NCBI GenBank assembly: GCA_964386535.1
Contig: CAYLRY010000008.1
Span: 6,579 to 70,578 of the forward strand
Origin: an uncultured Dehalococcoidales bacterium
GTDB lineage: Bacteria > Chloroflexota > Dehalococcoidia > Dehalococcoidales > UBA3254
Direction: 5' to 3'
Length of the DNA stretch: 64,000 nt
Shown: positions 1-64,000 of the stretch, piece after piece
Layout: the number at the start of each line of letters is the position of its first letter
Position numbering within the stretch: the first letter of the stretch is position 1
The notes under the pieces: generated by a model
Told to the model about the DNA's origin: nothing
What the model saw: the letters and a program-made list of their open reading frames with translations, nothing else
The model's database searches: none
Translations under genes and position numbers: made by a program

Positions 1-812
1 TCTATTAGTTTTTGACTAAATAACGCCAGCCCTTCGTCCGGGAAGCCACCACCTGTGTGCCCCAGATCAGTAGTCAGTACTATATGCTTTGGCCCGATCT
101 CGCGAATCTGTTCGACGACAATATCCCACGAAACCTTGCCGGTAGCCGGAGTGTTGTAGCAATGCTCAACAAAGGCGCCGGGCTTCAGCAGTTCCTTCTG
201 TTCTTCAATAGAATAAAATGTAGAAGGAAAATCTGCATGGGTGATAATAATACGCTCCACTTTACGTTCCTGAGCCGCCTTAACCAGCGCAAAGGTCTCC
301 TCATGGGAAAGGTGACTGGTAGCCATAATCATTTTATACCTGGCAATAACATCCAGAACATCAAAGACTTCAGGTACCAGCTTCCCGTTTTTTAGTATGT
401 AAATAGTGGGAGAATTGATCCCCTCAGCCTTCAACTGATCTAATATTTTAGTCCAATAGGCGCGTTTATTTTGGGGGGTGTTTGCCTGAGATTCCCGTTC
501 ATGCCGGGAGTCTGTAGTGGGGAACCAGACAAGTTTGGCTCCTGACCTCCCTGCCATATCCACGGCCATAGGGTTGATACCGCCTACAGCGCTATTTAAG
601 GTTATAGTGCCGATGGCGTTACAAGCGGGAAACATTTTGCGGATTATTTCAGCGCGCTCGGAGGTACAAAAATAATGCGATTTGATGGCGTAGCCTTTCA
701 TTCCTGAGTTGATGATGCGTTGTGCCATCTCGATGTCATCGAATTTACGCGGAAGGACATCAGGAGCGGAATGGACATGCAGATCATATGCGTCGTGTAA
801 AAGAGCGTTCAA
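1..812 (-). CDS. Metal-dependent hydrolase-like protein (HxH, TIM-barrel amidohydrolase type); C-terminus runs off the left window edge
   Basis: Absent from the ORF track because it is edge-truncated. The reverse strand from TTG 812-810 (AAGGAGG 7 nt upstream) is an open 270-codon frame: MNALLHDAYDLHVHSAPDVLPRKFDDIEMAQRIINSGMKGYAIKSHYF...RIIITHADFPSTF...VLTTDLGHTGGGFPDEGL. The HVHSxPD and THADF motifs fit metal-dependent hydrolases. Confidence 0.75.
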   Translation of the reverse strand, partial: MNALLHDAYDLHVHSAPDVLPRKFDDIEMAQRIINSGMKGYAIKSHYFCTSERAEIIRKMFPACNAIGTITLNSAVGGINPMAVDMAGRSGAKLVWFPTTDSRHERESQANTPQNKRAYWTKILDQLKAEGINSPTIYILKNGKLVPEVFDVLDVIARYKMIMATSHLSHEETFALVKAAQERKVERIIITHADFPSTFYSIEEQKELLKPGAFVEHCYNTPATGKVSWDIVVEQIREIGPKHIVLTTDLGHTGGGFPDEGLALFSQKLI

Positions 813-907
813 AACATTACCCTCCTTTAAATGCAATACAGACCAGATCCGTACTGGCTATTAAATCGATATATACTGGCTGGCGCATGCCAGCCAGTAT
901 GGTATCC

Positions 908-2620
908 TTACTTGCTTACCCAGATATTTTCTACATCCCAGAACGCTGGCGACGCAGAACTGGCAGGGGCGCGGGTTCCCAGACCCGTATCATGGACCTT
1001 ATCGGAAACTACCCACAGGCTAGACTCCCAGTAGATAGGTATAAAGGTGCAATCATCATAAATGACCTGGGAAGCTTTCTGCATGGATGCCTTTTCCGGC
1101 ACTATAGGACCAGTGCCTATTTCATCGTAGACAGCCTTCCAGTCAGGCGCATCTTTGACTACAGTATAACGAGAAGTGCGGCCTGGTGGGAAGTTATAAC
1201 CGATTGTAGCCAGAATGCTTCCCTCAAACGGAGTCATGTTCATTAAGAGGGCGTTTTTCCATCCCTTGGCCAGATAATCAGCTTGCTTAGCTGTGGTGAT
1301 AAATTCAATTTCAGTACTAATTTTTACTGCGGCGAGATTGGCCTGGACGGCCTGCAAGACATTTCTATCCATGGTATCAAGGGCAATTATACGAGTGTTG
1401 AAACCATCAGCGTACCCGGCTTCAGCTAACAGGGCTTTAGCCTTGGCCACATCATACTTGCGTCCGGTGATCGTGGGTACATAAGCCGGCGCTTCCGGGC
1501 TGGCTGGTTGCGTGGCAGCTTTCCAGAAGCCCAGTCCAAAGGTCTTGGCGATGCCTTCTTTATCAATCGCATATTCCACAGCCTGACGTACCTGAATCTT
1601 GGAGTAAGGTGAATCAGCATTGGCGCTGTCCGGCATTAGACTCATGGAGTCCGCCGGCTGTGATATGACCTGGTACCCCTGCACTGCCAACTGGAAGGCA
1701 TTCAAAGGGTTGCTGGTGGCATTTAAGATGATTGGATCGTTGGAGCTAGAGGTAAAAAGAGCTTTTTGTGTCATCGGATCTTTAACAAACACAAATTTGA
1801 TACTGTCCAGATTGGGCTTGCCGGTATTCCAGTAATTGGGATTACGTTTTGCGAAAAATGAGACATCTCTTTGCCAGTCTGACTGCACATAGGCGCCGGT
1901 GCCTACAATGTGTTCCTTGACCCAATCAATACCGTTTTTCTCGTAAGCGGTGGGAGACACCATATAATTCTGGTACTTGGCAAAAGCCGGAAAGATGGAG
2001 TTACGTTGCATAGTCATGGGGACTGAAAGGGTATAATCATCAATTACGTCCAGGGATTTATAGTAACTTACGCTGGCATACAACTTCGAATTAATCTGTT
2101 GTTGCATATTCCATTTGAGAGCCTGAGCATTCACCTCCGTTCCATCGGAGAACTTTACGCCTTTTTTAACATGCCAGATGATGGTAGGAGGATTATTCTG
2201 ATATTCCAGAGAAGCGAGTTGCTCCGTGAGTTTACCATCATTTCCTTCTTTGAGAAGCGTTTCCATACAAACTTGCTGGCAGACGTTGCCGCTGGCAAAC
2301 AAAAAAGAAGCCCCGATGGGACCTGCAGGACCATTGGGCTCAATCCAAGTCAAAGTACCGCCGAGGTGCGAACTGGTTGTTTCTGATGCGGGTTTGGTTG
2401 CCGGGGGAGCAATAGTTGCCGGCCCGGCTGCAGATGTGACCGGCACCGTGGTAGATGGGATTGGAGCGCTGATGGTAGTTGTTACTGGAGATAATATGTT
2501 TGTTTTTGGAGGCGTGGTCGTTGCAGGAGTCGGCGTGGTGTTCGGGGAACTGCAGCCGACCGCTAACAACACGCAGAGCAGGAATATGGATAGGGCAATC
2601 ACCATAAATGGTTTTTTCAT
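908..2620 (-). CDS. ABC transporter substrate-binding lipoprotein, family 5 (peptide/nickel/opine type)
   Basis: 570-aa ORF. It has a signal peptide with lipobox LAVGC, a ~60-aa T/P/A-rich linker, and an SBP_bac_5-like core (NPNYWNTGKPNLDSIKF, AVEYAIDKEGIAKTF, LLAEAGYADGFNTRI). Confidence 0.85.
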   Translation of the reverse strand: MKKPFMVIALSIFLLCVLLAVGCSSPNTTPTPATTTPPKTNILSPVTTTISAPIPSTTVPVTSAAGPATIAPPATKPASETTSSHLGGTLTWIEPNGPAGPIGASFLFASGNVCQQVCMETLLKEGNDGKLTEQLASLEYQNNPPTIIWHVKKGVKFSDGTEVNAQALKWNMQQQINSKLYASVSYYKSLDVIDDYTLSVPMTMQRNSIFPAFAKYQNYMVSPTAYEKNGIDWVKEHIVGTGAYVQSDWQRDVSFFAKRNPNYWNTGKPNLDSIKFVFVKDPMTQKALFTSSSNDPIILNATSNPLNAFQLAVQGYQVISQPADSMSLMPDSANADSPYSKIQVRQAVEYAIDKEGIAKTFGLGFWKAATQPASPEAPAYVPTITGRKYDVAKAKALLAEAGYADGFNTRIIALDTMDRNVLQAVQANLAAVKISTEIEFITTAKQADYLAKGWKNALLMNMTPFEGSILATIGYNFPPGRTSRYTVVKDAPDWKAVYDEIGTGPIVPEKASMQKASQVIYDDCTFIPIYWESSLWVVSDKVHDTGLGTRAPASSASPAFWDVENIWVSK

Positions 2621-2699
2621 TTTACTAACCTACCTTCCTTTTAGTCAATCTTAATAATCGTCCTGTTTGGCGTTGTCCAATCTAAAATATTTATTCCTA

Positions 2700-3461
2700 C
2701 TAATCGCCGGCGATATTTTTAGAGATGCGATTAGTACTGGCAATCAACTCCTTTACCATTTCGGATACCCTTTCACGTAATCTATATTCGGGTCCAAGAA
2801 TGGATAAAGAGGCTGGAAGGTGGTAGTTTTTGATGGGAGCGGCTATACCTAAGGCCCCGGGGACCTTCTCCCCGTAACTAATGGAATATCCCTGCTCTCT
2901 GGCTTCTTTTATTTTCAAAAGAAATACGGTTTTATCGATTATTGTATTTTCTGTTATCTTTTCAAGTTTTATATATTTCAAGAGCTTTTCCAGCTCTTTG
3001 TCACTCGATTGTGATAGTAAAACCCTTGCTGTTGGGCCAACGAATAAAGGTGTTAAAGTTTTAATCTCTTCGTGAATCCGGAGGTCGTTTTTACTTTCAA
3101 TTGAATAGACAGGTAGATATTCGATTCCTAACCGAACCGTTAAATTGATTGTTTCCCCGCTGATTTCTGCAATTCGCTGCATTTCTTCAATGCTACAGGC
3201 TATCAGCTGCTGATGCGTGACCTGGGGGAAAGAATGGATTTTATCTATCAGGGTGCCCACATAGTGCTTTTTTGTTACGGGATCTTTCCTGGCAAACCCT
3301 GATTTTTCAAGAGCCCTGAGCAATCTGTATACTGTTGGCATTGAATAATGGCAGTGATTGGATATTTCGCTCAGGGTATTAATGCCCATGCTCAGACATA
3401 CCAATATTTTCGCTGAGCGGGCAATAGACCTGATTTCAACGCTATCTCTTTGCTTTTCCAT
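2700..3461 (-). CDS. IclR family transcriptional regulator
   Basis: 253 aa. N-terminal wHTH (ARSAKILVCLSMGINTLSEISNHCHYSMPTVYRLLRALEKSGF) plus a C-terminal IclR effector-domain pattern (GALGIAAPI). Divergent from the enolase-family gene. Confidence 0.85.
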   Translation of the reverse strand: MEKQRDSVEIRSIARSAKILVCLSMGINTLSEISNHCHYSMPTVYRLLRALEKSGFARKDPVTKKHYVGTLIDKIHSFPQVTHQQLIACSIEEMQRIAEISGETINLTVRLGIEYLPVYSIESKNDLRIHEEIKTLTPLFVGPTARVLLSQSSDKELEKLLKYIKLEKITENTIIDKTVFLLKIKEAREQGYSISYGEKVPGALGIAAPIKNYHLPASLSILGPEYRLRERVSEMVKELIASTNRISKNIAGD

Positions 3462-3860
3462 ATGTTAAACTTTCAAAATGCAAAATAATTATTTTATATT
3501 TTTAAAGTGTTGTTTTTATTATACCATGTCTGTCAATAGGCGGTTGGCGCATTGTTGGAAACCACACCTTTAATTGTTTTTCGCTTCACTATTTTGACAA
3601 TCCTGTGTATAATCGTAAAAGACAAATAAGAAATATTTAAATTATTTCCGGTTTAGTCGTTCTACCATTAAAGGGACTTTCAACTAGATATATAATAAAA
3701 TATAAGTTATTTTAAATTATTATTAATTATTTAATTATATTATAAAGGTATTTTTAGGAGGTAGATCAATGGTAACTTTAAACATACCCTGATGAGCCAT
3801 TTCTCTTCTCGCTCAATATATCGATATTGTTTTTATATAGAAAAAGATAAGGAGAAAAAT

Positions 3861-5042
3861 ATGAAAATAACCAAAATAGAATGTTACCCTATCAGCTTAC
3901 CCCGGCCTGCACCCAGTAACAGAGCTAATGATATCGTATTGACCAAGATATACACAGATGAAGGTATCACTGGCGTGGCTGACGGCGGTGAACACCTGAA
4001 TGCTTTTGGCGGACAGGAAATAGTGATGGCCTTAATCAAATCATGGGGGCCCATCCTGATCGGCGCCAATCCATTTGATAAAGAGCTGATCCTGGGCAAG
4101 TTAAATAGCTTTATACACAGCAACACAGGCCTTTCATATCCTAATGTAGTTGCCATCATCGACTTTTGTTTATGGGACCTGATTGGTAAAGCCATGAAAC
4201 AACCTATCTATCAGCTGTTAGGCGGTAAGGCCAATGAAAAGCTTCAGGTTGATTATGTGATGTCTGATATTACGGCACCTTCACCGGTTGAGCTGGCGAA
4301 AAGAGCGGAAAGGGCAGTGGATAACGGTATTCGGACGATATGTCTGAAGGTGGGAGGACTCTGGGGAGGGAACTTCGAACGCGACGTGGTGAATATCAAG
4401 ACGCTTAGTAAAGCCATTGGAGATAGAGAGGATTTCCATTTATGCATAGATGCCAACGGGGCAATGAACTATACCATGGCGCTGGAGCTAGCTCGCAGAG
4501 TGGAGGATTGTAAGATATATAAATTCGAACAACCTACACCGTGGTGGGATATTGATGGACTGGCCCGTCTGCGGAAAAATATCAAACCGGCAATTTGCGC
4601 ACATGAGTCCAGCGTCAAGATCCCCGGTTTGCTTGAAGTAATTAAAAAGGATGCTGCTGATATGGTAGGCACCAAGGTTGTATGGACGGGAGGCATTTCA
4701 GAGGCTGTCAGATGGGGCGGTATTGCTAAAGGAGCTGATCTGGCGGTTTACTGCGGATCCATGAACGGGCCTTTCGAGGCGGCAGCCCAAGCACAGTGGT
4801 TGGCCTCGGATGCCATGTATGGCCATCTGGCACATGCCAATTTCTTCCCCATGTCTTACCACGACACCTTCGATACTACCGGGAAATTGACCAGAGAAGA
4901 TATTGTTGTTAAACCACTGGCTTATAAAAATGGCTATTTCTATCCACCGGATGCACCAGGAATAGGATTGGAACTCAACGAGAAGGCTATTCCCAGGTTT
5001 ATTACCAAAGGTATGAGCCCACTTACGATTGATGGAAAATAA
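3861..5042 (+). CDS. Mandelate racemase/muconate lactonizing enzyme family protein (enolase superfamily)
   Basis: AAGGAG lies 6 nt before ATG 3861. MKITKIECYPISLPRP forms the capping domain; barrel motifs are ICLKVGG, CIDANGA, KFEQP and CAHES. The track start at 3792 adds 23 implausible residues. Confidence 0.85.
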   Translation: MKITKIECYPISLPRPAPSNRANDIVLTKIYTDEGITGVADGGEHLNAFGGQEIVMALIKSWGPILIGANPFDKELILGKLNSFIHSNTGLSYPNVVAIIDFCLWDLIGKAMKQPIYQLLGGKANEKLQVDYVMSDITAPSPVELAKRAERAVDNGIRTICLKVGGLWGGNFERDVVNIKTLSKAIGDREDFHLCIDANGAMNYTMALELARRVEDCKIYKFEQPTPWWDIDGLARLRKNIKPAICAHESSVKIPGLLEVIKKDAADMVGTKVVWTGGISEAVRWGGIAKGADLAVYCGSMNGPFEAAAQAQWLASDAMYGHLAHANFFPMSYHDTFDTTGKLTREDIVVKPLAYKNGYFYPPDAPGIGLELNEKAIPRFITKGMSPLTIDGK

Positions 5043-5139
5043 ACCCTGAAATCTCGTAGGGTAGAGTCTGTTGTGGTATTTCCATCTGGTATAAAATTGA
5101 AAGATAAGGTAAATCCCCTTTAACAAAACGTATGGTATT

Positions 5140-5177
5140 AAAAAGAGGCCAGTTTTACGTTCACCGGCCTCTTTTTA
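5140..5177. terminator. Bidirectional rho-independent terminator between convergent genes
   Basis: AAAAAGAGGCC (5140-5150) pairs with GGCCTCTTTTT (5166-5176) around a 15-nt loop. A/T runs sit on both sides. Confidence 0.6.
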
Positions 5178-5264
5178 ATACTCTATTGATTTTTATCTTT
5201 CTGTAAATCTTATGTTATTGATTTATAGCCCCTAAAGCATAATATCCTTATGTTCTTCATTTTA

Positions 5265-6020
5265 TTATTTGGAGCGGATTTTTAAAATGGCGTTGTGAGA
5301 TTGTTTACGGACAGCAGCATTACTGTCATTCAAAGACACTTCAAGGAATGGGATAGCTTCCTCATCGTTCAGACACCCCAGAGATGATGCGGCAATTGCT
5401 CGCACCGTGGCAGCGCTGTCGTTTAAAGCTTTGATTAAAATTGCCGCAGCTCGCCCGTCTCCAATCAATCCAAGGGAAGAAGCGGCCACAGCGCGCAGGC
5501 TTTCATCTTTATCCTGCATGAGGGATATCAAAGGCAATACCGCCTTTTCGTGGCGTAAGTTGCCGAGCGCCATTGCAGCATTACAGCGTACACCAACATC
5601 CGGATGTTCAAGTGATTGGAGCATTATGGAAGCGACCTCATTTCCGCCGGCGGTATATAATACATTAACCACTGCCGCATGTACTTCTTTTTTACTTTGA
5701 TCTTTAAGAATGTCTTCCAGATAAGGAATAGCTTCAGGATTTTTCATTTCACCTAAAGCTGAAATAGCTGCCCGGCTCACAACAAGACTTTCATCATTCA
5801 AAGCAGCAATAATAGAGGTAAAAGCCTCTTCTCCTGAAATTCTACCTAGCGCAATAGCCGCACAACCCCTTATCCAATCAATCTCACTCTTATTCTTAAG
5901 TATAGCGCTTAACGCACTTATAGCATTTTTATCTCCAGTTTGACCCAGCTCGATAATAGCAGAAGCCCGGATTCTGATGTCCTCATCATCAAGACCCTCT
6001 AGATTGGATACCGGTTCCAT
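5265..6020 (-). CDS. HEAT-repeat (PBS-lyase-type) protein
   Basis: 251 aa of reiterated ~31-aa units (VRxxAAxALGxIGDxxAxxxLIxALxD). Confidence 0.8.
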   Translation of the reverse strand: MEPVSNLEGLDDEDIRIRASAIIELGQTGDKNAISALSAILKNKSEIDWIRGCAAIALGRISGEEAFTSIIAALNDESLVVSRAAISALGEMKNPEAIPYLEDILKDQSKKEVHAAVVNVLYTAGGNEVASIMLQSLEHPDVGVRCNAAMALGNLRHEKAVLPLISLMQDKDESLRAVAASSLGLIGDGRAAAILIKALNDSAATVRAIAASSLGCLNDEEAIPFLEVSLNDSNAAVRKQSHNAILKIRSK

Positions 6021-6296
6021 GTAAAATCACCTTCCTGTTAAAAGTTTCGCTAAAGAGTTTTTTTGCGTTTATAAAGTGAAAATATCATCTTAGGAATAGC
6101 TTAACATAACCTGCATCATTTAACAATATTTAGCTATACTGTGAGGTTCAATTCATTATACTTTCTTCTAATACATTGTATAATTGTCTAGAAATTGTTA
6201 CAATTTTCCGGGAACACTTCTTAACCTGGTAAAGATCAGAGAAAGGCTATATTAATCTTATTGTATCGTAAGTTCTATTTAAAACGGCGTGAAAGT

Positions 6297-6728
6297 TCAA
6301 TTTGAAAGCTTTTCCCTGATCTTTTCAGGAAGCGAAATCACCTGTTGCCGGTTATAATCAAAGGCAACAATACCTGTTTTTGCCCTGGCGACTTCTGAAT
6401 TACTTTGCTCCTCCATCAGGCGGTAAACAATATTAAAGCTTTTCTGAGTGAAATCTGTCGTCGCCACGTCGATCCGCAAGCGTTGTCCGTAATTGACCTG
6501 CTTCTTATAGATCAAACTTAAATCTGAAATAATAAATCCCAGACCGGAAATGATGTCGTATTGTTCTGAAAACCCTCGACCGGATAAAAACTGCGCTCTG
6601 GCTTCCTGGACCAGCAAAACCATAGAAGCATGGTCCAAATGGTGTCCGCTGTTAATATCCCCAATACGAACCTGCAAAAAAGTTGAAAAATTGAATTTTT
6701 CCGGTAAAGTAATCTCTAAACTGGACAA
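6297..6728 (-). CDS. Hotdog-fold acyl-CoA thioesterase (4HBT/YbgC-like)
   Basis: 143 aa with a TTG start. The length and pattern (FxxxVRIGDINSGHHLDHASMV...GFIISDLSLIYKKQVNYGQRLRI) are typical of 4HBT thioesterases. Confidence 0.7.
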   Translation of the reverse strand: MSSLEITLPEKFNFSTFLQVRIGDINSGHHLDHASMVLLVQEARAQFLSGRGFSEQYDIISGLGFIISDLSLIYKKQVNYGQRLRIDVATTDFTQKSFNIVYRLMEEQSNSEVARAKTGIVAFDYNRQQVISLPEKIREKLSN

Positions 6729-7187
6729 TGATCAACCCTGCATACTGTTTTATGTATTATATGCTCAAGGGAATCCGGAAAGTCAATTTTTCAATCTCAT
6801 GAAAAAAAATACAGGATCCAAATTTGTTTGGTATCTGTACCAGAGGATTAATTATCACAGTTAACTATTTACATTATGGCGCTTATTTGTTATATTTACA
6901 GAAAATATGACAGCTTTATATCTACACACGGACAGGGTATAGGTAGAGATCTCCCAGGAGGAATTAAAACCAGGTAGCACAAGATAATAAAATATATGTT
7001 CTTGCTTCTTTATTCTTAAAATAAATCTATGATCAAAATTTAAAACAATATCTTTCAATATTATTCAGTAAAATATTTATTTTATTGAATAAAAGTATAA
7101 TAATCCATTTTATAAAAAATGATATAATTAATATGATTAAATATTTTAATATTATATAAATGATTCAAGACAATATGTGAGGTTAAT

Positions 7188-8168
7188 ATGAATGAAGCGG
7201 ATGTTAAAGAAATACAGGATACAGGCAAGAAAGTCCGGGAAAACATTGAACGAGTCATTGTGGGGAAAAGCCACATCGTAGAACTGGTACTGGTTTCCGT
7301 TCTCTGTGAAGGACATGTATTAATTGAAGATGTTCCAGGAATAGGAAAGACTATGTTAGCCAGGTCAGTGGCCCGTTCTCTGCAATGTGTATTTCACCGC
7401 ATCCAGTGTACTCCGGATTTATTACCCTCAGATATTACCGGAACTCATATTTATAATCAAAAAACCTGCGACTTTGAATACCGTCCAGGGCCGGTTTTCG
7501 CTCAGGTAGTGCTTGCTGATGAAATCAACCGGGCCACACCCAGGTCGCAATCTGCACTCCTGGAAGCAATGGAAGAACGCCAGGTTACCCTAGAGGGTGA
7601 AACTCGAAAATTGCCCCGGCCCTTTATTGTACTGGCCACACAGAACCCCATTGAACTGGAAGGTACCTTTCCTCTGCCAGAAGCCCAATTGGACCGCTTT
7701 TTAATGCGTCTCAGTATTGGTTATACTACAGAAAATGAGGATGGCATTATTCTGGACCGTTTTATGAAATCCAATCCGATTGAAGAATTACAACCTGTAG
7801 CGACTGCTGAAGACGTACTGCATTTGCAGCAATTATGTCACCAGGTTCTGGTTACTGCCGACGTTCGTCAATATATTATCAGGCTGGTTCGAGCTACCAG
7901 GGAGCAAAACAACATAGAGTTGGGCGCCAGCCCGCGCGCAATGATCGGCCTTTGCCGGACATCACAGGTCCTGGCTGCTTTGAGGGGTAGACCCTTTGTT
8001 ATACCTGATGATGTTAAATATCTGGCGCCCTTTATCCTTTCTCACAGAATTATTCCAGAGGCTTCTGTTTCTTTAAAAGGACGTTCCGGCGAAGAAGTTG
8101 TCCGTGAAGTACTGGATTCTGTCCCCGCTCCCGTGGAGTCAGAACCAGAGCTCATCTTGCGCAAGTAG
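7188..8168 (+). CDS. MoxR-family AAA+ ATPase
   Basis: 326 aa. Walker A is EDVPGIGKTMLARS, Walker B is VLADEINRATPRSQSALLEAMEE, followed by ATQNPIELEGTFPLPEAQLDRF. Confidence 0.9.
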   Translation: MNEADVKEIQDTGKKVRENIERVIVGKSHIVELVLVSVLCEGHVLIEDVPGIGKTMLARSVARSLQCVFHRIQCTPDLLPSDITGTHIYNQKTCDFEYRPGPVFAQVVLADEINRATPRSQSALLEAMEERQVTLEGETRKLPRPFIVLATQNPIELEGTFPLPEAQLDRFLMRLSIGYTTENEDGIILDRFMKSNPIEELQPVATAEDVLHLQQLCHQVLVTADVRQYIIRLVRATREQNNIELGASPRAMIGLCRTSQVLAALRGRPFVIPDDVKYLAPFILSHRIIPEASVSLKGRSGEEVVREVLDSVPAPVESEPELILRK

Positions 8169-8228
8169 CTTTAAAAATAAAAACATCCAGAGGTAACAAG
8201 TTGAAGGGGCAAAAAAGGAGTATGAAAC

Positions 8229-9464
8229 GTGCTGGGTAATGCCTGGCTTTTTATTACATTCATACTGATTGTCTTTGCGGCTATTCTCAGGCAACCTACC
8301 CTATTGATTGTTGCGGTAATCTTTTTTTTGACTTCAGGTATTGCCCGGCTCTGGTCACGCTATTCTCTACAGCGAGTAGAATATAAACGATTACTCAGCT
8401 CTAGCCGTGTTTTTTTTGGTGAAAACATTACTGTAGACATAACTGTAACCAACCGTAAATTCCTTCCATTGCCATGGCTTCATATAGAGGAAGAAATTCC
8501 CGAGGAATTGACTTTGCTTAAGGGTAAAACCTTTTCCTCGGCCAAACCTGATCGATCAATTTTATCCAATTTTCTTTCCATAAGCTGGTATCACCGTATG
8601 ACTCGCAGATATCCCTTTAAATGCGCCAGGCGAGGCATTTTTTTCTTTGGGCCGACAATTATTAAATCGGGAGATCCTTTTGGTTTTTTCCGGTCTGAAA
8701 CCACAGTTGAAAATCAGGACCGGTTAATTGTCTATCCGCGTATTTTGACACTGGAAGAACTGGGAATTCCTTCCCGTCATCCTTTCGGAGATTTACGTGT
8801 ACGGCGTCACCTTTTTGAGGATCCTGTTCTCGTGATGACCACCAGGGATTATGTTACTGGCGACCCCCTCAAACACATACACTGGAAAGCTACCGCACGA
8901 TCTCAAAATATTCAAAGCCGGGTCTTCGAGCATACTACCAGTATTGACCTGGCCTTATTTTTAGATGCACGGACCGTTGCTGACACTTATTATTGGAGTC
9001 TGATAAGTCCTGAATTTCTGGAGACAGGCGTCCTGACTGCAACGGCCATCTCATCACATGCGGTAAAAAACGATTATAAAGTCGGCCTTTACTCTAACGA
9101 GTACTATTACTATTCTGACCGTTTGATAAGGCTGCCTCCATCCAATCATCCTGACCAACTTAAATCCATATTGGAAGCTCTGGCTCAGGTCAGAGGATTT
9201 CCGGCCTTAAGCATGGAAAAACTGCTGAATATGGAAACGCGCAATTTAACCTGGGAAACCACAATTGTGTTAATTACAGCAGTACCCACTGAAGGCATTG
9301 TTTTTGCTTTAAAGCGCCTGCAAAGGGCCGGCAGGCGGGTTGCGCTGGTAACTATTGGAAAACAAAAGCTGGCTGTAAAAAACGAAGGGCTGCTTACGTA
9401 TCAGGTTTCTGAAGAAGTATTCCGTAAACAAATGGAAGCTATTAGTTTAAGACAGGGTAGTTAA
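8229..9464 (+). CDS. DUF58 (vWA-like) protein, MoxR partner
   Basis: 411 aa with a GTG start 9 nt after AAGGAG. It has two N-terminal TM helices, the motif DYVTGDPLKHIHWKATARS and a vWA-like C-terminal half. Directly follows moxR. Confidence 0.85.
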   Translation: MLGNAWLFITFILIVFAAILRQPTLLIVAVIFFLTSGIARLWSRYSLQRVEYKRLLSSSRVFFGENITVDITVTNRKFLPLPWLHIEEEIPEELTLLKGKTFSSAKPDRSILSNFLSISWYHRMTRRYPFKCARRGIFFFGPTIIKSGDPFGFFRSETTVENQDRLIVYPRILTLEELGIPSRHPFGDLRVRRHLFEDPVLVMTTRDYVTGDPLKHIHWKATARSQNIQSRVFEHTTSIDLALFLDARTVADTYYWSLISPEFLETGVLTATAISSHAVKNDYKVGLYSNEYYYYSDRLIRLPPSNHPDQLKSILEALAQVRGFPALSMEKLLNMETRNLTWETTIVLITAVPTEGIVFALKRLQRAGRRVALVTIGKQKLAVKNEGLLTYQVSEEVFRKQMEAISLRQGS

Positions 9465-9495
9465 TCAGTAATTAATTAGCAACAGGTGGAATATA

Positions 9496-11010
9496 ATGTC
9501 CATGGCTCGTAGCATAACACGCTTTAATATTCCCGGACTGCCGCAGGTTATTCCGATATTGGCTGTTTTAATGGAAGTTTTATGGGCGTATACCTGGTTG
9601 ATCTGGATCAGCGGATGGGAAACCTGGGGCTGGAAAGAAACACCGCTGAATATTGGCATTTGTTTTATACAGGCAGCATTTACGGAAGTCCTGGCTCGTT
9701 TCTCCCTTTCCCGTCAATGGAGCATAAAACGCGCCAGATGGGTTACAATATCTGCCAGCCTTATTCTTTTAATTATTCTGGTCAGGCTGGACAACAGCGG
9801 AGGTTACGTTATCTGGGATACTGACTGGATAAGGTTTGCCGGAACCCATTTATCCACCATTATTGCGGCTCTTATATTCGGTATTTTTATTACTTGGCGT
9901 GGCTTAGCTTGCAGCCAGCCCAAGTTTGTTTTCCGCGATTTATACCGAAAATTCGTCATCGGTATCGTCGGTGTGGTATTGGTACTGATCGTCTGGGGGT
10001 TTACTGATCGAGATACCGTCTGGTCTTCCGCAGGGGTTTATATTATCACATTTTTCGGGATTGGTTTATTAACCCTGGCTATATCCAATTTGCAAGCTTT
10101 AAAAGCTGAATTATTGCAGCATAAAGAAGATATAAGTGCTTTCAACCGGCGCTGGCTTTCCATGCTGGTGGTCCTGATCCTGGCCATTTTGGGAATATCC
10201 CTGGCGTTGGGAAGCGTCTTTGCCAATAACATATGGGGGTCCCTCATAAACGGTTTAAGTCAACTGGTTGACTGGCTTTTTATTGCTCTTGGTTATATTC
10301 TTCTCCCCCTTGGCTACCTGCTGGAAGCGCTTATTTTCGTTGTAAAATGGTTGATTAGTTTAATTGGTAAAAATCCTGAGCCTTTAAAGATGAATTTATT
10401 TGATCCTTCTGATCTGCAAAAAGCCGTAGAAGGACAAGCAGGTGTAGCAATACCCGGCGCTTTGATACTGGTATTAAAATGGGGATTTTTCATCTTAGTC
10501 ATATTCCTGATAATCTTTTTTCTGTCCAGGACCCTGATGCGATATTGGGAATCCAAAAATCCTAAAGAAATAGAGGAGGTACATGAAACAGTCTGGTCAT
10601 GGGGTTCATTTAAAACAGACTTACGCCTGCTTTTTGCCTGGCTTTTCAAATGGATGAAAAGACGGAAAAAGGTAGCTGAGATTGGAGTCTATAAGCCACC
10701 CCTTCCATCCTTAGATAGCGAAGAAGGTTCTGATAAAGATTATACAATCCGTGAGTTATATCAGGCTATGCTCTGGGAAGGCCGCCAGATGGGTACCGCC
10801 AGGCGCCAATCTGAAACACCTTATGAATACCGTAAAAAACTCATTGACCGCGTTGAAAAAGCCACTGCTGAGATAAATGATCTGACTGAAGCTTATGTTA
10901 TTGAGCGCTATGGCCAGATCAATCCAGCTCCAGAGAAAGTTACATTTTTAAACCGGGTCTGGCGCAAACTCAGAGCTAAATTTTTGAACAAAGAAGAAAA
11001 CATCCCTTAA
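9496..11010 (+). CDS. Polytopic membrane protein with C-terminal DUF4129-like domain
   Basis: 504 aa with about 10 predicted hydrophobic helices. The C-terminal cytoplasmic segment (ETPYEYRKKLIDRVEKATAEINDLTEAYVIERYGQ) matches the DUF4129 pattern. Third gene of the MoxR operon. Confidence 0.65.
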   Translation: MSMARSITRFNIPGLPQVIPILAVLMEVLWAYTWLIWISGWETWGWKETPLNIGICFIQAAFTEVLARFSLSRQWSIKRARWVTISASLILLIILVRLDNSGGYVIWDTDWIRFAGTHLSTIIAALIFGIFITWRGLACSQPKFVFRDLYRKFVIGIVGVVLVLIVWGFTDRDTVWSSAGVYIITFFGIGLLTLAISNLQALKAELLQHKEDISAFNRRWLSMLVVLILAILGISLALGSVFANNIWGSLINGLSQLVDWLFIALGYILLPLGYLLEALIFVVKWLISLIGKNPEPLKMNLFDPSDLQKAVEGQAGVAIPGALILVLKWGFFILVIFLIIFFLSRTLMRYWESKNPKEIEEVHETVWSWGSFKTDLRLLFAWLFKWMKRRKKVAEIGVYKPPLPSLDSEEGSDKDYTIRELYQAMLWEGRQMGTARRQSETPYEYRKKLIDRVEKATAEINDLTEAYVIERYGQINPAPEKVTFLNRVWRKLRAKFLNKEENIP

Positions 11011-11299
11011 TATAACATTACACAATATAATCCCATGTAAAGATTATGATATGTATATTTTCCTTATTATTACAGAATGGACATCAGCTTTTTTCAGACT
11101 TACCGCATTAAATATTACAATTTTAAACAAATCATTCAATCGTTCAACTTTCAATATTTAAAGCACCTTATTCGGCAATATTTGAAAATCCCCGGCTCAG
11201 CAGGTACTATACCTATATAGTTTCTGGGAATAGCCTCTAATAAGTGATTTCATAAACAAAGTAATAGCATGATATATAGATATATAATTGAGGTGAAGA

Positions 11300-12064
11300 A
11301 TGATTGAGCTGTTTGATCTAACCGGTAAAGTTGCCCTGGTAGTGGGAGGGCACGGCGGACTAGGCAAAGCCATTGCCCTGGGTTTGGCAGAAGCTGGAGC
11401 GGATGTGTGTGTAGCCAGCCGCAATCTGAATTCTCTTGAGGATGTCGCCAGGGAGATAGAGGTTAAAGGGCGGAGATCCCTGGCGATCAAAGTAGATGTA
11501 GTTGATGAACCTCAAGTAATAAATATGGTAAATACCGTCTTGAAGGTCTTTCCCCACCTAGATATTCTGGTTAATGCAGCGGGCCTGGCTATCCGGAAAC
11601 CAGCCGAAAGCTTCCCCATTGAGGAATGGCAGCAGGTCATGGATATCAATACACGGGGTACTTTTCTTTGCTGCCAGGCTGCTGGTAGAGTAATGATTAA
11701 CCAAAAAAGTGGGAAAATAATCAATCTTTCTTCAGTGAGAGGCAGATATGGATTACCGGCTGGTTATGCGGCTTATTGTTCCTCAAAAGGAGCCGTGGAT
11801 ACTTTAACTCGCACTCTTGCCTGTGAATGGGCTAAACATAACATATCAGTCAACGCCATTGCGCCTACAGTGGTAGAAACTGAACTAACCAGGGATTTGC
11901 TGGATAATCCTGAATATGCCAAAACGATGAAATCACGAATACCTATGGGACGGTGGGCTTTACCTGATGATATTATAGGTCCCGTTATTTTCTTCGCTTC
12001 AAACGCCGCTAATTTCATAACAGGGCAGGTTCTTTATGTTGACGGTGGAGTCACGACGTGGTAG
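11300..12064 (+). CDS. SDR-family oxidoreductase (FabG/gluconate-5-dehydrogenase-like)
   Basis: 254 aa. Motifs are GGHGGLGKAIA (TGxxxGxG-type), NAAG, a YxxxK triad (YCSSK) and PMGRW. Confidence 0.9.
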   Translation: MIELFDLTGKVALVVGGHGGLGKAIALGLAEAGADVCVASRNLNSLEDVAREIEVKGRRSLAIKVDVVDEPQVINMVNTVLKVFPHLDILVNAAGLAIRKPAESFPIEEWQQVMDINTRGTFLCCQAAGRVMINQKSGKIINLSSVRGRYGLPAGYAAYCSSKGAVDTLTRTLACEWAKHNISVNAIAPTVVETELTRDLLDNPEYAKTMKSRIPMGRWALPDDIIGPVIFFASNAANFITGQVLYVDGGVTTW

Positions 12065-12222
12065 AAGAAGAATCAAAATGCAAAACTTCCTGGTAATATT
12101 AACTTGAATTTTTAATGGATTAAAATTTCGAAATAAGAAATTCGGACTTTAATAACTTTTTTCATATGGAACATGCGTGCTTGATCGACCAAACATGAAA
12201 AAAGATCTTTAAGGAGCAAGTT

Positions 12223-13029
12223 ATGGGAAAAGAAGTATTGGTAGATTTAAGTCACCCCTTCGGTAATGGATCACCATTGTGGCCTTATTTCGCAGACGTC
12301 AAGATCGAACGGATGCATTATATGGCTAAATCCGGTGTCTTGTCTCAAACCGTTACCACCGTCATGCATTGTACTACCCACGCTGATTCGCCGGCCCATG
12401 TCTTTGAAGGTGGCCGTTTTACTCATGAAATACCCCTCACCAGCTACTATGGAGATGCCGTAATCTGGGATATTCCAAAGAAAAAATGGGAACTGATCAC
12501 CGCCAAGGACCTGGATACCGCCAATCGGAATCTTCCTATGAAAGAAAATGATATCATTATTATTCACTCTGGCTGGAACAAATACTGGGGCGATAATACC
12601 CAGTATTTCTGCTATTCACCCGGTCTGGGTAAAGAGGCCGGAGAATGGTTTGTAGCGCATAAAGCCAAAGCTGTTGGGGTTGACCAGCAGGCCCTGGACC
12701 ATCCTCTACATACGGCCATCGGACCCCATGGCCCTGGCCCTCTAAGGAAAGATATATGCGAAGAATATAAGCTGGTCACTGGTCATGACGTACTTCAGGA
12801 TTTCCCGGAATGGGAGCCCTGCCATAATCTCCTGATGCGGAACGGCATCCTGGGCTGGGAAAATATTGGGGGTGATATCGCTAAGGTGGTCGGAAAGCGG
12901 TGTAAAATTTCCGGCTTCCCCATTCGCTGGTATCTGGGAGATGGGTCCATCGTCCGCATGGTAGCTTTTATCGATGAAGCTAATATTAACCAGGTGCCTG
13001 ACCGTGTTTATAAATACGGTACGTTCTAA
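12223..13029 (+). CDS. Cyclase-family metal hydrolase (kynurenine-formamidase-like, PF04199 type)
   Basis: 268 aa. The HCTTHADSPAH motif corresponds to HxGTHxDxPxH of the putative-cyclase family. AAGGAG SD. Confidence 0.8.
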   Translation: MGKEVLVDLSHPFGNGSPLWPYFADVKIERMHYMAKSGVLSQTVTTVMHCTTHADSPAHVFEGGRFTHEIPLTSYYGDAVIWDIPKKKWELITAKDLDTANRNLPMKENDIIIIHSGWNKYWGDNTQYFCYSPGLGKEAGEWFVAHKAKAVGVDQQALDHPLHTAIGPHGPGPLRKDICEEYKLVTGHDVLQDFPEWEPCHNLLMRNGILGWENIGGDIAKVVGKRCKISGFPIRWYLGDGSIVRMVAFIDEANINQVPDRVYKYGTF

Positions 13030-13040
13030 AGGAGGTTAGT

Positions 13041-13379
13041 TTGAAAAAAATCAGTTTAAATCAGGTTAAACCTTATGTCGCTTCCAGGCATTTTAATATG
13101 ACGGCTCTACGGCTGCAAGGAAGGGAAGAAACCGGAGTCCAGAAATTCTGGGTAGGCTTATCTTACTTTTTACCTGGAGGAGGCGCAGAATGGGCTTATG
13201 AGGATAATCCTAACGAAAAAGTCTATCTGGTATTAGATGGTGAATTAACCGTGAAGAATAAAATAGAAGAGATAACTTTAGGCCCAATGGATTCGCTTTA
13301 TCTGGCTCCCAATGAAGGCAGAGAGATTATCAATAAGACCAATAAACCCGTAACCATGGTGGTGATTGTCAATTACTAG
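13041..13379 (+). CDS. Cupin-domain protein
   Basis: 112 aa with a TTG start after AAGGAGG. Cupin_2-like beta-barrel pattern (GGGAEWAYEDNPNEKVYLVLDGELTV...LYLAPNEGREIIN). Confidence 0.7.
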   Translation: MKKISLNQVKPYVASRHFNMTALRLQGREETGVQKFWVGLSYFLPGGGAEWAYEDNPNEKVYLVLDGELTVKNKIEEITLGPMDSLYLAPNEGREIINKTNKPVTMVVIVNY

Positions 13380-13396
13380 GAGGTTAGAAATACACC

Positions 13397-14344
13397 ATGC
13401 GAGTAGAAGAAATCAAAACAATCGCCGTTGTGGGTGCGGGTTTTATCGGCCCTGGGATTGCTCAGATTTTTGCGCTAAAAGGATATCCGGTTTACTTAAT
13501 GGATATTAACGCCGGGGTGCTTCCCAAGGCTATATACAGCATACGTGCCAATTTGTTACGGATGGCAGAGGCGGAGCTTATTTCCTTTGACGAGATTGAA
13601 ACAATACTACAGAAAGTTCAAGTTACTACTAACATGCGTGAAGCTGTACTGTCAGCCCATTTGGTTATTGAGGCAGTCAACGAAAACCTAAGTTTAAAGC
13701 AAAAAATTTTTAAAAACATGGATGATATTTGTCCTCCAGGCACCATACTCTGTACTAATACCTCTGTTATAAGCATAACCGAAATTGCATCTCAGGCGAA
13801 TCACCGGGAAAGGATCGTAGGGACGCATTTCTGGAACCCGCCCTACTTAATCCCCCTGGTTGAAGTGGTAAAAGGACAGGAAACTTCATATGATACCTTG
13901 GATGTAACCTTTGATTTGCTCAGAAATGTCGGTAAACATCCTGTAAAGTGTTTAAAAGATGTACCCGGATTTATCGCAAACCGTCTTCAGCACGCCTTAT
14001 GGCGGGAAGCTATATCTATTGTTGAAAACGGTATCGCGGATGCCCAGACTGTAGATGAAGCTATAAAAAACAGTTTCGCCATCCGGCTGCCAGCGCTGGG
14101 ACCATTAGAGAATGCCGATATGGTTGGACTGGACCTGACCTTGTCGATCCATGATTATGTTTTTAAATATCTGGAAAACAGCCAGGAACCTTCTATTCTG
14201 TTAAAAGAAAAAATCCAGAATGGAGAGTTTGGTTTTAAATCTGGCAAGGGATTCTACAATTGGTCTCCTGAAGAAGCCCAAAAGGCTGAAGAAAAACTTA
14301 CCACATACCTGATTAAATGGACGAAAGAACAAATGGGTCACTGA
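13397..14344 (+). CDS. 3-hydroxyacyl-CoA / 3-hydroxyacid dehydrogenase family (3HCDH N+C domains)
   Basis: 315 aa. Rossmann motif AVVGAGFIGPGIAQ, then EAVNENLSLKQKIF, NTSVISITEIA, HFWNPPYLIPLVEVV and PGFIANRL. Confidence 0.85.
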   Translation: MRVEEIKTIAVVGAGFIGPGIAQIFALKGYPVYLMDINAGVLPKAIYSIRANLLRMAEAELISFDEIETILQKVQVTTNMREAVLSAHLVIEAVNENLSLKQKIFKNMDDICPPGTILCTNTSVISITEIASQANHRERIVGTHFWNPPYLIPLVEVVKGQETSYDTLDVTFDLLRNVGKHPVKCLKDVPGFIANRLQHALWREAISIVENGIADAQTVDEAIKNSFAIRLPALGPLENADMVGLDLTLSIHDYVFKYLENSQEPSILLKEKIQNGEFGFKSGKGFYNWSPEEAQKAEEKLTTYLIKWTKEQMGH

Positions 14345-14534
14345 TCTTTGATACGTTATGGACTCTGTTTTGAATATAAACGTTATTTTATCCGGGTAAA
14401 TCAAAGGTTAATAATAGTCAAAATATCAAAATTCAATTCATTTCAGAAACTTCCAGGCTTTCTAAATTATATCTATAACCAAATATAACTTTATATATTT
14501 GAAATATAATAACTATTTAATTAAGGAAAATAAT

Positions 14535-15470
14535 ATGGAGAAACTAATCATTACGGCTGCGCTGACCGGCAATATTACCCTGCCAACCCAGACCCCATAT
14601 CTGCCGCTGACTCCGGAAGAAATTGCGGAGGAAGCTGTACGCTGCGCTGAAGCTGGCGCAGCCTCAATCCATGTTCATGCCAGGAACCCGGACACCGGAC
14701 GGCCTTCAACTGATCCGGTTATTTTTAAAAAAACAGCTACTTTGATTAAAGCCAGGTCAAATGTAATTATTTGTCCCACCACTGGAGGTACGGCCGAAAT
14801 GACCGCGGCTGACCGTATCAGGGTGGTCCCCGCTCTCAAGCCTGAACTGGCCACCTGTAACATGGGCTCAATTAATTTCTCTATACACCCCATCGTGGAC
14901 CGCTACAAGGACAGCGATTATAAATATAGCTGGGAGAAAGAGTTCGCCGCCAGCACCAGGGACTTTATTTTTCGCAATACCTTTGGCGATATTGAGACCT
15001 TCTATAAGACCATGGAGGAAAATGGGACCAAGCCAGAGCATGAGTGTTATGATGTTGGACATCTGTATAACCTGGCTTTTTTCATACGCAGAGGCCTTAT
15101 CAGACCTCCGGTATGGATACAGTTTGTTACCGGGATTTTGGGCGGCATCGGTTCAGATTTTGAAAGTCTAATGTTTATGAAGCAGACTGCCGATAGGCTG
15201 CTGGGTGTGAACAATTACAAGTTTTCAGTGATAGGCGCCGGATTTCCTGCTGAATTTTATGCTGATACCCTATCAATTATGATGGGTGGACATGTGCGAG
15301 TTGGTCTGGAGGATAATATTTTTATTCGAAAAGGCGTGCTGGCCACGAGTAATGCCGAACTAGTGCAGAAAGTGGTTCGCATAGCGCGTGAATTGGGCCG
15401 CGAAATTGCCAGCCCGGATGAGGCCAGATGTATATTGGGTTTAAAAGGCAAAGATAAAGTTAATTTTTAA
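14535..15470 (+). CDS. Beta-keto acid cleavage enzyme (BKACE/DUF849, 3-keto-5-aminohexanoate cleavage family)
   Basis: MEKLIITAALTGNITLPTQTPYLPLTPEEIAEEAVRCAEAGAASIHVHARNPDTGRPS is the characteristic BKACE N-terminus. ATG 14535 is preferred to the track start at 14499. Confidence 0.85.
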   Translation: MEKLIITAALTGNITLPTQTPYLPLTPEEIAEEAVRCAEAGAASIHVHARNPDTGRPSTDPVIFKKTATLIKARSNVIICPTTGGTAEMTAADRIRVVPALKPELATCNMGSINFSIHPIVDRYKDSDYKYSWEKEFAASTRDFIFRNTFGDIETFYKTMEENGTKPEHECYDVGHLYNLAFFIRRGLIRPPVWIQFVTGILGGIGSDFESLMFMKQTADRLLGVNNYKFSVIGAGFPAEFYADTLSIMMGGHVRVGLEDNIFIRKGVLATSNAELVQKVVRIARELGREIASPDEARCILGLKGKDKVNF

Positions 15471-15769
15471 GCGGATTAATGATCATCCCGGTATCTTTGG
15501 AGGATAAAGAAAACCTTAATCCACTAATTGGAAAATCGTAAATATTTGGCGAAAACCAATTGTTTTTTCCCGCTGATCTTTCTGGTCTGTAATCCTGTTG
15601 AAAAACGGAAAATTAAAAACCACCCCTCACGGAAATTAGCTGATAAATGAATTAAAAAAGCCATGTAATGATTAAGAAATGAACGTTTTATGAGCTGTAA
15701 TTTGCACGTTGTTGCTCGTTATTTTTTTGAGGTATTATCTAGAATTCGCCCTTAACTTATGGTAAAGTA

Positions 15770-16369
15770 ATGCCAATGTTATCAGGAATTATTCCGATTA
15801 TTATTGCTTATTTGTTGGGTTCAATTCCGGTCGCTTATATTATTACCAGATTTCGTAAAGGTATAGATATCCGCGATGTTGGTGTACGCAATATGGGTGG
15901 CGCCAATGTTTTCCGGGAAGTGGGCAAGTGGGAAGGGGTGTTAACCTTAATACTTGATATAGGAAAGGGTGCCCTGGGCGTATTGATTGCGGGGTTTATG
16001 GGAGCATCTTTGCCCTGGATAATGGCAGCCGGTTTTGCGGGCATGCTTGGTCATAATTATCCGGTGTTTATAGGTTTCAGGGGAGGCAAAGGAATAGCTG
16101 TCATAACCGGCATTTTTTTTGTCATTTCGCCACCGGCAATGGCCAGCTCCGGTGCAATAATCGGCATTGCTATTATTTTCACCCACAATGTCTTTGTGGC
16201 TATTGAAATAGCCTCACCCTTTTTCCTTTTTTTTGTTTGGCTTTGGGAAGGAATAGGAACCTTGTTCTTTTTTACCGTAGCTGTAGTCGCTTTTCAGTTA
16301 TTCAGAAGCCGTGGCCGTTTAAAAGAAATTAAGACGCTTACCAGCAGGTTTACAAGAGCTGTTAAATAA
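15770..16369 (+). CDS. plsY: Glycerol-3-phosphate acyltransferase PlsY
   Basis: 199 aa. Motifs are AYLLGSIPVAYII, GVRNMGGANVFR and HNYPVFIGFRGGKGIAV. Confidence 0.9.
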   Translation: MPMLSGIIPIIIAYLLGSIPVAYIITRFRKGIDIRDVGVRNMGGANVFREVGKWEGVLTLILDIGKGALGVLIAGFMGASLPWIMAAGFAGMLGHNYPVFIGFRGGKGIAVITGIFFVISPPAMASSGAIIGIAIIFTHNVFVAIEIASPFFLFFVWLWEGIGTLFFFTVAVVAFQLFRSRGRLKEIKTLTSRFTRAVK

Positions 16370-16463
16370 TTTTCGGTTTGGGACATCAGGCAGGTGATAC
16401 CGGGGGATTCAGCCACGGCTTATATGATAAATAGCCTTTAAACAATCTCGTTGATAGTAAAAC

Positions 16464-17810
16464 ATGAACAGGAGTGAGGTATTTTTGAAATCCGGTGGTA
16501 AGCTAAAAAAGGAATTTAATCTTATCACTCTGGTAGCAGCCATGATTGGTTTGAATATCGGCGGGTCGCTATTTGTACTGACAGCCATGTCTGCCGGTCT
16601 AACTGGGCCCTCATTATTTTTCGCTCAAATAGTATCGGGATTACCTGTTTTACTGGCATTAATCCCTTACTCAATGTTGACCTCAGCCATCCCCACCAAT
16701 TGTGGCAATTACCAGTACGCCAAGCTGTTTTCACGCCCTCTGGCTGTTGCTAGCTGGTGGGGGCTTTTTGCCGCAATTCCCCTTGGTGCCTTGCCTCTGT
16801 TTGCCCTTGCCACCGCTAAACTTCTAATTGTATTGTTTCCAGGTCTTCCTTTAACCGGAACAGCCATCTTGGTGATAACTGTATTTTTTATTATCAATAT
16901 GATTGGTATAAAGACAGCCGCCTATATCCAGGCTGCTGGAGTGGCCATTTTGATTATTGCCCTGGGAGTCTTTGTGGTAAAGGGATTACCCGCGATCAAT
17001 GCACAAAATCTGACGCCTCTGTTTACCGGTGGTATAACGGGCTTTATAGGAGCAGCAGCGCTCCTTTATACGCTGCTGGCTGGCGGCTTATTTGGCATTG
17101 AAATGGGCGATGAAGTGAAAAATGCCCGCTCAACCATTCCCAAAGCTCTGATTATTAGCATTCTTGTCGTATTAATTATATATCTGCTGATTGAAATAGT
17201 ATCGGTAGCAGTTGTCAATTATAACACGCTGTCAAAAGGGGGTACCCTGGGTACAGCAGCGGAAGCCTTTTTATCAGATGATTTGTTGGCCTTTTTTGTG
17301 GTTGGAGGTGGTATCCTGGCCTCTACAACAACTATTAATCTGACGATGACCGCTTCAGGACGGTATGCTCTAGCACTGTCTGAGGACGGTCTTTTTCCCC
17401 AGTTTTTCAGCAGAATCAGCAGAAGATTTGGAACACCGCACTGGGGACTCACTCTGGCTTATGTTCTTTCAATAATATCACTGGTGGCTAACCCGTCATT
17501 GCAAACGTTGGCAGCTATGTTGAATTTTGGTTTAATCTTTATAGTTACGCTGGTTTTACTGGCAGCCTTCAGAGTGCCCAAAACACATCCTGAAATTTTC
17601 CAAAAGGCCAGATATAAGTTCAATAAGATTACCATCTCCATTGCCTCACTGACGGCTGTTGCCATAAACATGGTATTAGGGGTTATCCTGGCGGTGGCAG
17701 TGCCCAATGCTTTTCTGATTTTCATGGGCTTCGTGATTTTTGGGGTTGCCTTTTATTTTGTTAGAAAGAGAATGGGAGTGACTCCCTCACTAGTCTCTTC
17801 CAAAGAATAA
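16464..17810 (+). CDS. APC-superfamily amino acid permease
   Basis: 448 aa with ~12 TM helices and an APC-like pattern (GLNIGGSLFVL, GIEMGDEVKNARSTIPKALI). The true start may be the TTG 7 codons downstream. Confidence 0.8.
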   Translation: MNRSEVFLKSGGKLKKEFNLITLVAAMIGLNIGGSLFVLTAMSAGLTGPSLFFAQIVSGLPVLLALIPYSMLTSAIPTNCGNYQYAKLFSRPLAVASWWGLFAAIPLGALPLFALATAKLLIVLFPGLPLTGTAILVITVFFIINMIGIKTAAYIQAAGVAILIIALGVFVVKGLPAINAQNLTPLFTGGITGFIGAAALLYTLLAGGLFGIEMGDEVKNARSTIPKALIISILVVLIIYLLIEIVSVAVVNYNTLSKGGTLGTAAEAFLSDDLLAFFVVGGGILASTTTINLTMTASGRYALALSEDGLFPQFFSRISRRFGTPHWGLTLAYVLSIISLVANPSLQTLAAMLNFGLIFIVTLVLLAAFRVPKTHPEIFQKARYKFNKITISIASLTAVAINMVLGVILAVAVPNAFLIFMGFVIFGVAFYFVRKRMGVTPSLVSSKE

Positions 17811-17913
17811 TGAAATGTATTCATTTGACGGAATGTAGTAAAATTGGACTTAGGGATTCAGACCTTTCGCGCTTAAAATGGTTGGATTAGATAATATCGC
17901 TTGGATCTAAATT

Positions 17914-18192
17914 ATGATTGAAATAGCAGACGATACCAGAGATATAATAAAAAAAATCCTGTCACAAAACCCCGGTAAGTGCTTACGCATGGTAGTAAAT
18001 GGAAATGGCTGTGGAGGCCCTTATTTGGGGCTGTCTCTAGATGAGGCAGAACCTTATGAAGTAATAACCATGGTTAACGGAATAGAAATGTTAATTTCTG
18101 ATGATGTTAAGAAATACGCTGAAAGTACAACTATAAATATATTCATTAACCATATTAATCAGGCACATCCAGGTAACGTCATTAAACCTTAA
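17914..18192 (+). CDS. HesB/IscA-like domain protein lacking the C-terminal Cys pair
   Basis: 92 aa that aligns by eye to the IscA N-terminal two thirds (LRMVVNGNGCGGPYLGLSLDE ... NGIEMLISDD). No C-terminal CxC is present. Confidence 0.5.
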   Translation: MIEIADDTRDIIKKILSQNPGKCLRMVVNGNGCGGPYLGLSLDEAEPYEVITMVNGIEMLISDDVKKYAESTTINIFINHINQAHPGNVIKP

Positions 18193-18461
18193 TAAGCGTC
18201 TTCTTCCAGATTTTTTGTAATTTTAAGCGGCTCAAAAGCGGGAATTTTATCCTGTTTCCACATATCCACCATGTTTTGCGTATTTGTATCTGCATTTACG
18301 TTTGCTGGCATATGCTCAGCCATATAAGGCTTTTTTAAAGGTTTGTCCAGAGGTATATCGCGTGTATAACCGCACTGAATGCACTGTTCGTACCAGCCGA
18401 ATTCATCCTTATCCAGAACCAGTGAGCCTCCGCATTTTTTACACCCATGAATTTTCATCAT
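18189..18461 (-). CDS. Small zinc-ribbon protein
   Basis: 90 aa with CKKCG...CIQCG (two CxxC pairs). Its 3' end overlaps the convergent 17914 gene by 4 nt. Confidence 0.55.
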   Translation of the reverse strand: MMKIHGCKKCGGSLVLDKDEFGWYEQCIQCGYTRDIPLDKPLKKPYMAEHMPANVNADTNTQNMVDMWKQDKIPAFEPLKITKNLEEDAY

Positions 18462-18536
18462 TTTACCGTCCCTCCCGTCATGGTAACTTTTTCTGATCCC
18501 AGTTTTTAAATATTTTGATTGACATCTTAAGCTTAT

Positions 18537-18818
18537 TTATCTCGATGGCACTTCTGCTTTTTCTACCTGTTTAATCGATATCAAGGTCTGGTTCATGTCC
18601 CAAACCTTACTGAGAAGGCCGCGAAGCGCGGATTGGTCTGCCATTATGCCGGTTAATATCGTACAATCATCTTCGTAAGTAATCACCATTTCGTCCAACC
18701 AGCTAGACCAGCTTTTATCCAGGTATCCCTGTAATCTAATCTCATACATTACTGGCTTATCGATGTTTTTTCCTCCATTGTTCCCGGTTTTAAACATTTC
18801 CAGATCCTGGCCTTTCAT
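18537..18818 (-). CDS. Hypothetical small protein
   Basis: 93-aa ORF (YEIRLQGYLDKSWSSWLDEMVITYEDDCTILTGIMADQSALRGLLSKVWDMNQTLISI). No family could be assigned from memory. Confidence 0.5.
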   Translation of the reverse strand: MKGQDLEMFKTGNNGGKNIDKPVMYEIRLQGYLDKSWSSWLDEMVITYEDDCTILTGIMADQSALRGLLSKVWDMNQTLISIKQVEKAEVPSR

Positions 18819-18854
18819 CTCTTATGGCTATATTTTAAATTGCCCCCAGACTTC

Positions 18855-18883
18855 TTGACACCGGGCTTAAGTACAGTTATGGT
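18855..18883 (+). promoter_or_regulatory. Putative sigma-70-type promoter upstream of the LuxR gene
   Basis: TTGACA (18855-18860), a 17-nt spacer, then TATGGT (18878-18883). It overlaps the direct repeats ATGGTACA (18879-18886 and 18890-18897). Confidence 0.25.
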
Positions 18884-19019
18884 ACACTAATGGTACAGTT
18901 CCCCGGTCTATATTCTCTGTTTTGTTCTTAGCCGGATGATGTTATAATCGTTACATGACTATTGGGTGGCTAATATAGACGATTAATAGCAAAAGAATCC
19001 TTATCCGGAGATAAACCAA

Positions 19020-21716
19020 TTGATTTCGGAACAATTACTGAAAACTAAGTTGACCATCCCTGTAGGAAGACAGATGGTAGTAGCCAGATCACGTTTGATC
19101 GAGCGTTTGAACACCGGAATTGAAGGAAAGCTTATACTTATTTCTGCTCCTGCCGGATTTGGAAAAACCACCCTGGTAACAACCTGGATTGCCGGTATCG
19201 AACGTAAGGTTGCCTGGTTATCTCTGGATGAAGGAGACAATGACTCAGCCCTATGGTTTGAATACTTAATTGCGGCCTTACGAGAAATCAAACCTAAAAT
19301 TGGCGCCAGTGCTTTAAGGCTATTCCGATCATCTCAGGAGCCTACTCTGGCTAAAAATGTTCTCACCGATCTGATCAATGAAGTCTGCTCCGTGCCTTTT
19401 CATTTTATGCTGGTTCTGGATGATTATCATGTAATCAAGAACAAAGATATCCATAACGCAATGGACTTTTTACTTGAAAATTTGCCTCAAAACATGCATC
19501 TGGTAATCTTAACGCGTTCTGATCCTCCTTTCCACCTCTCTTACCTAAGAGGCAGGGCGCAATTGACGGAGTTACGGGCGGTTGATTTACGATTCACCAC
19601 TCAGGAGGTTGGGGATTTCCTTAACCGTGTGATGAATCTTAATCTCAGTCAGGAAGAAGTCGCCTCATTAGATGCCCGCAGTGAAGGCTGGATTGCAGGG
19701 CTGCAAATGGCTGCAATTTCCCTGAAAGGACGCACTGATACTGCCCAATTTATTGCAGCCTTCAGCGGCAGCAACCGTAATATTATGGACTATCTCTTTG
19801 AAGAAGTCTTTGACCGTCAGCCTGAGGATGTTCAATCCTTTTTGCTTCAGACATCTATTTTAGAGCAGTTGACAGGCCCCCTGTGTGATGCTGTCACCGG
19901 TAGAAACAACAGTCAAGCTATTCTGGAAACTATGAAAAAAGCTAATCTTTTTATTTTATCTCTGGATGATGATGGACGCTGGTACCGTTACCATCCACTT
20001 TTTGCAGATCTATTATTCCATAGCTTGAAAAATTCTCAACCCTCGTCTATACATGTTCTTTATGAAAGAGCCAGTTTATGGTATGAGCAAAACGGGCTGG
20101 CTGTACCGGCGATAGAACATGCTATTTTAGGCCAAAATTTTAACCTGGCTGCCAGTCTTATTATACGGCATGCTGAGACCACTTTGATGCATGGTGAGCT
20201 GGCCACCTTAAGAAGATGGATCCGTTCTCTACCGGTTGAAAGCATAAACTCAAATCCCATTCTGCTTATTTTTCAGGTTCTGGCGGATCTCTGGCTTCAT
20301 GAAGGTCTTTTAATAAGGGAAGAGAACTGGTTACAGAGGGCAGAAGAATTAGATCCACAAAAACAGCAAATTGGCCCCCTCCTGGCGGTCAGAGCTGTCT
20401 TATCAGCCGCTCAGGGTCAAACATTTCGAAGTGTTGATCTGGCTCATCAGGCGCTTGAAGTTTTACCTCCCGAAAGCACTTTCTGGAGGTCCGTGGTGAT
20501 TCCCTGTTTGGGACAATTCAGCCTGTTAAGAGCTGAATTACCGGCTATTCCTGTGGCTGTTAATCTATATAACGAAGCTGTCAATATGGGTATAAAAACA
20601 GCCAGTCTTTTTACAACAGTTTTAGCCCTCCGCCGTTTGGCAGAGACACATATCGCGGCAGGGCATTTACGCGAAGCACAAAAGTGCTACCAAAGAATTA
20701 TCGATTTGGCTGTAGACAGCCAGGGCAAACTGCTTCCCCTGGCCAGTTTCGGCTTTATGGGTTTGGGCAGCCTGGAGCGCGAATGGCATAATTTGGATAA
20801 GGCTGTCACATTGCTGGATCAGGGTATTCGTCTGGCCAGCGGGAAACTGGGATCATGGCAGTTAGAAGGCTTTATTAATCTAGCGCGTGTCAGGGCTATG
20901 CAAGGTAATACCTCTGAAGCCGCTCAATTGATCCGAAATGCCTGGCAGCTAACCTCTGAATCTCCAGATAGTAAACAATTCGAAATATTTGTGGTTGTCC
21001 ATGAGGTTCTTCTATCTCTAAGACGGGGTGACCTTACGATGCCGGCTGGATGGGCCAGAGAGCGGAGTCAAAAGTCCGTATCTGAACTGGGCCATGTTTC
21101 TGATCGAAAATCAGTAGCAGGTTATTATTCATCAGAATTAGAGCAGATAACCCTGGCCAGGGTTTATCTTGCACAGGGAATCCCAGCAGAAGCGCTGAAA
21201 ACTCTGGAAATAGTGTCTGAATCGGCAAAAAAGCTAGAACGTAACGGTGTACTGATTGAAATTCAAACGTTAGAAGCGCTTGCTTATAAAGCTCTGGGCA
21301 ACACTGATAAAGCTTTAAGGTTACTCCAGAATTCCCTTTCAACGGCTGAAAGTGAAGGTTATTTCAGTCTCTATATCGAAGAAGGGCTCCCTATGGCCAG
21401 GCTTTTATATGAAGCTTCTCAGCAAAAAATTAAACCAGAGTATGTTCACCGTCTGTTAGAAACTATACATAATATAAATATCGAATCAGAGCAACCAGGC
21501 AAGGTTTCCAGAATCCTGGAACCTTTGAGTGATAGAGAACTGAAAGTACTGGAATTGCTGTCCCGGGGGTTATCCAATAAAGAAATTGCAGAACTGTTAT
21601 GTATTGAATTGCGCACAGTGAAATGGCATACTGGCAATATATTTGGGAAACTTAATGTAAAAAATCGAACGGAGGCCGTGGTCAGAGCCAGGGAACTGAA
21701 TGTACTATCTTCCTGA
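19020..21716 (+). CDS. MalT-like LuxR-family transcriptional regulator (STAND ATPase + TPR-like + LuxR HTH)
   Basis: 898 aa with a TTG start. N-terminus is LLKTKLTIP, P-loop is ISAPAGFGKTTL, and the C-terminal HTH is LSDRELKVLELLSRGLSNKEIAELLCIELRTVKWHTGNIFGKLNV. Confidence 0.9.
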   Translation: MISEQLLKTKLTIPVGRQMVVARSRLIERLNTGIEGKLILISAPAGFGKTTLVTTWIAGIERKVAWLSLDEGDNDSALWFEYLIAALREIKPKIGASALRLFRSSQEPTLAKNVLTDLINEVCSVPFHFMLVLDDYHVIKNKDIHNAMDFLLENLPQNMHLVILTRSDPPFHLSYLRGRAQLTELRAVDLRFTTQEVGDFLNRVMNLNLSQEEVASLDARSEGWIAGLQMAAISLKGRTDTAQFIAAFSGSNRNIMDYLFEEVFDRQPEDVQSFLLQTSILEQLTGPLCDAVTGRNNSQAILETMKKANLFILSLDDDGRWYRYHPLFADLLFHSLKNSQPSSIHVLYERASLWYEQNGLAVPAIEHAILGQNFNLAASLIIRHAETTLMHGELATLRRWIRSLPVESINSNPILLIFQVLADLWLHEGLLIREENWLQRAEELDPQKQQIGPLLAVRAVLSAAQGQTFRSVDLAHQALEVLPPESTFWRSVVIPCLGQFSLLRAELPAIPVAVNLYNEAVNMGIKTASLFTTVLALRRLAETHIAAGHLREAQKCYQRIIDLAVDSQGKLLPLASFGFMGLGSLEREWHNLDKAVTLLDQGIRLASGKLGSWQLEGFINLARVRAMQGNTSEAAQLIRNAWQLTSESPDSKQFEIFVVVHEVLLSLRRGDLTMPAGWARERSQKSVSELGHVSDRKSVAGYYSSELEQITLARVYLAQGIPAEALKTLEIVSESAKKLERNGVLIEIQTLEALAYKALGNTDKALRLLQNSLSTAESEGYFSLYIEEGLPMARLLYEASQQKIKPEYVHRLLETIHNINIESEQPGKVSRILEPLSDRELKVLELLSRGLSNKEIAELLCIELRTVKWHTGNIFGKLNVKNRTEAVVRARELNVLSS

Positions 21717-21873
21717 TCAAATACAGAGTAGAAGACCTATCTGATAAAACTGACCATTATTTTTAATCCCTGAGTTTTTCACTATGGAACCTACCCTTCG
21801 AATGACTGAAAGAAACTTGAAATTTGAAGGATAAAATATAAATATCATTAATATTAAATCAAGGAGGATATAA

Positions 21874-22395
21874 ATGGCAGAGTCGAAATATGAAAAATAC
21901 ATAACCCGGAAAGCGGCGGTTTTGACACGGATTGATGATCAGGGGGTTGTCAGATTTGAGGTTCCTCCAACACCTGGCATCCCTCTAAAAAATAAGGACA
22001 ACACCGGACCCCGAATGATCTTCTCCAACGATGTAGTTAAAGAAGCTACCACTAAAATAGAATACGGATTTATTTTAAAAGATACCGTATTGCTTAATAA
22101 TAGTCAGAATTATGGTGCGCATAGGCATGATTATCCCGAGATTTTCCTTTTCCTGGGTAGCGATCCAAATAATACCAATTATTTGGGTGCTGAGGGAGAA
22201 TTCTGGCTGGGTGAAGGAGATGAACTGGAAAAAGTCAGGCTGGATACTTCCTGTAGCGTTTACATACCACCTAATCTAGCTCATTTTCCTTTGTTTTTCA
22301 GAAACGTTAAAACTATGGTTATAATGGGAGTTGTGATTCCCAGAGTGGGTGATCTGATACCAGTGCCCATACCCAGACCCAGAGTAAACCCATAG
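21874..22395 (+). CDS. Cupin-like protein of unknown function (paralog of 58742-59188)
   Basis: 173 aa with an AAGGAGG SD. It shares HxHDxxxIxxFxGxxPxN...AExE...GEE...VYIPxxxxHxPL with the 58742 product. Confidence 0.6.
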   Translation: MAESKYEKYITRKAAVLTRIDDQGVVRFEVPPTPGIPLKNKDNTGPRMIFSNDVVKEATTKIEYGFILKDTVLLNNSQNYGAHRHDYPEIFLFLGSDPNNTNYLGAEGEFWLGEGDELEKVRLDTSCSVYIPPNLAHFPLFFRNVKTMVIMGVVIPRVGDLIPVPIPRPRVNP

Positions 22396-22637
22396 AAGTA
22401 AACCAACACCGCCGATATAAAGATACAGCGGAAAAATCTTTTCCATTTTGGATGGAAAACAGTTTTCTTATCTATTATTAATGATTTTTTAGTTATTATT
22501 TTTAATATTATTTATTATAACATATCTTTATATTATTTTATATTTTATATAACATATACACATAAGCCAGATTAGCTGTCTTTTTAATTTTATATTTTTT
22601 ACCTGACAGCTCGTAATGGCCTGTCAGGGTCAGGAAA

Positions 22638-23465
22638 TTGCGAGTGAAAAAAATGATACATTTCCGCCTGTTGATGGTCTGTGTTCTGTTGTCTATCCCT
22701 GGTTTCTTAATGGCAGGTTGCAGTCAAATCAACCGGGAGCCGTTAACACTGGATAACCTGGCGGGTAAAAGAATTGGAGTGATGTGCGGCTACAGCACAG
22801 ACTACATTCTTTCTAAGGACAAATATAAAATAAACATTTACAGATATGATTATTATGCTGACATGCAACTGGCCCTCAGGTTTAACCGTCTGGATGCAGC
22901 CGCCATGGAAAATGATGAAGCCTATGTATTTTGCCGGATTGAGCCCAAATTTAAAATCGGTCTTACTCTTGATTCACACTTAGAGTTCGGTTATCCATTC
23001 AATGCCGATAAGATTGAGTTTCTGGAACTTTTTAACAATTTCGCCAGAGAATTTCAGCAAACAGAAGAATATGCGGATATTGTCAGACGGGTTGAGGAGT
23101 CTGCCCAAATCCCGTATCAACCTAAGAAGGTCACTAACGTGGTGACTACAGACAGGGTATTAAAGGTGGCGGCTTTTGACGGCTGGGAGCCGGTATCCTA
23201 CATCAATACCGAAACCAATGAATGGGAGGGGTCTGATGTAGAAATGCTGACTTACTTTGCCAACAGCATAGGAGCTAAATTGGAGCTAAGTATTAAGAGC
23301 TACAACCAGATGCTGATAGAGCTTGGCAGTGGACTTCTTGATTTTATCATCTGCCCCGAGACCATGTTATATAAAAAAGATATGGAAATGAGTAAAAATA
23401 TAACCATGTCCAATGGCGTCTTTTATAAGGATATTGTTCTGATTGTTAATAGTGAGGAGCCATAA
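22638..23465 (+). CDS. Amino-acid ABC transporter substrate-binding lipoprotein (family 3)
   Basis: 275 aa with lipobox LMAGC and an SBP_bac_3-like sequence. The start is TTG 22638 or ATG 22653. The stop overlaps the permease start (TAATG). Confidence 0.75.
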   Translation: MRVKKMIHFRLLMVCVLLSIPGFLMAGCSQINREPLTLDNLAGKRIGVMCGYSTDYILSKDKYKINIYRYDYYADMQLALRFNRLDAAAMENDEAYVFCRIEPKFKIGLTLDSHLEFGYPFNADKIEFLELFNNFAREFQQTEEYADIVRRVEESAQIPYQPKKVTNVVTTDRVLKVAAFDGWEPVSYINTETNEWEGSDVEMLTYFANSIGAKLELSIKSYNQMLIELGSGLLDFIICPETMLYKKDMEMSKNITMSNGVFYKDIVLIVNSEEP

Positions 23466-24184
23466 TGGAAGAATTAATTCAGACTATAAAAAATTCAATC
23501 TATATTAACCTCATTTATGAGGATAGATATTGGTTCATCCTTAAAGGTTTCGGTATGACGCTATACTTGACTGTTACGACATTTTTACTGGGTACCGTTA
23601 TAGGGGCGATATTCTGTAGATTGCGGCTTATCAGGAATCCTGCTATAACAACGGTCGTAATCTGGCTTAAAAACCTCTTTATTCGCCTGCCTACCCTGGT
23701 ACTGCTGATAATTTTTGCATACTGGCTTTTTGCCAATACAGGTATTGACACTGTCCCTCTGGCAATATTAGCCTTTGCTCTGAAAGCAGGCTCTTATATC
23801 AGCGATATCATGTACAGTGCTGTTATTACAGTAAATAAGGGAGAAGTGGAAGCAGGACGGACCCTCGGTATGTCCACATTTACAGTTTTTCGCCTGGTGG
23901 TTCTGCCTCAAGCTATTAAAAACGCTTTACCGGTTTATAAAAACCAGTTGATCATCACAATGCAGGAAACCTCGCTGGTGGGATTCTTAGCCATTAATGA
24001 TCTGACACGTGCCAGCCAGGTTATTACTAGCCGGACTATGGATCCTTACATCTCTATCATCATTACAGTAATAGCCTATTTATTAATCGGTGGTGTCTCT
24101 GGACTATTATTCAGGGTGGTAGAAAGAGACCGGCATTTGGAATATGCCGCACTTAAAAAACAGGAAAAGGCTAAAGCAATATGA
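23465..24184 (+). CDS. Amino-acid ABC transporter permease (His/Glu/Gln/Arg/opine family)
   Basis: 239 aa. EAA loop is EAGRTLGMSTFTVFRLVVLPQAIKNALPVYKNQLI. It overlaps the ATPase gene by 4 nt. Confidence 0.9.
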   Translation: MEELIQTIKNSIYINLIYEDRYWFILKGFGMTLYLTVTTFLLGTVIGAIFCRLRLIRNPAITTVVIWLKNLFIRLPTLVLLIIFAYWLFANTGIDTVPLAILAFALKAGSYISDIMYSAVITVNKGEVEAGRTLGMSTFTVFRLVVLPQAIKNALPVYKNQLIITMQETSLVGFLAINDLTRASQVITSRTMDPYISIIITVIAYLLIGGVSGLLFRVVERDRHLEYAALKKQEKAKAI

Positions 24185-25266
24185 TCTCGATAAAACACTT
24201 ATATAAAAGTTTCGGGAAAAATCTGATTTTAAAAGATATTTGTATTGACATCAATGACGGTGAGGTTGTGGCAATCATCGGCCCGTCAGGTTGCGGAAAA
24301 AGTACTTTAATCCGCTGTATAAATCTTCTGGAACAACCTGACTCCGGTCAAATCTTCATCGGAGGGGAAGAGATCACCCGCAAGGGTGCAGATATTAATA
24401 CAGTCCGCCGTAAACTGGGTATGGTATATCAATCTTTCAACTTATTTTCCCATCAGACGGCATTAGAAAACGTTATTCTTTCCCCCATACACGTCCTCAA
24501 ACTCCCCAGGGAACAGGCAATCAAGGAAGCTATGGGTTATCTGGAATTAGTAGGTATTGCCAACCGTGCGGACTTTTTACCAGACCAGCTATCAGGAGGG
24601 CAGAAGCAAAGAGTAGCCATTGCCCGCTGTCTGGCTATGCATCCAGAGGCCATCCTCTTCGATGAGCCTACATCTGCTCTGGACCCAACTATGGTAGATG
24701 AAGTATTGTCGGTCATCCGTAAGCTGGTAAAAAACGGTTTAACCTGTATAATTGTCACTCATGAAATGAATTTTGCACGGAAAATCGCAACCAGGGTACT
24801 TTACATGGACGATAAAATAATTTATGAAAGCGGCACACCCGAAGAAATATTCGACCATCCGCAAAAGGAGAAAACCAGAATATTTATCCACAAGCTGAAG
24901 GTGTTGACCATTGAAGCCGCACTTTCTGAAATGGATATGTATGATATCACCCGGCAGGTTTCTGATTATTGCTTTAAGTATGATATGAATCTGAGGGAAA
25001 CCAATATCATCAACCTGATCTGCGAGGAATACGTTACCAACCTCATGAAACGGCCTAAAGCCGGTGAATGGATCGCCTTATCTGTACGTTATAATGAACA
25101 AAACGGGTCTAAAGAACTGGTATTTCGGGATAATTTCCCGGCTGGGAATTTTTTTGAAAGTACGGATTTCGATAGTGTCAGTGCCAGGCTGATCAAAGGT
25201 TTTACGCGGTCCCTCGATTACCGCAGAGTTGATGATCAGAATATCGTAGAAATGCAATTGCTTTAG
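24181..25266 (+). CDS. Amino-acid ABC transporter ATP-binding protein with ~120-aa C-terminal extension
   Basis: 361 aa. Walker A is GPSGCGKST, signature LSGGQKQR, Walker B ILFDEPTSALD, H-loop VTHEM. The canonical core ends near aa 240, and residues 240-361 are extra. Confidence 0.9.
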   Translation: MISIKHLYKSFGKNLILKDICIDINDGEVVAIIGPSGCGKSTLIRCINLLEQPDSGQIFIGGEEITRKGADINTVRRKLGMVYQSFNLFSHQTALENVILSPIHVLKLPREQAIKEAMGYLELVGIANRADFLPDQLSGGQKQRVAIARCLAMHPEAILFDEPTSALDPTMVDEVLSVIRKLVKNGLTCIIVTHEMNFARKIATRVLYMDDKIIYESGTPEEIFDHPQKEKTRIFIHKLKVLTIEAALSEMDMYDITRQVSDYCFKYDMNLRETNIINLICEEYVTNLMKRPKAGEWIALSVRYNEQNGSKELVFRDNFPAGNFFESTDFDSVSARLIKGFTRSLDYRRVDDQNIVEMQLL

Positions 25267-25517
25267 TTAAACATCCTGACTGAACAACTATCGCTGTATT
25301 CTTTACATGGCCTGATTTTCATCGCTGCGCGCTCTGTCATAGCTTTTTTGAAGAGTCCCTTAACACACTTAATTAAGCCCGGCCCAAAAATCCAGATTCA
25401 AAACGGGAACCCATTAAAATAAATCTTTAAAGGAAATGTAATTGCAGCCCGTCCTCTAAAAAGATAAACTTATTAAGAACAATAAGACCGGAAGGTTCCG
25501 TTTTTGGAGTTAAACTG

Positions 25518-26822
25518 GTGAAGCTAAAATCTGAGCGTAAAAACAGTGTTCTCATAATAACCCCAGTAGGCAGGCTGGATGCTTTCGAGGCGATTGGACT
25601 GGGTAAAGATCTGGATAATCTCGTTATGGAAGATGATATATATCTAGTTCTGGACATGGCTAACGTACCTTATTTAAGCAGCGGCGGCATCAGAGTTCTT
25701 TTAGCTGTAAATAAAAAATTGTCCAGAAAGAAAGGACTGGTTTTTCTCTGCAGCCTGTGCGAGTATCCTGTCCAGGTGTTGAAAATGGCTGGTCTGGATA
25801 ACGTTTTTAATACTTGTGATTCTGTTGAGGCTGCCCTTTTTCAAATTTCTAACCTGAAAAGTATACAACGCCATCAAAAGGACCTGCAAAGTCTTCCCTG
25901 TTATAAAATCAAAGATATAAGTTTTCAGGTTTTTCATGCTAACGATAACAATGCAACTTTGAAAATTGTCGGCAGCCTGACGAAAGTGATGCATGCCACA
26001 CTTGAACCTGAAGACATCCGGCGGCGGCGTTTTTCTGAAACAGAATACTCCATCGGTCTGGGTGCTCTGGGAGGCGGCCTGGACGATTGTTTTCCTCTGC
26101 TGGGGGAAATGATGACCATAGGAGGAACAATGGTCTGGCTGCCAACTGATGGTAATGATACACCTGATTTTCTTATTCCCCAAAAAGATACGGGTGAGGT
26201 CATGATCCACACCGGCCTTAATATGGCCCTTGAAGGCCAGTTTAATGATATAATCCTGGTAGGCGCTGTTGAAGCCGGTTTGCCTATTACCCTTATTGAT
26301 TTTTACGAAGCTATCTTCCAAATTGCACGGGTACGGCAGATACCACACAGCAGCCTGGCCAGCGTAGCAATGGTATCCAATCTGGATGCACTGTTCAGCT
26401 CAGGGGTCAAGATATCACCCATTAATAAATTTACACCCACTAATCACGGTATGATCACTGATCCGGAAAATATAGGTCAGTGGATGGATGTTAACACTGA
26501 GCCCAAACATTGTGAACAGACTATGGTAAGTTTCGGGCTGGGTCTGGACTTAACTTTGGACCTTTCAGGTCTTTCAAAAGCCAGCCTGGATAATGTATTT
26601 TACCTGCATCCGGCCAATGTGGGCAGCAAAAAAATGCTTCTACATAATCATGGCGTGGTTTTTCATAACGTGCGGTGGCAGTATGTTCTGAATCTGGATG
26701 CTGAAATCAGGAGGATTGTCCGTGAGGGTGAGTTTGTGGATATGCGTCACCTTCTGGATACCACCCGGTTCACCCGGGCCATTGCCGGTGTTTCATATAT
26801 TTCAAACATAAGGTCCGAATAA
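25518..26822 (+). CDS. STAS (anti-sigma-factor-antagonist-like) domain fused to a ~320-aa unassigned domain
   Basis: 434 aa with a GTG start 8 nt after GGAG. The N-terminal ~110 aa fit the STAS/SpoIIAA pattern (VLIITPVGRLDAFEAIGLGKDLDNL...VLDMANVPYLSSGGIRVLL...LCSLCEYPVQVLKMAGLDNVF). The remainder is unrecognised. Confidence 0.75.
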   Translation: MKLKSERKNSVLIITPVGRLDAFEAIGLGKDLDNLVMEDDIYLVLDMANVPYLSSGGIRVLLAVNKKLSRKKGLVFLCSLCEYPVQVLKMAGLDNVFNTCDSVEAALFQISNLKSIQRHQKDLQSLPCYKIKDISFQVFHANDNNATLKIVGSLTKVMHATLEPEDIRRRRFSETEYSIGLGALGGGLDDCFPLLGEMMTIGGTMVWLPTDGNDTPDFLIPQKDTGEVMIHTGLNMALEGQFNDIILVGAVEAGLPITLIDFYEAIFQIARVRQIPHSSLASVAMVSNLDALFSSGVKISPINKFTPTNHGMITDPENIGQWMDVNTEPKHCEQTMVSFGLGLDLTLDLSGLSKASLDNVFYLHPANVGSKKMLLHNHGVVFHNVRWQYVLNLDAEIRRIVREGEFVDMRHLLDTTRFTRAIAGVSYISNIRSE

Positions 26823-26963
26823 TTTGTATTCAGGAAACGACCTGGCGACGGGAGGCCGAAATTGGTCGTTTAAAAATTACCTATTAGATTCACAAGTCTC
26901 CTTGCGGTAGGCTGAAAGCATATACGGCAAATCAGGTCCAGCAGTAAGCTCAGCCTGATATTA

Positions 26964-26993
26964 TTGACACGGATCAATCACCTGTGATATACA
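26964..26993 (+). promoter_or_regulatory. Putative sigma-70-type promoter (extended -10) upstream of the Bcr/Hgd-like cluster
   Basis: TTGACA (26964-26969), an 18-nt spacer, then TGaTATACA (26985-26993). Confidence 0.3.
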
Positions 26994-27160
26994 TATACTA
27001 AAATTATATCGATGCTTCTACCTATAATATTCCCCCGTTTTTACCACCTTGCCGGCGTACAAATAAGTTCCTTTTCAGGTTCCGGAAACCTGTGGACATG
27101 GATGGTAGATACCGTATTCATTTAATAACTCGATGTGCAAGTGGAGGATCAGTCAGGGAA

Positions 27161-28291
27161 ATGGAAAAATTTCATGAAATACTAAAAAATCACCACCAGT
27201 ATGCCAGAGAATGGAAAAAGAAAACCGGAAGAAAAGTGCTGGGCTACTACGAACCCTATATGCCTGAGGAGGTAGCTTATGCTGCCGGTGTCCTGCCTGT
27301 CCGGCTTTTAAGTGAACATGAGCCTGATGATATTACCGACCATTTTATGTATGGTCAGTGCGCTTGTAGCCGTGATCTTTTAAACCAGTTTTCCAAAGGT
27401 AGGTTTGACTATATAGATGGCCATGTTTATGCTGAAGCCTGCCAGTGGATGCGTGGAGCCTTCCAGACGTGTGGTGCGTATATGCCGGAAGATACTTATC
27501 ATCATTATGTCTATACGCCTGATTATACCGACGGTCCCCGGTCTAAAAGCCTGATGCGTTCTGAAGTAGAATCATTCAAAAAATCCCTGGAGAAATGGAC
27601 CGGCCAAAAAATTACCAATCGTTTACTGGACCACTCAATCAACGTTTATAATACTAACCGCCGGCTGCTGCACCAGATCTATGAAATGCGCCGCCTGGAC
27701 AATCCTGTGGTTACCGGGACAGAAGCCATGGAAATGGTGCTGACCTCCCAGATCATGGACAAAGATGAACATAACAAACTGCTGCGTGAAGCTATCAAAG
27801 AGCTAAGACAGCGTAAACAGGTTAATAATAAGGGCATTCGCGTCATGTTGATCGGTAGCCCAACATCAGATGTAGAACTGGAAAAGCTGATAGAATCGCT
27901 GGGGGCAGTTGTAGTGATAGATGAATTATGCACCGGTGCAGGTTATTTCTGGAACGAAGTGGTACCTCTGGAAGACCGTTTGATGGCTATTTCACTCCGC
28001 TATCTAGGGAAACCACATTGCGCCTTAAAAGATAACAACTGGAGAAGGCGCCCGGCATTTATCCATCAACTGTACGAAGACTATAATGCTAAAGGTGTGA
28101 TTATCTCCAAGCAGATTTATTGCCATCCGCACGGGACGGATAATCCTGAACTCTGGAAGCAGTTTAGAGAGCACTATATGCCGTTTCACTATTTGGAAAG
28201 AGACACCACCAGCCCAGGGCGTGAAACGAAAGTACGCCTGGAAGCTTTCCTGAACATACTACAGGCTGACCCTGTCTTACAGGGCACTTAA
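27161..28291 (+). CDS. BcrC/BzdN/HgdB-family subunit (2-hydroxyacyl-CoA dehydratase / benzoyl-CoA reductase family, PF06050 type)
   Basis: ATG 27161 is preferred to the track start at 27092. MEKFHEILKNHHQYAREWKKKTGRKVLGYYEPYMPEEVAYAAGVLPVRLL is the typical N-terminus of this family. Conserved Cys residues are present (QCACS, EACQW, ELCTG). Confidence 0.8.
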   Translation: MEKFHEILKNHHQYAREWKKKTGRKVLGYYEPYMPEEVAYAAGVLPVRLLSEHEPDDITDHFMYGQCACSRDLLNQFSKGRFDYIDGHVYAEACQWMRGAFQTCGAYMPEDTYHHYVYTPDYTDGPRSKSLMRSEVESFKKSLEKWTGQKITNRLLDHSINVYNTNRRLLHQIYEMRRLDNPVVTGTEAMEMVLTSQIMDKDEHNKLLREAIKELRQRKQVNNKGIRVMLIGSPTSDVELEKLIESLGAVVVIDELCTGAGYFWNEVVPLEDRLMAISLRYLGKPHCALKDNNWRRRPAFIHQLYEDYNAKGVIISKQIYCHPHGTDNPELWKQFREHYMPFHYLERDTTSPGRETKVRLEAFLNILQADPVLQGT

Positions 28292-28394
28292 CCCCTGTTG
28301 ACTCAATCGGCTGAAATGCGAGTTAAAAAACGGAGAGTCATAGACTGTTGTTATTAGAGAAAAGACCGGGAAATTAATCGGGAGATGATACTAT

Positions 28395-29711
28395 ATGACA
28401 AAGGGACAAAGATGGGAAACCAGGCCGCTGGAAAGCTGGGCAAAAGCCAAAGATATGCGGGCCAGATTCGAAAAAGCAGTACGCACGGCCGGGCAGGAAA
28501 AAGTTCTGCTGGCCCAGGGTGGCACTACTTCTATCTGGGCTTTTGCCTTTCCCGCAATCCGCCTGGTGGAAGATAATCCGCTGGGCGCTATGATGGCGTT
28601 TCAGAGTGATAAATTTTCGCGGGAATGCCGTCTGGCCTGTGAGATCAGAGGATGGGGTAGGGAGATCTGCGGTTATCAGTTAAACTGCTGGGGCGCCCAG
28701 TACCTGGACCGTCAAATAGACGGTAGCAAGTTCCCGCTGAGGGATATGGTAATTCCCATGCCGCATCCGTGTGATTCTCATACCAAGAGAGGCCAGCTTC
28801 CCATGGATTACTCAAATATCCCCCGCTGGCAGAGCGATACACCGGTACACACAGATGAACCGGACCCTGTTAGAGAGCAGGAAATGATCGAGAACAAGGT
28901 GGGCTGTATTCTGGATGAAATCCAGGATGTGGAAAGGATCACCGGACAGAAATTTGACGATGAAAAATTTAAAGAAGCCCTTATCAACCAGTGGAAATAC
29001 CGGGAATATGCCGGAGAAGTCTGCTGCATGATTCAGCATGTGCCGGCTCCGCTGGGACAAAAGGAACTGTACTCTTTTTATACCCTGGGCAGCCTGACCA
29101 AGACCGATCCGGCTGAAACGGTGGAACTCTGGAAAATGTTGAGAGACGAGGTCAAATGGCGAACCGAAAATAATATTGCTGCGGTGGGCACAGAAAGGTA
29201 CAGATGGATCGAGCATCATCCACCTCCATGGCATTTTTTGAAATATTACCGCTATATGGAGCAATACGGCGCTGTTTGCATTGGATCACTGTACAGTCAT
29301 ATGATGGGCATTCCTTATGAAATCAACGAAAAAGGTGAATATGTATCCGCCAAAACACCCCTTCAATTAGGAGTACCTTTAGAGACCCGTGAACAATGCG
29401 TACGGGCACTGGTGGGTACCATTATGGGCGGTACCGGTCAGCAGTGGGATGATCTACTGGGCTGGCATCAAATCCGGAATATGGCTAAATATTTCAAGGT
29501 AGATGGAGCTGTCTTGGCACTATGGCGTAGCGGTATAGGCTGCACTTATTTAAGGAAAAAATGCGGTCTGGTTTTAAGTGAAATGGGCATACGTGTGATG
29601 CATTATGAAGGTTCGCAGCCAGGCGATCGTACGGATATGGATGAAAACCGCATGCTGGATCAATTAGATGTCTGGATGGAAACACAGGGATTGCGGAAGC
29701 TGGAGGAGTAA
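28395..29711 (+). CDS. BcrB/BzdO/HgdA-family subunit
   Basis: 438 aa. The N-terminus WETRPLESWAKAKDMRARFEKA, multiple Cys residues and the size match the beta subunit of class I benzoyl-CoA reductases and dehydratase alpha subunits. Confidence 0.8.
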   Translation: MTKGQRWETRPLESWAKAKDMRARFEKAVRTAGQEKVLLAQGGTTSIWAFAFPAIRLVEDNPLGAMMAFQSDKFSRECRLACEIRGWGREICGYQLNCWGAQYLDRQIDGSKFPLRDMVIPMPHPCDSHTKRGQLPMDYSNIPRWQSDTPVHTDEPDPVREQEMIENKVGCILDEIQDVERITGQKFDDEKFKEALINQWKYREYAGEVCCMIQHVPAPLGQKELYSFYTLGSLTKTDPAETVELWKMLRDEVKWRTENNIAAVGTERYRWIEHHPPPWHFLKYYRYMEQYGAVCIGSLYSHMMGIPYEINEKGEYVSAKTPLQLGVPLETREQCVRALVGTIMGGTGQQWDDLLGWHQIRNMAKYFKVDGAVLALWRSGIGCTYLRKKCGLVLSEMGIRVMHYEGSQPGDRTDMDENRMLDQLDVWMETQGLRKLEE

Positions 29712-29722
29712 AGGAGATTGAA

Positions 29723-30496
29723 ATGATAACCGCAGGCATAGATTTAGGGATAGAGAGCATCAAGGTGGTAATCCTGAAAGACGGACTTGTGATATCCCGC
29801 AGTATAGCTTCATCAGGCGGCGCGGATAGGAGGGAGAATGCAGAAAAAGCCTGGCAGGAGGCTCTTAAACCGGCCGGGCTTAGAGCAGAGGACGTCAGCA
29901 AAGTGGTGGCGACAGGTCAGGGCAAGTACGATGCTCGCTTTGCGGTTGAACAGGTGGTGGAGCCGGTGGCAGCAGCCAGAGCGGCCCGTTTTCTCTATCC
30001 TTCAGCCAGAGCTGTGGTAGATGCCGGTGCAGACCAGGTACGCGTAGTAATATTGGGGGCTTCCGGTAATATTACGGAAACGGTGCTGAACCAGAAATGC
30101 GCTGCTGGCATCGGCATTTTTTTACGCTCTATAGCCCGGAGGTTAGGCTTGTCCCTGGAAGATATGAGCAGGTTGGCAGGCAAAACTAAAAGCAGGGTTG
30201 TGGTCAATGATAGCTGCGCGGTTTTTGCCGAACTGGATGCTATTGCACTGGTACAGGATGAGATCCCTTTGCAAGACATAGCCCAGGCTATTCATGAGGC
30301 CATGGCAGTTAGAATCAACTCAGTCCTTAACGATAAAATCGTTCCGGATAAAAATAATACCGTCCTGGTCGGAGGTCTGGCCAGAAATAAGGGTATTGTT
30401 AAAGCATTGAAGAAATGTTCGAAGAACAATTTTTTGATTCCTGCTGATCCTGAATACGCTTGTGCGCTGGGAGCAGCGCTTATTGCCGCAGGATAG
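29723..30496 (+). CDS. BadF/BadG/BcrA/BcrD-type ATPase (activase/electron-activating subunit), copy 1
   Basis: 257 aa. The ASKHA N-terminus is ITAGIDLGIESIKVVIL. Cys126 (NQKCAAGIG) and Cys165 (NDSCAVFAE) are present. Confidence 0.85.
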   Translation: MITAGIDLGIESIKVVILKDGLVISRSIASSGGADRRENAEKAWQEALKPAGLRAEDVSKVVATGQGKYDARFAVEQVVEPVAAARAARFLYPSARAVVDAGADQVRVVILGASGNITETVLNQKCAAGIGIFLRSIARRLGLSLEDMSRLAGKTKSRVVVNDSCAVFAELDAIALVQDEIPLQDIAQAIHEAMAVRINSVLNDKIVPDKNNTVLVGGLARNKGIVKALKKCSKNNFLIPADPEYACALGAALIAAG

Positions 30497-30733
30497 AGAT
30501 GATACCAATATGTGATTTTAAGATAGGAGAGTAAAAAGACCGGACTGCTGGTTTGAATTAATGGCTGAACCTGATACCGGTGTCAGGCCAAAGATAAAAA
30601 ATTTATCCAGGCAAATGAGGTAAGTACGATAAATATGAGCAGCATTATTATCATTTATAGAAAATGATATTGAAAATTAGCTATTATTAGTAGTATTTAA
30701 TTAATATACCGGTTTCTGACAGGAGGTCTTACA

Positions 30734-31591
30734 ATGGCTCAAGAATACTGGAAATGGCCGGAGTCCAGGTGGGCATCCGGTGATATTGATTGGGAAAAGG
30801 CAAAAGTAATTACAGCCGGAGTGGACGCCGGTGCAGTCAGCTCCCAGGTTGTCATAATGTGTGACGGTGAAGTTTTTGCTTATTCTAACCTGCGTACCGG
30901 TCCAAGAAGCCGAGAAAATGCCAGGCGGGCCATGGACAGTGCTCTGGAAGGAACAGGGATGAAGCTTAATAATATTGACACTATCGTAGCTACCGGTTAT
31001 GGTAGTACAGGTGTATCCTTCGCTATGAAAGAGATTAACGAGACCATCTGTCATGCCCGGGGCGCCCGTTTCATGTTTGGTCCCCAGGTGAAGACTGTGT
31101 TTGATATGGGAGGACAGACCGCCAAGGCTATTAAACTCTACGGCTGGGACAGGATTGCTGATGTGGCTTTTAATGATAAATGCGCTGTGAGTATGGGATG
31201 GGGAATTGAAGTTCTGTCTGACCTTATGCATGTACCTGTGACAGAGATGGGGGAAAGGTCACTGGCTGTTAAGCAGGATCCAGAACCGGTGAGCACCACC
31301 TGCTATGTCTTCGCCAATACCGAAGCCGTCGGTATGCTCCGTTCAGGCCTTTCAGAGAATGAAGTGCTTGCTTCATACCTTTTTGCAATAGCCTGGCGTT
31401 TACAAGGTCTGCTGGGACGCATTAATCCGGAGAAGGAGTATGCTTTCACCGGCGGTATGGCCAAAAATCCAGGCATTGTGAAAAGGCTGGAAAGAGAAAT
31501 GGGCATTACCGCCCTGAGTTCCAAGTATGATCCACAGTTGGCCGGGGCGATTGGAGCTGCATTATTGGCTTCGGAAGTTAAACAATATTAG
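30734..31591 (+). CDS. BadF/BadG/BcrA/BcrD-type ATPase, copy 2 (distinct paralog)
   Basis: 285 aa. ITAGVDAGAVSSQVVIM; Cys150 (NDKCAVSMG) and Cys190 (STTCYVFAN). AGGAGG SD. Confidence 0.85.
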   Translation: MAQEYWKWPESRWASGDIDWEKAKVITAGVDAGAVSSQVVIMCDGEVFAYSNLRTGPRSRENARRAMDSALEGTGMKLNNIDTIVATGYGSTGVSFAMKEINETICHARGARFMFGPQVKTVFDMGGQTAKAIKLYGWDRIADVAFNDKCAVSMGWGIEVLSDLMHVPVTEMGERSLAVKQDPEPVSTTCYVFANTEAVGMLRSGLSENEVLASYLFAIAWRLQGLLGRINPEKEYAFTGGMAKNPGIVKRLEREMGITALSSKYDPQLAGAIGAALLASEVKQY

Positions 31592-31616
31592 AAAATTAAA
31601 ATTAAGGATCTGCGAA

Positions 31617-32882
31617 ATGATACGCTCCCCTGGTCAAAAGACTGTTACAGAGGGTATGCTGAGTCCGTACAGAGTCCTGGATCTGGCAGATGAAAAAGGG
31701 GTATTTTGCGGTAAAATCCTGAGTGATCTCGGCGCCGACGTGATTAAAATTGAAAGGCCCGGCGGGGATGCCATGCGCCGCCTGGGCCCTTTTTTTCATG
31801 ATAGTCCTCATCCTGAAAAGAGCCTCTTCTGGATGGCCTATAATACCAATAAACGTGGAATTACTCTTAATATTGAAACCTCTGACGGCCGGAAAATCCT
31901 CAAACAATTGGTGAAAACAGCGGATATCATAGTAGAGTCCTTTTCTCCGGGATATCTGGAGAAATTGGGACTGGGATACACGGACCTGGAAAAAATAAAC
32001 CCCTCGGTTATTCTGGTTTCCATCTCCCCTTTCGGGCCAACTGGGCCTTATAAGGACTATAAAGCTCCGGATATCGTGGCCTGGGCCATGGGTGGGGAGA
32101 TGGCTCCCTTCGGCGAAATAGACCGTCCGCCGATCCGGATTGGTTACCATTCACAGGCGTATCTCAACGCAGGCGCTGACGCTGCTATGGGGGCTTTACT
32201 GGCGCTTTTTTCTCGCTCGAATACGGGGGAAGGGCAGCAGGTTGACGTTTCGATCCAGGAATCAGTAGTACACTCTACTGAGCATATTACCTCCCGCTGG
32301 GATCTGCTGAAATTTCTTCAAAACCGGGTAAACGGAGCCGGCAATTATGGCCTTACCCTGACCAGAATCTGGCCCTGTAAGGACGGCTATGTCTCCTGGT
32401 TTTACTGGGAGGGTGTTATGTCTATCCCCACCAATGTTCCCCTGGTTAAATGGATGGAAAGTGAAGGTATGGCAGATGAGTTCATCCTGAAATATGATTG
32501 GAGCAAGTTCGGCCCTGAGACTACTCGGGAAGAACTCGACCATATTGAAGCTATTACAGCCAAATTTTTTCTAGCTCACACTAAAGCCCAGCTTTTTGAA
32601 GGTTCAGTAAAAAGAAATGTCCAGGTCTATCCTGTCTCTACAGCCTCAGACATGCTAAACGATCCTCAGCTCATCTCCAGAAAGTTCTGGGTAGAGGTGG
32701 AGCATCCAGAACTGGGTACATCAATTACCTTTCCCGGAGCTTTTGCCGCCACTATAGAGGCAACTCCCCAAATATCGCGCCGTGCGCCGCTTATTGGTGA
32801 ACACAATCAGGAAATTCTGGAAAAAGAACTGGGAATATCCCATGAACAAATATTGCTCTTAAAACAGGCAGGTGTGATTTAG
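31617..32882 (+). CDS. Family III CoA-transferase (CaiB/BaiF), copy 1
   Basis: ATG 31617 is preferred to the track start at 31527, which overlaps the upstream gene. YRVLDLADEKGVFCGKILSDLGADVIKIERPGGD is the family III signature region. Confidence 0.85.
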   Translation: MIRSPGQKTVTEGMLSPYRVLDLADEKGVFCGKILSDLGADVIKIERPGGDAMRRLGPFFHDSPHPEKSLFWMAYNTNKRGITLNIETSDGRKILKQLVKTADIIVESFSPGYLEKLGLGYTDLEKINPSVILVSISPFGPTGPYKDYKAPDIVAWAMGGEMAPFGEIDRPPIRIGYHSQAYLNAGADAAMGALLALFSRSNTGEGQQVDVSIQESVVHSTEHITSRWDLLKFLQNRVNGAGNYGLTLTRIWPCKDGYVSWFYWEGVMSIPTNVPLVKWMESEGMADEFILKYDWSKFGPETTREELDHIEAITAKFFLAHTKAQLFEGSVKRNVQVYPVSTASDMLNDPQLISRKFWVEVEHPELGTSITFPGAFAATIEATPQISRRAPLIGEHNQEILEKELGISHEQILLLKQAGVI

Positions 32883-32901
32883 CCCGTTAAGGAAGGAAGC
32901 T

Positions 32902-34086
32902 ATGCCTCCAAAATTATTAGAGGGTATAAAGGTAGTGGATTTTACCTGGCATCTCACGGGTCCTTTGACCACCAAGTTTTTATCCGATTGCGGGGCTGAA
33001 GTAATACATGTGGAGAGCCGGAAAAGGCCAGATATTCAGCGAGTTAACGATAGTAAAGGCAGTTTTAACCAGTATCATACCGGAAAGCTGGGCATCACTC
33101 TTAACCTGTCCATGCCTGCCGGACTGGAACTGGCCAAACGTTTGATTGCCCGCGCGGATGTGGTGGTGGAAAATTTCTCCGGCGGGGCGATGGAAAGAAT
33201 GGGGCTGGGATACGAAGTGCTTAAAAAAATAAAGCCTGATATTATCATGCTAAGTTCATGTATGCAGGGGCAAACCGGACCCCATGCCAGGCTTCCGGGG
33301 TCAGGGCATAAATTAACAGCCCTGTCAGGATTCAGCACCATTACCGGCTGGCCTGATCGCCTGCCGGGAAATATTTTGGCCTATACCGATTTTATCGGCC
33401 CCCGTTTTAATGTAATCGCCATCCTGGCTGCCCTGGAATACCGGCGGCGTACCAGCAGAGGACAATACCTGGATATGTCACAATACGAAAACGCCATTCA
33501 TTTCATGACGCCTCTGATACTGGATTATGTGGTAAATAAAAGACTAGCCGGACGACAGGGAAACCGGTGCGATTATGCCGCCCCTCATAATGCATATAAA
33601 TGCCAGGGAGATGACCGCTGGTGTGTCATTGCTGTTTTTACAGATGAGGAGTGGCAGAGCTTATGCCAGGTGATCGGTAATCCTTCCTGGACTAAAGATC
33701 CGAAATTTGCTACTCTCCTGGGAAGGAAGCAAAATGAAGATGAACTTGACCGCCTTCTGGGAGAATGGACGATTTCCCGCTCCGCTGAAGAAGTAATGTC
33801 TTTAATGCAGGCCAGAGGCGTAGCCGCAGGTATAGTAGCTACTGGAGAAGACCTGATGGAGCGAGACCTCCAGCTTAAACACCGGCAGACATTCGTTAAG
33901 CTTGAGCACCCTGTAATAGGGGAATATCGCACCCAGACCGGACTGCATTGCACTTTATCCAAAACCAAAATTGATTTGAAACGCGCCCCTTTGCTGGGAG
34001 AGCATAATGAATATGTTTTTAAAGAAATTCTGGGTTTGCCGGATGAAGAATATAATAGCCTGGTAAATGGTGGGATTATCAACTGA
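32902..34086 (+). CDS. Family III CoA-transferase (CaiB/BaiF), copy 2
   Basis: 394 aa. LEGIKVVDFTWHLTGPLTTKFLSDCGAEVIHVES, with APLLGEHNE near the C-terminus. Confidence 0.85.
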   Translation: MPPKLLEGIKVVDFTWHLTGPLTTKFLSDCGAEVIHVESRKRPDIQRVNDSKGSFNQYHTGKLGITLNLSMPAGLELAKRLIARADVVVENFSGGAMERMGLGYEVLKKIKPDIIMLSSCMQGQTGPHARLPGSGHKLTALSGFSTITGWPDRLPGNILAYTDFIGPRFNVIAILAALEYRRRTSRGQYLDMSQYENAIHFMTPLILDYVVNKRLAGRQGNRCDYAAPHNAYKCQGDDRWCVIAVFTDEEWQSLCQVIGNPSWTKDPKFATLLGRKQNEDELDRLLGEWTISRSAEEVMSLMQARGVAAGIVATGEDLMERDLQLKHRQTFVKLEHPVIGEYRTQTGLHCTLSKTKIDLKRAPLLGEHNEYVFKEILGLPDEEYNSLVNGGIIN

Positions 34087-34183
34087 CATTGCTGTAACAT
34101 TATCTTCATTTTTCTTTTCTAGCCTCTATCTTAGATGCTAAATTCGCCCGTACAGCAAAAAAGCAAGGAGGGTATAGATTACC

Positions 34184-35503
34184 ATGACAGAAGCCAGGAA
34201 AATTCCCGTAGAGGATCAAAGACTAATAGACATTGTTCAGAAAAAGCATGGCAAGAGCATCGAGGAGCTTCGCCATGAAAGAGAAAAGAGGCTCTGGGAT
34301 GCCGTGGAGTTGAAAGTGCCTGACAGGGTACCGGTAATATTCGGAGGCACATTCTTTGCCTGCAAGTATGCCGGCATTCCTTACTCGGCTGCCTATTATG
34401 ATACTGCCGCCTGGAAGAACGCCTTTAAGAAAATGATCGTGGATATGGACCCGGATTCATACGGCTGGGAGCCACGAGAGTCGGGTTTAGCGCTCGAAGC
34501 TCTTGAGTCGAACTACACCCGCTGGCCCGGCGGACCTTTACCGCCGGATGTGCCTTTCCAGATCGCAGAGAAGGAATACATGAAGGCAGATGAGTACGAC
34601 CTTTTCCTCACAGATCCTTCTGACTATATGCTGCGGTATTTACTGCCCCGTGTTTATGACGCCTTACAGCCGCTGACCAAATTACCCCCCCTGATGGGCT
34701 TTGGTGCTAACTTGGAGCCGGTTGCCAGATTGCTGGTATCTCCGGAATTCGAACCGGTAATCAAGGCAATGAAAAAAGCCGGTGATGCTGAGGCGGAAAA
34801 GCAGCGGCTGATCAGTACCATGACGGAAGAAATGGCTGATCTCGGGTTCCCCCTGCCGTTGAATCCTACCGGTGGGATTATACCCCCGTTCTCCAGCTTC
34901 AGCAACACTTTCCGCACTTTTAACGGCGTGGTTATGGACATGTTCCGCCGGCCTGATAAACTCAAAGCAGCGCTGCAATTGATGCTCAACATTCGCATTG
35001 CCCGAGCCAAACCAGCCGTAAAATCACTGGGACATCCCACACTGGGAAGCTCAGGAGAGGCGCACCGCGTTTCGGATGAATTCTTCTCTAACAAACAGTT
35101 CGAAGAATTTGTCTGGCCATACTGGAAGCAGGCCATGGATAAGACCTATGAACTGGGATACGATATCATCTTCATGTTTTTTGAAGGAAAGCGTGATAAG
35201 CAGCTTCATTATTTTACCCAGTACCCGAAGAGAAGTATGCTGATACGTTTTGCAGAAACCGATATTTTCCGGGCCAAGGAGATCCTGGGAGAAAAAGCCT
35301 GTATCATGGGCAATGTCCCTATTACCATGCTCCAACTCGCGTCACCTTCTGTGGTGGAAGAATACTGTAAGAAGCTGATTACGCAGGTCGGGAAGAACGG
35401 CGGCTTTATCCTTAGGTGCTCTACTGACTTCACACAGGAAGCCAAACCAGAGAATGTGAAAGCAATGATAGATTCGGTAGAAAAATACGGCCGGTACTAT
35501 TGA
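34184..35503 (+). CDS. Uroporphyrinogen-decarboxylase (URO-D) family protein, long form
   Basis: 439 aa. EKRLWDAVELKVPDRVPVIF and the overall pattern resemble URO-D/MtaA-family proteins of anaerobes. It is ~90 aa longer than HemE. Confidence 0.6.
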   Translation: MTEARKIPVEDQRLIDIVQKKHGKSIEELRHEREKRLWDAVELKVPDRVPVIFGGTFFACKYAGIPYSAAYYDTAAWKNAFKKMIVDMDPDSYGWEPRESGLALEALESNYTRWPGGPLPPDVPFQIAEKEYMKADEYDLFLTDPSDYMLRYLLPRVYDALQPLTKLPPLMGFGANLEPVARLLVSPEFEPVIKAMKKAGDAEAEKQRLISTMTEEMADLGFPLPLNPTGGIIPPFSSFSNTFRTFNGVVMDMFRRPDKLKAALQLMLNIRIARAKPAVKSLGHPTLGSSGEAHRVSDEFFSNKQFEEFVWPYWKQAMDKTYELGYDIIFMFFEGKRDKQLHYFTQYPKRSMLIRFAETDIFRAKEILGEKACIMGNVPITMLQLASPSVVEEYCKKLITQVGKNGGFILRCSTDFTQEAKPENVKAMIDSVEKYGRYY

Positions 35504-35577
35504 TTAATTCGTTCCTTTCCCAAAAATCAATTGATTTATTAGATTCGGACTGATAGAATATACCTAGAAAAAATAAG

Positions 35578-35598
35578 GGTGATGAAGCTCACCCAGGG
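35578..35598. repeat. Left arm of a 21-nt inverted repeat (GGTGATGAAGCTCACCCAGGG)
   Basis: 19/21 identical, including 16 contiguous positions, to the reverse complement of 36078-36098. Confidence 0.8.
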
Positions 35599-35637
35599 TT
35601 GTCAGGATAAATCCCTGAACTGTCCATCAAAGCTGAT

Positions 35638-35673
35638 AGCTTCTACTGGTTACTAACTAGTAGGAGCTTTTTT
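35638..35673 (+). terminator. Putative rho-independent terminator after the cluster
   Basis: An imperfect hairpin: AGCTTCTACTGG pairs with CTAGTAGGAGCT, followed by TTTTTT. Confidence 0.45.
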
Positions 35674-35891
35674 ATGTCTACAACTCTAAAAATATGGGTG
35701 AAAGGGTATATTCAGCAAATATTGAAACAGTGAAATAAAGTGTAAATAGAATTTTGAGCAGGTAAAACATATTAAGGTTAACTCTCGTCTTATGGAAGAT
35801 GTAATGAATAATAGACTTCAGAACAAACATAAGGCATGGTGTGGGTTATGAGTGGACTTGCTAACTTTACTACAATAGTGAACAGCAATGT

Positions 35892-36104
35892 CTAGAGCCG
35901 TCCAGGAGCTTCAACGGTACAAGCAAGCTCTCCGGTCTTGCCATAGGAACTCTTCTTGCCAGTTACTGTAATACATGTGATTACCTCGCCGTGCCTGATC
36001 GTGGATCTGTTGGAAAACGTCTCGCCGTATCCTTTAGTTACCTTGATCGATTCGCGTGTCAAGGCAGAAGGAATTATCCCCAGGTGAGCTTCATCACCGG
36101 ACAT
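35892..36104 (-). pseudogene. P-type ATPase (type III-like) actuator-domain fragment
   Basis: The 70-aa ORF SALTRESIKVTKGYGETFSNRSTIRHGEVITCITVTGKKSSYGKTGEL matches the conserved SALTGESxPVxKxxGDxVxSGSTxxxGExxxxVxxTGxxTxxGKxAxL block. No flanking P-type ATPase domains are present. Confidence 0.7.
36078..36098. repeat. Right arm of the 21-nt inverted repeat
   Basis: CCCCAGGTGAGCTTCATCACC. It lies at the 5' end of the ATPase fragment. Confidence 0.8.
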
Positions 36105-36109
36105 AGATA

Positions 36110-37315
36110 TTAATTTGATCGTCGAGTAAAAAACAACAACGCTATTGCAATTATTTCCATAATCACCGCGAAAACAAATATATAAACGATGGAGACTTCA
36201 TAAAGGAACCCCATCGCAGTACTTCCCAGAAATAATGATAAACCATAAAGCGTGTTGAAAATGCCATAAGCGCTACCCCTCCTTTCCATTGGGACCATAT
36301 CGGCTATTGCTGCTCGCATAATAGTCTCATGAATACCCATCACAGCACCCCATATCACTATAGCCCCCAGTATTAATCCGTAGGATTGTGAAAATCCCAG
36401 CAACGGAATAGGCATAGTCAATACAGGAACAGCTATTAAAACCTTCAAGCCTTTTTTATCATAGGTCTTGCCAATGATTAAGGCCACAATTGCGTCGACT
36501 CCCATAGCCACTGCATAAAGAATCGGGATCTGAGCATCAGAAATGATTGCTTGAGCCTTTACATGGTAAGCGATAAGCTGAAAGCTGGCAAAACCTGTTC
36601 CGGCCAGAAGGACAAAAAAACCATACAGCCAAAATACCCGGCCAAGTCTGGCTTTGGGGGGTTGTATATTGGTTTCGATTTTAGTTTCCAGCTTTTCTGG
36701 AACCGGAGCTTTCCGATTCGCAAATACCAGGGCCGCGACACATAGCACAACGGGTAACCAGAGTAAATTAAAGCCTGGCTGATAGGCCTGGCTCTCCAAC
36801 AAAGCAAATGACAGGATAAGAGGGCCAATAATAGCTCCGACCTGATCCATCGCCTCATGAATCGCAAACGCCCAACCCCTGCCAATATTTTTCCCAGCGT
36901 AAGAGATTATTGTATCCCGTGCCGGGCTTCTAATAGCCTTGCCGATACGCTCTAAAATGAGAAGCAGCGCCGCAAGTTGCCAGCAACCTGCGAAGGCTAA
37001 CAGGGGAATAGCTGCAATCAGGCCGTAGCCGATAAATGTCAGCGCCCAATAGGCTTTAGTGCGGTCTGCAAAATATCCTGAAACAATCCTTAACCCATAT
37101 CCAAGAAACTCACCAGCCCCGGTAATAAGACCGACCATTGCGGCGCTGGCTCCTAACGTCGCTAGATAAGGACTGCTGATACTCCGGCCTCCTTCGTAGG
37201 CAATATCCCCAAACATGCTGACGATACCGAGAAGCATAACAAGCTGGAATGCCGTCTTGCGATAGTCTTTCTTTTTTGATTGCCCGGAATTTACGTGGAT
37301 TTCTTCTTGTTTCAT
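36110..37315 (-). CDS. MFS transporter
   Basis: 12-TM MFS pattern (LGIVSMFGDIAYEGGRSISSPYLATLGAS...GYFADRTK). ATG 37315 is preferred; the track start at 37399 lies inside an upstream domain remnant. Confidence 0.8.
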   Translation of the reverse strand: MKQEEIHVNSGQSKKKDYRKTAFQLVMLLGIVSMFGDIAYEGGRSISSPYLATLGASAAMVGLITGAGEFLGYGLRIVSGYFADRTKAYWALTFIGYGLIAAIPLLAFAGCWQLAALLLILERIGKAIRSPARDTIISYAGKNIGRGWAFAIHEAMDQVGAIIGPLILSFALLESQAYQPGFNLLWLPVVLCVAALVFANRKAPVPEKLETKIETNIQPPKARLGRVFWLYGFFVLLAGTGFASFQLIAYHVKAQAIISDAQIPILYAVAMGVDAIVALIIGKTYDKKGLKVLIAVPVLTMPIPLLGFSQSYGLILGAIVIWGAVMGIHETIMRAAIADMVPMERRGSAYGIFNTLYGLSLFLGSTAMGFLYEVSIVYIFVFAVIMEIIAIALLFFTRRSN

Positions 37316-37329
37316 GACGGTTGCTCTTT

Positions 37330-37594
37330 CAGAATCCTGCCATTCTATCTTAATTCCTAATGATTTTACACCTCGGCTGGCTAGGTATTTCAGTTCCATG
37401 GCAACTGATTCAGGAAGAATTACCTCGGTCTCTTCGCCAAACTTAAAGGACTTATTCTCAAGTTTATCGATGATTTCTTTTAACCTGGTTAGCAGTTGGT
37501 CCCTTGAATATACTGCCTGAATATTTTGTTGACCCCCTTTTGCTTCTTCCTTAAGCTTTAGAATTGGGATAAGGTTTTGAGGGTATTTTTTGTA
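37330..37594 (-). pseudogene. Amphi-Trp-domain-like remnant, in frame with and upstream of the MFS gene, no canonical start
   Basis: The stop-free frame reads KEEAKGGQQNIQAVYSRDQLLTRLKEIIDKLENKSFKFGEETEVILPESVAMELKYLASRGVKSLGIKIEWQD. This resembles small amphi-Trp domain proteins, which end in the pattern L-I-x-I-E-W. No ATG/GTG/TTG occurs between the upstream stop (37597-37595) and ATG 37399. Confidence 0.35.
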
Positions 37595-37670
37595 TTATCG
37601 CTAGACAGCCTTTAAACTCTTTTGCCTTCAAAAAATATCTCCTCAATAATATTTGTTGGTATAAAAATAA

Positions 37671-37956
37671 CAGTTGTTTATAATCATCGTCAAACTGGCG
37701 GACGGGGGAGGATTATCTCCGCGTGTTATCGAACAACTCAAAAAGAAAAAGAACCTTCCGCCATCTCTGGTTAATCCTGAAGTAAATGGAACAGATATGT
37801 GTTCCCGAAAGTCACTCTTGGAGATTAAATGAAAGGCATTACGAGGTTTTGCCGGGGTTTGATAAGGCCGAGACTAAGGCAAAAATAAAAAGCAGAACAG
37901 GTTTCGACCAGGAGAAGAAGCTATTCCATTCAACCATCGGCATTAAAATAATCTAA
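37671..37956 (+). pseudogene. 2,3-bisphosphoglycerate-dependent phosphoglycerate mutase (GpmA-type) remnant
   Basis: A 56-codon ORF at 37786-37956, below the track cutoff, reads [30 protein letters not shown]. This compares with the dPGM block PVEKSW(K/R)[22 protein letters not shown]. The upstream part is frameshifted and the RHG motif is lost. Confidence 0.7.
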
Positions 37957-37962
37957 ATTCAA

Positions 37963-39033
37963 TCATATAGTGATATTTTTTTCAAAGGCCCGGATTCTTT
38001 TCATCCTCAAGATAACGTGAACATCCTTACCGGTCTCCAAATTCATATCCTGGTAAATATGATGGGGTATTTCCGAGATCAATTTATTATTACCTATTTT
38101 AAGGTAGATTCTCATGGTATCAGTCCGGGGTACAATGTTAATTATTTTACCCATGAAGCTGTTTACCCCGGGTCCGCGAGGCTTGATTTCAGAAACGTAA
38201 ATATGCCGGGGTAAAATGGCTATTTTATGAATATTCTCGCCTTCATGCGGCACCATTATTTTCAATCCCTGACAGCCAACCTCCATAATGCCCTGCCCTG
38301 TATTTTTACTGTAATCACAATCCAGTATATTGGGAGCTCCTATGAAATCAGACACCCTTTCGTTGCAGGGGGAAAACAGCAGCTTTTCCGGCTCATCTAC
38401 CTGCTCAATCTTACCGTCCATCACAATCGCCAACCTATCAGCCATATTTACGGCTTCCATCAGGTCATGAGTAACATAAATAGTGGTAATGCCCAATCGT
38501 CTGTGAATCTGCTTTAATTCCGTTCTTAAATATTTAGAGGTCTGAGGATCCAGTGCACTGAACGGTTCATCCATGAGTAGTATTTGAGGGGAAGCAGCCA
38601 GAGCCCTGGCCAGTGCCACACGCTGCTTTTCACCGCCGCTTAAAGTGCGTGTATCTCGATCTAACAAATTAGTAATTGCAAACAGGTTAGCCATGGTAAG
38701 CGTCTTTTCCTGGACCTTTGCTTTGTCATACTTGCCCCTCTTCAATCCAAATTGAATATTTTCAGTGACATTAAGAAAAGGAAACAGAACATAGTCTTGT
38801 GGAACATAGCCTATTCTGCGTTCCTCAGGAGATAGGGATGTGATATTTTTCCCGTCAACACTGATTTCGCCTTTTTTAACCCTGTGTAACCCTGCCAGGC
38901 ATTCTATAAATATGGTTTTACCTGCTCCTGAGGGCCCCAGGATTATAAAGTATTCCTGATCTTTGATGGAAAGGTTCAAATTTTTAAGAGAAAACCCACC
39001 TATTTGAATGGAAAGATTTTTTATTTCTATCAT
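37963..39033 (-). CDS. modC: Molybdate/tungstate ABC transporter ATP-binding protein with TOBE-like C-terminus
   Basis: 356 aa. Motifs are GPSGAGKT, LSGGEKQRVALARAL and LLMDEPFSALD, with a ~110-aa C-terminal beta domain. It overlaps the permease gene by 4 nt. Confidence 0.8.
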   Translation of the reverse strand: MIEIKNLSIQIGGFSLKNLNLSIKDQEYFIILGPSGAGKTIFIECLAGLHRVKKGEISVDGKNITSLSPEERRIGYVPQDYVLFPFLNVTENIQFGLKRGKYDKAKVQEKTLTMANLFAITNLLDRDTRTLSGGEKQRVALARALAASPQILLMDEPFSALDPQTSKYLRTELKQIHRRLGITTIYVTHDLMEAVNMADRLAIVMDGKIEQVDEPEKLLFSPCNERVSDFIGAPNILDCDYSKNTGQGIMEVGCQGLKIMVPHEGENIHKIAILPRHIYVSEIKPRGPGVNSFMGKIINIVPRTDTMRIYLKIGNNKLISEIPHHIYQDMNLETGKDVHVILRMKRIRAFEKNITI

Positions 39034-39839
39034 AAACTAAACCTGCGTCCGGTAATTAACCGAACCAGCAGTAATGCCAAGAGTGAAATTGCCACCAGTA
39101 TCAGTATTAAAGCTACAGCCTGTTCGATATTGGCAGAAGCAAGACTTAATGCTATAGAAATAGGTAGAGTTTCTGTTTTCATGGCAGTCGCACCAGCCAG
39201 TGTCACAGTAGCTCCAAATTCGCCGACAGCTCTGGCCCAGGTTAGAATGCTGGCAGCTACCAAGCCGTTTTTGGCCAAAGGTAGCATCACTTTAAAGAAG
39301 GCTTCCGGTTTGCTGCAACCCAGCGTGCGGGCAACCTGCTCATAGCGCGTGTCAATACTATCAAAAGTAGATTTTAAAAGGCGAACGGCTAATGCGCTCA
39401 CAATGGTAAACTGAGCCAGGACAATCCCTGGAACTGAAAAAACAAATTGAAGCACATTGTTATTTATAACCTGACCCAAGGGAGTATTGAAAAACACCAG
39501 CAATGCAGCACCCAGTGCAACTGGAGAAATTACTATTGGCAAATCCAGCAGGCTATCTATCAGGTTTTTCCCGAAGAAGTCATTTTTAGAAATGGCGTAA
39601 GCTACCGGGATAGCGATGGCTACCGCTAAAATCGTGGTGATTGTAGCGGTAGCCAGGCTGAGCTTAATGGCAAACAAGGTATGCGAAGATAATATTGAAG
39701 AGCCGAAGGTATTCCAATCTGTATATGTCAGTAAAGAAACTATAATAACTATAAAAAACAGAGTCAGCAGAGTTAATGCACTTATGGTTGCCGTTCTGAA
39801 AACCCTGTCACCCCGGACACCCTGAAAAATTCTGCTCAT
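39030..39839 (-). CDS. modB: Molybdate/tungstate ABC transporter permease (CysTW/ModB type)
   Basis: 269 aa. EQVARTLGCSKPEAFFKVMLPLAKNGLVAASILTWARAVGEFGATVTLAG resembles the ModB EAA/GEFGAT region. Confidence 0.8.
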   Translation of the reverse strand: MSRIFQGVRGDRVFRTATISALTLLTLFFIVIIVSLLTYTDWNTFGSSILSSHTLFAIKLSLATATITTILAVAIAIPVAYAISKNDFFGKNLIDSLLDLPIVISPVALGAALLVFFNTPLGQVINNNVLQFVFSVPGIVLAQFTIVSALAVRLLKSTFDSIDTRYEQVARTLGCSKPEAFFKVMLPLAKNGLVAASILTWARAVGEFGATVTLAGATAMKTETLPISIALSLASANIEQAVALILILVAISLLALLLVRLITGRRFSL

Positions 39840-39857
39840 GTTATTCTCTGATATTCA

Positions 39858-40766
39858 TTAATTCATTAATACCTTCCAGGAATCGGGAAGCTGGTATTCA
39901 CCCCCGATCTGGGCATTTGGAGCATATTTACGCGCTTCGGCTTCAGTAACATCATAGCCCCATTTTCTGAATATGTCCTGACCATCCGGTGAAACCAGAA
40001 AATCGATAAAGGCTGTGGCTGCTTCTCTCTCTTTGACAAAGGTAGATACTGCCGCAGGAACATAAGCAATGCGGGGGATTTGTTCCGGGTTTAGATATAT
40101 TGTTTCAATATTCTTCGGGTCCCAGGCCTGAAAAACACTCCATCCAATAACCGCATCTACTGACTTAAGCGATATTAAAGTGGCCGTATTATCGCAACTG
40201 GCAGCCTGAGTAACTATATTAGTATAGACATCTGCCAGCAAATGATTTTTGTTTAGAAGCTCAACAGCATATAAGCCCACGCAAACAGTAGTTGGATTGC
40301 CTATACCAACCTTAATACCTGATTTGGTAAGATCTGACAAAGATTGAATGTTCTTAGGATTTCCAGTTTGAACATTGATAGCTGGAATAAGGTAAGCAAT
40401 AATTTTTGTCGAAGCCGGATCGGTTATTTTCTTGCTTTCGGATTTTACCAGATAGTCCGGTGATCCGGGAATATAGAGGTCTCCGTTTTTTGATAATTCC
40501 ATTTGAGATAGGACTGTACCGGATCCGCCGTATGTCAGGAAAACTTTTACTCCAGTTTGTTTTTCAAACGCCGCGGCGGCTTCATCCAGTGCGGGCTTAC
40601 TGGCAGAACCGGCAAAGACTGATATCTCTTTACCTGACAGCGAAGAATTTTTAGAGGATATGGACGTATTGGTTGTAGAAACCGGTTGGTTGGAACAACC
40701 TGCCAGCGACATTATCAGTAATAAACTGCTGAGTAAAAAGACTAACAGAATATTGTTGATTTTCAT
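39858..40766 (-). CDS. modA: Molybdate/tungstate-binding lipoprotein (ModA/WtpA-like)
   Basis: ATG 40766 lies 5 nt after AAGGAG; the track uses the adjacent TTG. Lipobox is SLAGC. ISVFAGSASKPALDEAAAAFEKQTGVKVFLTYGGSGTVLSQ parallels the ModA N-lobe. Confidence 0.75.
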   Translation of the reverse strand: MKINNILLVFLLSSLLLIMSLAGCSNQPVSTTNTSISSKNSSLSGKEISVFAGSASKPALDEAAAAFEKQTGVKVFLTYGGSGTVLSQMELSKNGDLYIPGSPDYLVKSESKKITDPASTKIIAYLIPAINVQTGNPKNIQSLSDLTKSGIKVGIGNPTTVCVGLYAVELLNKNHLLADVYTNIVTQAASCDNTATLISLKSVDAVIGWSVFQAWDPKNIETIYLNPEQIPRIAYVPAAVSTFVKEREAATAFIDFLVSPDGQDIFRKWGYDVTEAEARKYAPNAQIGGEYQLPDSWKVLMN

Positions 40767-40840
40767 CAAATCTCCTTAAAAGTAAATAAGTGTAATTAAA
40801 ACAGTCAATTATTATATTTATTTATGCTTTCATACCTCTT

Positions 40841-40965
40841 CTCCTTTCCAATCCGGGGAAGTAGCGCCGTTTCCTGCACTACCGTTGATCCGCTTTATGC
40901 GGATACCGGCTGGTTACCCTGTCCCGAACTCACCGGGATTTAGATAAATCAGCTCCAGAGAAATG
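40841..40965 (-). promoter_or_regulatory. Moco (molybdenum cofactor) riboswitch-like element, proximal copy
   Basis: The reverse strand reads CUCUGGAGCUG...CCCGgugaguuCGGG...AUCCGCauaaaGCGGAU...UAGUGCaggaaacgGCGCUA...UUGGAAAGGAG. It is located in the modA leader. The stems covary with the distal copy. Confidence 0.6.
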
Positions 40966-41061
40966 GTTTATTCTTTTATCAATTTACCAATCTTCTCAGA
41001 GAGAAAAAAACATTGATAAAGAGTTCATGTAAAATGAACTATGAAGATGAAATAACAAAAT

Positions 41062-41093
41062 AATAGCGCTTCTCTGAAATAGAGAGCGCTATT
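41062..41093 (-). terminator. Hairpin/terminator between the two riboswitch-like copies
   Basis: AATAGCGCTCTCT pairs with AGAGAAGCGCTATT (one bulge, 5-nt loop). On the reverse strand it is followed by ATTTTGTTATTT. Confidence 0.45.
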
Positions 41094-41119
41094 ATTTTTG
41101 CAAACAGACTTCATTTCAT

Positions 41120-41235
41120 CTCCTTTCCAATTTGGGAAATATCACCGTTTCCAGTGATACCGTCGAGATTCTGCATCTACCGGCTGTTAACCTTGTTCTT
41201 GCTTGAATTTAGGTACAACAGCTCTGGAGAATTTC
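41120..41235 (-). promoter_or_regulatory. Moco riboswitch-like element, distal copy
   Basis: The reverse strand reads CUCCAGAGCUG...AGAUgcagaAUCU...UAUCACuggaaacgGUGAUA...UUGGAAAGGAG. It has the same architecture as the proximal copy, with compensatory stem changes. Confidence 0.55.
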
Positions 41236-41320
41236 ACTAATTGCTATAATATCAAGGTTTAAAAAATCCGTCAATAAATACGTCCCATATTGTCATAAAA
41301 ACCCTGGTGCAGCATTAAGA

Positions 41321-41578
41321 AAGGTTACCAAGGTCAAGGCGGTAGCGGCAATATTTAGTCTGGACCGCCACACCATCAAATACATCGATAATAAGGCATT
41401 ACAGAAGATGAAGACCGAGCGGTCTCTGCCTTAGATTGAGGTTCTGGGGATGAATAAAATTGCGGTAGAAAAGGGGCATAACTTCCGGACGCTGATCAGC
41501 GGGTTGGATAATCTTCGAGCTACTGAGGTGCTCAATATCTGCGAGGGAAGCTTAGAAAAACGCCTAAAAGGATTCTGG
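41321..41578 (+). mobile_element. ISL3-family transposase remnant (internal stop, both ends missing)
   Basis: The translation VAAIFSLDRHTIKYIDNKALQKMKTERSLP*IEVLGMNKIAVEKGHNFRTLISGLDNLRATEVLNICEGSLEKRLKGF parallels the ISL3 block ...LGIDEIAxRKGHxYxTVVxDLxxxRVxxVxEGRxxExLxxF. It ends at the tRNA 3' end. Confidence 0.65.
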
Positions 41579-41650
41579 CTCCCCGACTAGGGCTCGAACC
41601 TAGAACCTAGCGGTTAACAGCCGCCCGCTCTACCATTGAGCTATCGGGGA
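41576..41650 (-). tRNA. tRNA-Asn (anticodon GTT), CCA encoded
   Basis: The reverse strand is TCCCCGA TA GCTC AATGGTA GAGC G GGCGG CTGTTAA CCGCT AGGTT CTAGG TTCGAGC CCTAG TCGGGGA G CCA. All four stems pair and the anticodon loop is CU-GUU-AA. Confidence 0.9.
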
Positions 41651-41784
41651 ATGCACCGGAGGGAACCGAGGCTAGTAATCGGATTTTTTTCCCACCTTGA
41701 GTATTATCACTTTTTACACTAAAAATGTCAAGGCCTCAGGACAACCTCTGAGGATGTGATAAGAATTTCTCACCAGGCTTAATA

Positions 41785-41888
41785 ACCTTGATTCACCATC
41801 AAATGAAGCTAAACGAGATTCAATATTTTCACCAAATTGGTACAGAAACCTCATGCCTGATTAAGACTTCTTGACGGCGCATTCTGGA
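41785..41888. repeat. Direct repeat copy A (~100 nt)
   Basis: The 74-nt core (41785-41858) is ~88 percent identical (65/74) to 42036-42109. A weaker similarity continues for ~30 nt more. Confidence 0.85.
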
Positions 41889-42035
41889 TAACCTGATCAG
41901 TAAATGTAATCCAGGCTAAAAAATTGTTGGAATTACAGAGCGTCAGGTACGGAAGAGGGTATGCAGCCTGGCATTAAAGCCTTAGAACGTTGTATTATAT
42001 TTTAATACCGGACAAATAATCAAGAGTTGTTCCGA

Positions 42036-42138
42036 ACCTTGATTCACCATCAAACAAAGCTAAACGAGCGTGGATATTTTCACCAAATTGGTGCAGAAAC
42101 CTTGTGCCTATTTGAAGCAATTTGATGGCGGATTTTGG
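42036..42138. repeat. Direct repeat copy B (~100 nt), just upstream of the M20 peptidase gene
   Basis: See copy A. Both contain the small hairpin TTGATtcaccATCAA. Confidence 0.85.
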
Positions 42139-42189
42139 CGAAAAGATATCAGTTGTCAATTTTGTTTCTGATAAAAAAAGGAGAATGTA

Positions 42190-43347
42190 GTGGACTACGT
42201 GAAAGTTCTGTCTGATCTGATTTCTATAAATACCTCGGTTCCTCCGGGGGACAATTATTCCAGAGCTGTAGATTATCTTGAGCCTTTGTTTAAGAATACT
42301 GGTTTTGAAACTGAAAAAATAGCCATACCCGTTGAACAGGCTGAAGGAAGAGAAGGGCGGGTCAATCTGCTCTGTCATAGAAGGGATCCGGGCAAACCCA
42401 GGTTAATATTTTATTCTCATATTGATGTAGTCCCGGCTTTCGGCTGGCCAGCCTTCCAGCCGAGGATAGAAAACGGAAAAATCTGGGGGCGGGGTGCAGC
42501 AGATATGAAAGGTGCTATTCCGGCTTTATTGATGGCGGCGGAAAGATGCCAGGGAAGGCCTTTAAAATACGATGTTTCGGTGATGATCACCACTGATGAG
42601 GAACTCAGCCAGGCCAGCCAGTTACGTTATATCAGTCAATTTTTACAGCCTTTGAAAGGGGCCTATTTTTTTGATTTGGATTGTAATTTCGCTTACGTCA
42701 GTATTACCGGACTGGGTACTTATCAATTGGACATCCGCGTGTTGGGAAAATCCGTCCATTCAGGTATGTCCCATCTGGGTGAAAACGCCGTTGAGAACGC
42801 TGTTCCCGTGTTGAATGCGTTAATGGATTTGAAAAGCCGGGTAACGCAAAGAAAATCCCGGATCCCCACCCATCCGGATACCGGCCTTAAACAAATGGTT
42901 TCCAGGTTAAATATCAATATGATACAGGGCGGGTTGAAAGTTAACATAATACCGGATGAATGTAATATATCTATTGACCGGCGCCTCATTCCGGAAGAAA
43001 ATATAGAAGCTGCCAGAAAAGAGATTATGGACACTCTTACAGCAGTGCCCGGCATCCGGTGGGAGATAACCAGGGAATTCAGCATTCCTACCATTGCCCC
43101 CTGCGAAGACCCCCTCATCGATGAACTGGCTGGGATTATGAAAGGTGTAATAGGAGAAGGTGGAAAGTATGGTGAGATGGGCTCTGGAGATCTTACAAAC
43201 ATGGTAGTCAACGAATGGGGCGGTAAAGCCTTCGGTCTGGGAGTAATCAGACCTGATAGTAATATTCACGGCAAGGATGAATTTGCCTATCTCAAGGATA
43301 TTGAAGATCTGGCCGAGATTATTTACCGTTTTATAAAATCAACGTAA
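42190..43347 (+). CDS. M20-family metallopeptidase (ArgE/DapE/acetylornithine deacetylase-like)
   Basis: 385 aa with a GTG start 7 nt after AGGAG. Motifs are LISINTS, YSHIDVVPA and GRGAADMKGAI. Confidence 0.85.
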   Translation: MDYVKVLSDLISINTSVPPGDNYSRAVDYLEPLFKNTGFETEKIAIPVEQAEGREGRVNLLCHRRDPGKPRLIFYSHIDVVPAFGWPAFQPRIENGKIWGRGAADMKGAIPALLMAAERCQGRPLKYDVSVMITTDEELSQASQLRYISQFLQPLKGAYFFDLDCNFAYVSITGLGTYQLDIRVLGKSVHSGMSHLGENAVENAVPVLNALMDLKSRVTQRKSRIPTHPDTGLKQMVSRLNINMIQGGLKVNIIPDECNISIDRRLIPEENIEAARKEIMDTLTAVPGIRWEITREFSIPTIAPCEDPLIDELAGIMKGVIGEGGKYGEMGSGDLTNMVVNEWGGKAFGLGVIRPDSNIHGKDEFAYLKDIEDLAEIIYRFIKST

Positions 43348-43395
43348 CCTAAAACATCTCGCAGGCAGGCTGTTTTTATTAGGTTCTGTAGAGGT

Positions 43396-44127
43396 TTACC
43401 TGTTGGATGGCAGGCGAATGGACAAAAATCTGGTCTCCACCAGTAGCCATATAAAGGCTGCAATTATGGCTATGACGCAATAGAATAATATGTTGTTTTG
43501 GGATAACCATAAAGGGAAAAAATTGATGATCCCCACACCAGCATAGGTCATCAACAGGTATTTGGGGAATTTGCCAATCCAGAGTGACGGTAAAAATTTA
43601 TGCAGGGGCATCCTGGTGGCGCCTGCAAAAAGTCCACCAACATCAAATGGAATTACCGGTTGAAAGGCCAGTAACATGATAGCCCAAACGCCGTATTTTT
43701 GCAGCCACTGCTCCAATCTTTTATATCCTATAATACTATCAGGTATAGCAATGCTTTTACCTAACCGGCCTGCAAAATAGCCGCTGAGTTCGCCCAGGGA
43801 TCCTCCAGTTGCAGCGCAAAGAGCTACTATAACCGGATTAAATTCCCTGGCAGCGCTGGCCATAATGGCTACTGCAAAGGGTACCGGAGCAATAATGGTC
43901 ATATTTGCTAGCAGCGCGGCCACGAATACGGAGATATATGCTAAAGATTCATAGGCGTAAAAATCTAGGTTAAAACGGGATTTAATATACTCCAGTAAAG
44001 CGGCGAAAGCATAACTGAGGGCGATCAAGCTAACTACAGCCACTACCAACTTAAGCCAGTTGACGCGGGCTCCTGATCTAGTCACCATATCTTTAGCATC
44101 TTTAAAAATCGGCATAACTTTCATCAT
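43396..44127 (-). CDS. DedA/VTT (SNARE-associated, YqaA-like) membrane protein
   Basis: 243 aa. GGSLGELSGYFAGRLG and FQPVIPFDVGGLFAGATRMPLHKFL are present. Confidence 0.7.
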   Translation of the reverse strand: MMKVMPIFKDAKDMVTRSGARVNWLKLVVAVVSLIALSYAFAALLEYIKSRFNLDFYAYESLAYISVFVAALLANMTIIAPVPFAVAIMASAAREFNPVIVALCAATGGSLGELSGYFAGRLGKSIAIPDSIIGYKRLEQWLQKYGVWAIMLLAFQPVIPFDVGGLFAGATRMPLHKFLPSLWIGKFPKYLLMTYAGVGIINFFPLWLSQNNILFYCVIAIIAAFIWLLVETRFLSIRLPSNR

Positions 44128-44183
44128 TATTAGCTATTTCAGACCATTTGTAAAAGATACCATAACCTGCCTTTAAAGGGTGT

Positions 44184-44215
44184 AAAAAAAACCTCCCGCT
44201 TTACGGGAGGTTTTT
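44184..44215 (-). terminator. Rho-independent terminator downstream of the NifU-like gene (bidirectional shape)
   Basis: CCTCCCG cttta CGGGAGG, flanked by A8 on the plus strand (U8 on the reverse strand) and T5. Confidence 0.75.
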
Positions 44216-44239
44216 GCAGATTAATAATAAGCAGCAACT

Positions 44240-44458
44240 TTAGACTGCAACCACTTCCTTTACTTCAGGTACTTTTTCTTTCAATATGCGCTCAATGCCC
44301 TTTTTTAAGGTTATAGTAGCCATAGGACAACCACCACAGGCACCGGTTAATTTGACTTTAACAGTACCATTGGCAACATCAACCAGCTCTACATCACCGC
44401 CATCAGCCTGTAGGGCAGGCCGGATCTCAGATAATGCCGCTTTTACTTTTTCGTTCAT
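44240..44458 (-). CDS. NifU-like (Nfu C-terminal domain) Fe-S assembly protein
   Basis: 72 aa: [50 protein letters not shown], with the CxxC motif. Confidence 0.9.
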
Positions 44459-44561
44459 ATTTCCCCTCCTATATATACTTCTATTTTGAAGCAGGTTGAC
44501 AATAATGTCAAATTTAAGGCGTTATTCTTTTACATTTTAAGCTAATGAGGACTTATTTGCT

Positions 44562-45968
44562 TTAATCCCGAGTATTGACCCTGGCCAAGGTGGCGAATAT
44601 ACCGGCAAAGCAAAAGACGGAAAAAATTATAAAAGAGATCTGGCAGCAACTAATGAAAGAGGAAAAGTATTCCTGGGTAATAACTTGTGGGCCGACAACT
44701 ATCGCCAGCACAACCATGATAACCGACATGCTAAGCATTTGCCCTATTTGCCGCATGGTATTGATCATGGCTGAGGCTATACCGTACACCTTACGGTCAA
44801 CCGAACTGATCACAGCATTGGTATTAGGTGTGACGAACAAGGCAAAACCGCCCCCCAACAATATCAGAACAATAATGATGAATGTCACCGGTGTTGTGGT
44901 TGAAATAAAACTGAAAAACACCAGCCCTGCGCAGGTAACAGCCATCCCGGCGGCTGCTACTTTCCTGGACTCCATTTTATCCGATAATCTGCCGGCCGCC
45001 GGTGAAATCACAGCCTGCATGGCAGGTTGGGCCAGCAAGATCAGGCCTGTGGTCCCTGGACTAAATCCCTTTATATATTGAAGATATAAACTCATAATGA
45101 AAATCACAGCATATGTAGCTGCGTAGCTGATCATGGCAGCGAGGTTGGAATAGACAAATATTTTGTTTTTTGCAAACAGCCTTATATATAAGATGGGACT
45201 TGAATACCGGTTTTCCCATGCCAGGAATCCAATAATCCCTGCGATCCCTACAGGGATAAGAATTCTCCCGACCGGTGTGGTTAATGCCGAGATGCCGTAC
45301 ATCAGTGAAGAAAAAGCCAGACTGAAAACAATGGAACCGATAAAATCAAATTTTTCACCTCTGGCTCCCCTCCATTCGCCTTTTATCCTCCAGATACTGA
45401 GAAAAACCGCAGTCAATCCCATGGGGATGTTCAGAACAAAAATACTTCTCCAACCCAGGTGCTCAGTCATGATTCCACCCAGGAGGGGTCCTATTGCTAA
45501 ACCGACATAAACAAAAGCTGATGTGATACCCAAAGCCCGGCCGCGGTTGCCTGTACTGTGTAAAGAAGAAACCATCGCTAAAACATTTCCTACCACCATG
45601 GCGATACTGATCCCCTGTACCGCTCGTAGGGCAATAAGCATCTGTATTGAAGTGGCAAAAAGGGTCAGGGTGCAGGTCAGGGTATATAATATCATCCCGC
45701 TGATAAAAATTTTCTTGATACCCAATATGTCCGAAAGTCTGCCCATGGGTAAAAGAATAGCGGCAGAGGTCAGTAAACCGGAAGTTGAGACCCAGCCCAA
45801 CAATATGGCATTGGAATTATATTCACGTCCGATCTCAGGTAAAGCTACATTAACCGCGGAAAAAATACAGGTCAAGAAAAAGAGCGTCAGGCAGGAAATG
45901 AAAAGGACAATTTTTTGCATGGAGTGTAATCCTGCATCCCCCGAACCGGCAAGTGATGTTTCAGGCAT
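44562..45968 (-). CDS. MFS transporter, DHA2 (EmrB/QacA-like, 14-TM)
   Basis: 468 aa. GRLSDILGIKK (motif A-like), a long multi-TM profile and an AAGGAG SD. Confidence 0.8.
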   Translation of the reverse strand: MPETSLAGSGDAGLHSMQKIVLFISCLTLFFLTCIFSAVNVALPEIGREYNSNAILLGWVSTSGLLTSAAILLPMGRLSDILGIKKIFISGMILYTLTCTLTLFATSIQMLIALRAVQGISIAMVVGNVLAMVSSLHSTGNRGRALGITSAFVYVGLAIGPLLGGIMTEHLGWRSIFVLNIPMGLTAVFLSIWRIKGEWRGARGEKFDFIGSIVFSLAFSSLMYGISALTTPVGRILIPVGIAGIIGFLAWENRYSSPILYIRLFAKNKIFVYSNLAAMISYAATYAVIFIMSLYLQYIKGFSPGTTGLILLAQPAMQAVISPAAGRLSDKMESRKVAAAGMAVTCAGLVFFSFISTTTPVTFIIIVLILLGGGFALFVTPNTNAVISSVDRKVYGIASAMINTMRQIGQMLSMSVIMVVLAIVVGPQVITQEYFSSFISCCQISFIIFSVFCFAGIFATLARVNTRD

Positions 45969-46182
45969 GAGGACGGGTGCTCCTTTTTAGTCAGTTGTCA
46001 GCGATAGCTACTTAACCAATGATAACGTTTCTCAATCATAAGAACAAGGATAAACCTTGTAAATGCCATCGTTTTCATTTTTTAAAGGAGTCTTTAAATC
46101 CAGAAGTGCCTCATATAGTCAGATAAAATTAATAAGATTACTTAAGGAAAGGCCTTTAAAAATATGGCCTTCAAAAAACGTC

Positions 46183-46836
46183 TTACTGGATGATCTCGCA
46201 GACCTCTTTAAGTGGTTTTCTTTCCCTGAGGGATGGATTTTCAGAAGGATACCCGACAGGGATAAAGGCTATCAGGTCCAGAGGAGATTGTATCTTTAGA
46301 ATTTTTTCTATTTCTCCTTTAGCCTGAATGGGTCCGGTCATCCATACCGCGCCCAATCCTGACTTGTGCAAAGCCAATAGTAAATAAGCTATCGCAGAAG
46401 CCACGGACTGTATACGGGTATTAGCAATATTACGCCATTTCCGCATTTCTACGGCTTGTAGATCATCTTTCCCGCGGCTGGCCAGAATCTGGTCTACCGG
46501 TGATTGGTACGCAGAAGAGGCGACGGCGATGGCAGCAGGTGCATTACGGAAAAAGCTGGATCTTTGTAGTATTCGGCTGGTTGCTTCACCCAACCTGGCT
46601 GCTTCCGGCCATGAAGCAAAAAGGTCGGCACTGGACTGAACCGCATCAGCAATTGCCCGGATGACTTCCTGTTTTACAATAATATAAAAACGCCAGTTTT
46701 GCTGGTTTCCACCATTAGGAGCATAGGTAGCCAGTTCTATAGCCTCTAATAACAGATTGACATCCACCGGTTTGTTTTGCCAGGAGCGGATTGAACGCCG
46801 GCTTTTTATTAATTCAGCCAGATTATCCGTCTTCAT
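46183..46836 (-). CDS. Nitroreductase-family protein
   Basis: 217 aa: LIKSRRSIRSWQNKPVDVNLLLEAIELATYAPNGGNQQNWRFYII. Confidence 0.85.
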   Translation of the reverse strand: MKTDNLAELIKSRRSIRSWQNKPVDVNLLLEAIELATYAPNGGNQQNWRFYIIVKQEVIRAIADAVQSSADLFASWPEAARLGEATSRILQRSSFFRNAPAAIAVASSAYQSPVDQILASRGKDDLQAVEMRKWRNIANTRIQSVASAIAYLLLALHKSGLGAVWMTGPIQAKGEIEKILKIQSPLDLIAFIPVGYPSENPSLRERKPLKEVCEIIQ

Positions 46837-46875
46837 TTCAAGTCCTCCTTAAATAAATTCAAATAATTACACCTA

Positions 46876-47775
46876 TTACTCCGGTTTTTGAGCAACTACG
46901 GCATACCATTCGCTCAAATAATCGATTTTCTCCAGCTTGAAACCGGCCAGTGCCAATCTTATAAGCACTTCATCCAATCCCTGTGCATGAATTCCACTGG
47001 CAATTAGTTTTGCCCCCGGTTTAAGCACCTTAAATATGTGTCCCGTTAAATCAGATATTGTACGAGAAGTGATATTAGCCAGGATCAGGTTAAAAGCGTC
47101 CTTATTAGCCCTTGTGGTTTCTTCACCGAGAGAACCCTTTTTTATCTGAATACTACCAGATACCCTATTAAAAAAGGCATTGGTTTTTGCCGCTGCAACA
47201 GCTACAGGATCAATATCTATGGCCAGTACCGATGAAGCTCCCAGTTTGGCAGCCGCAATAGCCAGTATGCCTGAACCTGTTCCCAGGTCCAATACAGACA
47301 TCCCGGTTTGGAGGTTTTTTTCCAAATGAAGGAGACAAAGCCGGGTTGTAGGATGCAAGCCGGTGCCGAAAGCAGCACCGGGATCGAGCTCTATCAGTAT
47401 ACGTCCGGATAAAGATAATTTAAGATCCTCCCAGCTTGGTTTAATGATGATCCTGTTGCCAATTTCGATAGTACTGAAGTGCTTTTTCAGGGAGTTCATC
47501 CAGTCTTCCGGTTGCAGTATCCTTTCTTGAAGCACAGGAGATGAAATTTTCAACAACCGGTTGAGTTCCTTTTCTATCTGCCTTTTTTTCCCCTTGTAAG
47601 ACCGGTTTAAAGGGAAATAGGCTCTGATTTTATAATATTTTTCGTTGCCGGTTTCACTTTGCCATTCCTCAACGGCTGTTCCACCAGGTGCTTGTGGCTC
47701 AAGAATTGATGCAACCAGGTCAAAATTAGCCAGCCCAGCATCTACAGTAAGTTCTATCCATTTCAAATTCGTCAA
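46876..47775 (-). CDS. prmA: Ribosomal protein L11 methyltransferase
   Basis: 299 aa with a TTG start after GGGAGG. Motifs are WIELTV, FGTGLHPTTRLCL and VLDLGTGSGILAIAAAKLGA. Confidence 0.85.
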   Translation of the reverse strand: MTNLKWIELTVDAGLANFDLVASILEPQAPGGTAVEEWQSETGNEKYYKIRAYFPLNRSYKGKKRQIEKELNRLLKISSPVLQERILQPEDWMNSLKKHFSTIEIGNRIIIKPSWEDLKLSLSGRILIELDPGAAFGTGLHPTTRLCLLHLEKNLQTGMSVLDLGTGSGILAIAAAKLGASSVLAIDIDPVAVAAAKTNAFFNRVSGSIQIKKGSLGEETTRANKDAFNLILANITSRTISDLTGHIFKVLKPGAKLIASGIHAQGLDEVLIRLALAGFKLEKIDYLSEWYAVVAQKPE

Positions 47776-47964
47776 ATCCTCCCGAATTATATATTAAACC
47801 ATTTTTACCTACGGTTAGAATGTTCTATTTTTAAAATTCATGTTTATTAACATGAATCATATCCATTAAAGATACTACATTAATAAAGAATTTTAGCAAT
47901 TTTCTTCAAGACTTTTGTATGAAAACAATATATATAAATTGATAATCATATATATAAGACTCGA

Positions 47965-47993
47965 TTGACGAACAATAACGATTGTACTATACT
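47965..47993 (+). promoter_or_regulatory. Putative sigma-70-type promoter
   Basis: TTGACG, a 17-nt spacer, then TATACT. It lies ~240 nt upstream of the SBP gene at 48236. Confidence 0.25.
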
Positions 47994-48235
47994 GGTAACA
48001 ATGCCGGGCTTGTTAGCCTTTAAATGATCTTCAGGTAAGATTATACTTTGCGGTGAAAATAAGGAGGATTATTTTTCATATCAAGCATAGTGAATTGCAT
48101 TTTAGATGTATTTTACTGTGCTTTTTTATAAATACATTAAATCTTAAAATAATTTAGATATATTAAACAATTTATTCTATCACATTCTGGTCAGCATGTG
48201 AATAGTTTTTTATAAATAAATAAAGGAGGAAAGGA

Positions 48236-49933
48236 TTGAAAAAACTATTGGTTCCCCTGGTTATCCTGTTGTTAGTAAGCTCTTTTCTGGTCATGGGTTG
48301 CAGCGGTGAATCGACTACGACCAAAGCTTCTCAACCGGCAGTCACCAGCGCTACCTCGGCTGTTACTTCGTCTTCAGCCCCAGCTACAACTGCCGCCTCT
48401 AAACCGGTAACTACAACTACGGCTTTGACTACTCCACCGGCTTCAACTACGAAACCCTCTGGTACTACAACGGTTGATAAGTCAAAATACGGCGGCACTT
48501 TTCGCTGGATTGAGTCAACCGGACCAGCAACACCTTTCGGCGCTCCCTGGGAAAGCGCCGGCGCTTCGGTGTTTACACAGCAATTTTGTGAGCAATTCTT
48601 GCTCAAAGAAATGCAGGGAGGTAAGCTCGTCCCCAATCTATGCGAGTCTTTTGACGTAGTCACTAATCCCCAAAATGCTTCCATCACCTTTCATTTAAGA
48701 AAAGGGGTTAAATTCCATGACGGTAGTGATTGTAATGCTCAGGCGATCAAATTTGTCTATGAAAAGACCAAGGAAACCGGCATTGTTCGCAGCGCCTCTA
48801 TGTACTGGAAGGCCTTTAATGTGGTAGATGATTATACCCTGAGGGTTGACCTTACTACCTGGTACAACCGTTTGAGCAGAGGCTTCGCTGATAGTGTAGC
48901 TTTTGTAGTATCGCCTACTGCCCTGGAAAAAAATGGGATAGATTGGCTCAGGTGGAATATGGTAGGCACTGGCCCCTTTGTGCAGAAACAATACGTAAGA
49001 GATGTTTCTCTTACTGCCACCCGCAATCCCAATTATTGGGATCAGGGTAAACCGTATGTAGATTCAGTTCAAATATTATATGTGGTGGATGAATTAACGC
49101 GGGTTGCTCTATTCAAGTCCGGCGGCGCTGAAGTATTGAATATTGGAGGTAACCCCAGGCTTGCCGGAGAAATGGAAGCAGCCGGATTTAAGATTATTTC
49201 CCAGGCTGGAGGGGGCACGGTACTGGTCCCGGATAGTGCTAATGCGGATTCCCCGTGGTCAAATAAAAAGGTTAGGGAGGCAGCCGAATACGCTATTGAT
49301 AAAGAGTCAATAGCTAAAACTTTCGGCTACGGGTATTGGATCCCGGCTTATCAACTGAATAGCCCGGCTTCCTTAGCCCATGTCACCACACTTACTCCCC
49401 GAAAATATGACGCAGCCAAAGCCAAAGCACTGCTGACTGAAGCCGGTTACCCCAATGGTTTTAAGACCAGAATTATTGTAGGTCCCGGCACCAATATGAA
49501 CATTCCTCAGGCTGTACAGTCTTACCTTTCAAAAATAGGCATTCAGGTTACACTTGACGTAATGGAAGCTGCCAAATATAATGAAGTCACCTCCGGAACC
49601 TGGAACAACGCCCTGGTACTAAATCCCTTGATCGAGTGGGCCAATCCTAACACCGGCTTTAACTTCTTCTGGGGTACTCCCAGTTCATGGTTTAAAAGCA
49701 CCGGCAGACCGGATGGCTGGGCTGATGCAGTTATAGAATCGAACACCACTGAAGTAGCTCAGGCTTCAAATACACAAAAGCTGGAAACCATGGCTTATGA
49801 CTATGTCATGGTTATTCCTCTCTATTTCGGTACTTCATTATGGGCAACCACCAATAATATCAATGATCATGGAATCGGCACCCGCGGCGCCGGTACCTGG
49901 TTCGAACCGCAGGACTTATGGTTCAGTAAATAG
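48236..49933 (+). CDS. ABC transporter substrate-binding lipoprotein, family 5 (paralog of 908-2620)
   Basis: 565 aa with a TTG start after AAGGAGG. Lipobox is LVMGC, followed by a ~60-aa S/T/A/P linker. It shares blocks with the 908 product (NPNYWDQGKPYVDSVQI, AAEYAIDKESIAKTF, LLTEAGYPNGFKTRI). Confidence 0.85.
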   Translation: MKKLLVPLVILLLVSSFLVMGCSGESTTTKASQPAVTSATSAVTSSSAPATTAASKPVTTTTALTTPPASTTKPSGTTTVDKSKYGGTFRWIESTGPATPFGAPWESAGASVFTQQFCEQFLLKEMQGGKLVPNLCESFDVVTNPQNASITFHLRKGVKFHDGSDCNAQAIKFVYEKTKETGIVRSASMYWKAFNVVDDYTLRVDLTTWYNRLSRGFADSVAFVVSPTALEKNGIDWLRWNMVGTGPFVQKQYVRDVSLTATRNPNYWDQGKPYVDSVQILYVVDELTRVALFKSGGAEVLNIGGNPRLAGEMEAAGFKIISQAGGGTVLVPDSANADSPWSNKKVREAAEYAIDKESIAKTFGYGYWIPAYQLNSPASLAHVTTLTPRKYDAAKAKALLTEAGYPNGFKTRIIVGPGTNMNIPQAVQSYLSKIGIQVTLDVMEAAKYNEVTSGTWNNALVLNPLIEWANPNTGFNFFWGTPSSWFKSTGRPDGWADAVIESNTTEVAQASNTQKLETMAYDYVMVIPLYFGTSLWATTNNINDHGIGTRGAGTWFEPQDLWFSK

Positions 49934-49952
49934 TCTCAAGTAACAAACGCTT

Positions 49953-49989
49953 AACAAAATAGGCCGGGCATAACCCGGCCTATTTTGTT
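49953..49989. terminator. Bidirectional terminator between convergent genes
   Basis: A perfect 16-bp stem: AACAAAATAGGCCGGG cataa CCCGGCCTATTTTGTT. Confidence 0.75.
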
Positions 49990-50017
49990 AACCAAAATGA
50001 TTTATTTAATTGACCTT

Positions 50018-50794
50018 TCAGGGGCCTACAATTTTGGAAGCTCCACGGATTTCGATCTTGCCCAATTCAGGATTACCATTATAATTCAAGGTAGAAAAAT
50101 CATTCAGTTCAGCATCCAGACTGTTATTTAACATAAGGTTCGCTTGACTGGTTCCGCCGAGTATTACCCTGGCATTCCGGATAGTATAATCCGGCAGGTT
50201 GGCCAGAGTATCGCCAGATGCGTTCAGTAACAGATTATCTGCTGACCCGTTTAATGAGCACCTGCTTTTATCCGACATTTCAAGATTTAAATCCGTAGCA
50301 ATCAGACGTCCAACCAGTATGCAGGTATCTGCAAGAATCACATCGGTTTTACCTGCTTTAATATCCAGATCCAGGGTACTATCTCCGGATGCCTCTAGTT
50401 TGAAATTGTGGTCAGAACTAAAACCTTTAACTTTCCCGTGGGCCGTTCCTTTAGCGCTTATTCTGCTAAGCGCAGGAAGTGTAATAGTGGCCACCAAATT
50501 GATCCTGGAATAACTTAAAGGTTTCAGGTTAATAAAGAGAGTCTGGCCTGAATATGATACATCAACATAATCAAAGATATTTTCATTCGCCTTAATGGAA
50601 ATGCTGTAAATATCTAATGGTACTACCTCGAATTCAATAGAAGAACCGATTTCTATCTCATTAAAACCAGAGATATTATATAATTTACTTATTATTGCTC
50701 CAGTACCTGTAACCCTGCCGAAAAAAGAACATCCTGGAAATATTATTAATATCAATAATAACAATAATAAGGCTATTATTGCCAATTTTCTCAT
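50018..50794 (-). CDS. DUF2807 (GIN-domain, adhesin-head-like) lipoprotein
   Basis: 258 aa with lipobox FPGC. The repetitive beta-solenoid pattern has SGDS/GSAD/GGTS turns, as in DUF2807. Confidence 0.6.
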   Translation of the reverse strand: MRKLAIIALLLLLLILIIFPGCSFFGRVTGTGAIISKLYNISGFNEIEIGSSIEFEVVPLDIYSISIKANENIFDYVDVSYSGQTLFINLKPLSYSRINLVATITLPALSRISAKGTAHGKVKGFSSDHNFKLEASGDSTLDLDIKAGKTDVILADTCILVGRLIATDLNLEMSDKSRCSLNGSADNLLLNASGDTLANLPDYTIRNARVILGGTSQANLMLNNSLDAELNDFSTLNYNGNPELGKIEIRGASKIVGP

Positions 50795-50855
50795 TTATTC
50801 CTCATAAAATTAATAATATTTATCTAAATATTATATTATTATCAATATAATCATA

Positions 50856-51725
50856 TTATTTAATAATAACTGTAATTTTTGCTGATATAGGAGGATTTAA
50901 TGGTGTATTATTATTATTTACCAGTTGTACAGAGAATGAGTGTGTTCCGGGGGTTACATTCTGCCAGGTATAAGAGTTACCCGCTACTGCCATATAAGTA
51001 CCCGGACGGGTAGTAGCCTGTGGGCCTTGAATGGTTGGTGCCTCTACATCCTGATAAAACATCAGATGACCTTCATTAGCAAAGTTAGGCTGTCCGATTT
51101 TATCAACGATACTGAAGTTAGCCGACTCTGTAGTAATGGTAACACTATCCCCGGATATTTCTGCACCTTCACGAGGTGATACAATTACCAGCGCCGGCAT
51201 GCCAGCGCCGGCACTCACCTTGATTGAAACGGATGCTGTAACTGGTGGATTTAGGGGCGTATGGTCATTATTAACCAATTGAACAGAGAACCGGTGCTCT
51301 CCGGAGCCAACATTCTTCCAGACATAGCTGGTAGAAGAACTGGCGCTAAAGGTTCCTGGAGAGGTTTTTGCAGGCTGGTCTGGTGAGGTTGGCGGCTCGA
51401 CATCCATGTAATAAATAACATGACCCTGGCCTGAGACATTTTCTTTTTCAAAGTCACTGGTCAGTTTAAAATCGTTTACTTTTATGACTATGGTGATGCT
51501 GCCAATGCCTGATGTGGCTGCATTTTCCGGTGATGTGATCTTTACTGACGGTCCTGAAAAGAGTGTGGGTGAGGAAGCAGAAATACTGGTAACCGTAGCT
51601 AATTGTTGCGGAGCAACCGTGCTTTGAGTAATTGAGCCATTCTCTGAACAAGCTGTTAGGAAGAATAGGGAGAATACAATTACAAAGATCAACATTACAG
51701 TAAAAAACGGGCTTGGCAATTTCAT
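50856..51725 (-). CDS. Lipoprotein with two tandem ~112-aa DUF4399-like domains
   Basis: 289 aa with lipobox LTAC. The internal repeat is GHVIYYMDVEPP...GEHRFSVQLVNNDHTPLNPPVTASVSIKV against GHLMFYQDVEAP...GTHSFSVQLVNNNNTPLNPPISAKITVIIK. Confidence 0.6.
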   Translation of the reverse strand: MKLPSPFFTVMLIFVIVFSLFFLTACSENGSITQSTVAPQQLATVTSISASSPTLFSGPSVKITSPENAATSGIGSITIVIKVNDFKLTSDFEKENVSGQGHVIYYMDVEPPTSPDQPAKTSPGTFSASSSTSYVWKNVGSGEHRFSVQLVNNDHTPLNPPVTASVSIKVSAGAGMPALVIVSPREGAEISGDSVTITTESANFSIVDKIGQPNFANEGHLMFYQDVEAPTIQGPQATTRPGTYMAVAGNSYTWQNVTPGTHSFSVQLVNNNNTPLNPPISAKITVIIK

Positions 51726-52305
51726 TAATTACTCCTCTCAAGATCATTTTTTATCATTACTTGTTGGACAAAGATATATATATATTTCCTTTCAACTAAT
51801 AGTAATACACCTGGATTCCTCGTTCAGGTGGACCGAGCGTGTGTTGCCTGATAGCCCCGTAAAAAAGGGCTCAAATAAATCATATAATATAAGGGGCTTT
51901 ACTCTCAAGATGAACAGAAAACATTTCAGGATTGCAAATCCAATTATGGTATATTTTCCACGTCTTACCTATCATTAATTTGAGGTTTAGGGTTTCTTAA
52001 AAGGTTTGACTTCCCTTAAATTCATTATTCATTTACTGCAATGGGGTTGTTCCCTATGGAGAAAAAAGGAAGAATAAATGATTGGATAAAACATGGTTGA
52101 ATTGACCTGGACTAAGATGGACAACTTTTATAAGGTACCCATTACGGGATGGGTAAGTCAAAAATAGAATGTAATAAATCTATCCCTTTGGAATTTTATC
52201 CTTAGTATTCTGCTGAAGCAATCAAAATAGCGAATGTTCACGTTTGAATAAACTTCTAATAATATGTAAAAAAATTAATATTCTGTTTTATATCTAAAAT
52301 TGCAT

Positions 52306-53013
52306 TCAATCATGCTCGTCGTTTCCAGAAATAAATCCTCTTTTTAATAATTCATCAAACGCCTCAAACCATTTGAGCTGTACGTCACTGGGCCAGGTAG
52401 GGTCAAAACTGGGAAATTTGGTAAGCAATAACTCTTTCCATGACATAGTATGCGGAACTGTTTCCGCATTTTGTGGAATAGACAAATTCTGATTTGTCCT
52501 TGTTCCAATTCTTTTTGGAATTTTTTCCACAGATTGTGTCTGCTTGGAACTTTTGGATTTTTTGGTAATAAATGGGGAAAGTGTAATACCAGCATCATTA
52601 GCCAGTTCAACAAAAAATTTAATGCATTTACGGGCTACATCCCGGTCAACCTGATAATTATTATTAAAAACCTCTTCTAGCTGAGCATAAGTAGCCGTTT
52701 CCGAATTAAATGAGTCATCCATAAGGAAGGTAAAAGACTCCTGCCCTATCTTTCGTAAGATTTCAGTTCTGGAGGTGCCTCTGGCAGTCACCAGTTCTTT
52801 TAAATAACGAGTGGGCGAGCCACCGGCATCAACCAAATTTAAAAAACGCAAAGCAGACATGAGCTGAGTTCCCGTACTACCGGAAAACTTGTCACCCCAG
52901 TAGCTTCGGTCAATTCGTGCAGGTATGCCTCTCTGTAATTCCTCGAGCAGAGTTAAAAAACTGCGGTACGAGACATAAGGTGGAGAACGTTTTTTATACC
53001 TGTCAATTACCAA
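52306..53013 (-). CDS. DUF5343-like protein
   Basis: 235 aa with a TTG start. PPYVSYRSFLTLLEELQRGIPARIDRSYWGDKFSGSTGTQLMSALRFLNLVDAGGSPTRYLKELV matches my recollection of the DUF5343 N-terminal pattern. Confidence 0.45.
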   Translation of the reverse strand: MVIDRYKKRSPPYVSYRSFLTLLEELQRGIPARIDRSYWGDKFSGSTGTQLMSALRFLNLVDAGGSPTRYLKELVTARGTSRTEILRKIGQESFTFLMDDSFNSETATYAQLEEVFNNNYQVDRDVARKCIKFFVELANDAGITLSPFITKKSKSSKQTQSVEKIPKRIGTRTNQNLSIPQNAETVPHTMSWKELLLTKFPSFDPTWPSDVQLKWFEAFDELLKRGFISGNDEHD

Positions 53014-53265
53014 AGCACCGCCTCAGAAAAACGTTAAGGAAGAGCATTGCACTTATTTTATTGGAATGGAATTAAGTTTTCAAGAGGCATCAATGGAGTT
53101 ATGGTAACTCATGGCTTTTTGGTATTTTCCCAATCCTAAAAAAGTCAGGAGCCAATACTATTTTCTTATGGAATAATAAAGGACAAAGCAGGACGATTTT
53201 TGACGGATACGATTGGTAATTTATACCATAAATCCATAAATAAAAATATAACTAAGGAGGTGCCT

Positions 53266-53478
53266 GTGGGAACTAGTATTGAGTATCAAAAATTGATGAC
53301 GGAGATCGTGTACATTAATATTCCCGGTCCAGCAGAACCAACTCCGGGGATGAGTGGCGGAGAACTTCTCCATGGTTTTCTGGCAGAACTGTATAAAGCC
53401 CCAAACGCAGAAACAAAAAACTTCATAAACTCTCTTTGCCTGAAATGGAATGTGCATTACAGAGAATCTAGAGGTTAA
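53266..53478 (+). CDS. Small hypothetical protein upstream of ftsA
   Basis: GTG 53266 lies 5 nt after AAGGAGG and gives 70 aa. The track start at 53200 lacks an SD. No family was recognised. Confidence 0.4.
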   Translation: MGTSIEYQKLMTEIVYINIPGPAEPTPGMSGGELLHGFLAELYKAPNAETKNFINSLCLKWNVHYRESRG

Positions 53479-53540
53479 TAGCCGAAAAAGCAGGGGGTAA
53501 CTGGTAGCTTTAATTCTATATAATAATAGGAGAATAAATA

Positions 53541-54746
53541 ATGAAAAGGAAAATCGCGGCTATCGATGTAGGTACGACTAAAGTTTGTACCATCATGGGT
53601 ACCCTGGATAGCTCAACCGGCCTTAGAATTTTGGGAGTTGGTATCTCTCCATCTCATGGTATTGAAAAAGCTCTGGTAGCCAATATCGCGCAGGCCAAAG
53701 ATTCGATTCGCCAGTCAATCAGAAAAGCTGAAATGATGGCTGGTTACAGGCTGGATTCAGCATATATTGGCGTAACCGGAAAACATATCAGTTCCAATAA
53801 TAATAAGGGCACTATTGCCATTACTAAAACTGATCAACTGGTACGCTCGGATGACCTGAAGCGAGTTCTGGATGTGGCTCTAAACATCAAAGCCCCATCT
53901 GATAGAAAAATGCTGCATGTTATTCCGAGGTCTTATACACTGGATGGTCATGAGGTGAAGAATCCCGTAGGCATGCATGGTTATGAGCTAAATGTTGAGG
54001 CTCATGTTATAACCGCCGCCGTAGCCTCGGTTCAGAATTTGACTAAATGTATCCAGGGTGTAGGTATTGAAATAGAGGACCTGGTATTGGAACCTCTGGC
54101 CAGCGCTGAAGCAGTACTGGTTGAAGAAGAAAAACAAGCCGGCGTATTAATAGCCGATATTGGCGGAGGTACTACAGATATTGCTGTATTAAAAGACGGC
54201 AGTATCTATCATACTTCCGTTTTACCTGTAGCCGGACATCAAATTACCAGAGATATTGCAGCAGGTCTGGGTTTATCCTTCGAACTGGCTGAAGAGATGA
54301 AAAAGAAGTACGCCAATCTTTTACCCTCAGAAGATGAAGACGACAAGATCGTGGGTGAAAACGGCCATAGTGTCTCTTATAGAGACCTTTGTGACATTGT
54401 CCGTGCTAGAGTTGAAGAACTGATGCGGCTGGTAGTACTGGAATTGCCCAGGACTGATTATGCCAGATTAATCCCTTCAGGAATTGTACTCACCGGCGGT
54501 TGCGCCAATTTGCCTGGCATAGTAGAAATGACCCAAACAGTTACCCATATGCCGGTAAGAATTGGCATGCCACCTTCCCTTAACGGTGTATCCAATGCCT
54601 TGTTAAACGATCCAGCCTATGCCACCAGCGCAGGACTTATACTCTGGAAGATGAAGAACGACACTTCGGCTAACCAGAAATGGATGTCTACCAAACCCTC
54701 TGGCGTGCGTGGGTTCTTTGCATCATTAATGAAATTATTCCGCTAA
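53541..54746 (+). CDS. ftsA: Cell division protein FtsA
   Basis: 401 aa. Actin-like motifs are IAAIDVGTTKVCTIMG and ADIGGGTTDIAVL, with a C-terminal amphipathic tail GFFASLMKLF. Confidence 0.9.
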   Translation: MKRKIAAIDVGTTKVCTIMGTLDSSTGLRILGVGISPSHGIEKALVANIAQAKDSIRQSIRKAEMMAGYRLDSAYIGVTGKHISSNNNKGTIAITKTDQLVRSDDLKRVLDVALNIKAPSDRKMLHVIPRSYTLDGHEVKNPVGMHGYELNVEAHVITAAVASVQNLTKCIQGVGIEIEDLVLEPLASAEAVLVEEEKQAGVLIADIGGGTTDIAVLKDGSIYHTSVLPVAGHQITRDIAAGLGLSFELAEEMKKKYANLLPSEDEDDKIVGENGHSVSYRDLCDIVRARVEELMRLVVLELPRTDYARLIPSGIVLTGGCANLPGIVEMTQTVTHMPVRIGMPPSLNGVSNALLNDPAYATSAGLILWKMKNDTSANQKWMSTKPSGVRGFFASLMKLFR

Positions 54747-54787
54747 ATTTAAAAAATCAAACCTGAATAGAGAGAAGGAGAGAACAT

Positions 54788-55858
54788 ATGTCTAAAACCA
54801 GTTATGTACCTAGCCCGGCCAAAATTAAGGTAGTAGGAATGGGTGGGGCGGGTTGTAACGCTATCACCCGCATGGTTCGCGAGCAAATTCGCGGTGTTGA
54901 GTTTGTAGCTATGAATACCGATTCGGCTCATCTAGAAATTACTGAGGCGCCACTTCGTATTGCCCTGGGAGAAAAGCTTACCCGTGGACTGGGCGCAGGG
55001 GGTGATCATAACGTCGGGCGCAGGTCAGCCGAGGAGACCCGGGATGAAATTAAGCAGGCTTTGTCCGGGGCTGATATGGTTTTCCTGGCGGCAGGTATGG
55101 GTGGAGGAACCGGTACCGGTTCAATTGCCGTGGTAGCCGAAATGGCCAAGCAAATGGGTGCTTTAACCATTGCTACGGTAACCAAACCCTTCGGCTTTGA
55201 AGGTAACCGCCGTATGCAGGTGGCTGAAGAAGGCATCAGCCAGCTTCTTACCAAAGTAGACACATTAATAATTGTACCCAATGATCGCTTACTGGAGCTA
55301 TCTGATAACAAAACCAGCGTAGATGGTGCTTTTAAAATGGCTGATGAAATCCTGTGCCATGCAGTGCAGGCCATTGCCGAAGTGATTACTGTCCCTGGAC
55401 TGGTTAACCTGGATTTTGCCGATATTCGAGCTATTATGAAAGATGCTGGCCCTGCTTGGATGTCCATCGGCAGAGGATCAGGACAGAACCGTGCCGTTAA
55501 TGCTGCCAAGGAAGCCCTGGCGAGTCCTATGCTGGATGTCAGCATTCAGGGAGCCAAAGGTGTCCTCTTTAATGTATGTGGCGGCAATAATCTGACTCTC
55601 TTTGAGGTAAGCGATGCTGCTAAGATCATAGGTGAAGCTGTTGACCCTGAAGCCAATATCATCTTCGGTGTTAATGTAGATCCGAATATGGGCAATGAAG
55701 TACGTTTAACCCTTATTGCTACCGGTTTCGCTTCCCGTGATCAGGTATCCGGCGCTGCCAGAGATAAAGAGATTAATAAAGTTCTAAAAAGCTTAAAGTC
55801 TGAAGAGGATCTTTCAGTTCCAGCCTACATGAGATTCAAAGGAACATATCGAAGATAG
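54788..55858 (+). CDS. ftsZ: Cell division GTPase FtsZ
   Basis: 356 aa. Motifs are GMGGAGCNA, the tubulin signature GGGTGTGS and NLDFADI. Confidence 0.95.
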   Translation: MSKTSYVPSPAKIKVVGMGGAGCNAITRMVREQIRGVEFVAMNTDSAHLEITEAPLRIALGEKLTRGLGAGGDHNVGRRSAEETRDEIKQALSGADMVFLAAGMGGGTGTGSIAVVAEMAKQMGALTIATVTKPFGFEGNRRMQVAEEGISQLLTKVDTLIIVPNDRLLELSDNKTSVDGAFKMADEILCHAVQAIAEVITVPGLVNLDFADIRAIMKDAGPAWMSIGRGSGQNRAVNAAKEALASPMLDVSIQGAKGVLFNVCGGNNLTLFEVSDAAKIIGEAVDPEANIIFGVNVDPNMGNEVRLTLIATGFASRDQVSGAARDKEINKVLKSLKSEEDLSVPAYMRFKGTYRR

Positions 55859-55927
55859 CCGTCAATTATAGCCTTATCCTTACCAGGTAAGCATGGTGAG
55901 CTGTTTAGGAAAATAATAAGATATCCT

Positions 55928-55979
55928 GGCCACTCCTTGTTCAACGGTATGCAAACAAATAAGCAGGCAAGGAGTGGCC
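55928..55979 (+). other. 12-bp perfect hairpin downstream of ftsZ
   Basis: GGCCACTCCTTG (55928-55939) pairs with CAAGGAGTGGCC (55968-55979) around a 28-nt loop. No U-tract follows. Confidence 0.5.
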
Positions 55980-56146
55980 GTAAAAAACGGGTGAATTCCA
56001 TTTATTTAATTATTTGATAATCCTAAGGTTAAATAATTTTCGGCTTTGAGATAATCCAAGAAAATTAATATATTTAAACCTGCTGGTACATGCACAACGG
56101 CTAAAGGACCGATCCTCCCTCCGTTGTCATTTCACATACCGGGCTA

Positions 56147-56191
56147 CCCCCCTTAACCGTGCTCTCCTTCCAAAAAGTCGGTTAAGGGGGG
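56147..56191 (+). other. 13-bp perfect hairpin in the leader of the MobA-HD gene
   Basis: CCCCCCTTAACCG (56147-56159) pairs with CGGTTAAGGGGGG (56179-56191) around a 19-nt loop. It is preceded by a 7-bp hairpin (ACAACGG/CCGTTGT). Confidence 0.5.
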
Positions 56192-56266
56192 CGCACTTCC
56201 GCTTTTTATCATCATTAAACCTAACCTTTTTTCATTTGTCCCTAAAAACTATATACTGGTAAATTG

Positions 56267-57397
56267 ATGATAACCAGAGAGTACGCCGCTATTATACTCG
56301 CAGCCGGATTTTCCAAACGCATGGGTACATTCAAACCTCTTCTGCCCATTGGGAACGAAACAATGGCTGAACGAGTTATCTCCGGTTTCCCAAAAAATGA
56401 TGTGGATATCATTCTGGTATCCGGTTGGAGGCAGGATTTACTGATATCAGGAATTAATATTAGAGATATTACTCTTGCTCAAAATCCGAATTTCCGTTCC
56501 GGCATGTTTAGTTCAATCTTGGCAGGTATAAGTCTTTTAAGAAAAGAACATAAAGCTTTTTTTATAATGCCGGTAGATATACCTCTGGTAAGGCCTGCTA
56601 CCATAAACCGTTTATTAAAAGAAGCTATCTATCATCCTGGGAAAATACTGTATCCTGCCTTTAATAAAACCAGAGGGCATCCTTCGGTCATTCCCTGTAC
56701 TTTAGTACCAGCAATAAAAAATTGGAGCGGGGAAGGCGGTTTAAAAACTCTTCTGCACATGTATGAACAACGTGCATGGGAAGTAGTAGTCGCAGACAGT
56801 AATATTTTAATTGATATAGATACACCGGATGATTATAGAGCTTTACTTAAACGTTTTCAAACATACGATATACCTACGGATGAGGAATGTATTGAGATAC
56901 TGAACTCGATTTGTAAAGTGGATCCGGAAAGACAAAGGCATTGTATCAAGGTCTCTGAAATCGCAGTATTATTAGGACATAATCTGCAACTTTCAGGCTG
57001 TAAATTGAATCTCGGTTTAATTAAGGCAGCGGCCATGCTACATGATATAGCAAAAGGAAAACCGGAGCACGATGTGACGGGCGGAAAAATACTGCGGGAA
57101 ATGGGGTTTGATAAAGTGGGAGAGATTGTGTCTGTCCATTCAGACCTTGCAGGAGGAGACTTGACTCTTCCACTGGAGGCCAAAGTGGTATACCTGGCTG
57201 ATAAATTAGTTCAGGGTGAAAACCTGGTCACCATTCAAGAACGTTACCAATCGACCGGACGCCGTTTTGCCTTAACTCCTAAAATTCAAAATATTATTCT
57301 GGCACGTAGTGAAGTAGCACAAAAAGTACAAAAAGAAATAGAATTATTACTGGGTAATCCTTTGCAAAAGATTATCAATCAACATATTCGATATTAA
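56267..57397 (+). CDS. MobA/MocA-like nucleotidyltransferase fused to an HD-domain phosphohydrolase
   Basis: AAIILAAGFSKRMGTFKPLLPIG is the NTP_transf_3 N-terminus. The C-terminal half carries AAMLHDIAKG...VHSD (HD motif). Confidence 0.75.
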   Translation: MITREYAAIILAAGFSKRMGTFKPLLPIGNETMAERVISGFPKNDVDIILVSGWRQDLLISGINIRDITLAQNPNFRSGMFSSILAGISLLRKEHKAFFIMPVDIPLVRPATINRLLKEAIYHPGKILYPAFNKTRGHPSVIPCTLVPAIKNWSGEGGLKTLLHMYEQRAWEVVVADSNILIDIDTPDDYRALLKRFQTYDIPTDEECIEILNSICKVDPERQRHCIKVSEIAVLLGHNLQLSGCKLNLGLIKAAAMLHDIAKGKPEHDVTGGKILREMGFDKVGEIVSVHSDLAGGDLTLPLEAKVVYLADKLVQGENLVTIQERYQSTGRRFALTPKIQNIILARSEVAQKVQKEIELLLGNPLQKIINQHIRY

Positions 57398-57561
57398 GTA
57401 AGTATACCTGCAGACCCTGACCGGGAAAAAAGGTTCCAGAAAATAGTTACTTCTATTATTCCAGAGGGAGAGCACAGATGTAACAGAATTCTGATCTCTC
57501 CCCCCTATTTTATCGATCGAACTATAAATTATGCGTCCCTTATTTTCTTAGTGCCTATTTT

Positions 57562-58596
57562 TCAAGGTTTAATTAACAATTTAATGGCTTTACCCTGAAT
57601 GCAGGCCTGGAAAGCATCGGAAATCTTTTCTAAAGGCATAATAGAAATTAAGGGCTTAAGGTTCAACTTGGGTAAAAGGTTCAACGATCTGGGGAAGCAA
57701 TATGGGGAGATGAAGACAGCCCGTATGGTTAATTCATGATTATACATGTAAGATGGTGCGATGCCTGCCTTTGCCCCTGCTGGATACATTGCAGCCCACA
57801 CAACTGTAGCGCCGTAATCAGCCATTTCAATGGCTTGTTCGGCCAGAGCTAGCTTTCCAACAGCTTCAATTACTGTATCGAATCCTCTACCATCAGTGAG
57901 TTTATTACCGGCTTCAATCAGGTTCTCCGTTAATGGATCAACTACTACATCAGCGCCCAACTGTTTGGCCATTTGTCTCCTTCCTGGCGCTGGTTCTGAA
58001 ACCAGAACCCGGGAAGCCCCTGCCCGGATTGCCATTTCCTGACAGAGCAAACCAATTGGACCACCCCCCAGGATGGCTACCGAATTTCCAGGACGGACAT
58101 TGGCCAGATCAATAGTATGCACAGCTACGGATACCGGTTCCAGCAAAGCCCCTTCTTCCAGACTGACATTATCCGGAAGTGGGTAAATATCATTTTCCTG
58201 GTATACTGCATATTCTGCATAACCGCCTGTTGCCGGGATTACATGATCGCAGAAATGCTCTTTACCGTTTCGGCAATAATAACAAGCCCCACAAGGAGCC
58301 CGGAAGTTCATAGCTACTCTCTGTCCGATCTTGTAACCCTGTTTACAATTTTTTCCTATTTCAACAATAGTGCCCGAAGCTTCATGCCCCATGATTCTGG
58401 GACCAGGTCGCGGTATGGAAGGTTTTTGTTGAGGGCGCGCCATGCCCGAAGCAAAAGCTGGATCAAACATATGCAGTTCACTTCCGCAAATCCCGCAATA
58501 AGCAATCTTGACTTTAATATCGTCAGGTTCCATTTGCGGTTCCGGTACGTCCATTACTTTTACTTCTCTAGATTCGGTCATCACCGCTGCTTTCAT
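57562..58596 (-). CDS. Zinc-dependent alcohol/polyol dehydrogenase (MDR family)
   Basis: 344 aa. Motifs are CGICGSELH, GHEASG, the structural-Zn region CGACYYCRNGKEHFC and the Rossmann motif ILGGGPIGLL. Confidence 0.9.
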   Translation of the reverse strand: MKAAVMTESREVKVMDVPEPQMEPDDIKVKIAYCGICGSELHMFDPAFASGMARPQQKPSIPRPGPRIMGHEASGTIVEIGKNCKQGYKIGQRVAMNFRAPCGACYYCRNGKEHFCDHVIPATGGYAEYAVYQENDIYPLPDNVSLEEGALLEPVSVAVHTIDLANVRPGNSVAILGGGPIGLLCQEMAIRAGASRVLVSEPAPGRRQMAKQLGADVVVDPLTENLIEAGNKLTDGRGFDTVIEAVGKLALAEQAIEMADYGATVVWAAMYPAGAKAGIAPSYMYNHELTIRAVFISPYCFPRSLNLLPKLNLKPLISIMPLEKISDAFQACIQGKAIKLLIKP

Positions 58597-58741
58597 AAAT
58601 TCTTAACCTCCTGATCAAATTTCTTATTTTAAAATACCAATAACATATACCTGAGTTCCTAATAGTTACTATTTAAGGCTTAACAAATAGAAAAGCCCTT
58701 GCCAGCTTTATCACTATAATACCTTTTTTTTATTCAACATG

Positions 58742-59188
58742 CTATGTATTTCGTCTAGAAGCCTCTGGAACTGGACGAATAGAAAACCCTGGAGATAGAG
58801 TTACATCAATAAACATGAAAGGTTTATTTACCCTCTTAATATTTAATGGGCCATGCACAATACCTTTGGGAATATAAACACAAGCCGGATAGGAAATAAT
58901 ACTCTTACTTAACTCTTCTCCAAAGCACATCTCAACTTCTGCATCAAAATCAGCTACATTTTCAGGATTTCCCCCCATAAAAAAAACAATTTGATCAAAA
59001 TCATGTTTGTGAGGTTCAGCTACCATTAGAAATGGCTGGGTGAGAAAGGACCATCCTAATGAAAAATTAGCTCCATTCAGATCCCTGCCGCCGGAGACTC
59101 CAATCTGGGGAGCAACCACCTGTTTATATATTGACATGCCGGTTTTCAGCTCCATGATATATTTTCCGTGTTTAATATGCTCAGCCAT
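58742..59188 (-). CDS. Cupin-like protein of unknown function (paralog of 21874-22395)
   Basis: 148 aa with an AAGGAGG SD: EPHKHDFDQIVFFMGGNPENVADFDAEVEMCFGEELSKSIISYPACVYIPKGIVHGPL. Confidence 0.6.
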   Translation of the reverse strand: MAEHIKHGKYIMELKTGMSIYKQVVAPQIGVSGGRDLNGANFSLGWSFLTQPFLMVAEPHKHDFDQIVFFMGGNPENVADFDAEVEMCFGEELSKSIISYPACVYIPKGIVHGPLNIKRVNKPFMFIDVTLSPGFSIRPVPEASRRNT

Positions 59189-59476
59189 AATTCCTCCTTA
59201 ATTTTTAAATAGAATTCTTTCACTAAAAAATTTTTTCTGGTGAGTTTTTACGCATAATGGGAATTGTTTTAATATCTGAAAGAGCATGATCCTATCTTGA
59301 ATTTCAATTCTCAGACAGTTCAGAAGCTTGAAATTACTTAAAATTAAATGTAATCTTTGATAAACAAATTGTCAATAGCTAATACATACAAGCTGGAAGC
59401 ATATCCATAAAAAGGAACAATAATTTAATTTCAAAGGATGCAAGATAGAAAACACCATTAATTGCCTCAATAATAA

Positions 59477-59626
59477 GATGATGTTACCTCTGTGAAAGCA
59501 GGTGATCAGGTGACGGTCTCTTTGCTGGCTACCTGTAGAAATTGTTATTATTGTAATTCCTGGCTGCCTCAGACGGAAACTGAGGCTGCCGAAGATCAAA
59601 AGGCGGCCCTTATTTATTATCCTTAA
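59477..59626 (+). pseudogene. Zinc-ADH (MDR) gene fragment
   Basis: The stop-bounded frame reads DDVTSVKAGDQVTVSLLATCRNCYYCNSWLPQTE. This parallels the V(K/T)xxKxGDxVxxxxxxxCGxCxxCxxG structural-zinc block of MDR dehydrogenases. There is no start codon and no flanking domains. Confidence 0.5.
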
Positions 59627-59745
59627 GTACCGTGGCATATTCGGATAATATTCTAGCCAATACAAAATAAACTATCAGTGGTATAATAAGTATCATACAT
59701 AAGTACAATTAGCGGTAATTAAGCCTAATTTTATTATTAAATTCA

Positions 59746-60663
59746 ATGATCAATCCTTATTCATACAACGCTATAAATAATGGCAATGCGTTTAATTTCA
59801 AAGATGAGAACTCCCTTTGGCTCCACTATTCTCTTGAAGTGCCCACAGCTCAAAAGTTAAAATACCTGGGTGAAAACAGCATCAAAGGCGAATACTATTA
59901 TCCCAAAGGTTTCCAGAAAGCACCTCTGGCCATACTGGTGCACGGAATGGGTAGCAGGAGTGTAATTCCTTGCAAGCTACTGGCGCGAACTCTGGCAAAA
60001 AAAGGTATTGCTAGTTTCATTTTGTATCTGGTGTTTCATCAAAACCGAATCCCGGATTCTTTAAAAGGGAAATACCCCTCGTTGAGCGCCGAGGAATGGT
60101 TTGAGAGTTACCAGCTTTCAGTAGTTGATATACGTCAAATTATTGATTGGGCAGGTTATCGAAAGGAAATTGCGCAGAACAAAATATCAGTGGTCGGCAT
60201 CAGTCTGGGTGGGATTATCTCAGCGATTGCTATGGGCTTGGATGAACGGATTAAAGCCGGTGTTTTCATAGTTACAGGAGGCAACTCCGATAAAATTACA
60301 CGATATAGCTTCTTATTACGCCATATTTATAAGCAAAAAATTGAAGAATATAATAAAAACCAGGAGTTATATGCACGTTATCTGACTGAAGTTGAAAAAA
60401 AAGGATTTGAAAAGGTTATAGCCGCTAAAAACAGTTATCTTACAGATCCTCTGACATTTGCGTATTCGCTTCGTAACCGGCCGGTATTGATGCTTAATGC
60501 TTTTTGGGACGAAATGATTCCTAGAGTGGCAACTAAAGACCTTTGGAAATCATGCGGAGAGCCTTCTATTAGCTGGTATCCAGCCACACATGCCAGTATT
60601 TGGTTATGGTACCCTTTAATGGGTCGCCGTATTTCTTCTTTTTTAATAAGATGCTTAATTTGA
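59746..60663 (+). CDS. Alpha/beta hydrolase (dienelactone-hydrolase/esterase-like)
   Basis: 305 aa. LAILVHGMG is present, and the nucleophile elbow is VVGISLGG. No clear SD. Confidence 0.7.
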   Translation: MINPYSYNAINNGNAFNFKDENSLWLHYSLEVPTAQKLKYLGENSIKGEYYYPKGFQKAPLAILVHGMGSRSVIPCKLLARTLAKKGIASFILYLVFHQNRIPDSLKGKYPSLSAEEWFESYQLSVVDIRQIIDWAGYRKEIAQNKISVVGISLGGIISAIAMGLDERIKAGVFIVTGGNSDKITRYSFLLRHIYKQKIEEYNKNQELYARYLTEVEKKGFEKVIAAKNSYLTDPLTFAYSLRNRPVLMLNAFWDEMIPRVATKDLWKSCGEPSISWYPATHASIWLWYPLMGRRISSFLIRCLI

Positions 60664-60966
60664 TTTATCTTAACTGCTGAACACCGGCGGAAAAGATGTA
60701 ATATCTAAACTCGACTCATATGTTCAATATTTGGTTTTTATTTTCTTAATCTGTTATTTTCGTCAGATGGGTTATCGCTGCAGTAGATTTATACAAAGAC
60801 AGGCAAAGCCTTTCGATAGAAAGCGTAACGCCTAGAACCAATATCCGAAATGCTTTATTGTCCAGCATAACCTCAATTTTACCTTTTTCAAAAAAATATC
60901 TTATCAAAAATATGATATAAATAAGTTATAAAAGATATAATTAATTTAATAAAGGTAAAATCCAGT

Positions 60967-61653
60967 TTAGGCTGGTTTAATTAAAACATAACCCACACCG
61001 GCCTTTGTCACAATCAATTGAGGCTGTTGCGGTTCAATTTCCAGCTTTTCACGTAGACGGCGAATGTAAACTTTGAGGCTGTCTACAGCACCGGGATAAT
61101 CCTCTCCCCAGACAGCATCTGATAGGTTACTGTGTGTAACTACCTGACCCGCGTTACGCATTAGATGATGTAGAATACGGCCTTCTGTTGGAGTGAGACT
61201 TATATCTTTTTGGTGAAGGGTTACTTGTCCGGTAGATGGATTAAACACTAAAGGTCCGACAGAGAGGGGAGTTTCTGTATCAATATTGGATCGCCTGCGT
61301 GTTAAAGCTTTTATTCTGGACAATAATTCGAGTTGTCTGAATGGTTTGACCATATAATCATCCGCTCCCCATTCCAGACCTTTAACAATATCGGATTCTT
61401 CAGCGCGAGCGGTTAAGATCAGGATAGGAATATCTGAAAACAGGCGTACCTGTTTAAGAACATCAAAACCATTGATATCCGGAAGCCCGAGATCAAGTAT
61501 GACAATATCAGGTTTTTCTTTTTCAACCAGGTCAATTCCCTGTTCGCCATGATAAGTGGAAATTAATTTGGCTTCAGGCCAGCGAATTTGAAAAGCCAGG
61601 GAAATAGCTTCTACAATTTGTTGATCATCTTCAATAACTAGAATTTTCATCAT
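60967..61653 (-). CDS. OmpR/PhoB-family response regulator
   Basis: 228 aa. The receiver domain reads ILVIEDD...DIVILDLGLPD...KP, followed by a winged-helix C-terminus (LTPTEGRILHHLM...VYIRRLREKLE). Confidence 0.9.
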   Translation of the reverse strand: MMKILVIEDDQQIVEAISLAFQIRWPEAKLISTYHGEQGIDLVEKEKPDIVILDLGLPDINGFDVLKQVRLFSDIPILILTARAEESDIVKGLEWGADDYMVKPFRQLELLSRIKALTRRRSNIDTETPLSVGPLVFNPSTGQVTLHQKDISLTPTEGRILHHLMRNAGQVVTHSNLSDAVWGEDYPGAVDSLKVYIRRLREKLEIEPQQPQLIVTKAGVGYVLIKPA

Positions 61654-63842
61654 TGTCCTCCAGAAAGTGCTTCTTCGCCAGGCTGTATTCTGGTTCTTAA
61701 AGGCAAAGAGAATGCAAAAGTGCTGCCTGTGCCTTTCTTACTGGACACCCAGATACGCCCACCATGCAATTCAACCAGGTTCTTGGACAGAGTTAACCCT
61801 AAACCCAGCCCGCTTAATCTCTCCTTTCCTTCAATCCGGTAATACGGTTTAAATAAATTTTTTTGTTCCTCATCACTGATCCCACGTCCCGTATCCTGTA
61901 TCTCTATTACGATGTTTGAGCCTTCAATACATGCTTTAATGCTGATTTTCCCCCCTGACGACGAGTATTTCGTGGCATTATTGATAAGGTTTAATAATAC
62001 CTGGCGGATTCTGTCATCATCCGCCAACGTAACAGGCAGGTCATTTTCAATCTCCAGGGTTAAGGATTGACCACTGCTCCGAACTACAGGTTCCATATTA
62101 TTGAATACTTCCCGTAATAATTTCCCTAAATCAACTGGTTTTAAGTTAATCTTTAGCAAGCCTACCTCACCGCGGGCCAGGTCAAGCAGTTCATCCACTC
62201 TTTTATTCATATTCTCAGCACCCCGATGAACATTTTTTGCTAGCCCTAAAAGGGGTTCTTCGGTTAGTTCCTCAACCAGAAGTTCGCTGGAGGCCAATAT
62301 GGGAGTTAAGGGCGTTTTCAATTCATGAACCAGAGCCCTGGTGAATTCAGTCCTGCTCTTAATTTCTACCTGTAGTTGTTCTGTAACATTCTTCTCACGC
62401 TGATACAGTCTTTCCAGTTCTTCACGCGCCAGTTTTTGCGAAGTGATATCCATCCATATAGATAGATAAAAGCTGACGTTATCACCATCTTTGACAGGGG
62501 TATGATTCATATTGATCCAGAAAACTTCACCAGTCTTTCTTCGCAACATCATTTCACCCTGATAAGGTTGATCATTTTGCTTTTCGAAGCTATTCAAGTA
62601 TTGCTCTATTTTTTCTTTTGGCCACCAGGGGTAGGGAATAGTTCGCCCGCTTATTTCGGGTAAAGAAAACCCGGTTACTTTTTCGAAAGCCGGATTTACA
62701 TATCTGATAGAATTATCTGGATTACTTACTAAAATAGGATAAGGTGCGTTATTTAGTAAACTGGAATTAAACTCATCACTTTCCCGGCGCAGCTTGATAT
62801 AATGCTCCAGACTATCCAGCATGTTGTTTATATTTGCAGCCAGGCTGGATATTTCGTCTTTACCGCATACTCCGATCCGTGATGCCGGATCGCCTGTTTG
62901 CGCAATAGATGTAACGCTCTGACTGAGGCTGGCGATGCGTGAAAGGACCATTTTATCTAACAGGAGTAAAATTGCCAGCACAAATATTAAACCAAAAGCC
63001 AGCAGCGATAATGAAAAAAATATGATCGCAGTCCTGGACTGTGAATAAAGGGTCCGTAAAATATTAACTTCTACAATCAGTGCGGGATTATTATTAATAT
63101 CATAAAAAAGACAAAATCCAGCCATCATATCATCATTCAACGGTTGTGCAACAAAAGAAGATCCTTGCTGGAGTTGAGAGTATATTGATTGTATTTCAAC
63201 AGGCCATGTTTCTTCTTTAGGAACATATATTTTTAATGTCAGGTTGGTAATGTTAGTGAGTCGCTCCAGTTCCAGCGCATCCAGATTTCTCCCCAGAATA
63301 AACGTACCCCGGCGAGGTCCGGTTCCCTGATTAGTCAATATGGGATGAGATACGACCAGCATAGGCGTTTCAGTTAATGTAATAATGCCTTTAATGTTAT
63401 CTGTATCCAAATTTGTGGATAAAACACCGCCGGGGTTTATAAAATTATTCATGTTTTCAGGGACAGCAATGGCAGTACCTTCCATAAGATCGAAGGCTTT
63501 ACTGAATATAACCTCATGTGAGCCATTAAGCATAATTACTAGATTCCACCGGTTATTAAAAAAATTAATGTCTTGCATGTACGAATTTATATAGGCCTGG
63601 TTTTTATCTTCAATGAATGCATATGTTTCATCCCACTCAGCCCAGTCCAGTGCAACCTGTTCTAGTCCTCGAAGAGAATCGTCAATTAGCAGCCTAATCA
63701 ATTCGGTTTTATCCTGGACGTCCCGTTCTTCTTCCTGGCGGTAACTTCTATTGACCAGTATACTTAAGATCGCTGCTAGCAAAATAAAAGCCACAATAAA
63801 AACAATTGATATAATTATAAATGTTTTGGTACGTAAAAACAT
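61650..63842 (-). CDS. Sensor histidine kinase (CHASE4-like sensor, HAMP, PAS, HisKA, HATPase)
   Basis: 730 aa. Two TM helices flank a sensor domain with DWAEWDETYAF. PAS is NAPYPILVSNPDNSIRYVNPAFEKVTGF, the H-box is VHELKTPLT, and the N/G boxes are LINNATKY, DTGRGI and GLGLGL. It overlaps the regulator gene by 4 nt. Confidence 0.85.
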   Translation of the reverse strand: MFLRTKTFIIISIVFIVAFILLAAILSILVNRSYRQEEERDVQDKTELIRLLIDDSLRGLEQVALDWAEWDETYAFIEDKNQAYINSYMQDINFFNNRWNLVIMLNGSHEVIFSKAFDLMEGTAIAVPENMNNFINPGGVLSTNLDTDNIKGIITLTETPMLVVSHPILTNQGTGPRRGTFILGRNLDALELERLTNITNLTLKIYVPKEETWPVEIQSIYSQLQQGSSFVAQPLNDDMMAGFCLFYDINNNPALIVEVNILRTLYSQSRTAIIFFSLSLLAFGLIFVLAILLLLDKMVLSRIASLSQSVTSIAQTGDPASRIGVCGKDEISSLAANINNMLDSLEHYIKLRRESDEFNSSLLNNAPYPILVSNPDNSIRYVNPAFEKVTGFSLPEISGRTIPYPWWPKEKIEQYLNSFEKQNDQPYQGEMMLRRKTGEVFWINMNHTPVKDGDNVSFYLSIWMDITSQKLAREELERLYQREKNVTEQLQVEIKSRTEFTRALVHELKTPLTPILASSELLVEELTEEPLLGLAKNVHRGAENMNKRVDELLDLARGEVGLLKINLKPVDLGKLLREVFNNMEPVVRSSGQSLTLEIENDLPVTLADDDRIRQVLLNLINNATKYSSSGGKISIKACIEGSNIVIEIQDTGRGISDEEQKNLFKPYYRIEGKERLSGLGLGLTLSKNLVELHGGRIWVSSKKGTGSTFAFSLPLRTRIQPGEEALSGGQ

Positions 63843-64000
63843 TTATATCCTAATTCCCTAAATATGTAAATTTTATGATTGATGCCAGCCAAAAATATCC
63901 CCGATGCTTGAAAGGCTTAATAATTTGTTGCTCTAAATAGCATAGATGGTTTTGTTAAGGACTGCAATAGAGGTCAAGAATATATTTTATAATTATTTTT

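Follow-up and report, generated by a model that had tools for sequence, protein, structure and literature searches.

An anti-sigma-kinase-like tail on an amino acid importer ATPase and an adjacent STAS gene hint at an undescribed coupling between a transporter and a protein switch

We analyzed a 64,000-nucleotide stretch of DNA from an uncultured Dehalococcoidales bacterium (hereafter, the window) and find that the ATPase of a polar amino acid importer ends in an extension with the fold of RsbW/SpoIIAB-type anti-sigma kinases, and that the next gene begins with a STAS domain of the anti-sigma-antagonist type. Such kinases normally bind STAS proteins, and the tail and the adjacent gene hint at a coupling between a transporter and a protein switch that has not been described. 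A partner-switching module had been postulated at this site by the original prediction; the fold, the type of STAS domain, and recurrence at the level of domains lend it partial support, while the gene pair itself was not found at other sampled loci.

An RsbW/SpoIIAB-like extension on the importer ATPase

The importer is encoded by an operon with the order SBP-permease-ATPase, all on the + strand. The solute-binding protein (SBP; positions 22638 to 23465; 275 aa) matches SBP_bac_3 in its C-terminal lobe only and has an ortholog in "Candidatus Formimonas" (locus L007, 7756-8580; phmmer E 6e-116). The permease (23465 to 24184; 239 aa; BPD_transp_1) has orthologs in L007 and L003, and its stop is overlapped by 4 nt by the start of the ATPase gene (24181 to 25266), a single uninterrupted reading frame of 361 aa. 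The ATPase has an ordinary nucleotide-binding domain (NBD) of the polar-amino-acid (ArtP/GlnQ/TcyN) type at residues 1 to 239 (24181 to 24897; PF00005 E 7.5e-36; Pfam ABC_tran at residues 17 to 165), and its assignment to the PAAT group follows from a full NBD with Walker A, Walker B, and signature motifs in one operon with a BPD_transp_1 permease and an SBP_bac_3 protein. The top NCBIfam matches of the NBD are TcyN and GlnQ, both under their curated cutoffs. Residues 1 to 239 align end to end with the 240-aa ArtP-type ATPase 4yms_J (E 4.5e-83), which terminates where the window's protein reads FIHKL, so residues 240 to 361 are extra. The canonical NBD had been judged by eye to end near residue 240, and the boundary indeed lies at about residue 239, residue 240 being nt 24898; the strings quoted in that earlier reading (LICEEYVTNLMK, IALSVRY, LVFRDNF, and IVEMQLL) all occur in the program's translation. 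Because orthologs of the same length exist in Ca. Formimonas warabiya (360 aa; L007) and on a metagenome contig (362 aa; L009), the fusion of the tail is not an assembly artifact.

The extension (residues 240 to 361 plus stop; 24898 to 25266, +) comprises 122 residues and is joined to the last NBD helix without a linker. On its own it matched nothing in Pfam, NCBIfam, or the PDB sequences, and the profile of its family gave only noise against PDB sequences; the assignment of the fold rests instead on an AF2 model searched with Foldseek, on hhalign, and on Pfam scans of the whole family. The AF2 model (pLDDT 90.1, pTM 0.83) has the topology beta-alpha-alpha-beta-beta-alpha-beta-beta, which is the order of the Bergerat alpha/beta sandwich. 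Foldseek ranks 1 to 22 in the PDB are all anti-sigma kinases, namely, SpoIIAB, RsbW, UsfX, SiaB, and the RsbW domain of Rv1364c (E from 4e-6; TM 0.55 to 0.71; probability 1.00); several of these structures include the bound STAS partner. By hhalign, the 13-sequence extension family aligns over 105 columns with the genuine HATPase_c_2 protein of L006, an RsbW encoded beside an extension operon (95.9%, E 5.5e-9), compared with 11.5% for the RsbW of L019. PF13581 (HATPase_c_2) matches 8 of the 13 family members; against a curated gathering threshold of 27.4 bits, the window's extension scores 12.0 bits (E 0.21) and its relatives 19.3 to 25.1 bits. The matches cover profile positions 8 to 125 of 127 in L009 (E 4.4e-5), 12 to 125 in L010 (E 1.9e-5), and 8 to 125 in the Formimonas ortholog (E 1.2e-3). 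The RsbW/SpoIIAB-like fold that had been proposed by eye is thus borne out by structure, profile alignment, and sub-threshold Pfam matches in relatives, and we consider it highly probable that the extension descends from the RsbW/SpoIIAB class of GHKL anti-sigma serine kinases. The contrary outcome, a known regulatory C-domain of ABC ATPases, did not appear when residues 240 to 361 were modeled: Pfam gave no match to the TOBE, NIL, ACT, or CBS families, and the 50 best Foldseek matches include no ABC regulatory domain.

The extension family is rare, with 11 clusters in an exhaustive search of 1.84 billion representatives, and every cluster for which upstream sequence is retained is the C-terminus of a polar-amino-acid ABC ATPase. 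A word-indexed protein search gave 1 relative with the extension and 10 with its profile, related-locus searches with single or narrow queries gave 2 + 2 loci, and a plasmid collection gave no match. One further locus, L008, was a false lead, a radical-SAM/intein protein. Owing to this rarity the sample of loci is small, which limits any statistics drawn from it.

Lost and retained kinase motifs

In family alignments, the helix equivalent to the N-box (NLRETNIINLICEEYVTNLMKR; 24988 to 25053, +) aligns with LILDELVTNTIQ of the L006 RsbW and VVSEAVTNAIIH of SpoIIAB. Extension position E48 in this helix, the second Glu of CEEY, is the sole residue invariant over the extension family and two genuine RsbW-like domains, and this N-box Glu is common to SpoIIAB, RsbW, and UsfX and the extension, as are fold, secondary-structure order, and detectable homology. 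In the kinases, the N-box E-x-x-x-N supplies a catalytic Glu and a Mg-binding Asn; the window's clade has it as EEYVTN, and the Asn (N of VTN) is missing in the second clade. A segment farther along (25126 to 25173, +) holds a degenerate G1 region, a conserved GN-x-x-E motif, and the site of an ATP-lid deletion of about 11 residues. Here the extension reads RDNFPAG instead of the G1 DxGxG, lacks the G2 glycines (no GxxGxG), and has an 11-residue gap opposite TNINTPLQDKT and GGLG of the L006 RsbW; in the same comparison, lid and G2 are present in both RsbW and SpoIIAB, in agreement with the earlier remark that the tail has no obvious G1/G2 ATP-lid glycines. In contrast to those kinases, which are free proteins of about 140 aa, the extension is fused to the C-terminus of an ABC NBD, has no ATP lid, G1, or G2, and falls below the Pfam threshold.

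Because the ATP lid and the G1 and G2 boxes are lost, and the N-box Asn is lost across the family save in the window's clade, the extension is, judged from the alignments, most likely a dead kinase, a pseudokinase unable to phosphorylate. The missing ATP-binding motifs differ between the two clades, an argument against ATP binding being the property maintained by selection. An acidic and polar cluster (EE, Y-x-E, GN-x-x-E, and D) is conserved across the family around the vestigial nucleotide pocket.

The adjacent STAS-fusion gene

The next gene (25518 to 26822, +; 434 aa) is separated from the ATPase gene by 251 bp (25267 to 25517) in which we recognized no functional element: no Rfam family, stable structure (fold z-score 0.72), terminator, or promoter above background. 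It encodes an N-terminal STAS domain followed by about 320 residues, as had been noted before (PF01740 at residues 5 to 106, E 3.8e-16). The STAS domain (residues 1 to 110; 25518 to 25847, +) is of the anti-sigma-antagonist type, scoring 54.9 bits against TIGR00377 (cutoff 53.45) and matching in profile searches TM1442 (E 1.6e-14), SpoIIAA (8.5e-14), and also RsfB and RsbV (up to 1e-9), with Foldseek TM values of 0.8 to 0.9 against SpoIIAA and RsbV. Residue S55 (nt 25680 to 25682) occupies the position of the phosphorylatable serine and is invariant in 42 of 42 sequences. The locus shares with the SpoIIAB/RsbW/UsfX systems and their partners SpoIIAA/RsbV/RsfB a STAS domain of the SpoIIAA type, encoded by the adjacent gene and retaining the phospho-serine position. 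An alpha_tmRNA match inside the gene was attributed to chance (19.6 bits versus 50).

The remainder of the protein (25848 to 26822, +) tentatively has a fold like that of alpha-acetolactate decarboxylase or PTD012. Residues ~110 to 434 belong to no curated family in Pfam or NCBIfam, and PF03306 has no match in any of the 42 family members. The best fold matches outside the STAS domain are 5yho, 6j3d, 6j92, and 1xcr (E ~5e-5 to 1e-3), with TM values by target of only 0.36 to 0.51; the matches to acetolactate decarboxylase and PTD012 (E about 5e-5) span 206 to 229 aligned columns. Alpha-acetolactate decarboxylase and human PTD012/C11orf54 both use a three-His zinc site, and three His (H376, H378, and H411) are invariant in the STAS-fusion family; the His spacing differs, however, and a conserved segment of about 80 residues is unmodeled. 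This segment, residues 152 to 234, holds about half of the invariant columns and yet falls below 50 in a model with an overall pLDDT of 73.7. Local, sub-threshold PP2C matches in Pfam (15 of 42 members; best E 9.1e-5; residues 363 to 427) were set aside, as the 50 best fold matches of the protein include no PP2C structure. The STAS-fusion family is large, with at least 973 proteins in Dehalococcoidia and methanogens, and is usually monocistronic with variable neighbors.

Gene neighborhoods of the two families

Co-occurrence of the extended ATPase with the STAS-fusion gene had been proposed as a check. The specific gene pair is absent from all 13 other contexts (no 434-aa STAS fusion at six other extension loci with flanking genes, and no extended ABC ATPase in seven other distinct STAS-fusion contexts), whereas a link at the level of domains is present at L004, L006, and L019. 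A STAS neighbor occurs at only three of seven informative extension loci, and an RsbW-like domain lies upstream in two of eight distinct STAS-fusion contexts. L004 has the order extension-ATPase, SBP, and a 100-aa STAS gene; L006 has extension-ATPase, SBP, RsbW-like, STAS, and a convergent SpoIIE, with no sigma factor found on the contig. These two operons are distant from the window's and belong to one clade, so the STAS-neighbor cases represent two to three independent events. At L019, a genuine HATPase_c_2-GNAT gene lies 72 bp upstream of a STAS fusion 75% identical to that of the window. No STAS gene lies within 10 kb of the closest ortholog operon, the syntenic SBP-permease-ATPase operon of Formimonas (L007; extension 61% identical), and L005, L009, and L010 likewise have no STAS neighbor.

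In the flanking regions, which total ~230 kb without redundancy, every STAS or RsbW-like domain found is either a query gene or an immediate neighbor of the reciprocal domain, which makes pure coincidence unlikely; a rough estimate, assuming that ~1% of genes encode STAS, is P ~1e-3 to 1e-2. In a departure from the SpoIIAB/RsbW systems, no sigma factor, kinase, or PP2C/SpoIIE for the STAS protein was found in the 64-kb window by phmmer, jackhmmer, and HMM scans. None of the loci had a sigma factor of the SigB/SigF type nearby; the only sigma factor found is of the ECF type, 5.5 kb away in L009.

Possible functions of the extension

One reading is that the extension keeps the ancestral role of its fold and docks a STAS protein at the face around the vestigial nucleotide pocket. 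As the function of the extension family, this falls somewhat short of an even prospect on the comparisons above. The extension would sit beneath the NBD dimer, like the regulatory domains of MalK or MetN, and the transporter would be a binding partner in a partner-switching circuit: unphosphorylated STAS would dock and alter ATPase or transport activity, or be held at the membrane, and the phosphorylated form would be repelled. The partner in some lineages would be a small STAS protein with its own kinase and SpoIIE phosphatase encoded beside the operon; in the window, the candidate is the adjacent STAS and acetolactate-decarboxylase-like fusion, which may be recruited to or regulated by the transporter. 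STAS docking is supported by the SpoIIAA/RsbV-like character of the window's STAS domain with its invariant Ser55 and by the L004, L006, and L019 neighborhoods, and it is weakened by the Formimonas, L005, L009, and L010 loci without a STAS neighbor. According to work on 1TH8, the STAS contacts of SpoIIAB/RsbW reportedly include the ATP lid, so that the missing lid also counts against docking. That the window's extended ATPase and the STAS fusion next to it are themselves partners is rather doubtful, as the STAS-fusion family mostly stands alone, the spacer is 251 bp, and the window holds no kinase or PP2C for the STAS protein. A broader scheme, which we put forward as a speculation that is unlikely in full, makes the importer an output or sensor of partner switching. 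A dead RsbW-like receptor and a real RsbW would compete for unphosphorylated STAS, a sensor SpoIIE phosphatase would toggle import post-translationally, and in the window the receptor would bring a STAS-tagged enzyme to the transporter's mouth.

A possible alternative, which we would not favor on balance, is that the RsbW-derived tail is an autonomous regulatory or dimerization domain with no STAS partner, and that the STAS-fusion gene is independent. The tail might hold the NBDs together as in the SpoIIAB dimer, or mediate trans-inhibition, as in MetN or ModC, by taking a small ligand into the vestigial pocket, and the STAS fusion would merely adjoin the operon or belong with the CoA-reductase cluster downstream. 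Four of the seven extension loci, the closest ortholog among them, have no nearby STAS gene; the large, mostly solitary STAS-fusion family, the 251-bp spacer, and the loss of a lid that real kinases use in binding STAS all fit, and the conserved polar pocket residues suit ligand binding equally. Against it stand the STAS, RsbW, and SpoIIE genes beside two distant extension operons, the genuine RsbW-domain gene directly upstream of a close STAS-fusion relative, and the want of background STAS or RsbW-like genes in the ~230 kb of flanks. The downstream cluster (27092 to 32882, +) is benzoyl-CoA-reductase/2-hydroxyacyl-CoA-dehydratase-like, with two HGD-D genes, two BcrAD/BadFG-type ATPases, and a family III CoA-transferase; it is followed by another CoA-transferase gene and by one that is URO-D-like. 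At L001, as in the window, an HGD-D gene comes after the STAS fusion, which favors an independent STAS gene, but the two HGD-D proteins are only 25% identical and not orthologs, and the other contexts have no HGD-D. A conserved link between the STAS fusion and such clusters was therefore rejected, and the regulatory connection to the radical-enzyme cluster envisaged in the original prediction found no support.

It is highly improbable that the tail sequesters a transcription factor, either the upstream MalT-like regulator or a sigma factor, on the idle transporter, to be freed by transport or STAS binding so that the catabolic cluster is turned on. The fold is that of proteins which mainly bind a transcription factor, and a MalT-like STAND/LuxR regulator (19020 to 21716, +; TPR_MalT E 7.8e-60, GerE, AAA_16) lies immediately upstream of the operon. 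The holding of MalT by the MalK regulatory domain is an established precedent (cited in PMC7367683). However, no MalT-like gene is near the other extension loci, no SigB/SigF-type sigma factor is near any of them, and MalT binds a TOBE-type domain, not GHKL. Finally, the idea of a still active serine kinase that phosphorylates S55 of the adjacent STAS through a minimal ATP pocket is barely credible, since the retained EEYVTN N-box of the window's clade, the acceptor serine, and the similarly short lid of the genuine L019 domain are set against the missing G1 DxGxG and G2 glycines, a lid 11 residues shorter, the N-box Asn missing in the other clade, and scores under the PF13581 threshold.

Relation to known systems

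To our knowledge, partner switching is known so far for sigma factors plus a few enzymes, and post-translational control of bacterial ABC importers involves few regulatory folds (TOBE, NIL/ACT, and CBS) and few protein partners (EIIAGlc and MlaB). In the literature searched, no ABC ATPase is described as bearing an anti-sigma or HATPase_c_2 domain, and no STAS-acetolactate-decarboxylase fusion is reported. With a GHKL-derived pseudokinase on an NBD, the regulatory domains of ABC importers would gain a new fold, and STAS docking, if true, would extend partner switching to a transporter. The locus offers a concrete, testable system in which a domain of 122 residues and a defined STAS candidate can be compared with L006, where kinase and phosphatase are present. 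It also brings to notice a large family of STAS enzymes in Dehalococcoidia and methanogens that is strongly conserved and uncharacterized.

The pairing of STAS and ABC ATPase proposed here has a counterpart in MlaF-MlaB of the MlaFEDB lipid transporter, where the phospho-site face of the STAS protein MlaB contacts the ATPase MlaF, whose stability and activity MlaB controls (PMC7367683); for the window, binding is a candidate only. MlaF, which lacks a GHKL domain, is bound by MlaB directly on the NBD (PMC7367683), whereas here a dedicated RsbW-like receptor domain would dock the STAS protein. In SiaABCD, HsbR-HsbA, and Anabaena HenR/All4160, the target of STAS control is an enzyme or machine, not a sigma factor, and SiaB is among the structural matches of the extension. 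All4160, a STAS-glycosyltransferase regulated by STAS phosphorylation, is, like the window's protein, an N-terminal STAS domain fused to an enzyme domain (bioRxiv 10.64898/2026.04.08.717354). None of these three systems is known to have a transporter output or a pseudokinase receptor domain.

The regulatory domains of MalK (TOBE-like; binds EIIAGlc and MalT), MetN (NIL/ACT-like C2), ModC (TOBE), and OpuA (CBS) likewise directly follow the NBD, and the extension would be expected to share their logic, that of a dimeric platform under the NBDs that gates the ATPase or reports transport. Their folds are unrelated to that of the extension, and none is among its Foldseek matches. The window also encodes a second ABC ATPase (37963 to 39033), whose C-terminal tail gives only a sub-threshold match to GlcV_C_terminal.

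An anti-sigma kinase fold on an importer ATPase

The ABC importer operon consists, in order, of genes for a solute-binding protein (SBP; 22638-23465), a permease (23465-24184) and a 361-residue ATPase (24181-25266), and a spacer of 251 bp separates the last of these from the gene for the 434-residue STAS fusion (25518-26822). The NBD of the ATPase is of the standard polar-amino-acid type, with Pfam ABC_tran at residues 17-165 and TcyN, GlnQ and EhuA as the best NCBIfam matches, each under its equivalog cutoff. Residues 1-239 align with the entire 240-residue ArtP-type chain 4yms_J (E 4.5e-83) and the alignment stops there, so residues 240-361 (nt 24898-25266) are extra, as the original prediction had placed them. 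The last NBD helix runs into this extension without a linker, and the fusion is real, since orthologs of 360 and 362 residues occur elsewhere; the one from Candidatus Formimonas warabiya is publicly annotated as a plain amino acid ABC transporter ATP-binding protein. The SBP is itself unusual, its SBP_bac_3 match being restricted to the C-terminal lobe. A second ABC ATPase in the window (356 residues; 37963-39033, minus strand), encoded in an SBP_bac_11 operon, likewise ends in a long tail, whose sole match is to the GlcV_C_terminal family and is sub-threshold (E 0.066; 14.1 bits against a 27.6-bit cutoff).

The extension family is rare. Searched alone, the extension matches nothing in Pfam, NCBIfam or the PDB sequences; a word-indexed search returned one relative among 5.8 billion clusters, and exhaustive phmmer against 1.84 billion representatives returned 11 at E <= 1e-3, nearly all of them C-terminal pieces of polar-amino-acid ABC ATPases with the end of the NBD still present. 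One apparent relative, at L008 (8651-10936), was spurious, the ORF encoding a radical-SAM protein broken by an intein that carries a LAGLIDADG endonuclease.

Four independent lines of evidence confirm the extension as an RsbW/SpoIIAB-type GHKL domain, and the by-eye alignment to these proteins on which the original prediction rested was correct. First, a Pfam scan gave weak PF13581 (HATPase_c_2) matches in 8 of 13 family members and HATPase_c matches in 3; in the full-length relatives, the PF13581 match spans profile positions 8-125 of 127 for L009 (E 4.4e-5), 12-125 for L010 (E 1.9e-5) and 8-125 for Formimonas (E 1.2e-3). Second, AF2 with a 10-sequence alignment yielded a model of pLDDT 90.1 with the order beta-alpha-alpha-beta-beta-alpha-beta-beta. 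Third, Foldseek ranks 1-22 of this model in the PDB are exclusively anti-sigma kinases (SpoIIAB, UsfX, RsbW, SiaB and the RsbW domain of Rv1364c; E from 4e-6, TM-scores 0.55-0.71), followed by ordinary histidine-kinase ATP-binding domains; no TOBE, NIL, ACT or CBS domain is among the 50 best matches, which speaks against a known regulatory C-domain of ABC ATPases. Fourth, hhalign pairs the extension family with a genuine 135-residue HATPase_c_2 protein encoded at L006 (PF13581 E 1.4e-21) at 95.9% probability (E 5.5e-9, 105 columns).

The nucleotide pocket is degenerate. Aligned to the L006 RsbW-like protein, which serves as a bridge to RsbW and SpoIIAB, the window's extension has RDNFPAG in place of the G1 DxGxG and an 11-residue deletion at the position of the ATP lid and G2 box, in keeping with the absence of obvious G1/G2 glycines noted earlier. 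The N-box E-x-x-x-N (EEYVTN) persists in the window's clade, which has lost the G1 and G2 glycines; the second clade (L004, L006, L009 and L010, ~25% identical to the window's extension) keeps one G1 and one G2 glycine and has lost the N-box Asn. This loss of complementary motifs argues that ATP binding is not what the family conserves. Throughout the family, the N-box helix contains E-E, beta-2 ends with Y-x-E, G-N-x-x-E follows beta-3 and helix 3 begins with an Asp, conserved residues that by homology would surround the vestigial pocket.

Some loci carry further peculiarities. In L003, a 63%-identical relative, an in-frame stop codon (TAG; 1350-1360) in place of a conserved Phe splits the NBD from the extension, which is therefore called as a separate 115-residue gene; the TAG could be a sequencing error or mark a pseudogene. 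Permeases of the second clade carry at least three tandem SBP domains (693 residues in L004, 1-2082; 997 residues in L009, 6304-9297), and additional free SBP genes flank the ATPase.

The STAS-fusion protein

The original description of the next gene product, an N-terminal STAS domain with some 320 unassignable residues, is borne out: residues 5-106 match PF01740 (E 3.8e-16), TIGR00377 scores over its cutoff, and the remainder belongs to no curated Pfam or NCBIfam family. The STAS domain is SpoIIAA/RsbV-like, its profile matching anti-sigma antagonists at E 1.6e-14 to 1e-9, as against 0.04-1 for SulP STAS domains and MlaB, with structural TM-scores of 0.8-0.9 to SpoIIAA and RsbV. Its invariant S55 aligns with the phospho-serine of TM1442.

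A search with the C-terminal part yields at least 973 proteins, nearly all of ~434 residues and of the same architecture, from Dehalococcoidia/Chloroflexota and methanogenic archaea (48-82% identity). Their genes are mostly monocistronic (25518-26822 in the window; L001, L002 and L011-L020). The full-length AF2 model has a pLDDT of 73.7, and its low-confidence part, residues 152-234, holds about half of the invariant columns. The best non-STAS fold matches are alpha-acetolactate decarboxylases (ALDC; 5yho, 6j3d, 6j92 and 4bt2; E 5e-5 to 1e-3, 206-229 aligned columns, TM by target 0.37-0.51) and the zinc protein PTD012 (1xcr), and H376, H378 and H411 are invariant in the family. We tentatively describe the protein as a STAS domain joined to an ALDC-like, possibly zinc-dependent, putative enzyme domain. 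A PP2C reading of the C terminus, suggested by weak Pfam matches in 15 of 42 members, was rejected for want of structural backing. A STAS-enzyme fusion under phospho-control has been described in Anabaena (All4160; bioRxiv 10.64898/2026.04.08.717354).

Recurrence of STAS genes at extension loci

At the domain level, the association of extension and STAS does recur, whether one starts from the extension or from the STAS fusion. Behind the extended ATPase of L004 come an SBP gene and then a gene for a 100-residue STAS protein. In L006, the ATPase is followed by genes for an SBP, the genuine RsbW-like kinase and a STAS protein, and by a SpoIIE phosphatase gene in convergent orientation, with NMT1/PDC sensor-domain pieces near the latter. 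This partner-switching set (2818-4295 and the rest of the minus strand) lies directly behind the extension-bearing ABC operon; its STAS gene is frameshifted, one of several frameshifts in what is apparently a long-read assembly. From the other side, the STAS fusion of L019 (75% identical to the window's) lies 72 bp downstream of a gene for a 492-residue protein (5182-6660) in which a genuine N-terminal HATPase_c_2 domain (E 2.7e-15) is fused to a GNAT acetyltransferase; L015-L018 have a plain 168-residue GNAT gene in the same slot.

As an internal control, all ORFs in ~230 kb of non-redundant sequence were scanned with HMMs; outside the query genes, STAS and RsbW-like domains turned up only in the immediate neighbours at L004, L006 and L019. 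The rough probability of such an association at three of seven loci is ~1e-3, or ~1e-2 if L004 and L006 represent one event, on assumed rather than measured frequencies (1% of genes encoding STAS, three downstream positions). The extension profile is closer to the L006 RsbW (95.9%) than to that of L019 (11.5%), which would fit the extension having arisen when a neighbouring partner-switching kinase was duplicated.

A proposed STAS-docking role and its alternatives

On the best-supported reading, the tail is a receptor domain, a pseudokinase that has kept the STAS docking of its ancestors. Placed under the NBD dimer, in the manner of the MalK and MetN regulatory domains, it would tie transporter activity to a STAS protein. 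The analysis shows the fold, the homology, the loss of motifs and the gene neighbourhoods; STAS binding, the way control runs and any consequence for transport are what we infer. At loci of the L006 type, whether the small STAS protein is phosphorylated would depend on a sensor phosphatase and a real kinase, and the transporter is the obvious output, as no sigma factor is encoded on the 7-kb L006 contig. In the window, the candidate ligand of the tail would be the STAS-enzyme fusion; no kinase or phosphatase for it is encoded within the 64 kb, so docking there would be constitutive or under control from outside this region. The closest functional precedent for a STAS domain acting on an ABC ATPase is MlaB-MlaF, in which the phospho-site face of the STAS domain contacts the NBD directly and the phosphomimetic T52E weakens binding (PMC7367683). 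In the literature we found no ABC ATPase described as carrying a GHKL or anti-sigma-like domain. The extension would add a new fold to the regulatory domains of ABC importers, and the system is possibly a new output for partner switching. A partner-switching module on the importer, as originally proposed, is plausible.

The link of this putative module to the window's STAS fusion is weak. The co-occurrence anticipated for the two genes holds for their domains and fails for the specific pair, which is not conserved: the SBP-permease-ATPase operon is syntenic on the Formimonas chromosome (L007), where the extension is 61% identical and no STAS occurs within 10 kb, and no STAS lies near the extended ATPase in L005, L009 (+/-10 kb of a 63-kb contig) or L010; the L003 contig stops 190 nt past the extension gene. 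Conversely, no extended ATPase accompanies the STAS fusion in L011-13, L015-18, L020 or the P0003 contig, the methanogens L002 and L014 have the STAS fusion alone, and L001 has it followed by an HGD-D gene, without an ABC transporter. The main alternative, nearly as likely for this locus, is that the tail acts alone, by dimerising or by binding a small ligand where nucleotide once bound, and has nothing to do with the STAS gene beside it; the domain-level recurrence favors docking.

A MalT-like STAND/LuxR regulator (AAA_16, TPR_MalT, GerE; 19020-21716) lies just upstream of the operon, an arrangement that recalls MalK-MalT control, and it is possible by this analogy that the tail sequesters the regulator; the other extension loci, where the regulator is not conserved, lend this no support. 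An active kinase is unlikely. The tail descends from anti-sigma kinases and would work like them, yet we do not class it as a functional one, because it lacks the defining ATP-binding motifs and falls below the Pfam threshold.

Neighbourhood of the operon

The regulatory link to the nearby radical-enzyme cluster was not borne out and is weak; the HGD-D beside the L001 STAS fusion is only 25% identical to the window's, leaving a conserved link between STAS fusion and reductase cluster unsupported. That cluster (27092-35503) holds a four-gene set resembling benzoyl-CoA reductase and 2-hydroxyacyl-CoA dehydratase (two HGD-D genes and two BcrAD-type ATPases), and behind the set two CoA-transferases of family III along with a URO-D-like protein. 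Together with a BKACE enzyme and an amino-acid permease upstream (14499-17810), it looks like a catabolic island for an organic acid. Following the MalT-like regulator is a 173-residue ORF (21874-22395) with no Pfam match, which has a paralog at 58742-59188.

Follow-up and report, generated by a model that had tools for sequence, protein, structure and literature searches.

The class I benzoyl-CoA reductase BzdNOPQ (CIB; BzdNO, PDB 8S02) is encoded in the order N-O-P-Q and contains two different ASKHA ATPases with two cluster cysteines each. The benzylsuccinate CoA-transferase BbsEF is made up of two paralogous family III subunits encoded in tandem, and succinyl-CoA:o-phthalate CoA-transferase is a relative of BbsEF from the same group. 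The 2-hydroxyacyl-CoA dehydratases (Had, Fld, Hgd) share the HGD-D superfamily with BzdNO and are linked to CoA-transferases, as in the Had system, which consists of HadBC, the activator HadI and the transferase HadA (PDB 3O3M). The known dehydratases have one homodimeric activator, and HadB has Ala where BzdO has His131 (PMC11971306). Class I reductases of the Bzd type have been reported in marine Chloroflexi single-cell genomes (PMC5736913). The chloromethane:corrinoid methyltransferase I of Acetobacterium dehalogenans, CdmB (PDB 9RUI), belongs to the same clade as the O-demethylase methyltransferases MtvB, OdmB, VdmB and MtoB (PMC13222342).

Here, we analyzed a 64,000-nt stretch of DNA (the window) on contig CAYLRY010000008.1 from an uncultured Dehalococcoidales bacterium (GCA_964386535.1). 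Seven intact ORFs run in one direction across 27161-35503 (+), and the ORF listing and Pfam (HGD-D twice, BcrAD_BadFG twice, CoA_transf_3 twice and URO-D once, all well over gathering scores) agree with the seven co-directional genes and the families described in an earlier note on this DNA. One correction concerns the first transferase, given there as 422 aa, which starts at the ATG at 31617, not at 31614, and thus has 421 aa. The features are:

26964..27018 (+): conserved stretch, candidate promoter/operator, within the 340-bp spacer 5' of the subunit N gene
27161..28291 (+): subunit N, BzdN-like electron-transfer subunit, 376 aa, HGD-D
28395..29711 (+): subunit O, BzdO-like catalytic and substrate-binding subunit, [4Fe-4S] site, 438 aa, HGD-D
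29723..30496 (+): subunit P, ATPase of the BcrAD/BadFG (activase) family, 257 aa, BcrAD_BadFG
30734..31591 (+): subunit Q, BzdQ-like ATPase, 285 aa, BcrAD_BadFG
31617..32882 (+): CT1, family III CoA-transferase subunit, 421 aa, CoA_transf_3
32902..34086 (+): CT2, family III CoA-transferase subunit, 394 aa, CoA_transf_3
34184..35503 (+): URO-D-superfamily protein of the CdmB / O-demethylase methyltransferase-I type, 439 aa, URO-D
35638..35677 (+): intrinsic-terminator-like hairpin (14-bp stem and T run) at the end of the seven-gene unit

The first six genes (27161-34086) may form one catabolic module, in which CoA transfer to an aromatic acid is followed by ATP-driven reduction; we put the chances of this reading at about even. 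The 55-nt stretch 5' of the N gene includes a TTGACA hexamer (26964-26969) and is 85% identical to a stretch upstream of a remnant cluster on a related contig, L167. It was absent from the output of the consensus promoter scan and is a candidate promoter or operator. The spacer between the P and Q genes is AT-rich and 237 bp long, and is also ≈230 bp long in a relative with an O subunit of at least 90% identity. Upstream of the cluster, a 434-aa STAS-domain gene (25518-26822) and the 340-bp spacer intervene between the N gene and an amino-acid ABC importer; the importer is therefore near the cluster and not, as had been thought, directly upstream. Genes resembling a phloroglucinol pathway are present as a set 12 kb upstream of the cluster, in line with an aromatic substrate. 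Among the window ORFs of at least 150 aa and the small spacer ORFs there was no ferredoxin (BzdM-type or other), dienoyl-CoA hydratase (Dch), Had, Oah, CoA ligase (including benzoate-CoA ligase) or corrinoid protein, which confirms the absences listed in the earlier note. Methyltransferase II and activator genes were likewise missing from the window, as were bbs-type β-oxidation genes adjoining CT1/CT2.

Subunit N scored 231 bits with Pfam HGD-D and 283 bits with NCBIfam BzdN (cut-off 454), and matched BzdN (8s02_B) with an E value of 1e-80 and 37% identity. Arg53 and His330 are kept, as are the BzdN cluster cysteines with one exception: of the six, Cys36 is replaced by Glu31. Among the Dehalococcoidia homologues, an additional cysteine, Cys69, accompanies the loss of Cys36. 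This swap is clean (E-C-C at 12 loci and C-C-N at two), so that six cysteines are retained, which is consistent with a cluster that stores two electrons, like that of BzdN. Subunit N thus probably carries a double-cubane-type Fe-S cluster, judging from its cysteine pattern. In Firmicutes N subunits, only three of these six double-cubane cysteines remain.

Subunit O scored 193 bits with NCBIfam BzdO (cut-off 449) and is ≈30% identical to BzdO (8s02_A; E 2e-51). Cys95, Cys128, His131, Tyr97 and Tyr298 of BzdO are retained, but Glu65 is changed to Asn61 and Gln274 to Pro276, and the third cysteine of the cluster lies three residues away from its position in BzdO, in a motif R-x-G-I/V-G-C compared to R-G-C-E-G in BzdO. 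Glu65, Gln274 and R-G-C-E-G are all present in BzdO-type representatives but not in the clade of subunit O, which is monophyletic and separate from the BzdO-type clade in 100/100 neighbor-joining bootstraps. Given the displaced cysteine and the two substitutions, one of which removes the proposed proton donor Glu65, it is not assured that the ring would be reduced by a Birch-type reaction like that of BzdNO. The matches to the dehydratases were much weaker than those to BzdO and BzdN, both with NCBIfam (HadB, 62 bits, cut-off 750; HadC, 131 bits, cut-off 700) and in the PDB (HadB, E 2e-12; HadC, E 6e-31).

The two ATPase subunits differ from each other. Subunit P scored 135 bits with Pfam BcrAD_BadFG, 174 bits with NCBIfam CoA_E_activ and 122 bits with BcrD, while subunit Q scored 307 bits with BzdQ (cut-off 380). 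The predicted bridging-cluster cysteines, C126/C165 in P and C150/C190 in Q, are exactly where the earlier note had placed them. Both ATPase types are present in most homologous loci with enough flank. The earlier note had also raised the possibility that one ATPase or transferase was a decayed duplicate. No such copy was found: P and Q are 30% identical, CT1 and CT2 are 28% identical, and both pairs are intact and conserved. By their sequences, these pairs are old paralogues and not recent or decayed duplicates.

CT1 (Pfam CoA_transf_3, 267 bits) best matched chain A of the benzylsuccinate CoA-transferase structure, 9fn0_A (241 bits, 37.5% identity; 118 bits to chain B), and CT2 (330 bits) best matched 9fn0_B (235 bits, 37.4% identity; 82 bits to chain A), with a crosswise identity of only ≈26%. 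The YTD motif of CT2 aligns with Frc Asp169 and provides the catalytic Asp, D163, whereas CT1 has Ala in this column, the same as 9fn0_A, and lacks the canonical catalytic Asp. This one-to-one match, with the catalytic Asp only in CT2, indicates a BbsEF-type heteromer and not a Had/Fld-type transferase. Of the two transferase precedents considered previously, BbsEF has thus been borne out and the Had/Fld-like linkage has not. CT2 would be the catalytic subunit of the heteromer and CT1 its partner. A CT1-then-CT2 tandem, at 43–75% identity, turned up at 60 of the 80 metagenomic loci. Homologous pairs elsewhere are mostly part of bbs-like β-oxidation clusters, with genes for enoyl-CoA hydratase, SCP-x-type thiolase, SDR and acyl-CoA dehydrogenase, instead of adjoining N-O-P-Q, and a substituted dicarboxylate could therefore be the substrate in place of a simple benzoate. 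Four such pairs (L092, L118, L119 and L131) have corrinoid protein, URO-D or RACo genes at their flanks.

No high-identity characterized operon matching the block was found in NCBIfam, the PDB or the literature. N-O-P-Q is accompanied by a CT1/CT2-type pair in seven of the eight Dehalococcoidia loci with enough flank, and the order N-O-P-Q-CT1-CT2 is the same in the relative with the at least 90% identical O subunit. N-O-P-Q with a BbsEF-type pair is a recurrent Dehalococcoidia module and not a one-off chimera. In Firmicutes relatives (17 loci, highly paralogous), a family I CoA-transferase is found instead. A CoA-transferase is therefore the constant partner of the enzyme in both groups.

The URO-D gene is not part of this conserved neighborhood. 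The Pfam URO-D match of its product (75 bits) was restricted to residues 229–435, and an HMM comparison between HemE and MtaA/CmuA, proposed earlier, favored neither (25 bits against a cut-off of 303 for HemE; 36–42 bits against ≈240 for MtaA/CmuA). In contrast, residues 32–438 aligned to 21–429 of CdmB (9rui) with an E value of 6e-34, and the AF2 model (pLDDT 88.8) displayed the URO-D barrel fold. We consequently rejected HemE-type decarboxylase and MtaA/CmuA-type assignments, based on the scores below cut-off and the end-to-end CdmB homology. By homology, the protein belongs with the substrate-specific corrinoid methyltransferases (O-demethylase type) in one clade, and of the two activities previously suggested, methyltransferase is the more likely.

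Based on these homologies, the cluster probably attacks a plant-derived aromatic acid without oxygen. The BbsEF-type transferase would convert an imported carboxylic acid into its CoA thioester, taking CoA from a presumed donor and spending no ATP in this step. The thioester, most likely an aryl-CoA, would be the substrate of the four-subunit enzyme, a member of the benzoyl-CoA-reductase / 2-hydroxyacyl-CoA-dehydratase radical family. ATP hydrolysis by a P-Q heterodimer would drive low-potential electrons via its bridging [4Fe-4S] cluster to N, with its double-cubane-type cluster of six cysteines, and on to O, with its [4Fe-4S] site of three. There the acyl-CoA would be reduced, either by dearomatization of the ring or by reductive loss of one of its substituents. 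As Glu65 is no longer available to donate a proton, the enzyme should differ from BzdNOPQ in regiochemistry or in how protons are delivered. The aromatic acid may be hydroxylated or methoxylated, and the URO-D protein would most likely be a substrate:corrinoid methyltransferase of the O-demethylase type that prepares or accompanies methoxylated aromatics, with its corrinoid protein encoded elsewhere.

An ordinary Bzd-type enzyme, reducing benzoyl-CoA to the cyclic dienoyl-CoA and divergent merely because it comes from a Chloroflexota bacterium, would explain the N-O-P-Q gene order and the top HMM and PDB matches to BzdN, BzdO and BzdQ, and has a precedent in the marine Chloroflexi. We nevertheless consider it very improbable: all four subunits fall under the NCBIfam equivalog cut-offs, identities to BzdN and BzdO are low, subunit O belongs to a separate, fully supported clade without Glu65, Gln274 and R-G-C-E-G, and a CoA-transferase pair takes the place of benzoate-CoA ligase in a window without BzdM-type ferredoxin, Dch, Had or Oah. 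The missing Glu65 would also fit a dehydratase-like or other redox-neutral radical enzyme from the HAD branch, acting on a transferase-made 2-hydroxy (di)carboxyl-CoA and resembling Hgd, Had or Fld with a heterodimeric activator. The shared superfamily, the constant CoA-transferase neighbor, the HadC-like cysteine loss in Firmicutes N, the nearby amino-acid-type importer, the typical action of BbsEF-type transferases on substituted dicarboxylates and the β-oxidation context of homologous CT pairs all fit with such an enzyme. However, most of the family keeps two different ATPases, HadB and HadC models score far under their cut-offs, His131 is retained and the Dehalococcoidia N subunits hold six cysteines through a compensating swap, which makes such an enzyme unlikely. 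As had been suspected, the locus is not a standard benzoyl-CoA pathway, and it is not a standard operon for a 2-hydroxyacyl-CoA dehydratase either.

The URO-D gene could be a functionally unrelated neighbor that landed behind the transferases in the source strain, leaving a real unit of six genes, and we give this only slightly less than an even chance. Homologues at 87, 85, 78 and 67% identity stand alone in unrelated contexts, and none of the Dehalococcoidia contexts seen includes an adjoining corrinoid protein. Two close relatives of the cluster have no URO-D gene after the transferases: in the one with the at least 90% identical O subunit, CT2 is followed by an Acetyltransf_6 gene, and in L167 there is just a 32%-identical paralogue, encoded on the opposite strand at a distance of 3.5 kb. 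The window also lacks the corrinoid protein, methyltransferase II and activator gene. On the other hand, the terminator scan found no terminator-like site in the 97 bp that separate CT2 from the URO-D gene. The latter has its own ribosome-binding site and is followed by a strong terminator-like hairpin. URO-D-family genes recur at 14 of 69 loci of the N-O-P-Q-type reductase family in both phyla, some directly adjoining O and three with corrinoid proteins as well, and are found together with corrinoid proteins beside the CT1-CT2 pairs in L119 and L131. The position of the gene after the transferases is strain-specific, and the gene is an accessory, not a conserved member of the module, although it is probably co-transcribed with it in the source strain.

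Compared with CdmB, the URO-D protein has a similar length (439 vs. 429 aa), near end-to-end alignment and the same barrel fold, but identity is low, and the Dehalococcoidia family members are stand-alone paralogues, whereas cdmBCA are clustered; the URO-D gene has no adjoining corrinoid protein, methyltransferase II or activating enzyme. CT1/CT2 resemble BbsEF (succinyl-CoA:(R)-benzylsuccinate CoA-transferase, PDB 9FN0) in their tandem arrangement and in having the catalytic Asp only in the chain-B-type subunit, but at 37% identity they are not orthologues, and they are coupled to an ATP-dependent Fe-S enzyme. The three-cysteine [4Fe-4S] site in the catalytic subunit and the CoA-transferase linkage are shared with HadBC, Fld and Hgd, which differ in the two ATPases, His131, the six-cysteine N subunit and the heteromeric transferase. 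Compared with BzdNOPQ (PMC11971306), the cluster activates its substrate by CoA-transferase instead of ligase, has no ferredoxin or downstream benzoyl-CoA pathway genes nearby, and has exchanged Cys36 of N for Cys69. On sequence grounds, the four-subunit N-O-P-Q enzyme is nearest to the Bzd-type class I benzoyl-CoA reductases, yet clearly distinct, in a clade of its own.

The segment at 27161–35503 contains seven ORFs in the ORF listing of the window, all intact and running in one direction, the products of which match the Pfam families HGD-D (two), BcrAD_BadFG (two), CoA_transf_3 (two) and URO-D (one). The genes and their surroundings are:

27161–28291: N, HGD-D subunit
28395–29711: O, HGD-D subunit
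29723–30496: P, ATPase
30734–31591: Q, ATPase
31617–32882: CT1, family III CoA-transferase
32902–34086: CT2, family III CoA-transferase
34184–35503: URO-D gene (439 aa)
35638–35668, plus strand: intrinsic terminator followed by a T run, 3′ of the URO-D gene, the sole convincing one on this strand
Upstream side of the cluster: MalT-type LuxR regulator, cupin-like 173-aa protein, polar-amino-acid-type ABC importer and 434-aa STAS-domain protein
Downstream of the cluster, opposite strand: MFS transporter

The intergenic spacers are 103, 11, 237, 25, 19 and 97 bp, in gene order. Both transferase genes are present as described in the earlier note, and the cysteine pairs quoted there for the two ATPases (C126/C165 and C150/C190) are exact in position; the length of 422 aa given for CT1 is not, since the ATG at 31617 yields 421 aa. 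An Rfam scan of the cluster spacers detected no riboswitch or known RNA, and a consensus promoter scan returned no more sites than in shuffled sequence. The P–Q spacer (30497–30733) is AT-rich and, at 237 bp, unusually long; it holds promoter-like hexamers only, and neither an Rfam match nor a credible ORF was found in it. It measures ≈230 bp in a relative with an O at least 90% identical and ≈30–125 bp in more distant loci. The cupin-like 173-aa protein (21874–22395, plus strand), encoded between the MalT-type regulator and the importer, had no Pfam or NCBIfam match. Homologs of it were found near one N-O-P-Q locus (L015, 271–780, 59% identity; L numbers denote homologous loci from other genomes or metagenomes) and upstream of CT1–CT2 pairs in L101 (41%) and L166 (29%).

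The four subunits are encoded together in the order N-O-P-Q, and the two ATPases are different proteins (30% identity between P and Q). The best PDB matches of N and O were the two chains of the BzdNO structure, 8s02_B for N (BzdN, E = 1e-80, 37% identity) and 8s02_A for O (BzdO, E = 2e-51, ≈30% identity), compared to E-values of 6e-31 and 2e-12 for the HadBC matches. The NCBIfam BzdN and BzdO models likewise scored higher (283 bits for N and 193 bits for O) than HadC (131 bits) and HadB (62 bits). However, these scores fell below the equivalog cutoffs of 454 and 449, as did that of Q against BzdQ (307 bits, cutoff 380). When O was searched exhaustively against 1.84 billion representatives, 442 relatives were returned, including only six full-length clusters at 43–52% identity, followed by a tier at 35% and a BzdO-like tier at ≈30%. 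In a neighbor-joining tree, the clade of the window O was monophyletic in 100 of 100 bootstraps and stood apart from the clade that holds BzdO. The earlier note had considered that the cluster might match an already characterized operon with high identity and synteny; we found none above 37% in NCBIfam, the PDB sequence search or the literature. Nor did the searchable literature, which is itself incomplete, describe this clade or report that it is coupled to BbsEF-type transferases. Both ATPase types occur together in most of the homologous loci with sufficient flanking sequence, and both window copies keep their cluster cysteines, ruling out that either ATPase is a decayed duplicate.

Residues described for BzdNO (PMC11971306) were mapped onto the window proteins. 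In BzdO, the catalytic acid/base pair consists of Glu65, the proposed proton donor, and His131; the catalytic [4Fe-4S] cluster is ligated by Cys95, Cys128 and Cys380, and the thioester oxygen is hydrogen-bonded by Tyr97, Tyr298 and Gln274 (PMC11971306). O retains Cys95 (C92), Cys128 (C126), Tyr97 and Tyr298, and, of the catalytic pair, only His131 (H129). Glu65 is replaced by an asparagine (N61), which is preceded by Asp60 and is invariant in a 40-sequence alignment of the family, and Gln274 by Pro276, a residue that does not vary within the clade. Position 380 is occupied by glycine, with an invariant Cys383 three residues later; this putative third cluster cysteine sits in a clade-specific R-x-G-I/V-G-C motif compared to R-G-C-E-G in BzdO.

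The [8Fe-9S] double-cubane cluster of BzdN is held by Cys36, 73, 100, 263, 293 and 327 (PMC11971306), five of which align with cysteines in N (C67, C94, C257, C287 and C321). The sixth, Cys36, is replaced by Glu31, and N has an additional cysteine, Cys69, located in a C-A-C motif at BzdN column 75. Twelve of the 14 N homologs from Dehalococcoidia have Glu36 together with a cysteine at column 75, while the other two have Cys36 and no cysteine at that column. Because these homologs show either the one pattern or the other, the six-cysteine set appears to be kept by a ligand swap. In the Firmicutes homologs of N, three of the six double-cubane cysteines are gone. From these sequence comparisons, we conclude that N-O-P-Q represent a distinct, uncharacterized sister clade of the Bzd-type reductases. 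Two different ATPases, six cysteines in N and His131 are kept as features of a reductase-type architecture, with a probably altered substrate and proton environment.

The two transferases correspond one-to-one to the chains of benzylsuccinate CoA-transferase (9fn0), bearing out the suggested parallel with two-subunit BbsEF. CT1 matched chain A with 241 bits and 37.5% identity (118 bits for chain B), and CT2 matched chain B with 235 bits and 37.4% identity (82 bits for chain A), while the crosswise identities were ≈26%. In an alignment with formyl-CoA transferase (Frc), the Asp169 column contains Asp in CT2 (D163) and chain B and Ala in CT1 and chain A. (In the Frc reference sequence, the Asp of the GDSNSG motif falls at residue 169, as expected.) The one-to-one matches and the shared Asp and Ala columns mean that the duplication is older than the split from Bbs. 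CT1 is conserved, and the Bbs chain that it matches also lacks the catalytic Asp, ruling out the decayed duplicate that had been considered here as well. The CT1–CT2 pair is best read as a putative heteromer of the BbsEF type in which only one kind of subunit is catalytic. Enzymes of this type form an α2β2 complex and activate benzylsuccinate or a related dicarboxylate with succinyl-CoA. No relevant paper for PDB code 9FN0 was found in the literature searched.

A metagenome scan with CT2 showed the CT1-then-CT2 tandem in 60 of 80 loci, at 43–75% identity. These pairs do not adjoin N-O-P-Q; their usual company is an enoyl-CoA hydratase, an SCP-x-type thiolase, an SDR and an acyl-CoA dehydrogenase, i.e., bbs-like β-oxidation contexts. 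For O and the URO-D product, the two proteins searched for their closest relatives, these came from Chloroflexota/Dehalococcoidia MAGs, which makes an uncultured Dehalococcoidia bacterium the most likely source of the window. In one metagenomic contig, where O is at least 90% identical, the genes come in the order of the window, N-O-P-Q-CT1-CT2; an Acetyltransf_6 gene lies next, and the URO-D gene is missing. A second locus (L167, 9601–13686; ENA contig_39086, 403 kb) still has the conserved upstream stretch, O (90% identity), CT1 and CT2 (81–84%) but lacks N, P and Q, and frameshifts interrupt its O and CT1. The locus has the appearance of a cluster copy in decay, although the frameshifts may instead be assembly errors.

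Other Dehalococcoidia contigs contain N-O-P-Q at 60–68% identity, followed in seven of the eight loci with enough flank by a convergent CT2-/CT1-type pair, the members of which are 40% (CT2-type) and ≈33% (CT1-type) identical to those in the window. In Firmicutes, the gene order is Q-N-O-P, and the gene that constantly accompanies it encodes a family I CoA-transferase (17 loci), along with genes for TRAP transporters and SDRs. Single Firmicutes MAGs contain many separate loci, 12 in the Clostridiales isolate Nt197P3bin58 and 11 in the Peptococcaceae isolate Gx485_bin131, labels that we take to resemble a termite-gut MAG series. Since the pairing recurs in both groups, the functional core is the four-subunit enzyme plus a CoA-transferase. 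The transferase type differs between the phyla, being a CT1/CT2-type pair in Dehalococcoidia and family I in Firmicutes.

Several other features of these loci were observed. Short URO-D-family genes are also among the usual neighbors in the Firmicutes loci (L017–L079). In two sister Dehalococcoidia loci (L082, 13446–21200, and L083, 13548–19844), a divergent gene set lies beyond the convergent transferase pair. It encodes a UGSC-domain protein (≈127 aa), a conserved 393–422-aa protein without a Pfam match and one or two SDRs, all of them conserved beside the sister N-O-P-Q systems. A 78–83% identical copy of a repeat from the window lies just upstream of the remnant O-CT1-CT2 in L167 (9474–9592). 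In the window, this 104-nt direct repeat (41784–41887 and 42035–42138; copies 81% identical, 251 nt apart) adjoins a tRNA gene (41579–41650, minus strand) and is possibly a small repeat of mobile or regulatory nature. Elsewhere in the window, two tandem Moco (molybdenum/tungsten cofactor) riboswitch aptamers (40825–40972 and 41104–41241, minus strand; 57.6 and 56.5 bits, gathering score 36) precede a ModA-like ABC transporter operon on the same strand (37963–40769).

Whether the URO-D product is HemE-like or MtaA/CmuA-like had been left as a question, to which the answer is neither. It scored 25 bits against HemE (cutoff 303), with only the C-terminal 80–130 residues aligned, so that a HemE-like decarboxylase is not supported, and 36–42 bits against the NCBIfam MtaA/CmuA subfamilies (cutoffs 235–244). 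Instead, it aligned almost end to end with CdmB (9rui; E = 6e-34, residues 32–438 against 21–429). CdmB acts on chloromethane as its substrate-specific corrinoid methyltransferase I and belongs to one clade with the O-demethylases MtvB, OdmB, VdmB and MtoB (PMC13222342). The AF2 model (pLDDT 88.8) predicts a URO-D barrel, and a fold search with it against the PDB returned HemE and MtaA-type barrels at TM ≈0.5, with CdmB not among the matches listed. As the fold search did not discriminate, we used the sequence match to CdmB. In the CdmB/O-demethylase clade, the partner genes are usually clustered, whereas no corrinoid protein, methyltransferase II or activating enzyme was found within the 64-kb window.

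The URO-D product belongs to a very large family with many paralogs in Dehalococcoidia. Homologs at 67–87% identity (87, 85, 78 and 67) occur in five unrelated contexts, none of which has N-O-P-Q, transferases or corrinoid proteins, so that the adjacency in the window is strain-specific. Furthermore, the seven-gene neighborhood, the conservation of which the earlier note proposed to check, is not kept as a whole: the URO-D gene is absent after CT2 in two close relatives of the cluster. Together with the five contexts, this rules it out as a fixed cluster member. Nevertheless, URO-D-family genes are present in 14 of 69 loci of the N-O-P-Q reductase family, in some directly adjoining O, and three of these 14 (L044, L051 and L060) also have corrinoid proteins. 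Corrinoid proteins are also found beside more distant URO-D relatives (L044, L119 and L131). In L119 and L131, the corrinoid protein and URO-D genes lie 5′ of the CT1–CT2 pair on the same strand, and the pair adjoins a gene for a RACo-type corrinoid activator in L092 and L118. This recurrence makes it plausible, rather than proven, that the URO-D product is loosely associated with methyl-group removal from the same substrate class. A separate observation concerns a trio of MoxR-type AAA ATPase, DUF58 and DUF4129 genes in the window (7188–11010): a similar trio in L005 (5035–8754; MoxR 65%, DUF58 45% identical) adjoins the 67%-identical URO-D homolog, which hints at a rearrangement of the region between.

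A further gene set, 12 kb upstream of the cluster, bears on the substrate:

11300–15470, plus strand: phloroglucinol-type set of SDR (254 aa), PF04199 cyclase (268 aa), 3-hydroxyacyl-CoA-dehydrogenase-type protein (315 aa) and BKACE (323 aa)

The BKACE protein, the last of the set, scored 411 bits, just below the cutoff of 430, against NF053538, the NCBIfam model for 3,5-dioxohexanoate:acetyl-CoA acetone transferase. We take this set to have the composition of the anaerobic phloroglucinol pathway (reductase, cyclohydrolase, dehydrogenase and triacetate-cleaving enzyme), which would point to polyphenol degradation by the organism. Along with the Bzd relationship and the methyltransferase association, it suggests an aromatic, plant-derived substrate. 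In the scheme that we propose, an acid would be imported and turned into its CoA thioester, most likely an aryl-CoA, through CoA transfer by CT1/CT2. The four subunits, presumably acting as a complex, would then use ATP hydrolysis by P-Q to deliver low-potential electrons to the N cluster and from there to the [4Fe-4S] site of O, where the bound acyl-CoA would be reduced. We regard this scheme, CoA transfer followed by ATP-driven acyl-CoA reduction, as evenly balanced between right and wrong. Due to the replacement of Glu65, the protonation pattern is predicted to differ from that of BzdNO, and a substituent may be eliminated instead of a 1,5-diene simply being formed.

Most of what is known about class I benzoyl-CoA reductases comes from facultative anaerobes. 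To our knowledge, the reduction and defunctionalization of aromatic rings in strict, energy-limited anaerobes, such as sediment Dehalococcoidia and gut Firmicutes, are poorly understood. The cluster defines a delimited, uncharacterized sister clade of Bzd, the hallmarks of which are a changed proton-delivery residue, a putatively rearranged cluster ligand, an apparent compensatory swap of cysteines in the putative electron-storage subunit and a constant CoA-transferase partner that would replace the ATP-consuming ligase. It also offers a clonable six-gene unit for probing the chemistry of the clade. The source annotations of these proteins read “benzoyl-CoA reductase subunit B/C” or “2-hydroxyacyl-CoA dehydratase”; the former, automatic label is suspect, and metagenomic claims of benzoate degradation built on such labels call for caution.

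A bolder reading is that N-O-P-Q constitute a functional class of their own, and a new one, among ATP-driven radical Fe-S enzymes, neither benzoyl-CoA reductase nor 2-hydroxyacyl-CoA dehydratase, which we consider possible but rather doubtful. Candidate reactions are the reductive loss of hydroxy or methoxy groups from lignin- or polyphenol-derived aryl-CoA thioesters and ring reduction with different regiochemistry. Such an enzyme would always be fed by a CoA-transferase and often be accompanied by O-demethylase-type corrinoid methyltransferases. If true, this would amount to a major unrecognized anaerobic route for plant aromatics, marked by at least 11–12 paralogous loci per single Firmicutes MAG and by its spread in sediment Dehalococcoidia.

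Two known systems provide the comparison. N-O-P-Q could be a redox-neutral, dehydratase-like enzyme, which is unlikely: the Hgd, Had, Fld and Lcd dehydratases have a single homodimeric activator, whereas the window has two different ATPase genes, and N and O are nearer in sequence to BzdN and BzdO than to HadC and HadB. The gene order and the two different ATPases are instead those of BzdNOPQ, as would be expected of an ordinary benzoyl-CoA reductase that converts benzoyl-CoA to cyclohexa-1,5-diene-1-carbonyl-CoA. However, all three Bzd cutoffs were missed, and both Glu65 and Gln274 are lost. Furthermore, benzoate-CoA ligase or any other CoA ligase, ferredoxin, Dch, Had and Oah, the company of the Bzd pathway, were not found among the annotated ORFs of the 64-kb window, in line with the absence of the last four recorded in the earlier note. 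An ordinary benzoyl-CoA reductase is therefore very improbable. Compared to both systems, the sister clade of Bzd-type reductases is a widespread, testable and uncharacterized enzyme clade rather than a new kind of system.

Follow-up and report, generated by a model that had tools for sequence, protein, structure and literature searches.

Tandem Moco riboswitch aptamers precede the modABC operon of an uncultured Dehalococcoidales bacterium

The Moco motif has a GAAA tetraloop on P4 and a receptor-like CCUAA bulge in P2, and RNAs that contain P3 are associated with Moco, those that lack it with the tungsten cofactor (Regulski et al., 2008; PMC2408646). Even the Escherichia coli RNA had not been demonstrated to bind Moco directly, according to PMC2408646. 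Tandem Moco motifs were described in Syntrophomonas wolfei and Geobacter metallireducens, among them an S. wolfei triplet in which terminators follow the first and second copies and a long gap separates the array from the ORF (Regulski et al., 2008; PMC2408646). A later survey counted 13 Moco doublets and two triplets, which it filed as pseudo-cooperative; “bi-mechanism” tandems, with a terminator first and then a ribosome binding site (RBS), were defined there for SAM-II/SAM-V (Sherlock et al., 2022; PMC9481103). Control through a short upstream ORF is documented for the ppe2 B12 riboswitch of Mycobacterium tuberculosis, where the uORF is needed for downstream expression and acts by termination-reinitiation (Kipkorir et al., 2024; PMC11260477). 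Moco riboswitches have also been noted in Dehalogenimonas, upstream of moaA and moaC.

Because tandem Moco riboswitches have been described since 2008, the locus reported here is a new example and not a new kind of system. It lies in a stretch of 64,000 nucleotides from an uncultured Dehalococcoidales bacterium, here called the window. A scan of the entire window against Rfam at the gathering threshold returned three matches only, a tRNA-Asn and two copies of RF01055 (Molybdenum/Tungsten riboswitch aptamer; Moco/Wco). The copy distal to modA scored 57.6 bits (E 3.3e-11) and the proximal copy 56.5 bits (E 7.2e-11), each over model positions 1-135 and against a gathering score of 36 bits (Table 1). 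A permissive scan of 40400-42200 (E <= 1) revealed no third degenerate copy and no other RNA family; a match to rli38 in the leader was dismissed as chance-level. Pieces of the two copies were paired independently by a repeat finder, at a spacing of 274-279 nt. The motif occurs before genes for molybdate transport, Moco biosynthesis or Moco enzymes, and the leader agrees with this location, standing upstream of ModA/ModB genes that score above the family cut-offs. We regard it as confirmed that the leader carries two genuine Moco-class aptamers in tandem, far beyond chance. The initial annotation had proposed two tandem Moco aptamers with covarying stems and a terminator between them, before modABC, and this proposal held: both copies exceed the gathering score of the covariance model on the reverse strand, ModA and ModB are recognized by their models and the doublet recurs in relatives. 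The details it had pointed to, namely shared 5' boxes and GGAAACG loops, identical 3' ends, two internal stems that differ yet stay paired (P3 and P4), a U-tailed hairpin between the copies, ATGs after each 3' end that open only small ORFs, and an AAGGAG belonging to modA itself, were all found on reading the sequence.

Table 1. Positions in the window of the leader elements and of the operon behind them.
Feature	Position	Strand	Basis or remark
Sigma-70-like promoter, TTGACG-17-TATTAT with TG extended -10	41246..41274	-	10/12 matches
Distal Moco aptamer	41104..41241	-	RF01055 match
Small ORFs opened by the distal SD	41025..41119	-	sequence reading; by-products, non-conserved
Intrinsic-terminator hairpin and U-tract (distal expression platform)	41050..41101, core 41096-41059	-	fold energy, homologues
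Spacer between the copies	40973..41049	-	without conserved promoter consensus
Proximal Moco aptamer	40825..40972	-	RF01055 match
3-codon mini-ORF, AUG AAA GCA UAA	40822..40833	-	starts 7 nt after the proximal GGAG
A/U-rich spacer ending in the modA SD	40772..40821	-	without conserved secondary structure
modA-modB-modC operon	37963..40766	-	NCBIfam scores

The 5' boxes read CUCCAGAGCUG in the distal and CUCUGGAGCUG in the proximal aptamer, the GGAAACG loop is common to both, and the 3' end UUGGAAAGGAG is identical (41130-41120 and 40850-40841, respectively). P1 is formed by CUCC (41229-41226) with GGAG (41123-41120) in the distal copy and by CUCU (40960-40957) with GGAG (40844-40841) in the proximal copy, where P1 is longer, at about 10 pairs (ACCAUUUCUCU with GGAGAAGAGGU), and reaches exactly as far as an AUG. 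P3 comprises four pairs in the distal (AGAU/AUCU) versus six in the proximal copy (AUCCGC/GCGGAU). P4 likewise differs in sequence and keeps its pairing, with UAUCAC/GUGAUA and a GAAA loop in the distal versus UAGUGC/GCGCUA in the proximal copy. With the receptor-like sequences ACCUAAAU (distal) and AUCUAAAU (proximal) and GGAAAC in both, the P4 tetraloop and P2 receptor-like element of the Moco motif are found in both copies, and so is the P1-P5 multistem junction, with few non-canonical pairs in the covariance-model alignment. RNAalifold analysis of 14 related aptamers recovered P1, P2, P4 and P5, with compensatory changes at 8 pairs.

For comparison, loci encoding ModA homologues were fetched and scanned with Rfam, and three to four doublet loci were readable. 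The ModA sequences nearest to that of the window belong to Dehalococcoidales and Dehalococcoidaceae MAGs. A doublet is present in L001 (ModA 81-83% identical) and L030 (80%), and probably in L031 (96%), whose sequence begins inside the terminator 3' arm and has the proximal copy. Singlets of an SD type, in which GGAG is directly followed by the modA ATG, were found in L002, L003, L004 and L032, and L023 has a single copy with the aptamer just upstream of modA. The singlets of L033 and L021 are of a terminator type and precede a MoCF_biosynth gene and modA. The product of this gene, 340 aa long and Cys-rich at its C-terminus (CLNCEKCSFPVCPFGK in L021), stays below every NCBIfam cut-off, and the gene is the first one behind the leader in L030 (850-1872), L033 (813-1835) and L021 (399-1421). 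In L030 it lies between leader and modA; it is absent at this locus in the window and in L001. A more distant locus, L025 (ModA 51% identical), has two divergent Moco aptamers about 90 nt apart, 2436-2558(-) and 2649-2812(+), which are not tandem, and its contig also holds a fluoride riboswitch at 6596-6657(+). Seven further loci from JGI sample 3300075153, looked up as gene maps only, have gene-free gaps of about 180 to 1175 nt upstream of modA.

Comparison of the aptamer cores revealed 88% identity among the three distal copies, which group with the terminator-type singlets; the proximal copies cluster with L002-L004, singlets of the SD type. The distal and proximal aptamers of the window are 65% identical. 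Since the copies are this divergent and cluster with different singlet types, the doublet appears to be two old lineages in series, and a recent duplication was rejected on the same grounds. The doublet is retained in at least three lineages. The relatives show in this way how doublets can arise, by placing terminator-type and SD-type lineages one behind the other.

Promoter and terminator calls in this work are consensus matches. The predicted promoter ends 5 nt before the distal Rfam match, which places the predicted transcription start a few nucleotides before the distal aptamer, and TTGACG-17-TAnAAT with TG was found at the equivalent place before the distal copy in L001 and L030. When the spacer between the copies was scanned for the consensus in the window, L001 and L030, no conserved internal promoter was detected; the L030 spacer has a 9/12 promoter-like match that the other loci do not share. 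The gap between the aptamers (41104 to 40972) measures 131 nt and contains only non-conserved small ORFs. Two complete aptamers less than 300 nt apart and with no intervening ORF are what Sherlock et al. (2022) call a tandem.

The hairpin behind the distal copy consists of AAUAAUAGCGCUCUCU-AUUUC-AGAGAAGCGCUAUUAUU, followed by UUUGUUAUUU, with UUUUGUUAUUU as the U-tract. Its folding energy is -22.4 kcal/mol compared to -7.3 +/- 2.2 for shuffled sequences (z -6.7), and none of 200 shuffles was as stable. A homologous hairpin is present in L001, L030, L033 and L021, and the L030 copy was also called as a terminator. Furthermore, the distal module can be aligned with the singlet leaders L033 and L021, the terminator sequence included (AAUAGCGCUCUCU...GCGCUAUU). 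The distal copy therefore most likely works as an OFF switch that terminates transcription. An antiterminator was searched for by folding transcripts truncated before the terminator 3' arm and by comparing duplex energies with those of shuffles. In relatives, the truncated transcripts have the 3' strand of P1, rich in purines, paired with the 5' arm of the terminator, a pyrimidine-rich stretch (CUCUCU). In L030 the pairing GGAGAAG/CUUCUCC forms with a probability of 0.84 in the fold, and 0.2% of shuffles attain its duplex energy of -15.9 kcal/mol; the pairing includes a compensatory change, CUCUCU to CUUCUCC being matched by GGAGAUG to GGAGAAG. GGAGAG/CUCUCU in L033 and L021 gives -8.6 kcal/mol (about 2% of shuffles), and GGAGAUG/CG(C)UCUCU in L001 gives -9.0 kcal/mol (12%) with a fold probability of 0.5-0.7. 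In the window, which has the sequences of L001, the pairing is not preferred in the fold and at -7.0 kcal/mol is no better than chance (32% of shuffles); here the truncated transcript favors a linker hairpin with no obvious dependence on P1. An RNA antiterminator is thus well supported by the models for L030, L033 and L021, and weakly for the window.

Two small ORFs open behind the distal SD, AUG AAA UGA (41119-41111) and a 29-codon ORF that starts at 41114, runs through the terminator and stops at 41027-41025. The counterpart of the latter in L001 has 14 codons and lies in another frame, owing to a 1-nt indel. No AUG close to the distal SD was found in L030, where the nearest is 17 nt from GGAG, nor in L033 or L021. 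We judge these ORFs to be non-conserved by-products, and leader-peptide control of the distal terminator was rejected, as length and frame differ in L001 and the ORF is absent in the other three loci. The start of the longer ORF, AUG AAG UCU (41114-41106), resembles the modA start of L004, AUG AAG UCC (3935-3943); this likeness may be a trace of an older junction between riboswitch and modA, or chance.

Behind the proximal copy, the pattern AUG NNN RCA UAA is kept in all four doublet loci, the probable doublet L031 included: AUGAAAGCAUAA in the window, AUGAAAACAUAA in L031, AUGGAAACAUAA in L001 and AUGACUACAUAA in L030. An alternative reading of these 12 nt is a hairpin of 3-4 bp, (U)AUG-NNNN-CAU(A), which in the window is UAUG-AAAG-CAUA. 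The proximal aptamer itself is clearly under selection, because the four doublet loci each have a different P3 sequence and all keep it paired (CCGC/GCGG, CCCGA/UCGGG, UCUUC/GAAGA). modA has its own SD, AAGGAG at 40777-40772, with the ATG at 40766, 64 nt past the proximal GGAG, and in the doublet loci generally the main gene has an SD of its own that lies 55-72 nt further downstream. Since this SD is strong, ribosomes could load on modA without the mini-ORF. No conserved structure linking the proximal aptamer to the main SD was found in the four tails, whose consensus fold reaches -2.8 kcal/mol. In the models, the stretch from the proximal SD to the AUG is about 0.2 unpaired when P1 is enforced and becomes free when the P1 strands are single-stranded. 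The modelled accessibility of the modA SD in the window is 0.28 with P1 enforced versus 0.40 with both P1 strands single-stranded, and in the other three doublet loci the main SD is about equally accessible with and without P1. Given this near constancy, we rejected the idea that the proximal P1 is coupled to the modA SD directly through structure. A second terminator after the proximal copy was likewise discarded, as L031, at 96%, lacks the weak A/U hairpin that the window has there, and the consensus fold of the tails is as weak as given above. The earlier suggestion of mixed control, transcriptional by the distal and translational by the proximal copy, is reasonable, with one reservation. 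The distal module is homologous to riboswitch-terminator leaders of singlets, and the proximal type covers the SD and AUG of modA in singlets; in the window, however, the proximal SD opens only the 3-codon mini-ORF, and the modA start is not directly covered. In its SD and N-terminus the window modA agrees with the modA of L030, the second gene of the operon there, and the first ~20 nt after the mini-ORF agree too, which suggests that an L030-like operon lost its first gene to give the window arrangement.

Within the operon, modA (40766-39858(-)) encodes a protein with a lipoprotein signal peptide that scores 85.5 on TIGR01256 (cut-off 62.5). ModB (39839-39030(-)) scores 218.9 on TIGR01581, the molybdate-type ABC permease (cut-off 210.3), and with 171 remains below the cut-off of the modB model TIGR02141 (182.6). 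The best model for ModC (39033-37963(-)) is tungstate-type WtpC with 333 bits (cut-off 440), followed by ModC with 210 (cut-off 285), both below cut-off. Judged by sequence, the transported oxyanion may therefore be molybdate or tungstate. A gene for an MFS transporter of 429 aa (36110-37399(-)) lies 560 nt beyond modC in the same orientation, and relatives carry other genes at its position. On the other side, 335 nt separate the leader from the tRNA-Asn(GTT) gene (41576-41650(-)), which is upstream and likewise on the reverse strand. The tRNA gene has a strong promoter-like site of its own (TTGACA-17-GATAAT, 11/12 matches, 41703-41731(-)), and a terminator-like hairpin at 41426-41411 stands between it and the leader. 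No credible ORF was found in 41260-41575. Further upstream of the tRNA gene, a 104-nt direct repeat (41784-41887 and 42035-42138) with 81% identity recurs 251 nt apart and is echoed as similar peptide strings in the spurious reverse-strand ORFs 41714-41854 and 41995-42378.

Taken together, we consider it probable that the ~475-nt leader acts as two independent Moco-sensing OFF riboswitches in series before the molybdate ABC transporter operon. Transcription would start at the conserved promoter. Binding of Moco to the distal aptamer would lock P1, and the hairpin with its U-tract would then terminate the transcript. Under Moco shortage, pairing of the terminator 5' arm with the linker and the P1 3' strand would permit read-through, a step that is well supported in relatives and weakly in the window. 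The read-through RNA would carry the proximal aptamer, whose extended P1, according to sequence and covariance-model fit, hides the GGAG up to the AUG. In singlets this AUG is the modA start; in doublets it opens the mini-ORF only. The proximal copy would accordingly gate its own SD and ribosome loading on the mini-ORF, and the signal would reach modA indirectly, speculatively by termination-reinitiation or by protection of the mRNA through ribosomes. Two serial OFF decisions, on mRNA synthesis first and on translation second, would produce a steeper response to Moco, in line with the pseudo-cooperative and bi-mechanism schemes of the literature.

The main competitor of this reading is that the distal riboswitch and its terminator regulate modABC alone, the proximal copy being an uncoupled relic and the mini-ORF a remnant of an older start. 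The distance of 64 nt between the proximal GGAG and the modA SD would agree with this, as would the missing conserved connection, an SD accessibility that is insensitive to the state of P1, the singlets L033 and L021 that manage with the terminator type alone, and the match of the modA SD and N-terminus to L030, with the loss of an intervening gene that it suggests. A relic is nevertheless unlikely, given an aptamer that scores as well as the distal one (56.5 bits), stems that were all kept through compensatory changes in four loci with ModA only ~80% identical, a mini-ORF pattern retained in every doublet locus, and the occurrence of proximal module and mini-ORF before a different first gene in L030. 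Another reading places the distal terminator under the control of translation. If ribosomes that load from the free distal SD onto the small ORF blocked termination, the riboswitch would gate a translational attenuator. Such an ORF begins 5 nt after GGAG and enters the terminator hairpin in the window (29 codons) and L001 (14 codons), the two loci in which the RNA-only antiterminator is weak. Because the terminator-crossing 29-codon ORF is not conserved, translation-based attenuation is unlikely, and it is in our view the least probable of all readings considered: the 1-nt indel puts the window and L001 ORFs in different frames, the nearest AUG in L030 is 17 nt from GGAG, and L033 and L021 keep aptamer and terminator with no such AUG.

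It is also conceivable that the two copies sense different ligands (Moco versus tungsten cofactor or a precursor), or the same one with very different affinities, and form a two-input gate. Their origin from two old lineages with only 65% identity, the resemblance of ModC to tungstate-type WtpC and the Moco and Wco variants proposed in the literature would fit such a gate. The initial annotation had offered different ligand preferences as an option. This idea is left without support, because P3, the only published discriminator, is present in both copies (4 and 6 pairs), which makes them members of the Moco-associated class and not of the P3-lacking Wco/Tuco type, and because the alignment of 14 aptamers contains no core-nucleotide difference that is consistent between the lineages. 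ModA, in addition, passes the molybdate equivalog model. We rate a two-input gate as highly improbable; the copies may still have different affinities for the ligand. Marginally less credible is a division into separate transcripts, with the distal unit as a riboswitch-terminated small RNA or a leader for the 29-codon ORF, and the proximal unit under its own promoter. The strong terminator between the copies, a spacer that aligns loosely with the promoter region of singlet loci and the 9/12 match in the L030 spacer speak for it. Against it, the spacers of the window and L001 lack a promoter consensus, the aligned -35 is degraded (TCAAT, TCAAC or TATTG versus TTGAC) with 18 nt inserted, the 29-codon ORF is unconserved in length, frame and presence, and the distal module directly leads an operon in L033 and L021. 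Two OFF riboswitches in series on one transcript remain our preferred reading.

The locus adds a well-documented Moco doublet before a molybdate transporter from an uncultured Chloroflexota clade. For annotation, this means that two riboswitches should be recorded here and that the small ORFs are not genes. It is furthermore a natural test case for mixed-platform (bi-mechanism) Moco control. Only one feature possibly goes beyond what is known, namely the 3-codon mini-ORF conserved after the proximal aptamer. Tentatively, and with a good deal of doubt, we suggest an arrangement in which, in this Dehalococcoidales clade, the proximal riboswitch has ceased to gate the main start codon and controls a conserved mini-ORF (AUG NNN RCA UAA) in its place; ribosomes loading on this ORF, or terminating at it, would switch on a gene 55-72 nt downstream via reinitiation or mRNA protection, behind a terminator riboswitch for the same ligand.

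Compared to described systems, the leader is closest to the tandems of S. wolfei and G. metallireducens, with which it shares two complete aptamers of the same class in one leader and an intrinsic terminator after the upstream copy; as in the S. wolfei triplet, the first ORF is separated from the last aptamer by a gap. Like the published Moco tandems, the leader is predicted to give steeper OFF control. Unlike these, the window belongs to a clade of Dehalococcoidales relatives, its platforms are mixed (terminator, then SD) and the last SD opens a conserved 3-codon mini-ORF; its target is modABC, whereas biosynthesis genes stand behind the Moco doublets of the 2022 survey (PMC9481103). The order of terminator first and RBS occlusion second, with the same ligand predicted for both, is that of SAM-II/SAM-V and of mixed-platform SAM-II doublets (PMC9481103), from which the window differs in aptamer class and in that it is not the main ORF whose RBS is occluded. 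The E. coli moaA Moco riboswitch (Regulski et al., 2008) resembles the proximal type in having P1-P5 with P3 and an RBS in the P1 3' strand and in being a genetic OFF switch. Exactly this build is found in the SD-type singlets L002-L004; unlike the window, the E. coli riboswitch is a single copy without a terminator that directly controls its main ORF. The ppe2 B12 riboswitch, finally, has a short uORF under riboswitch control and is a possible model for the proximal copy, although it belongs to another riboswitch class and phylum, and the uORF of the window has 3 codons and ends 55 nt before a gene with a strong SD.
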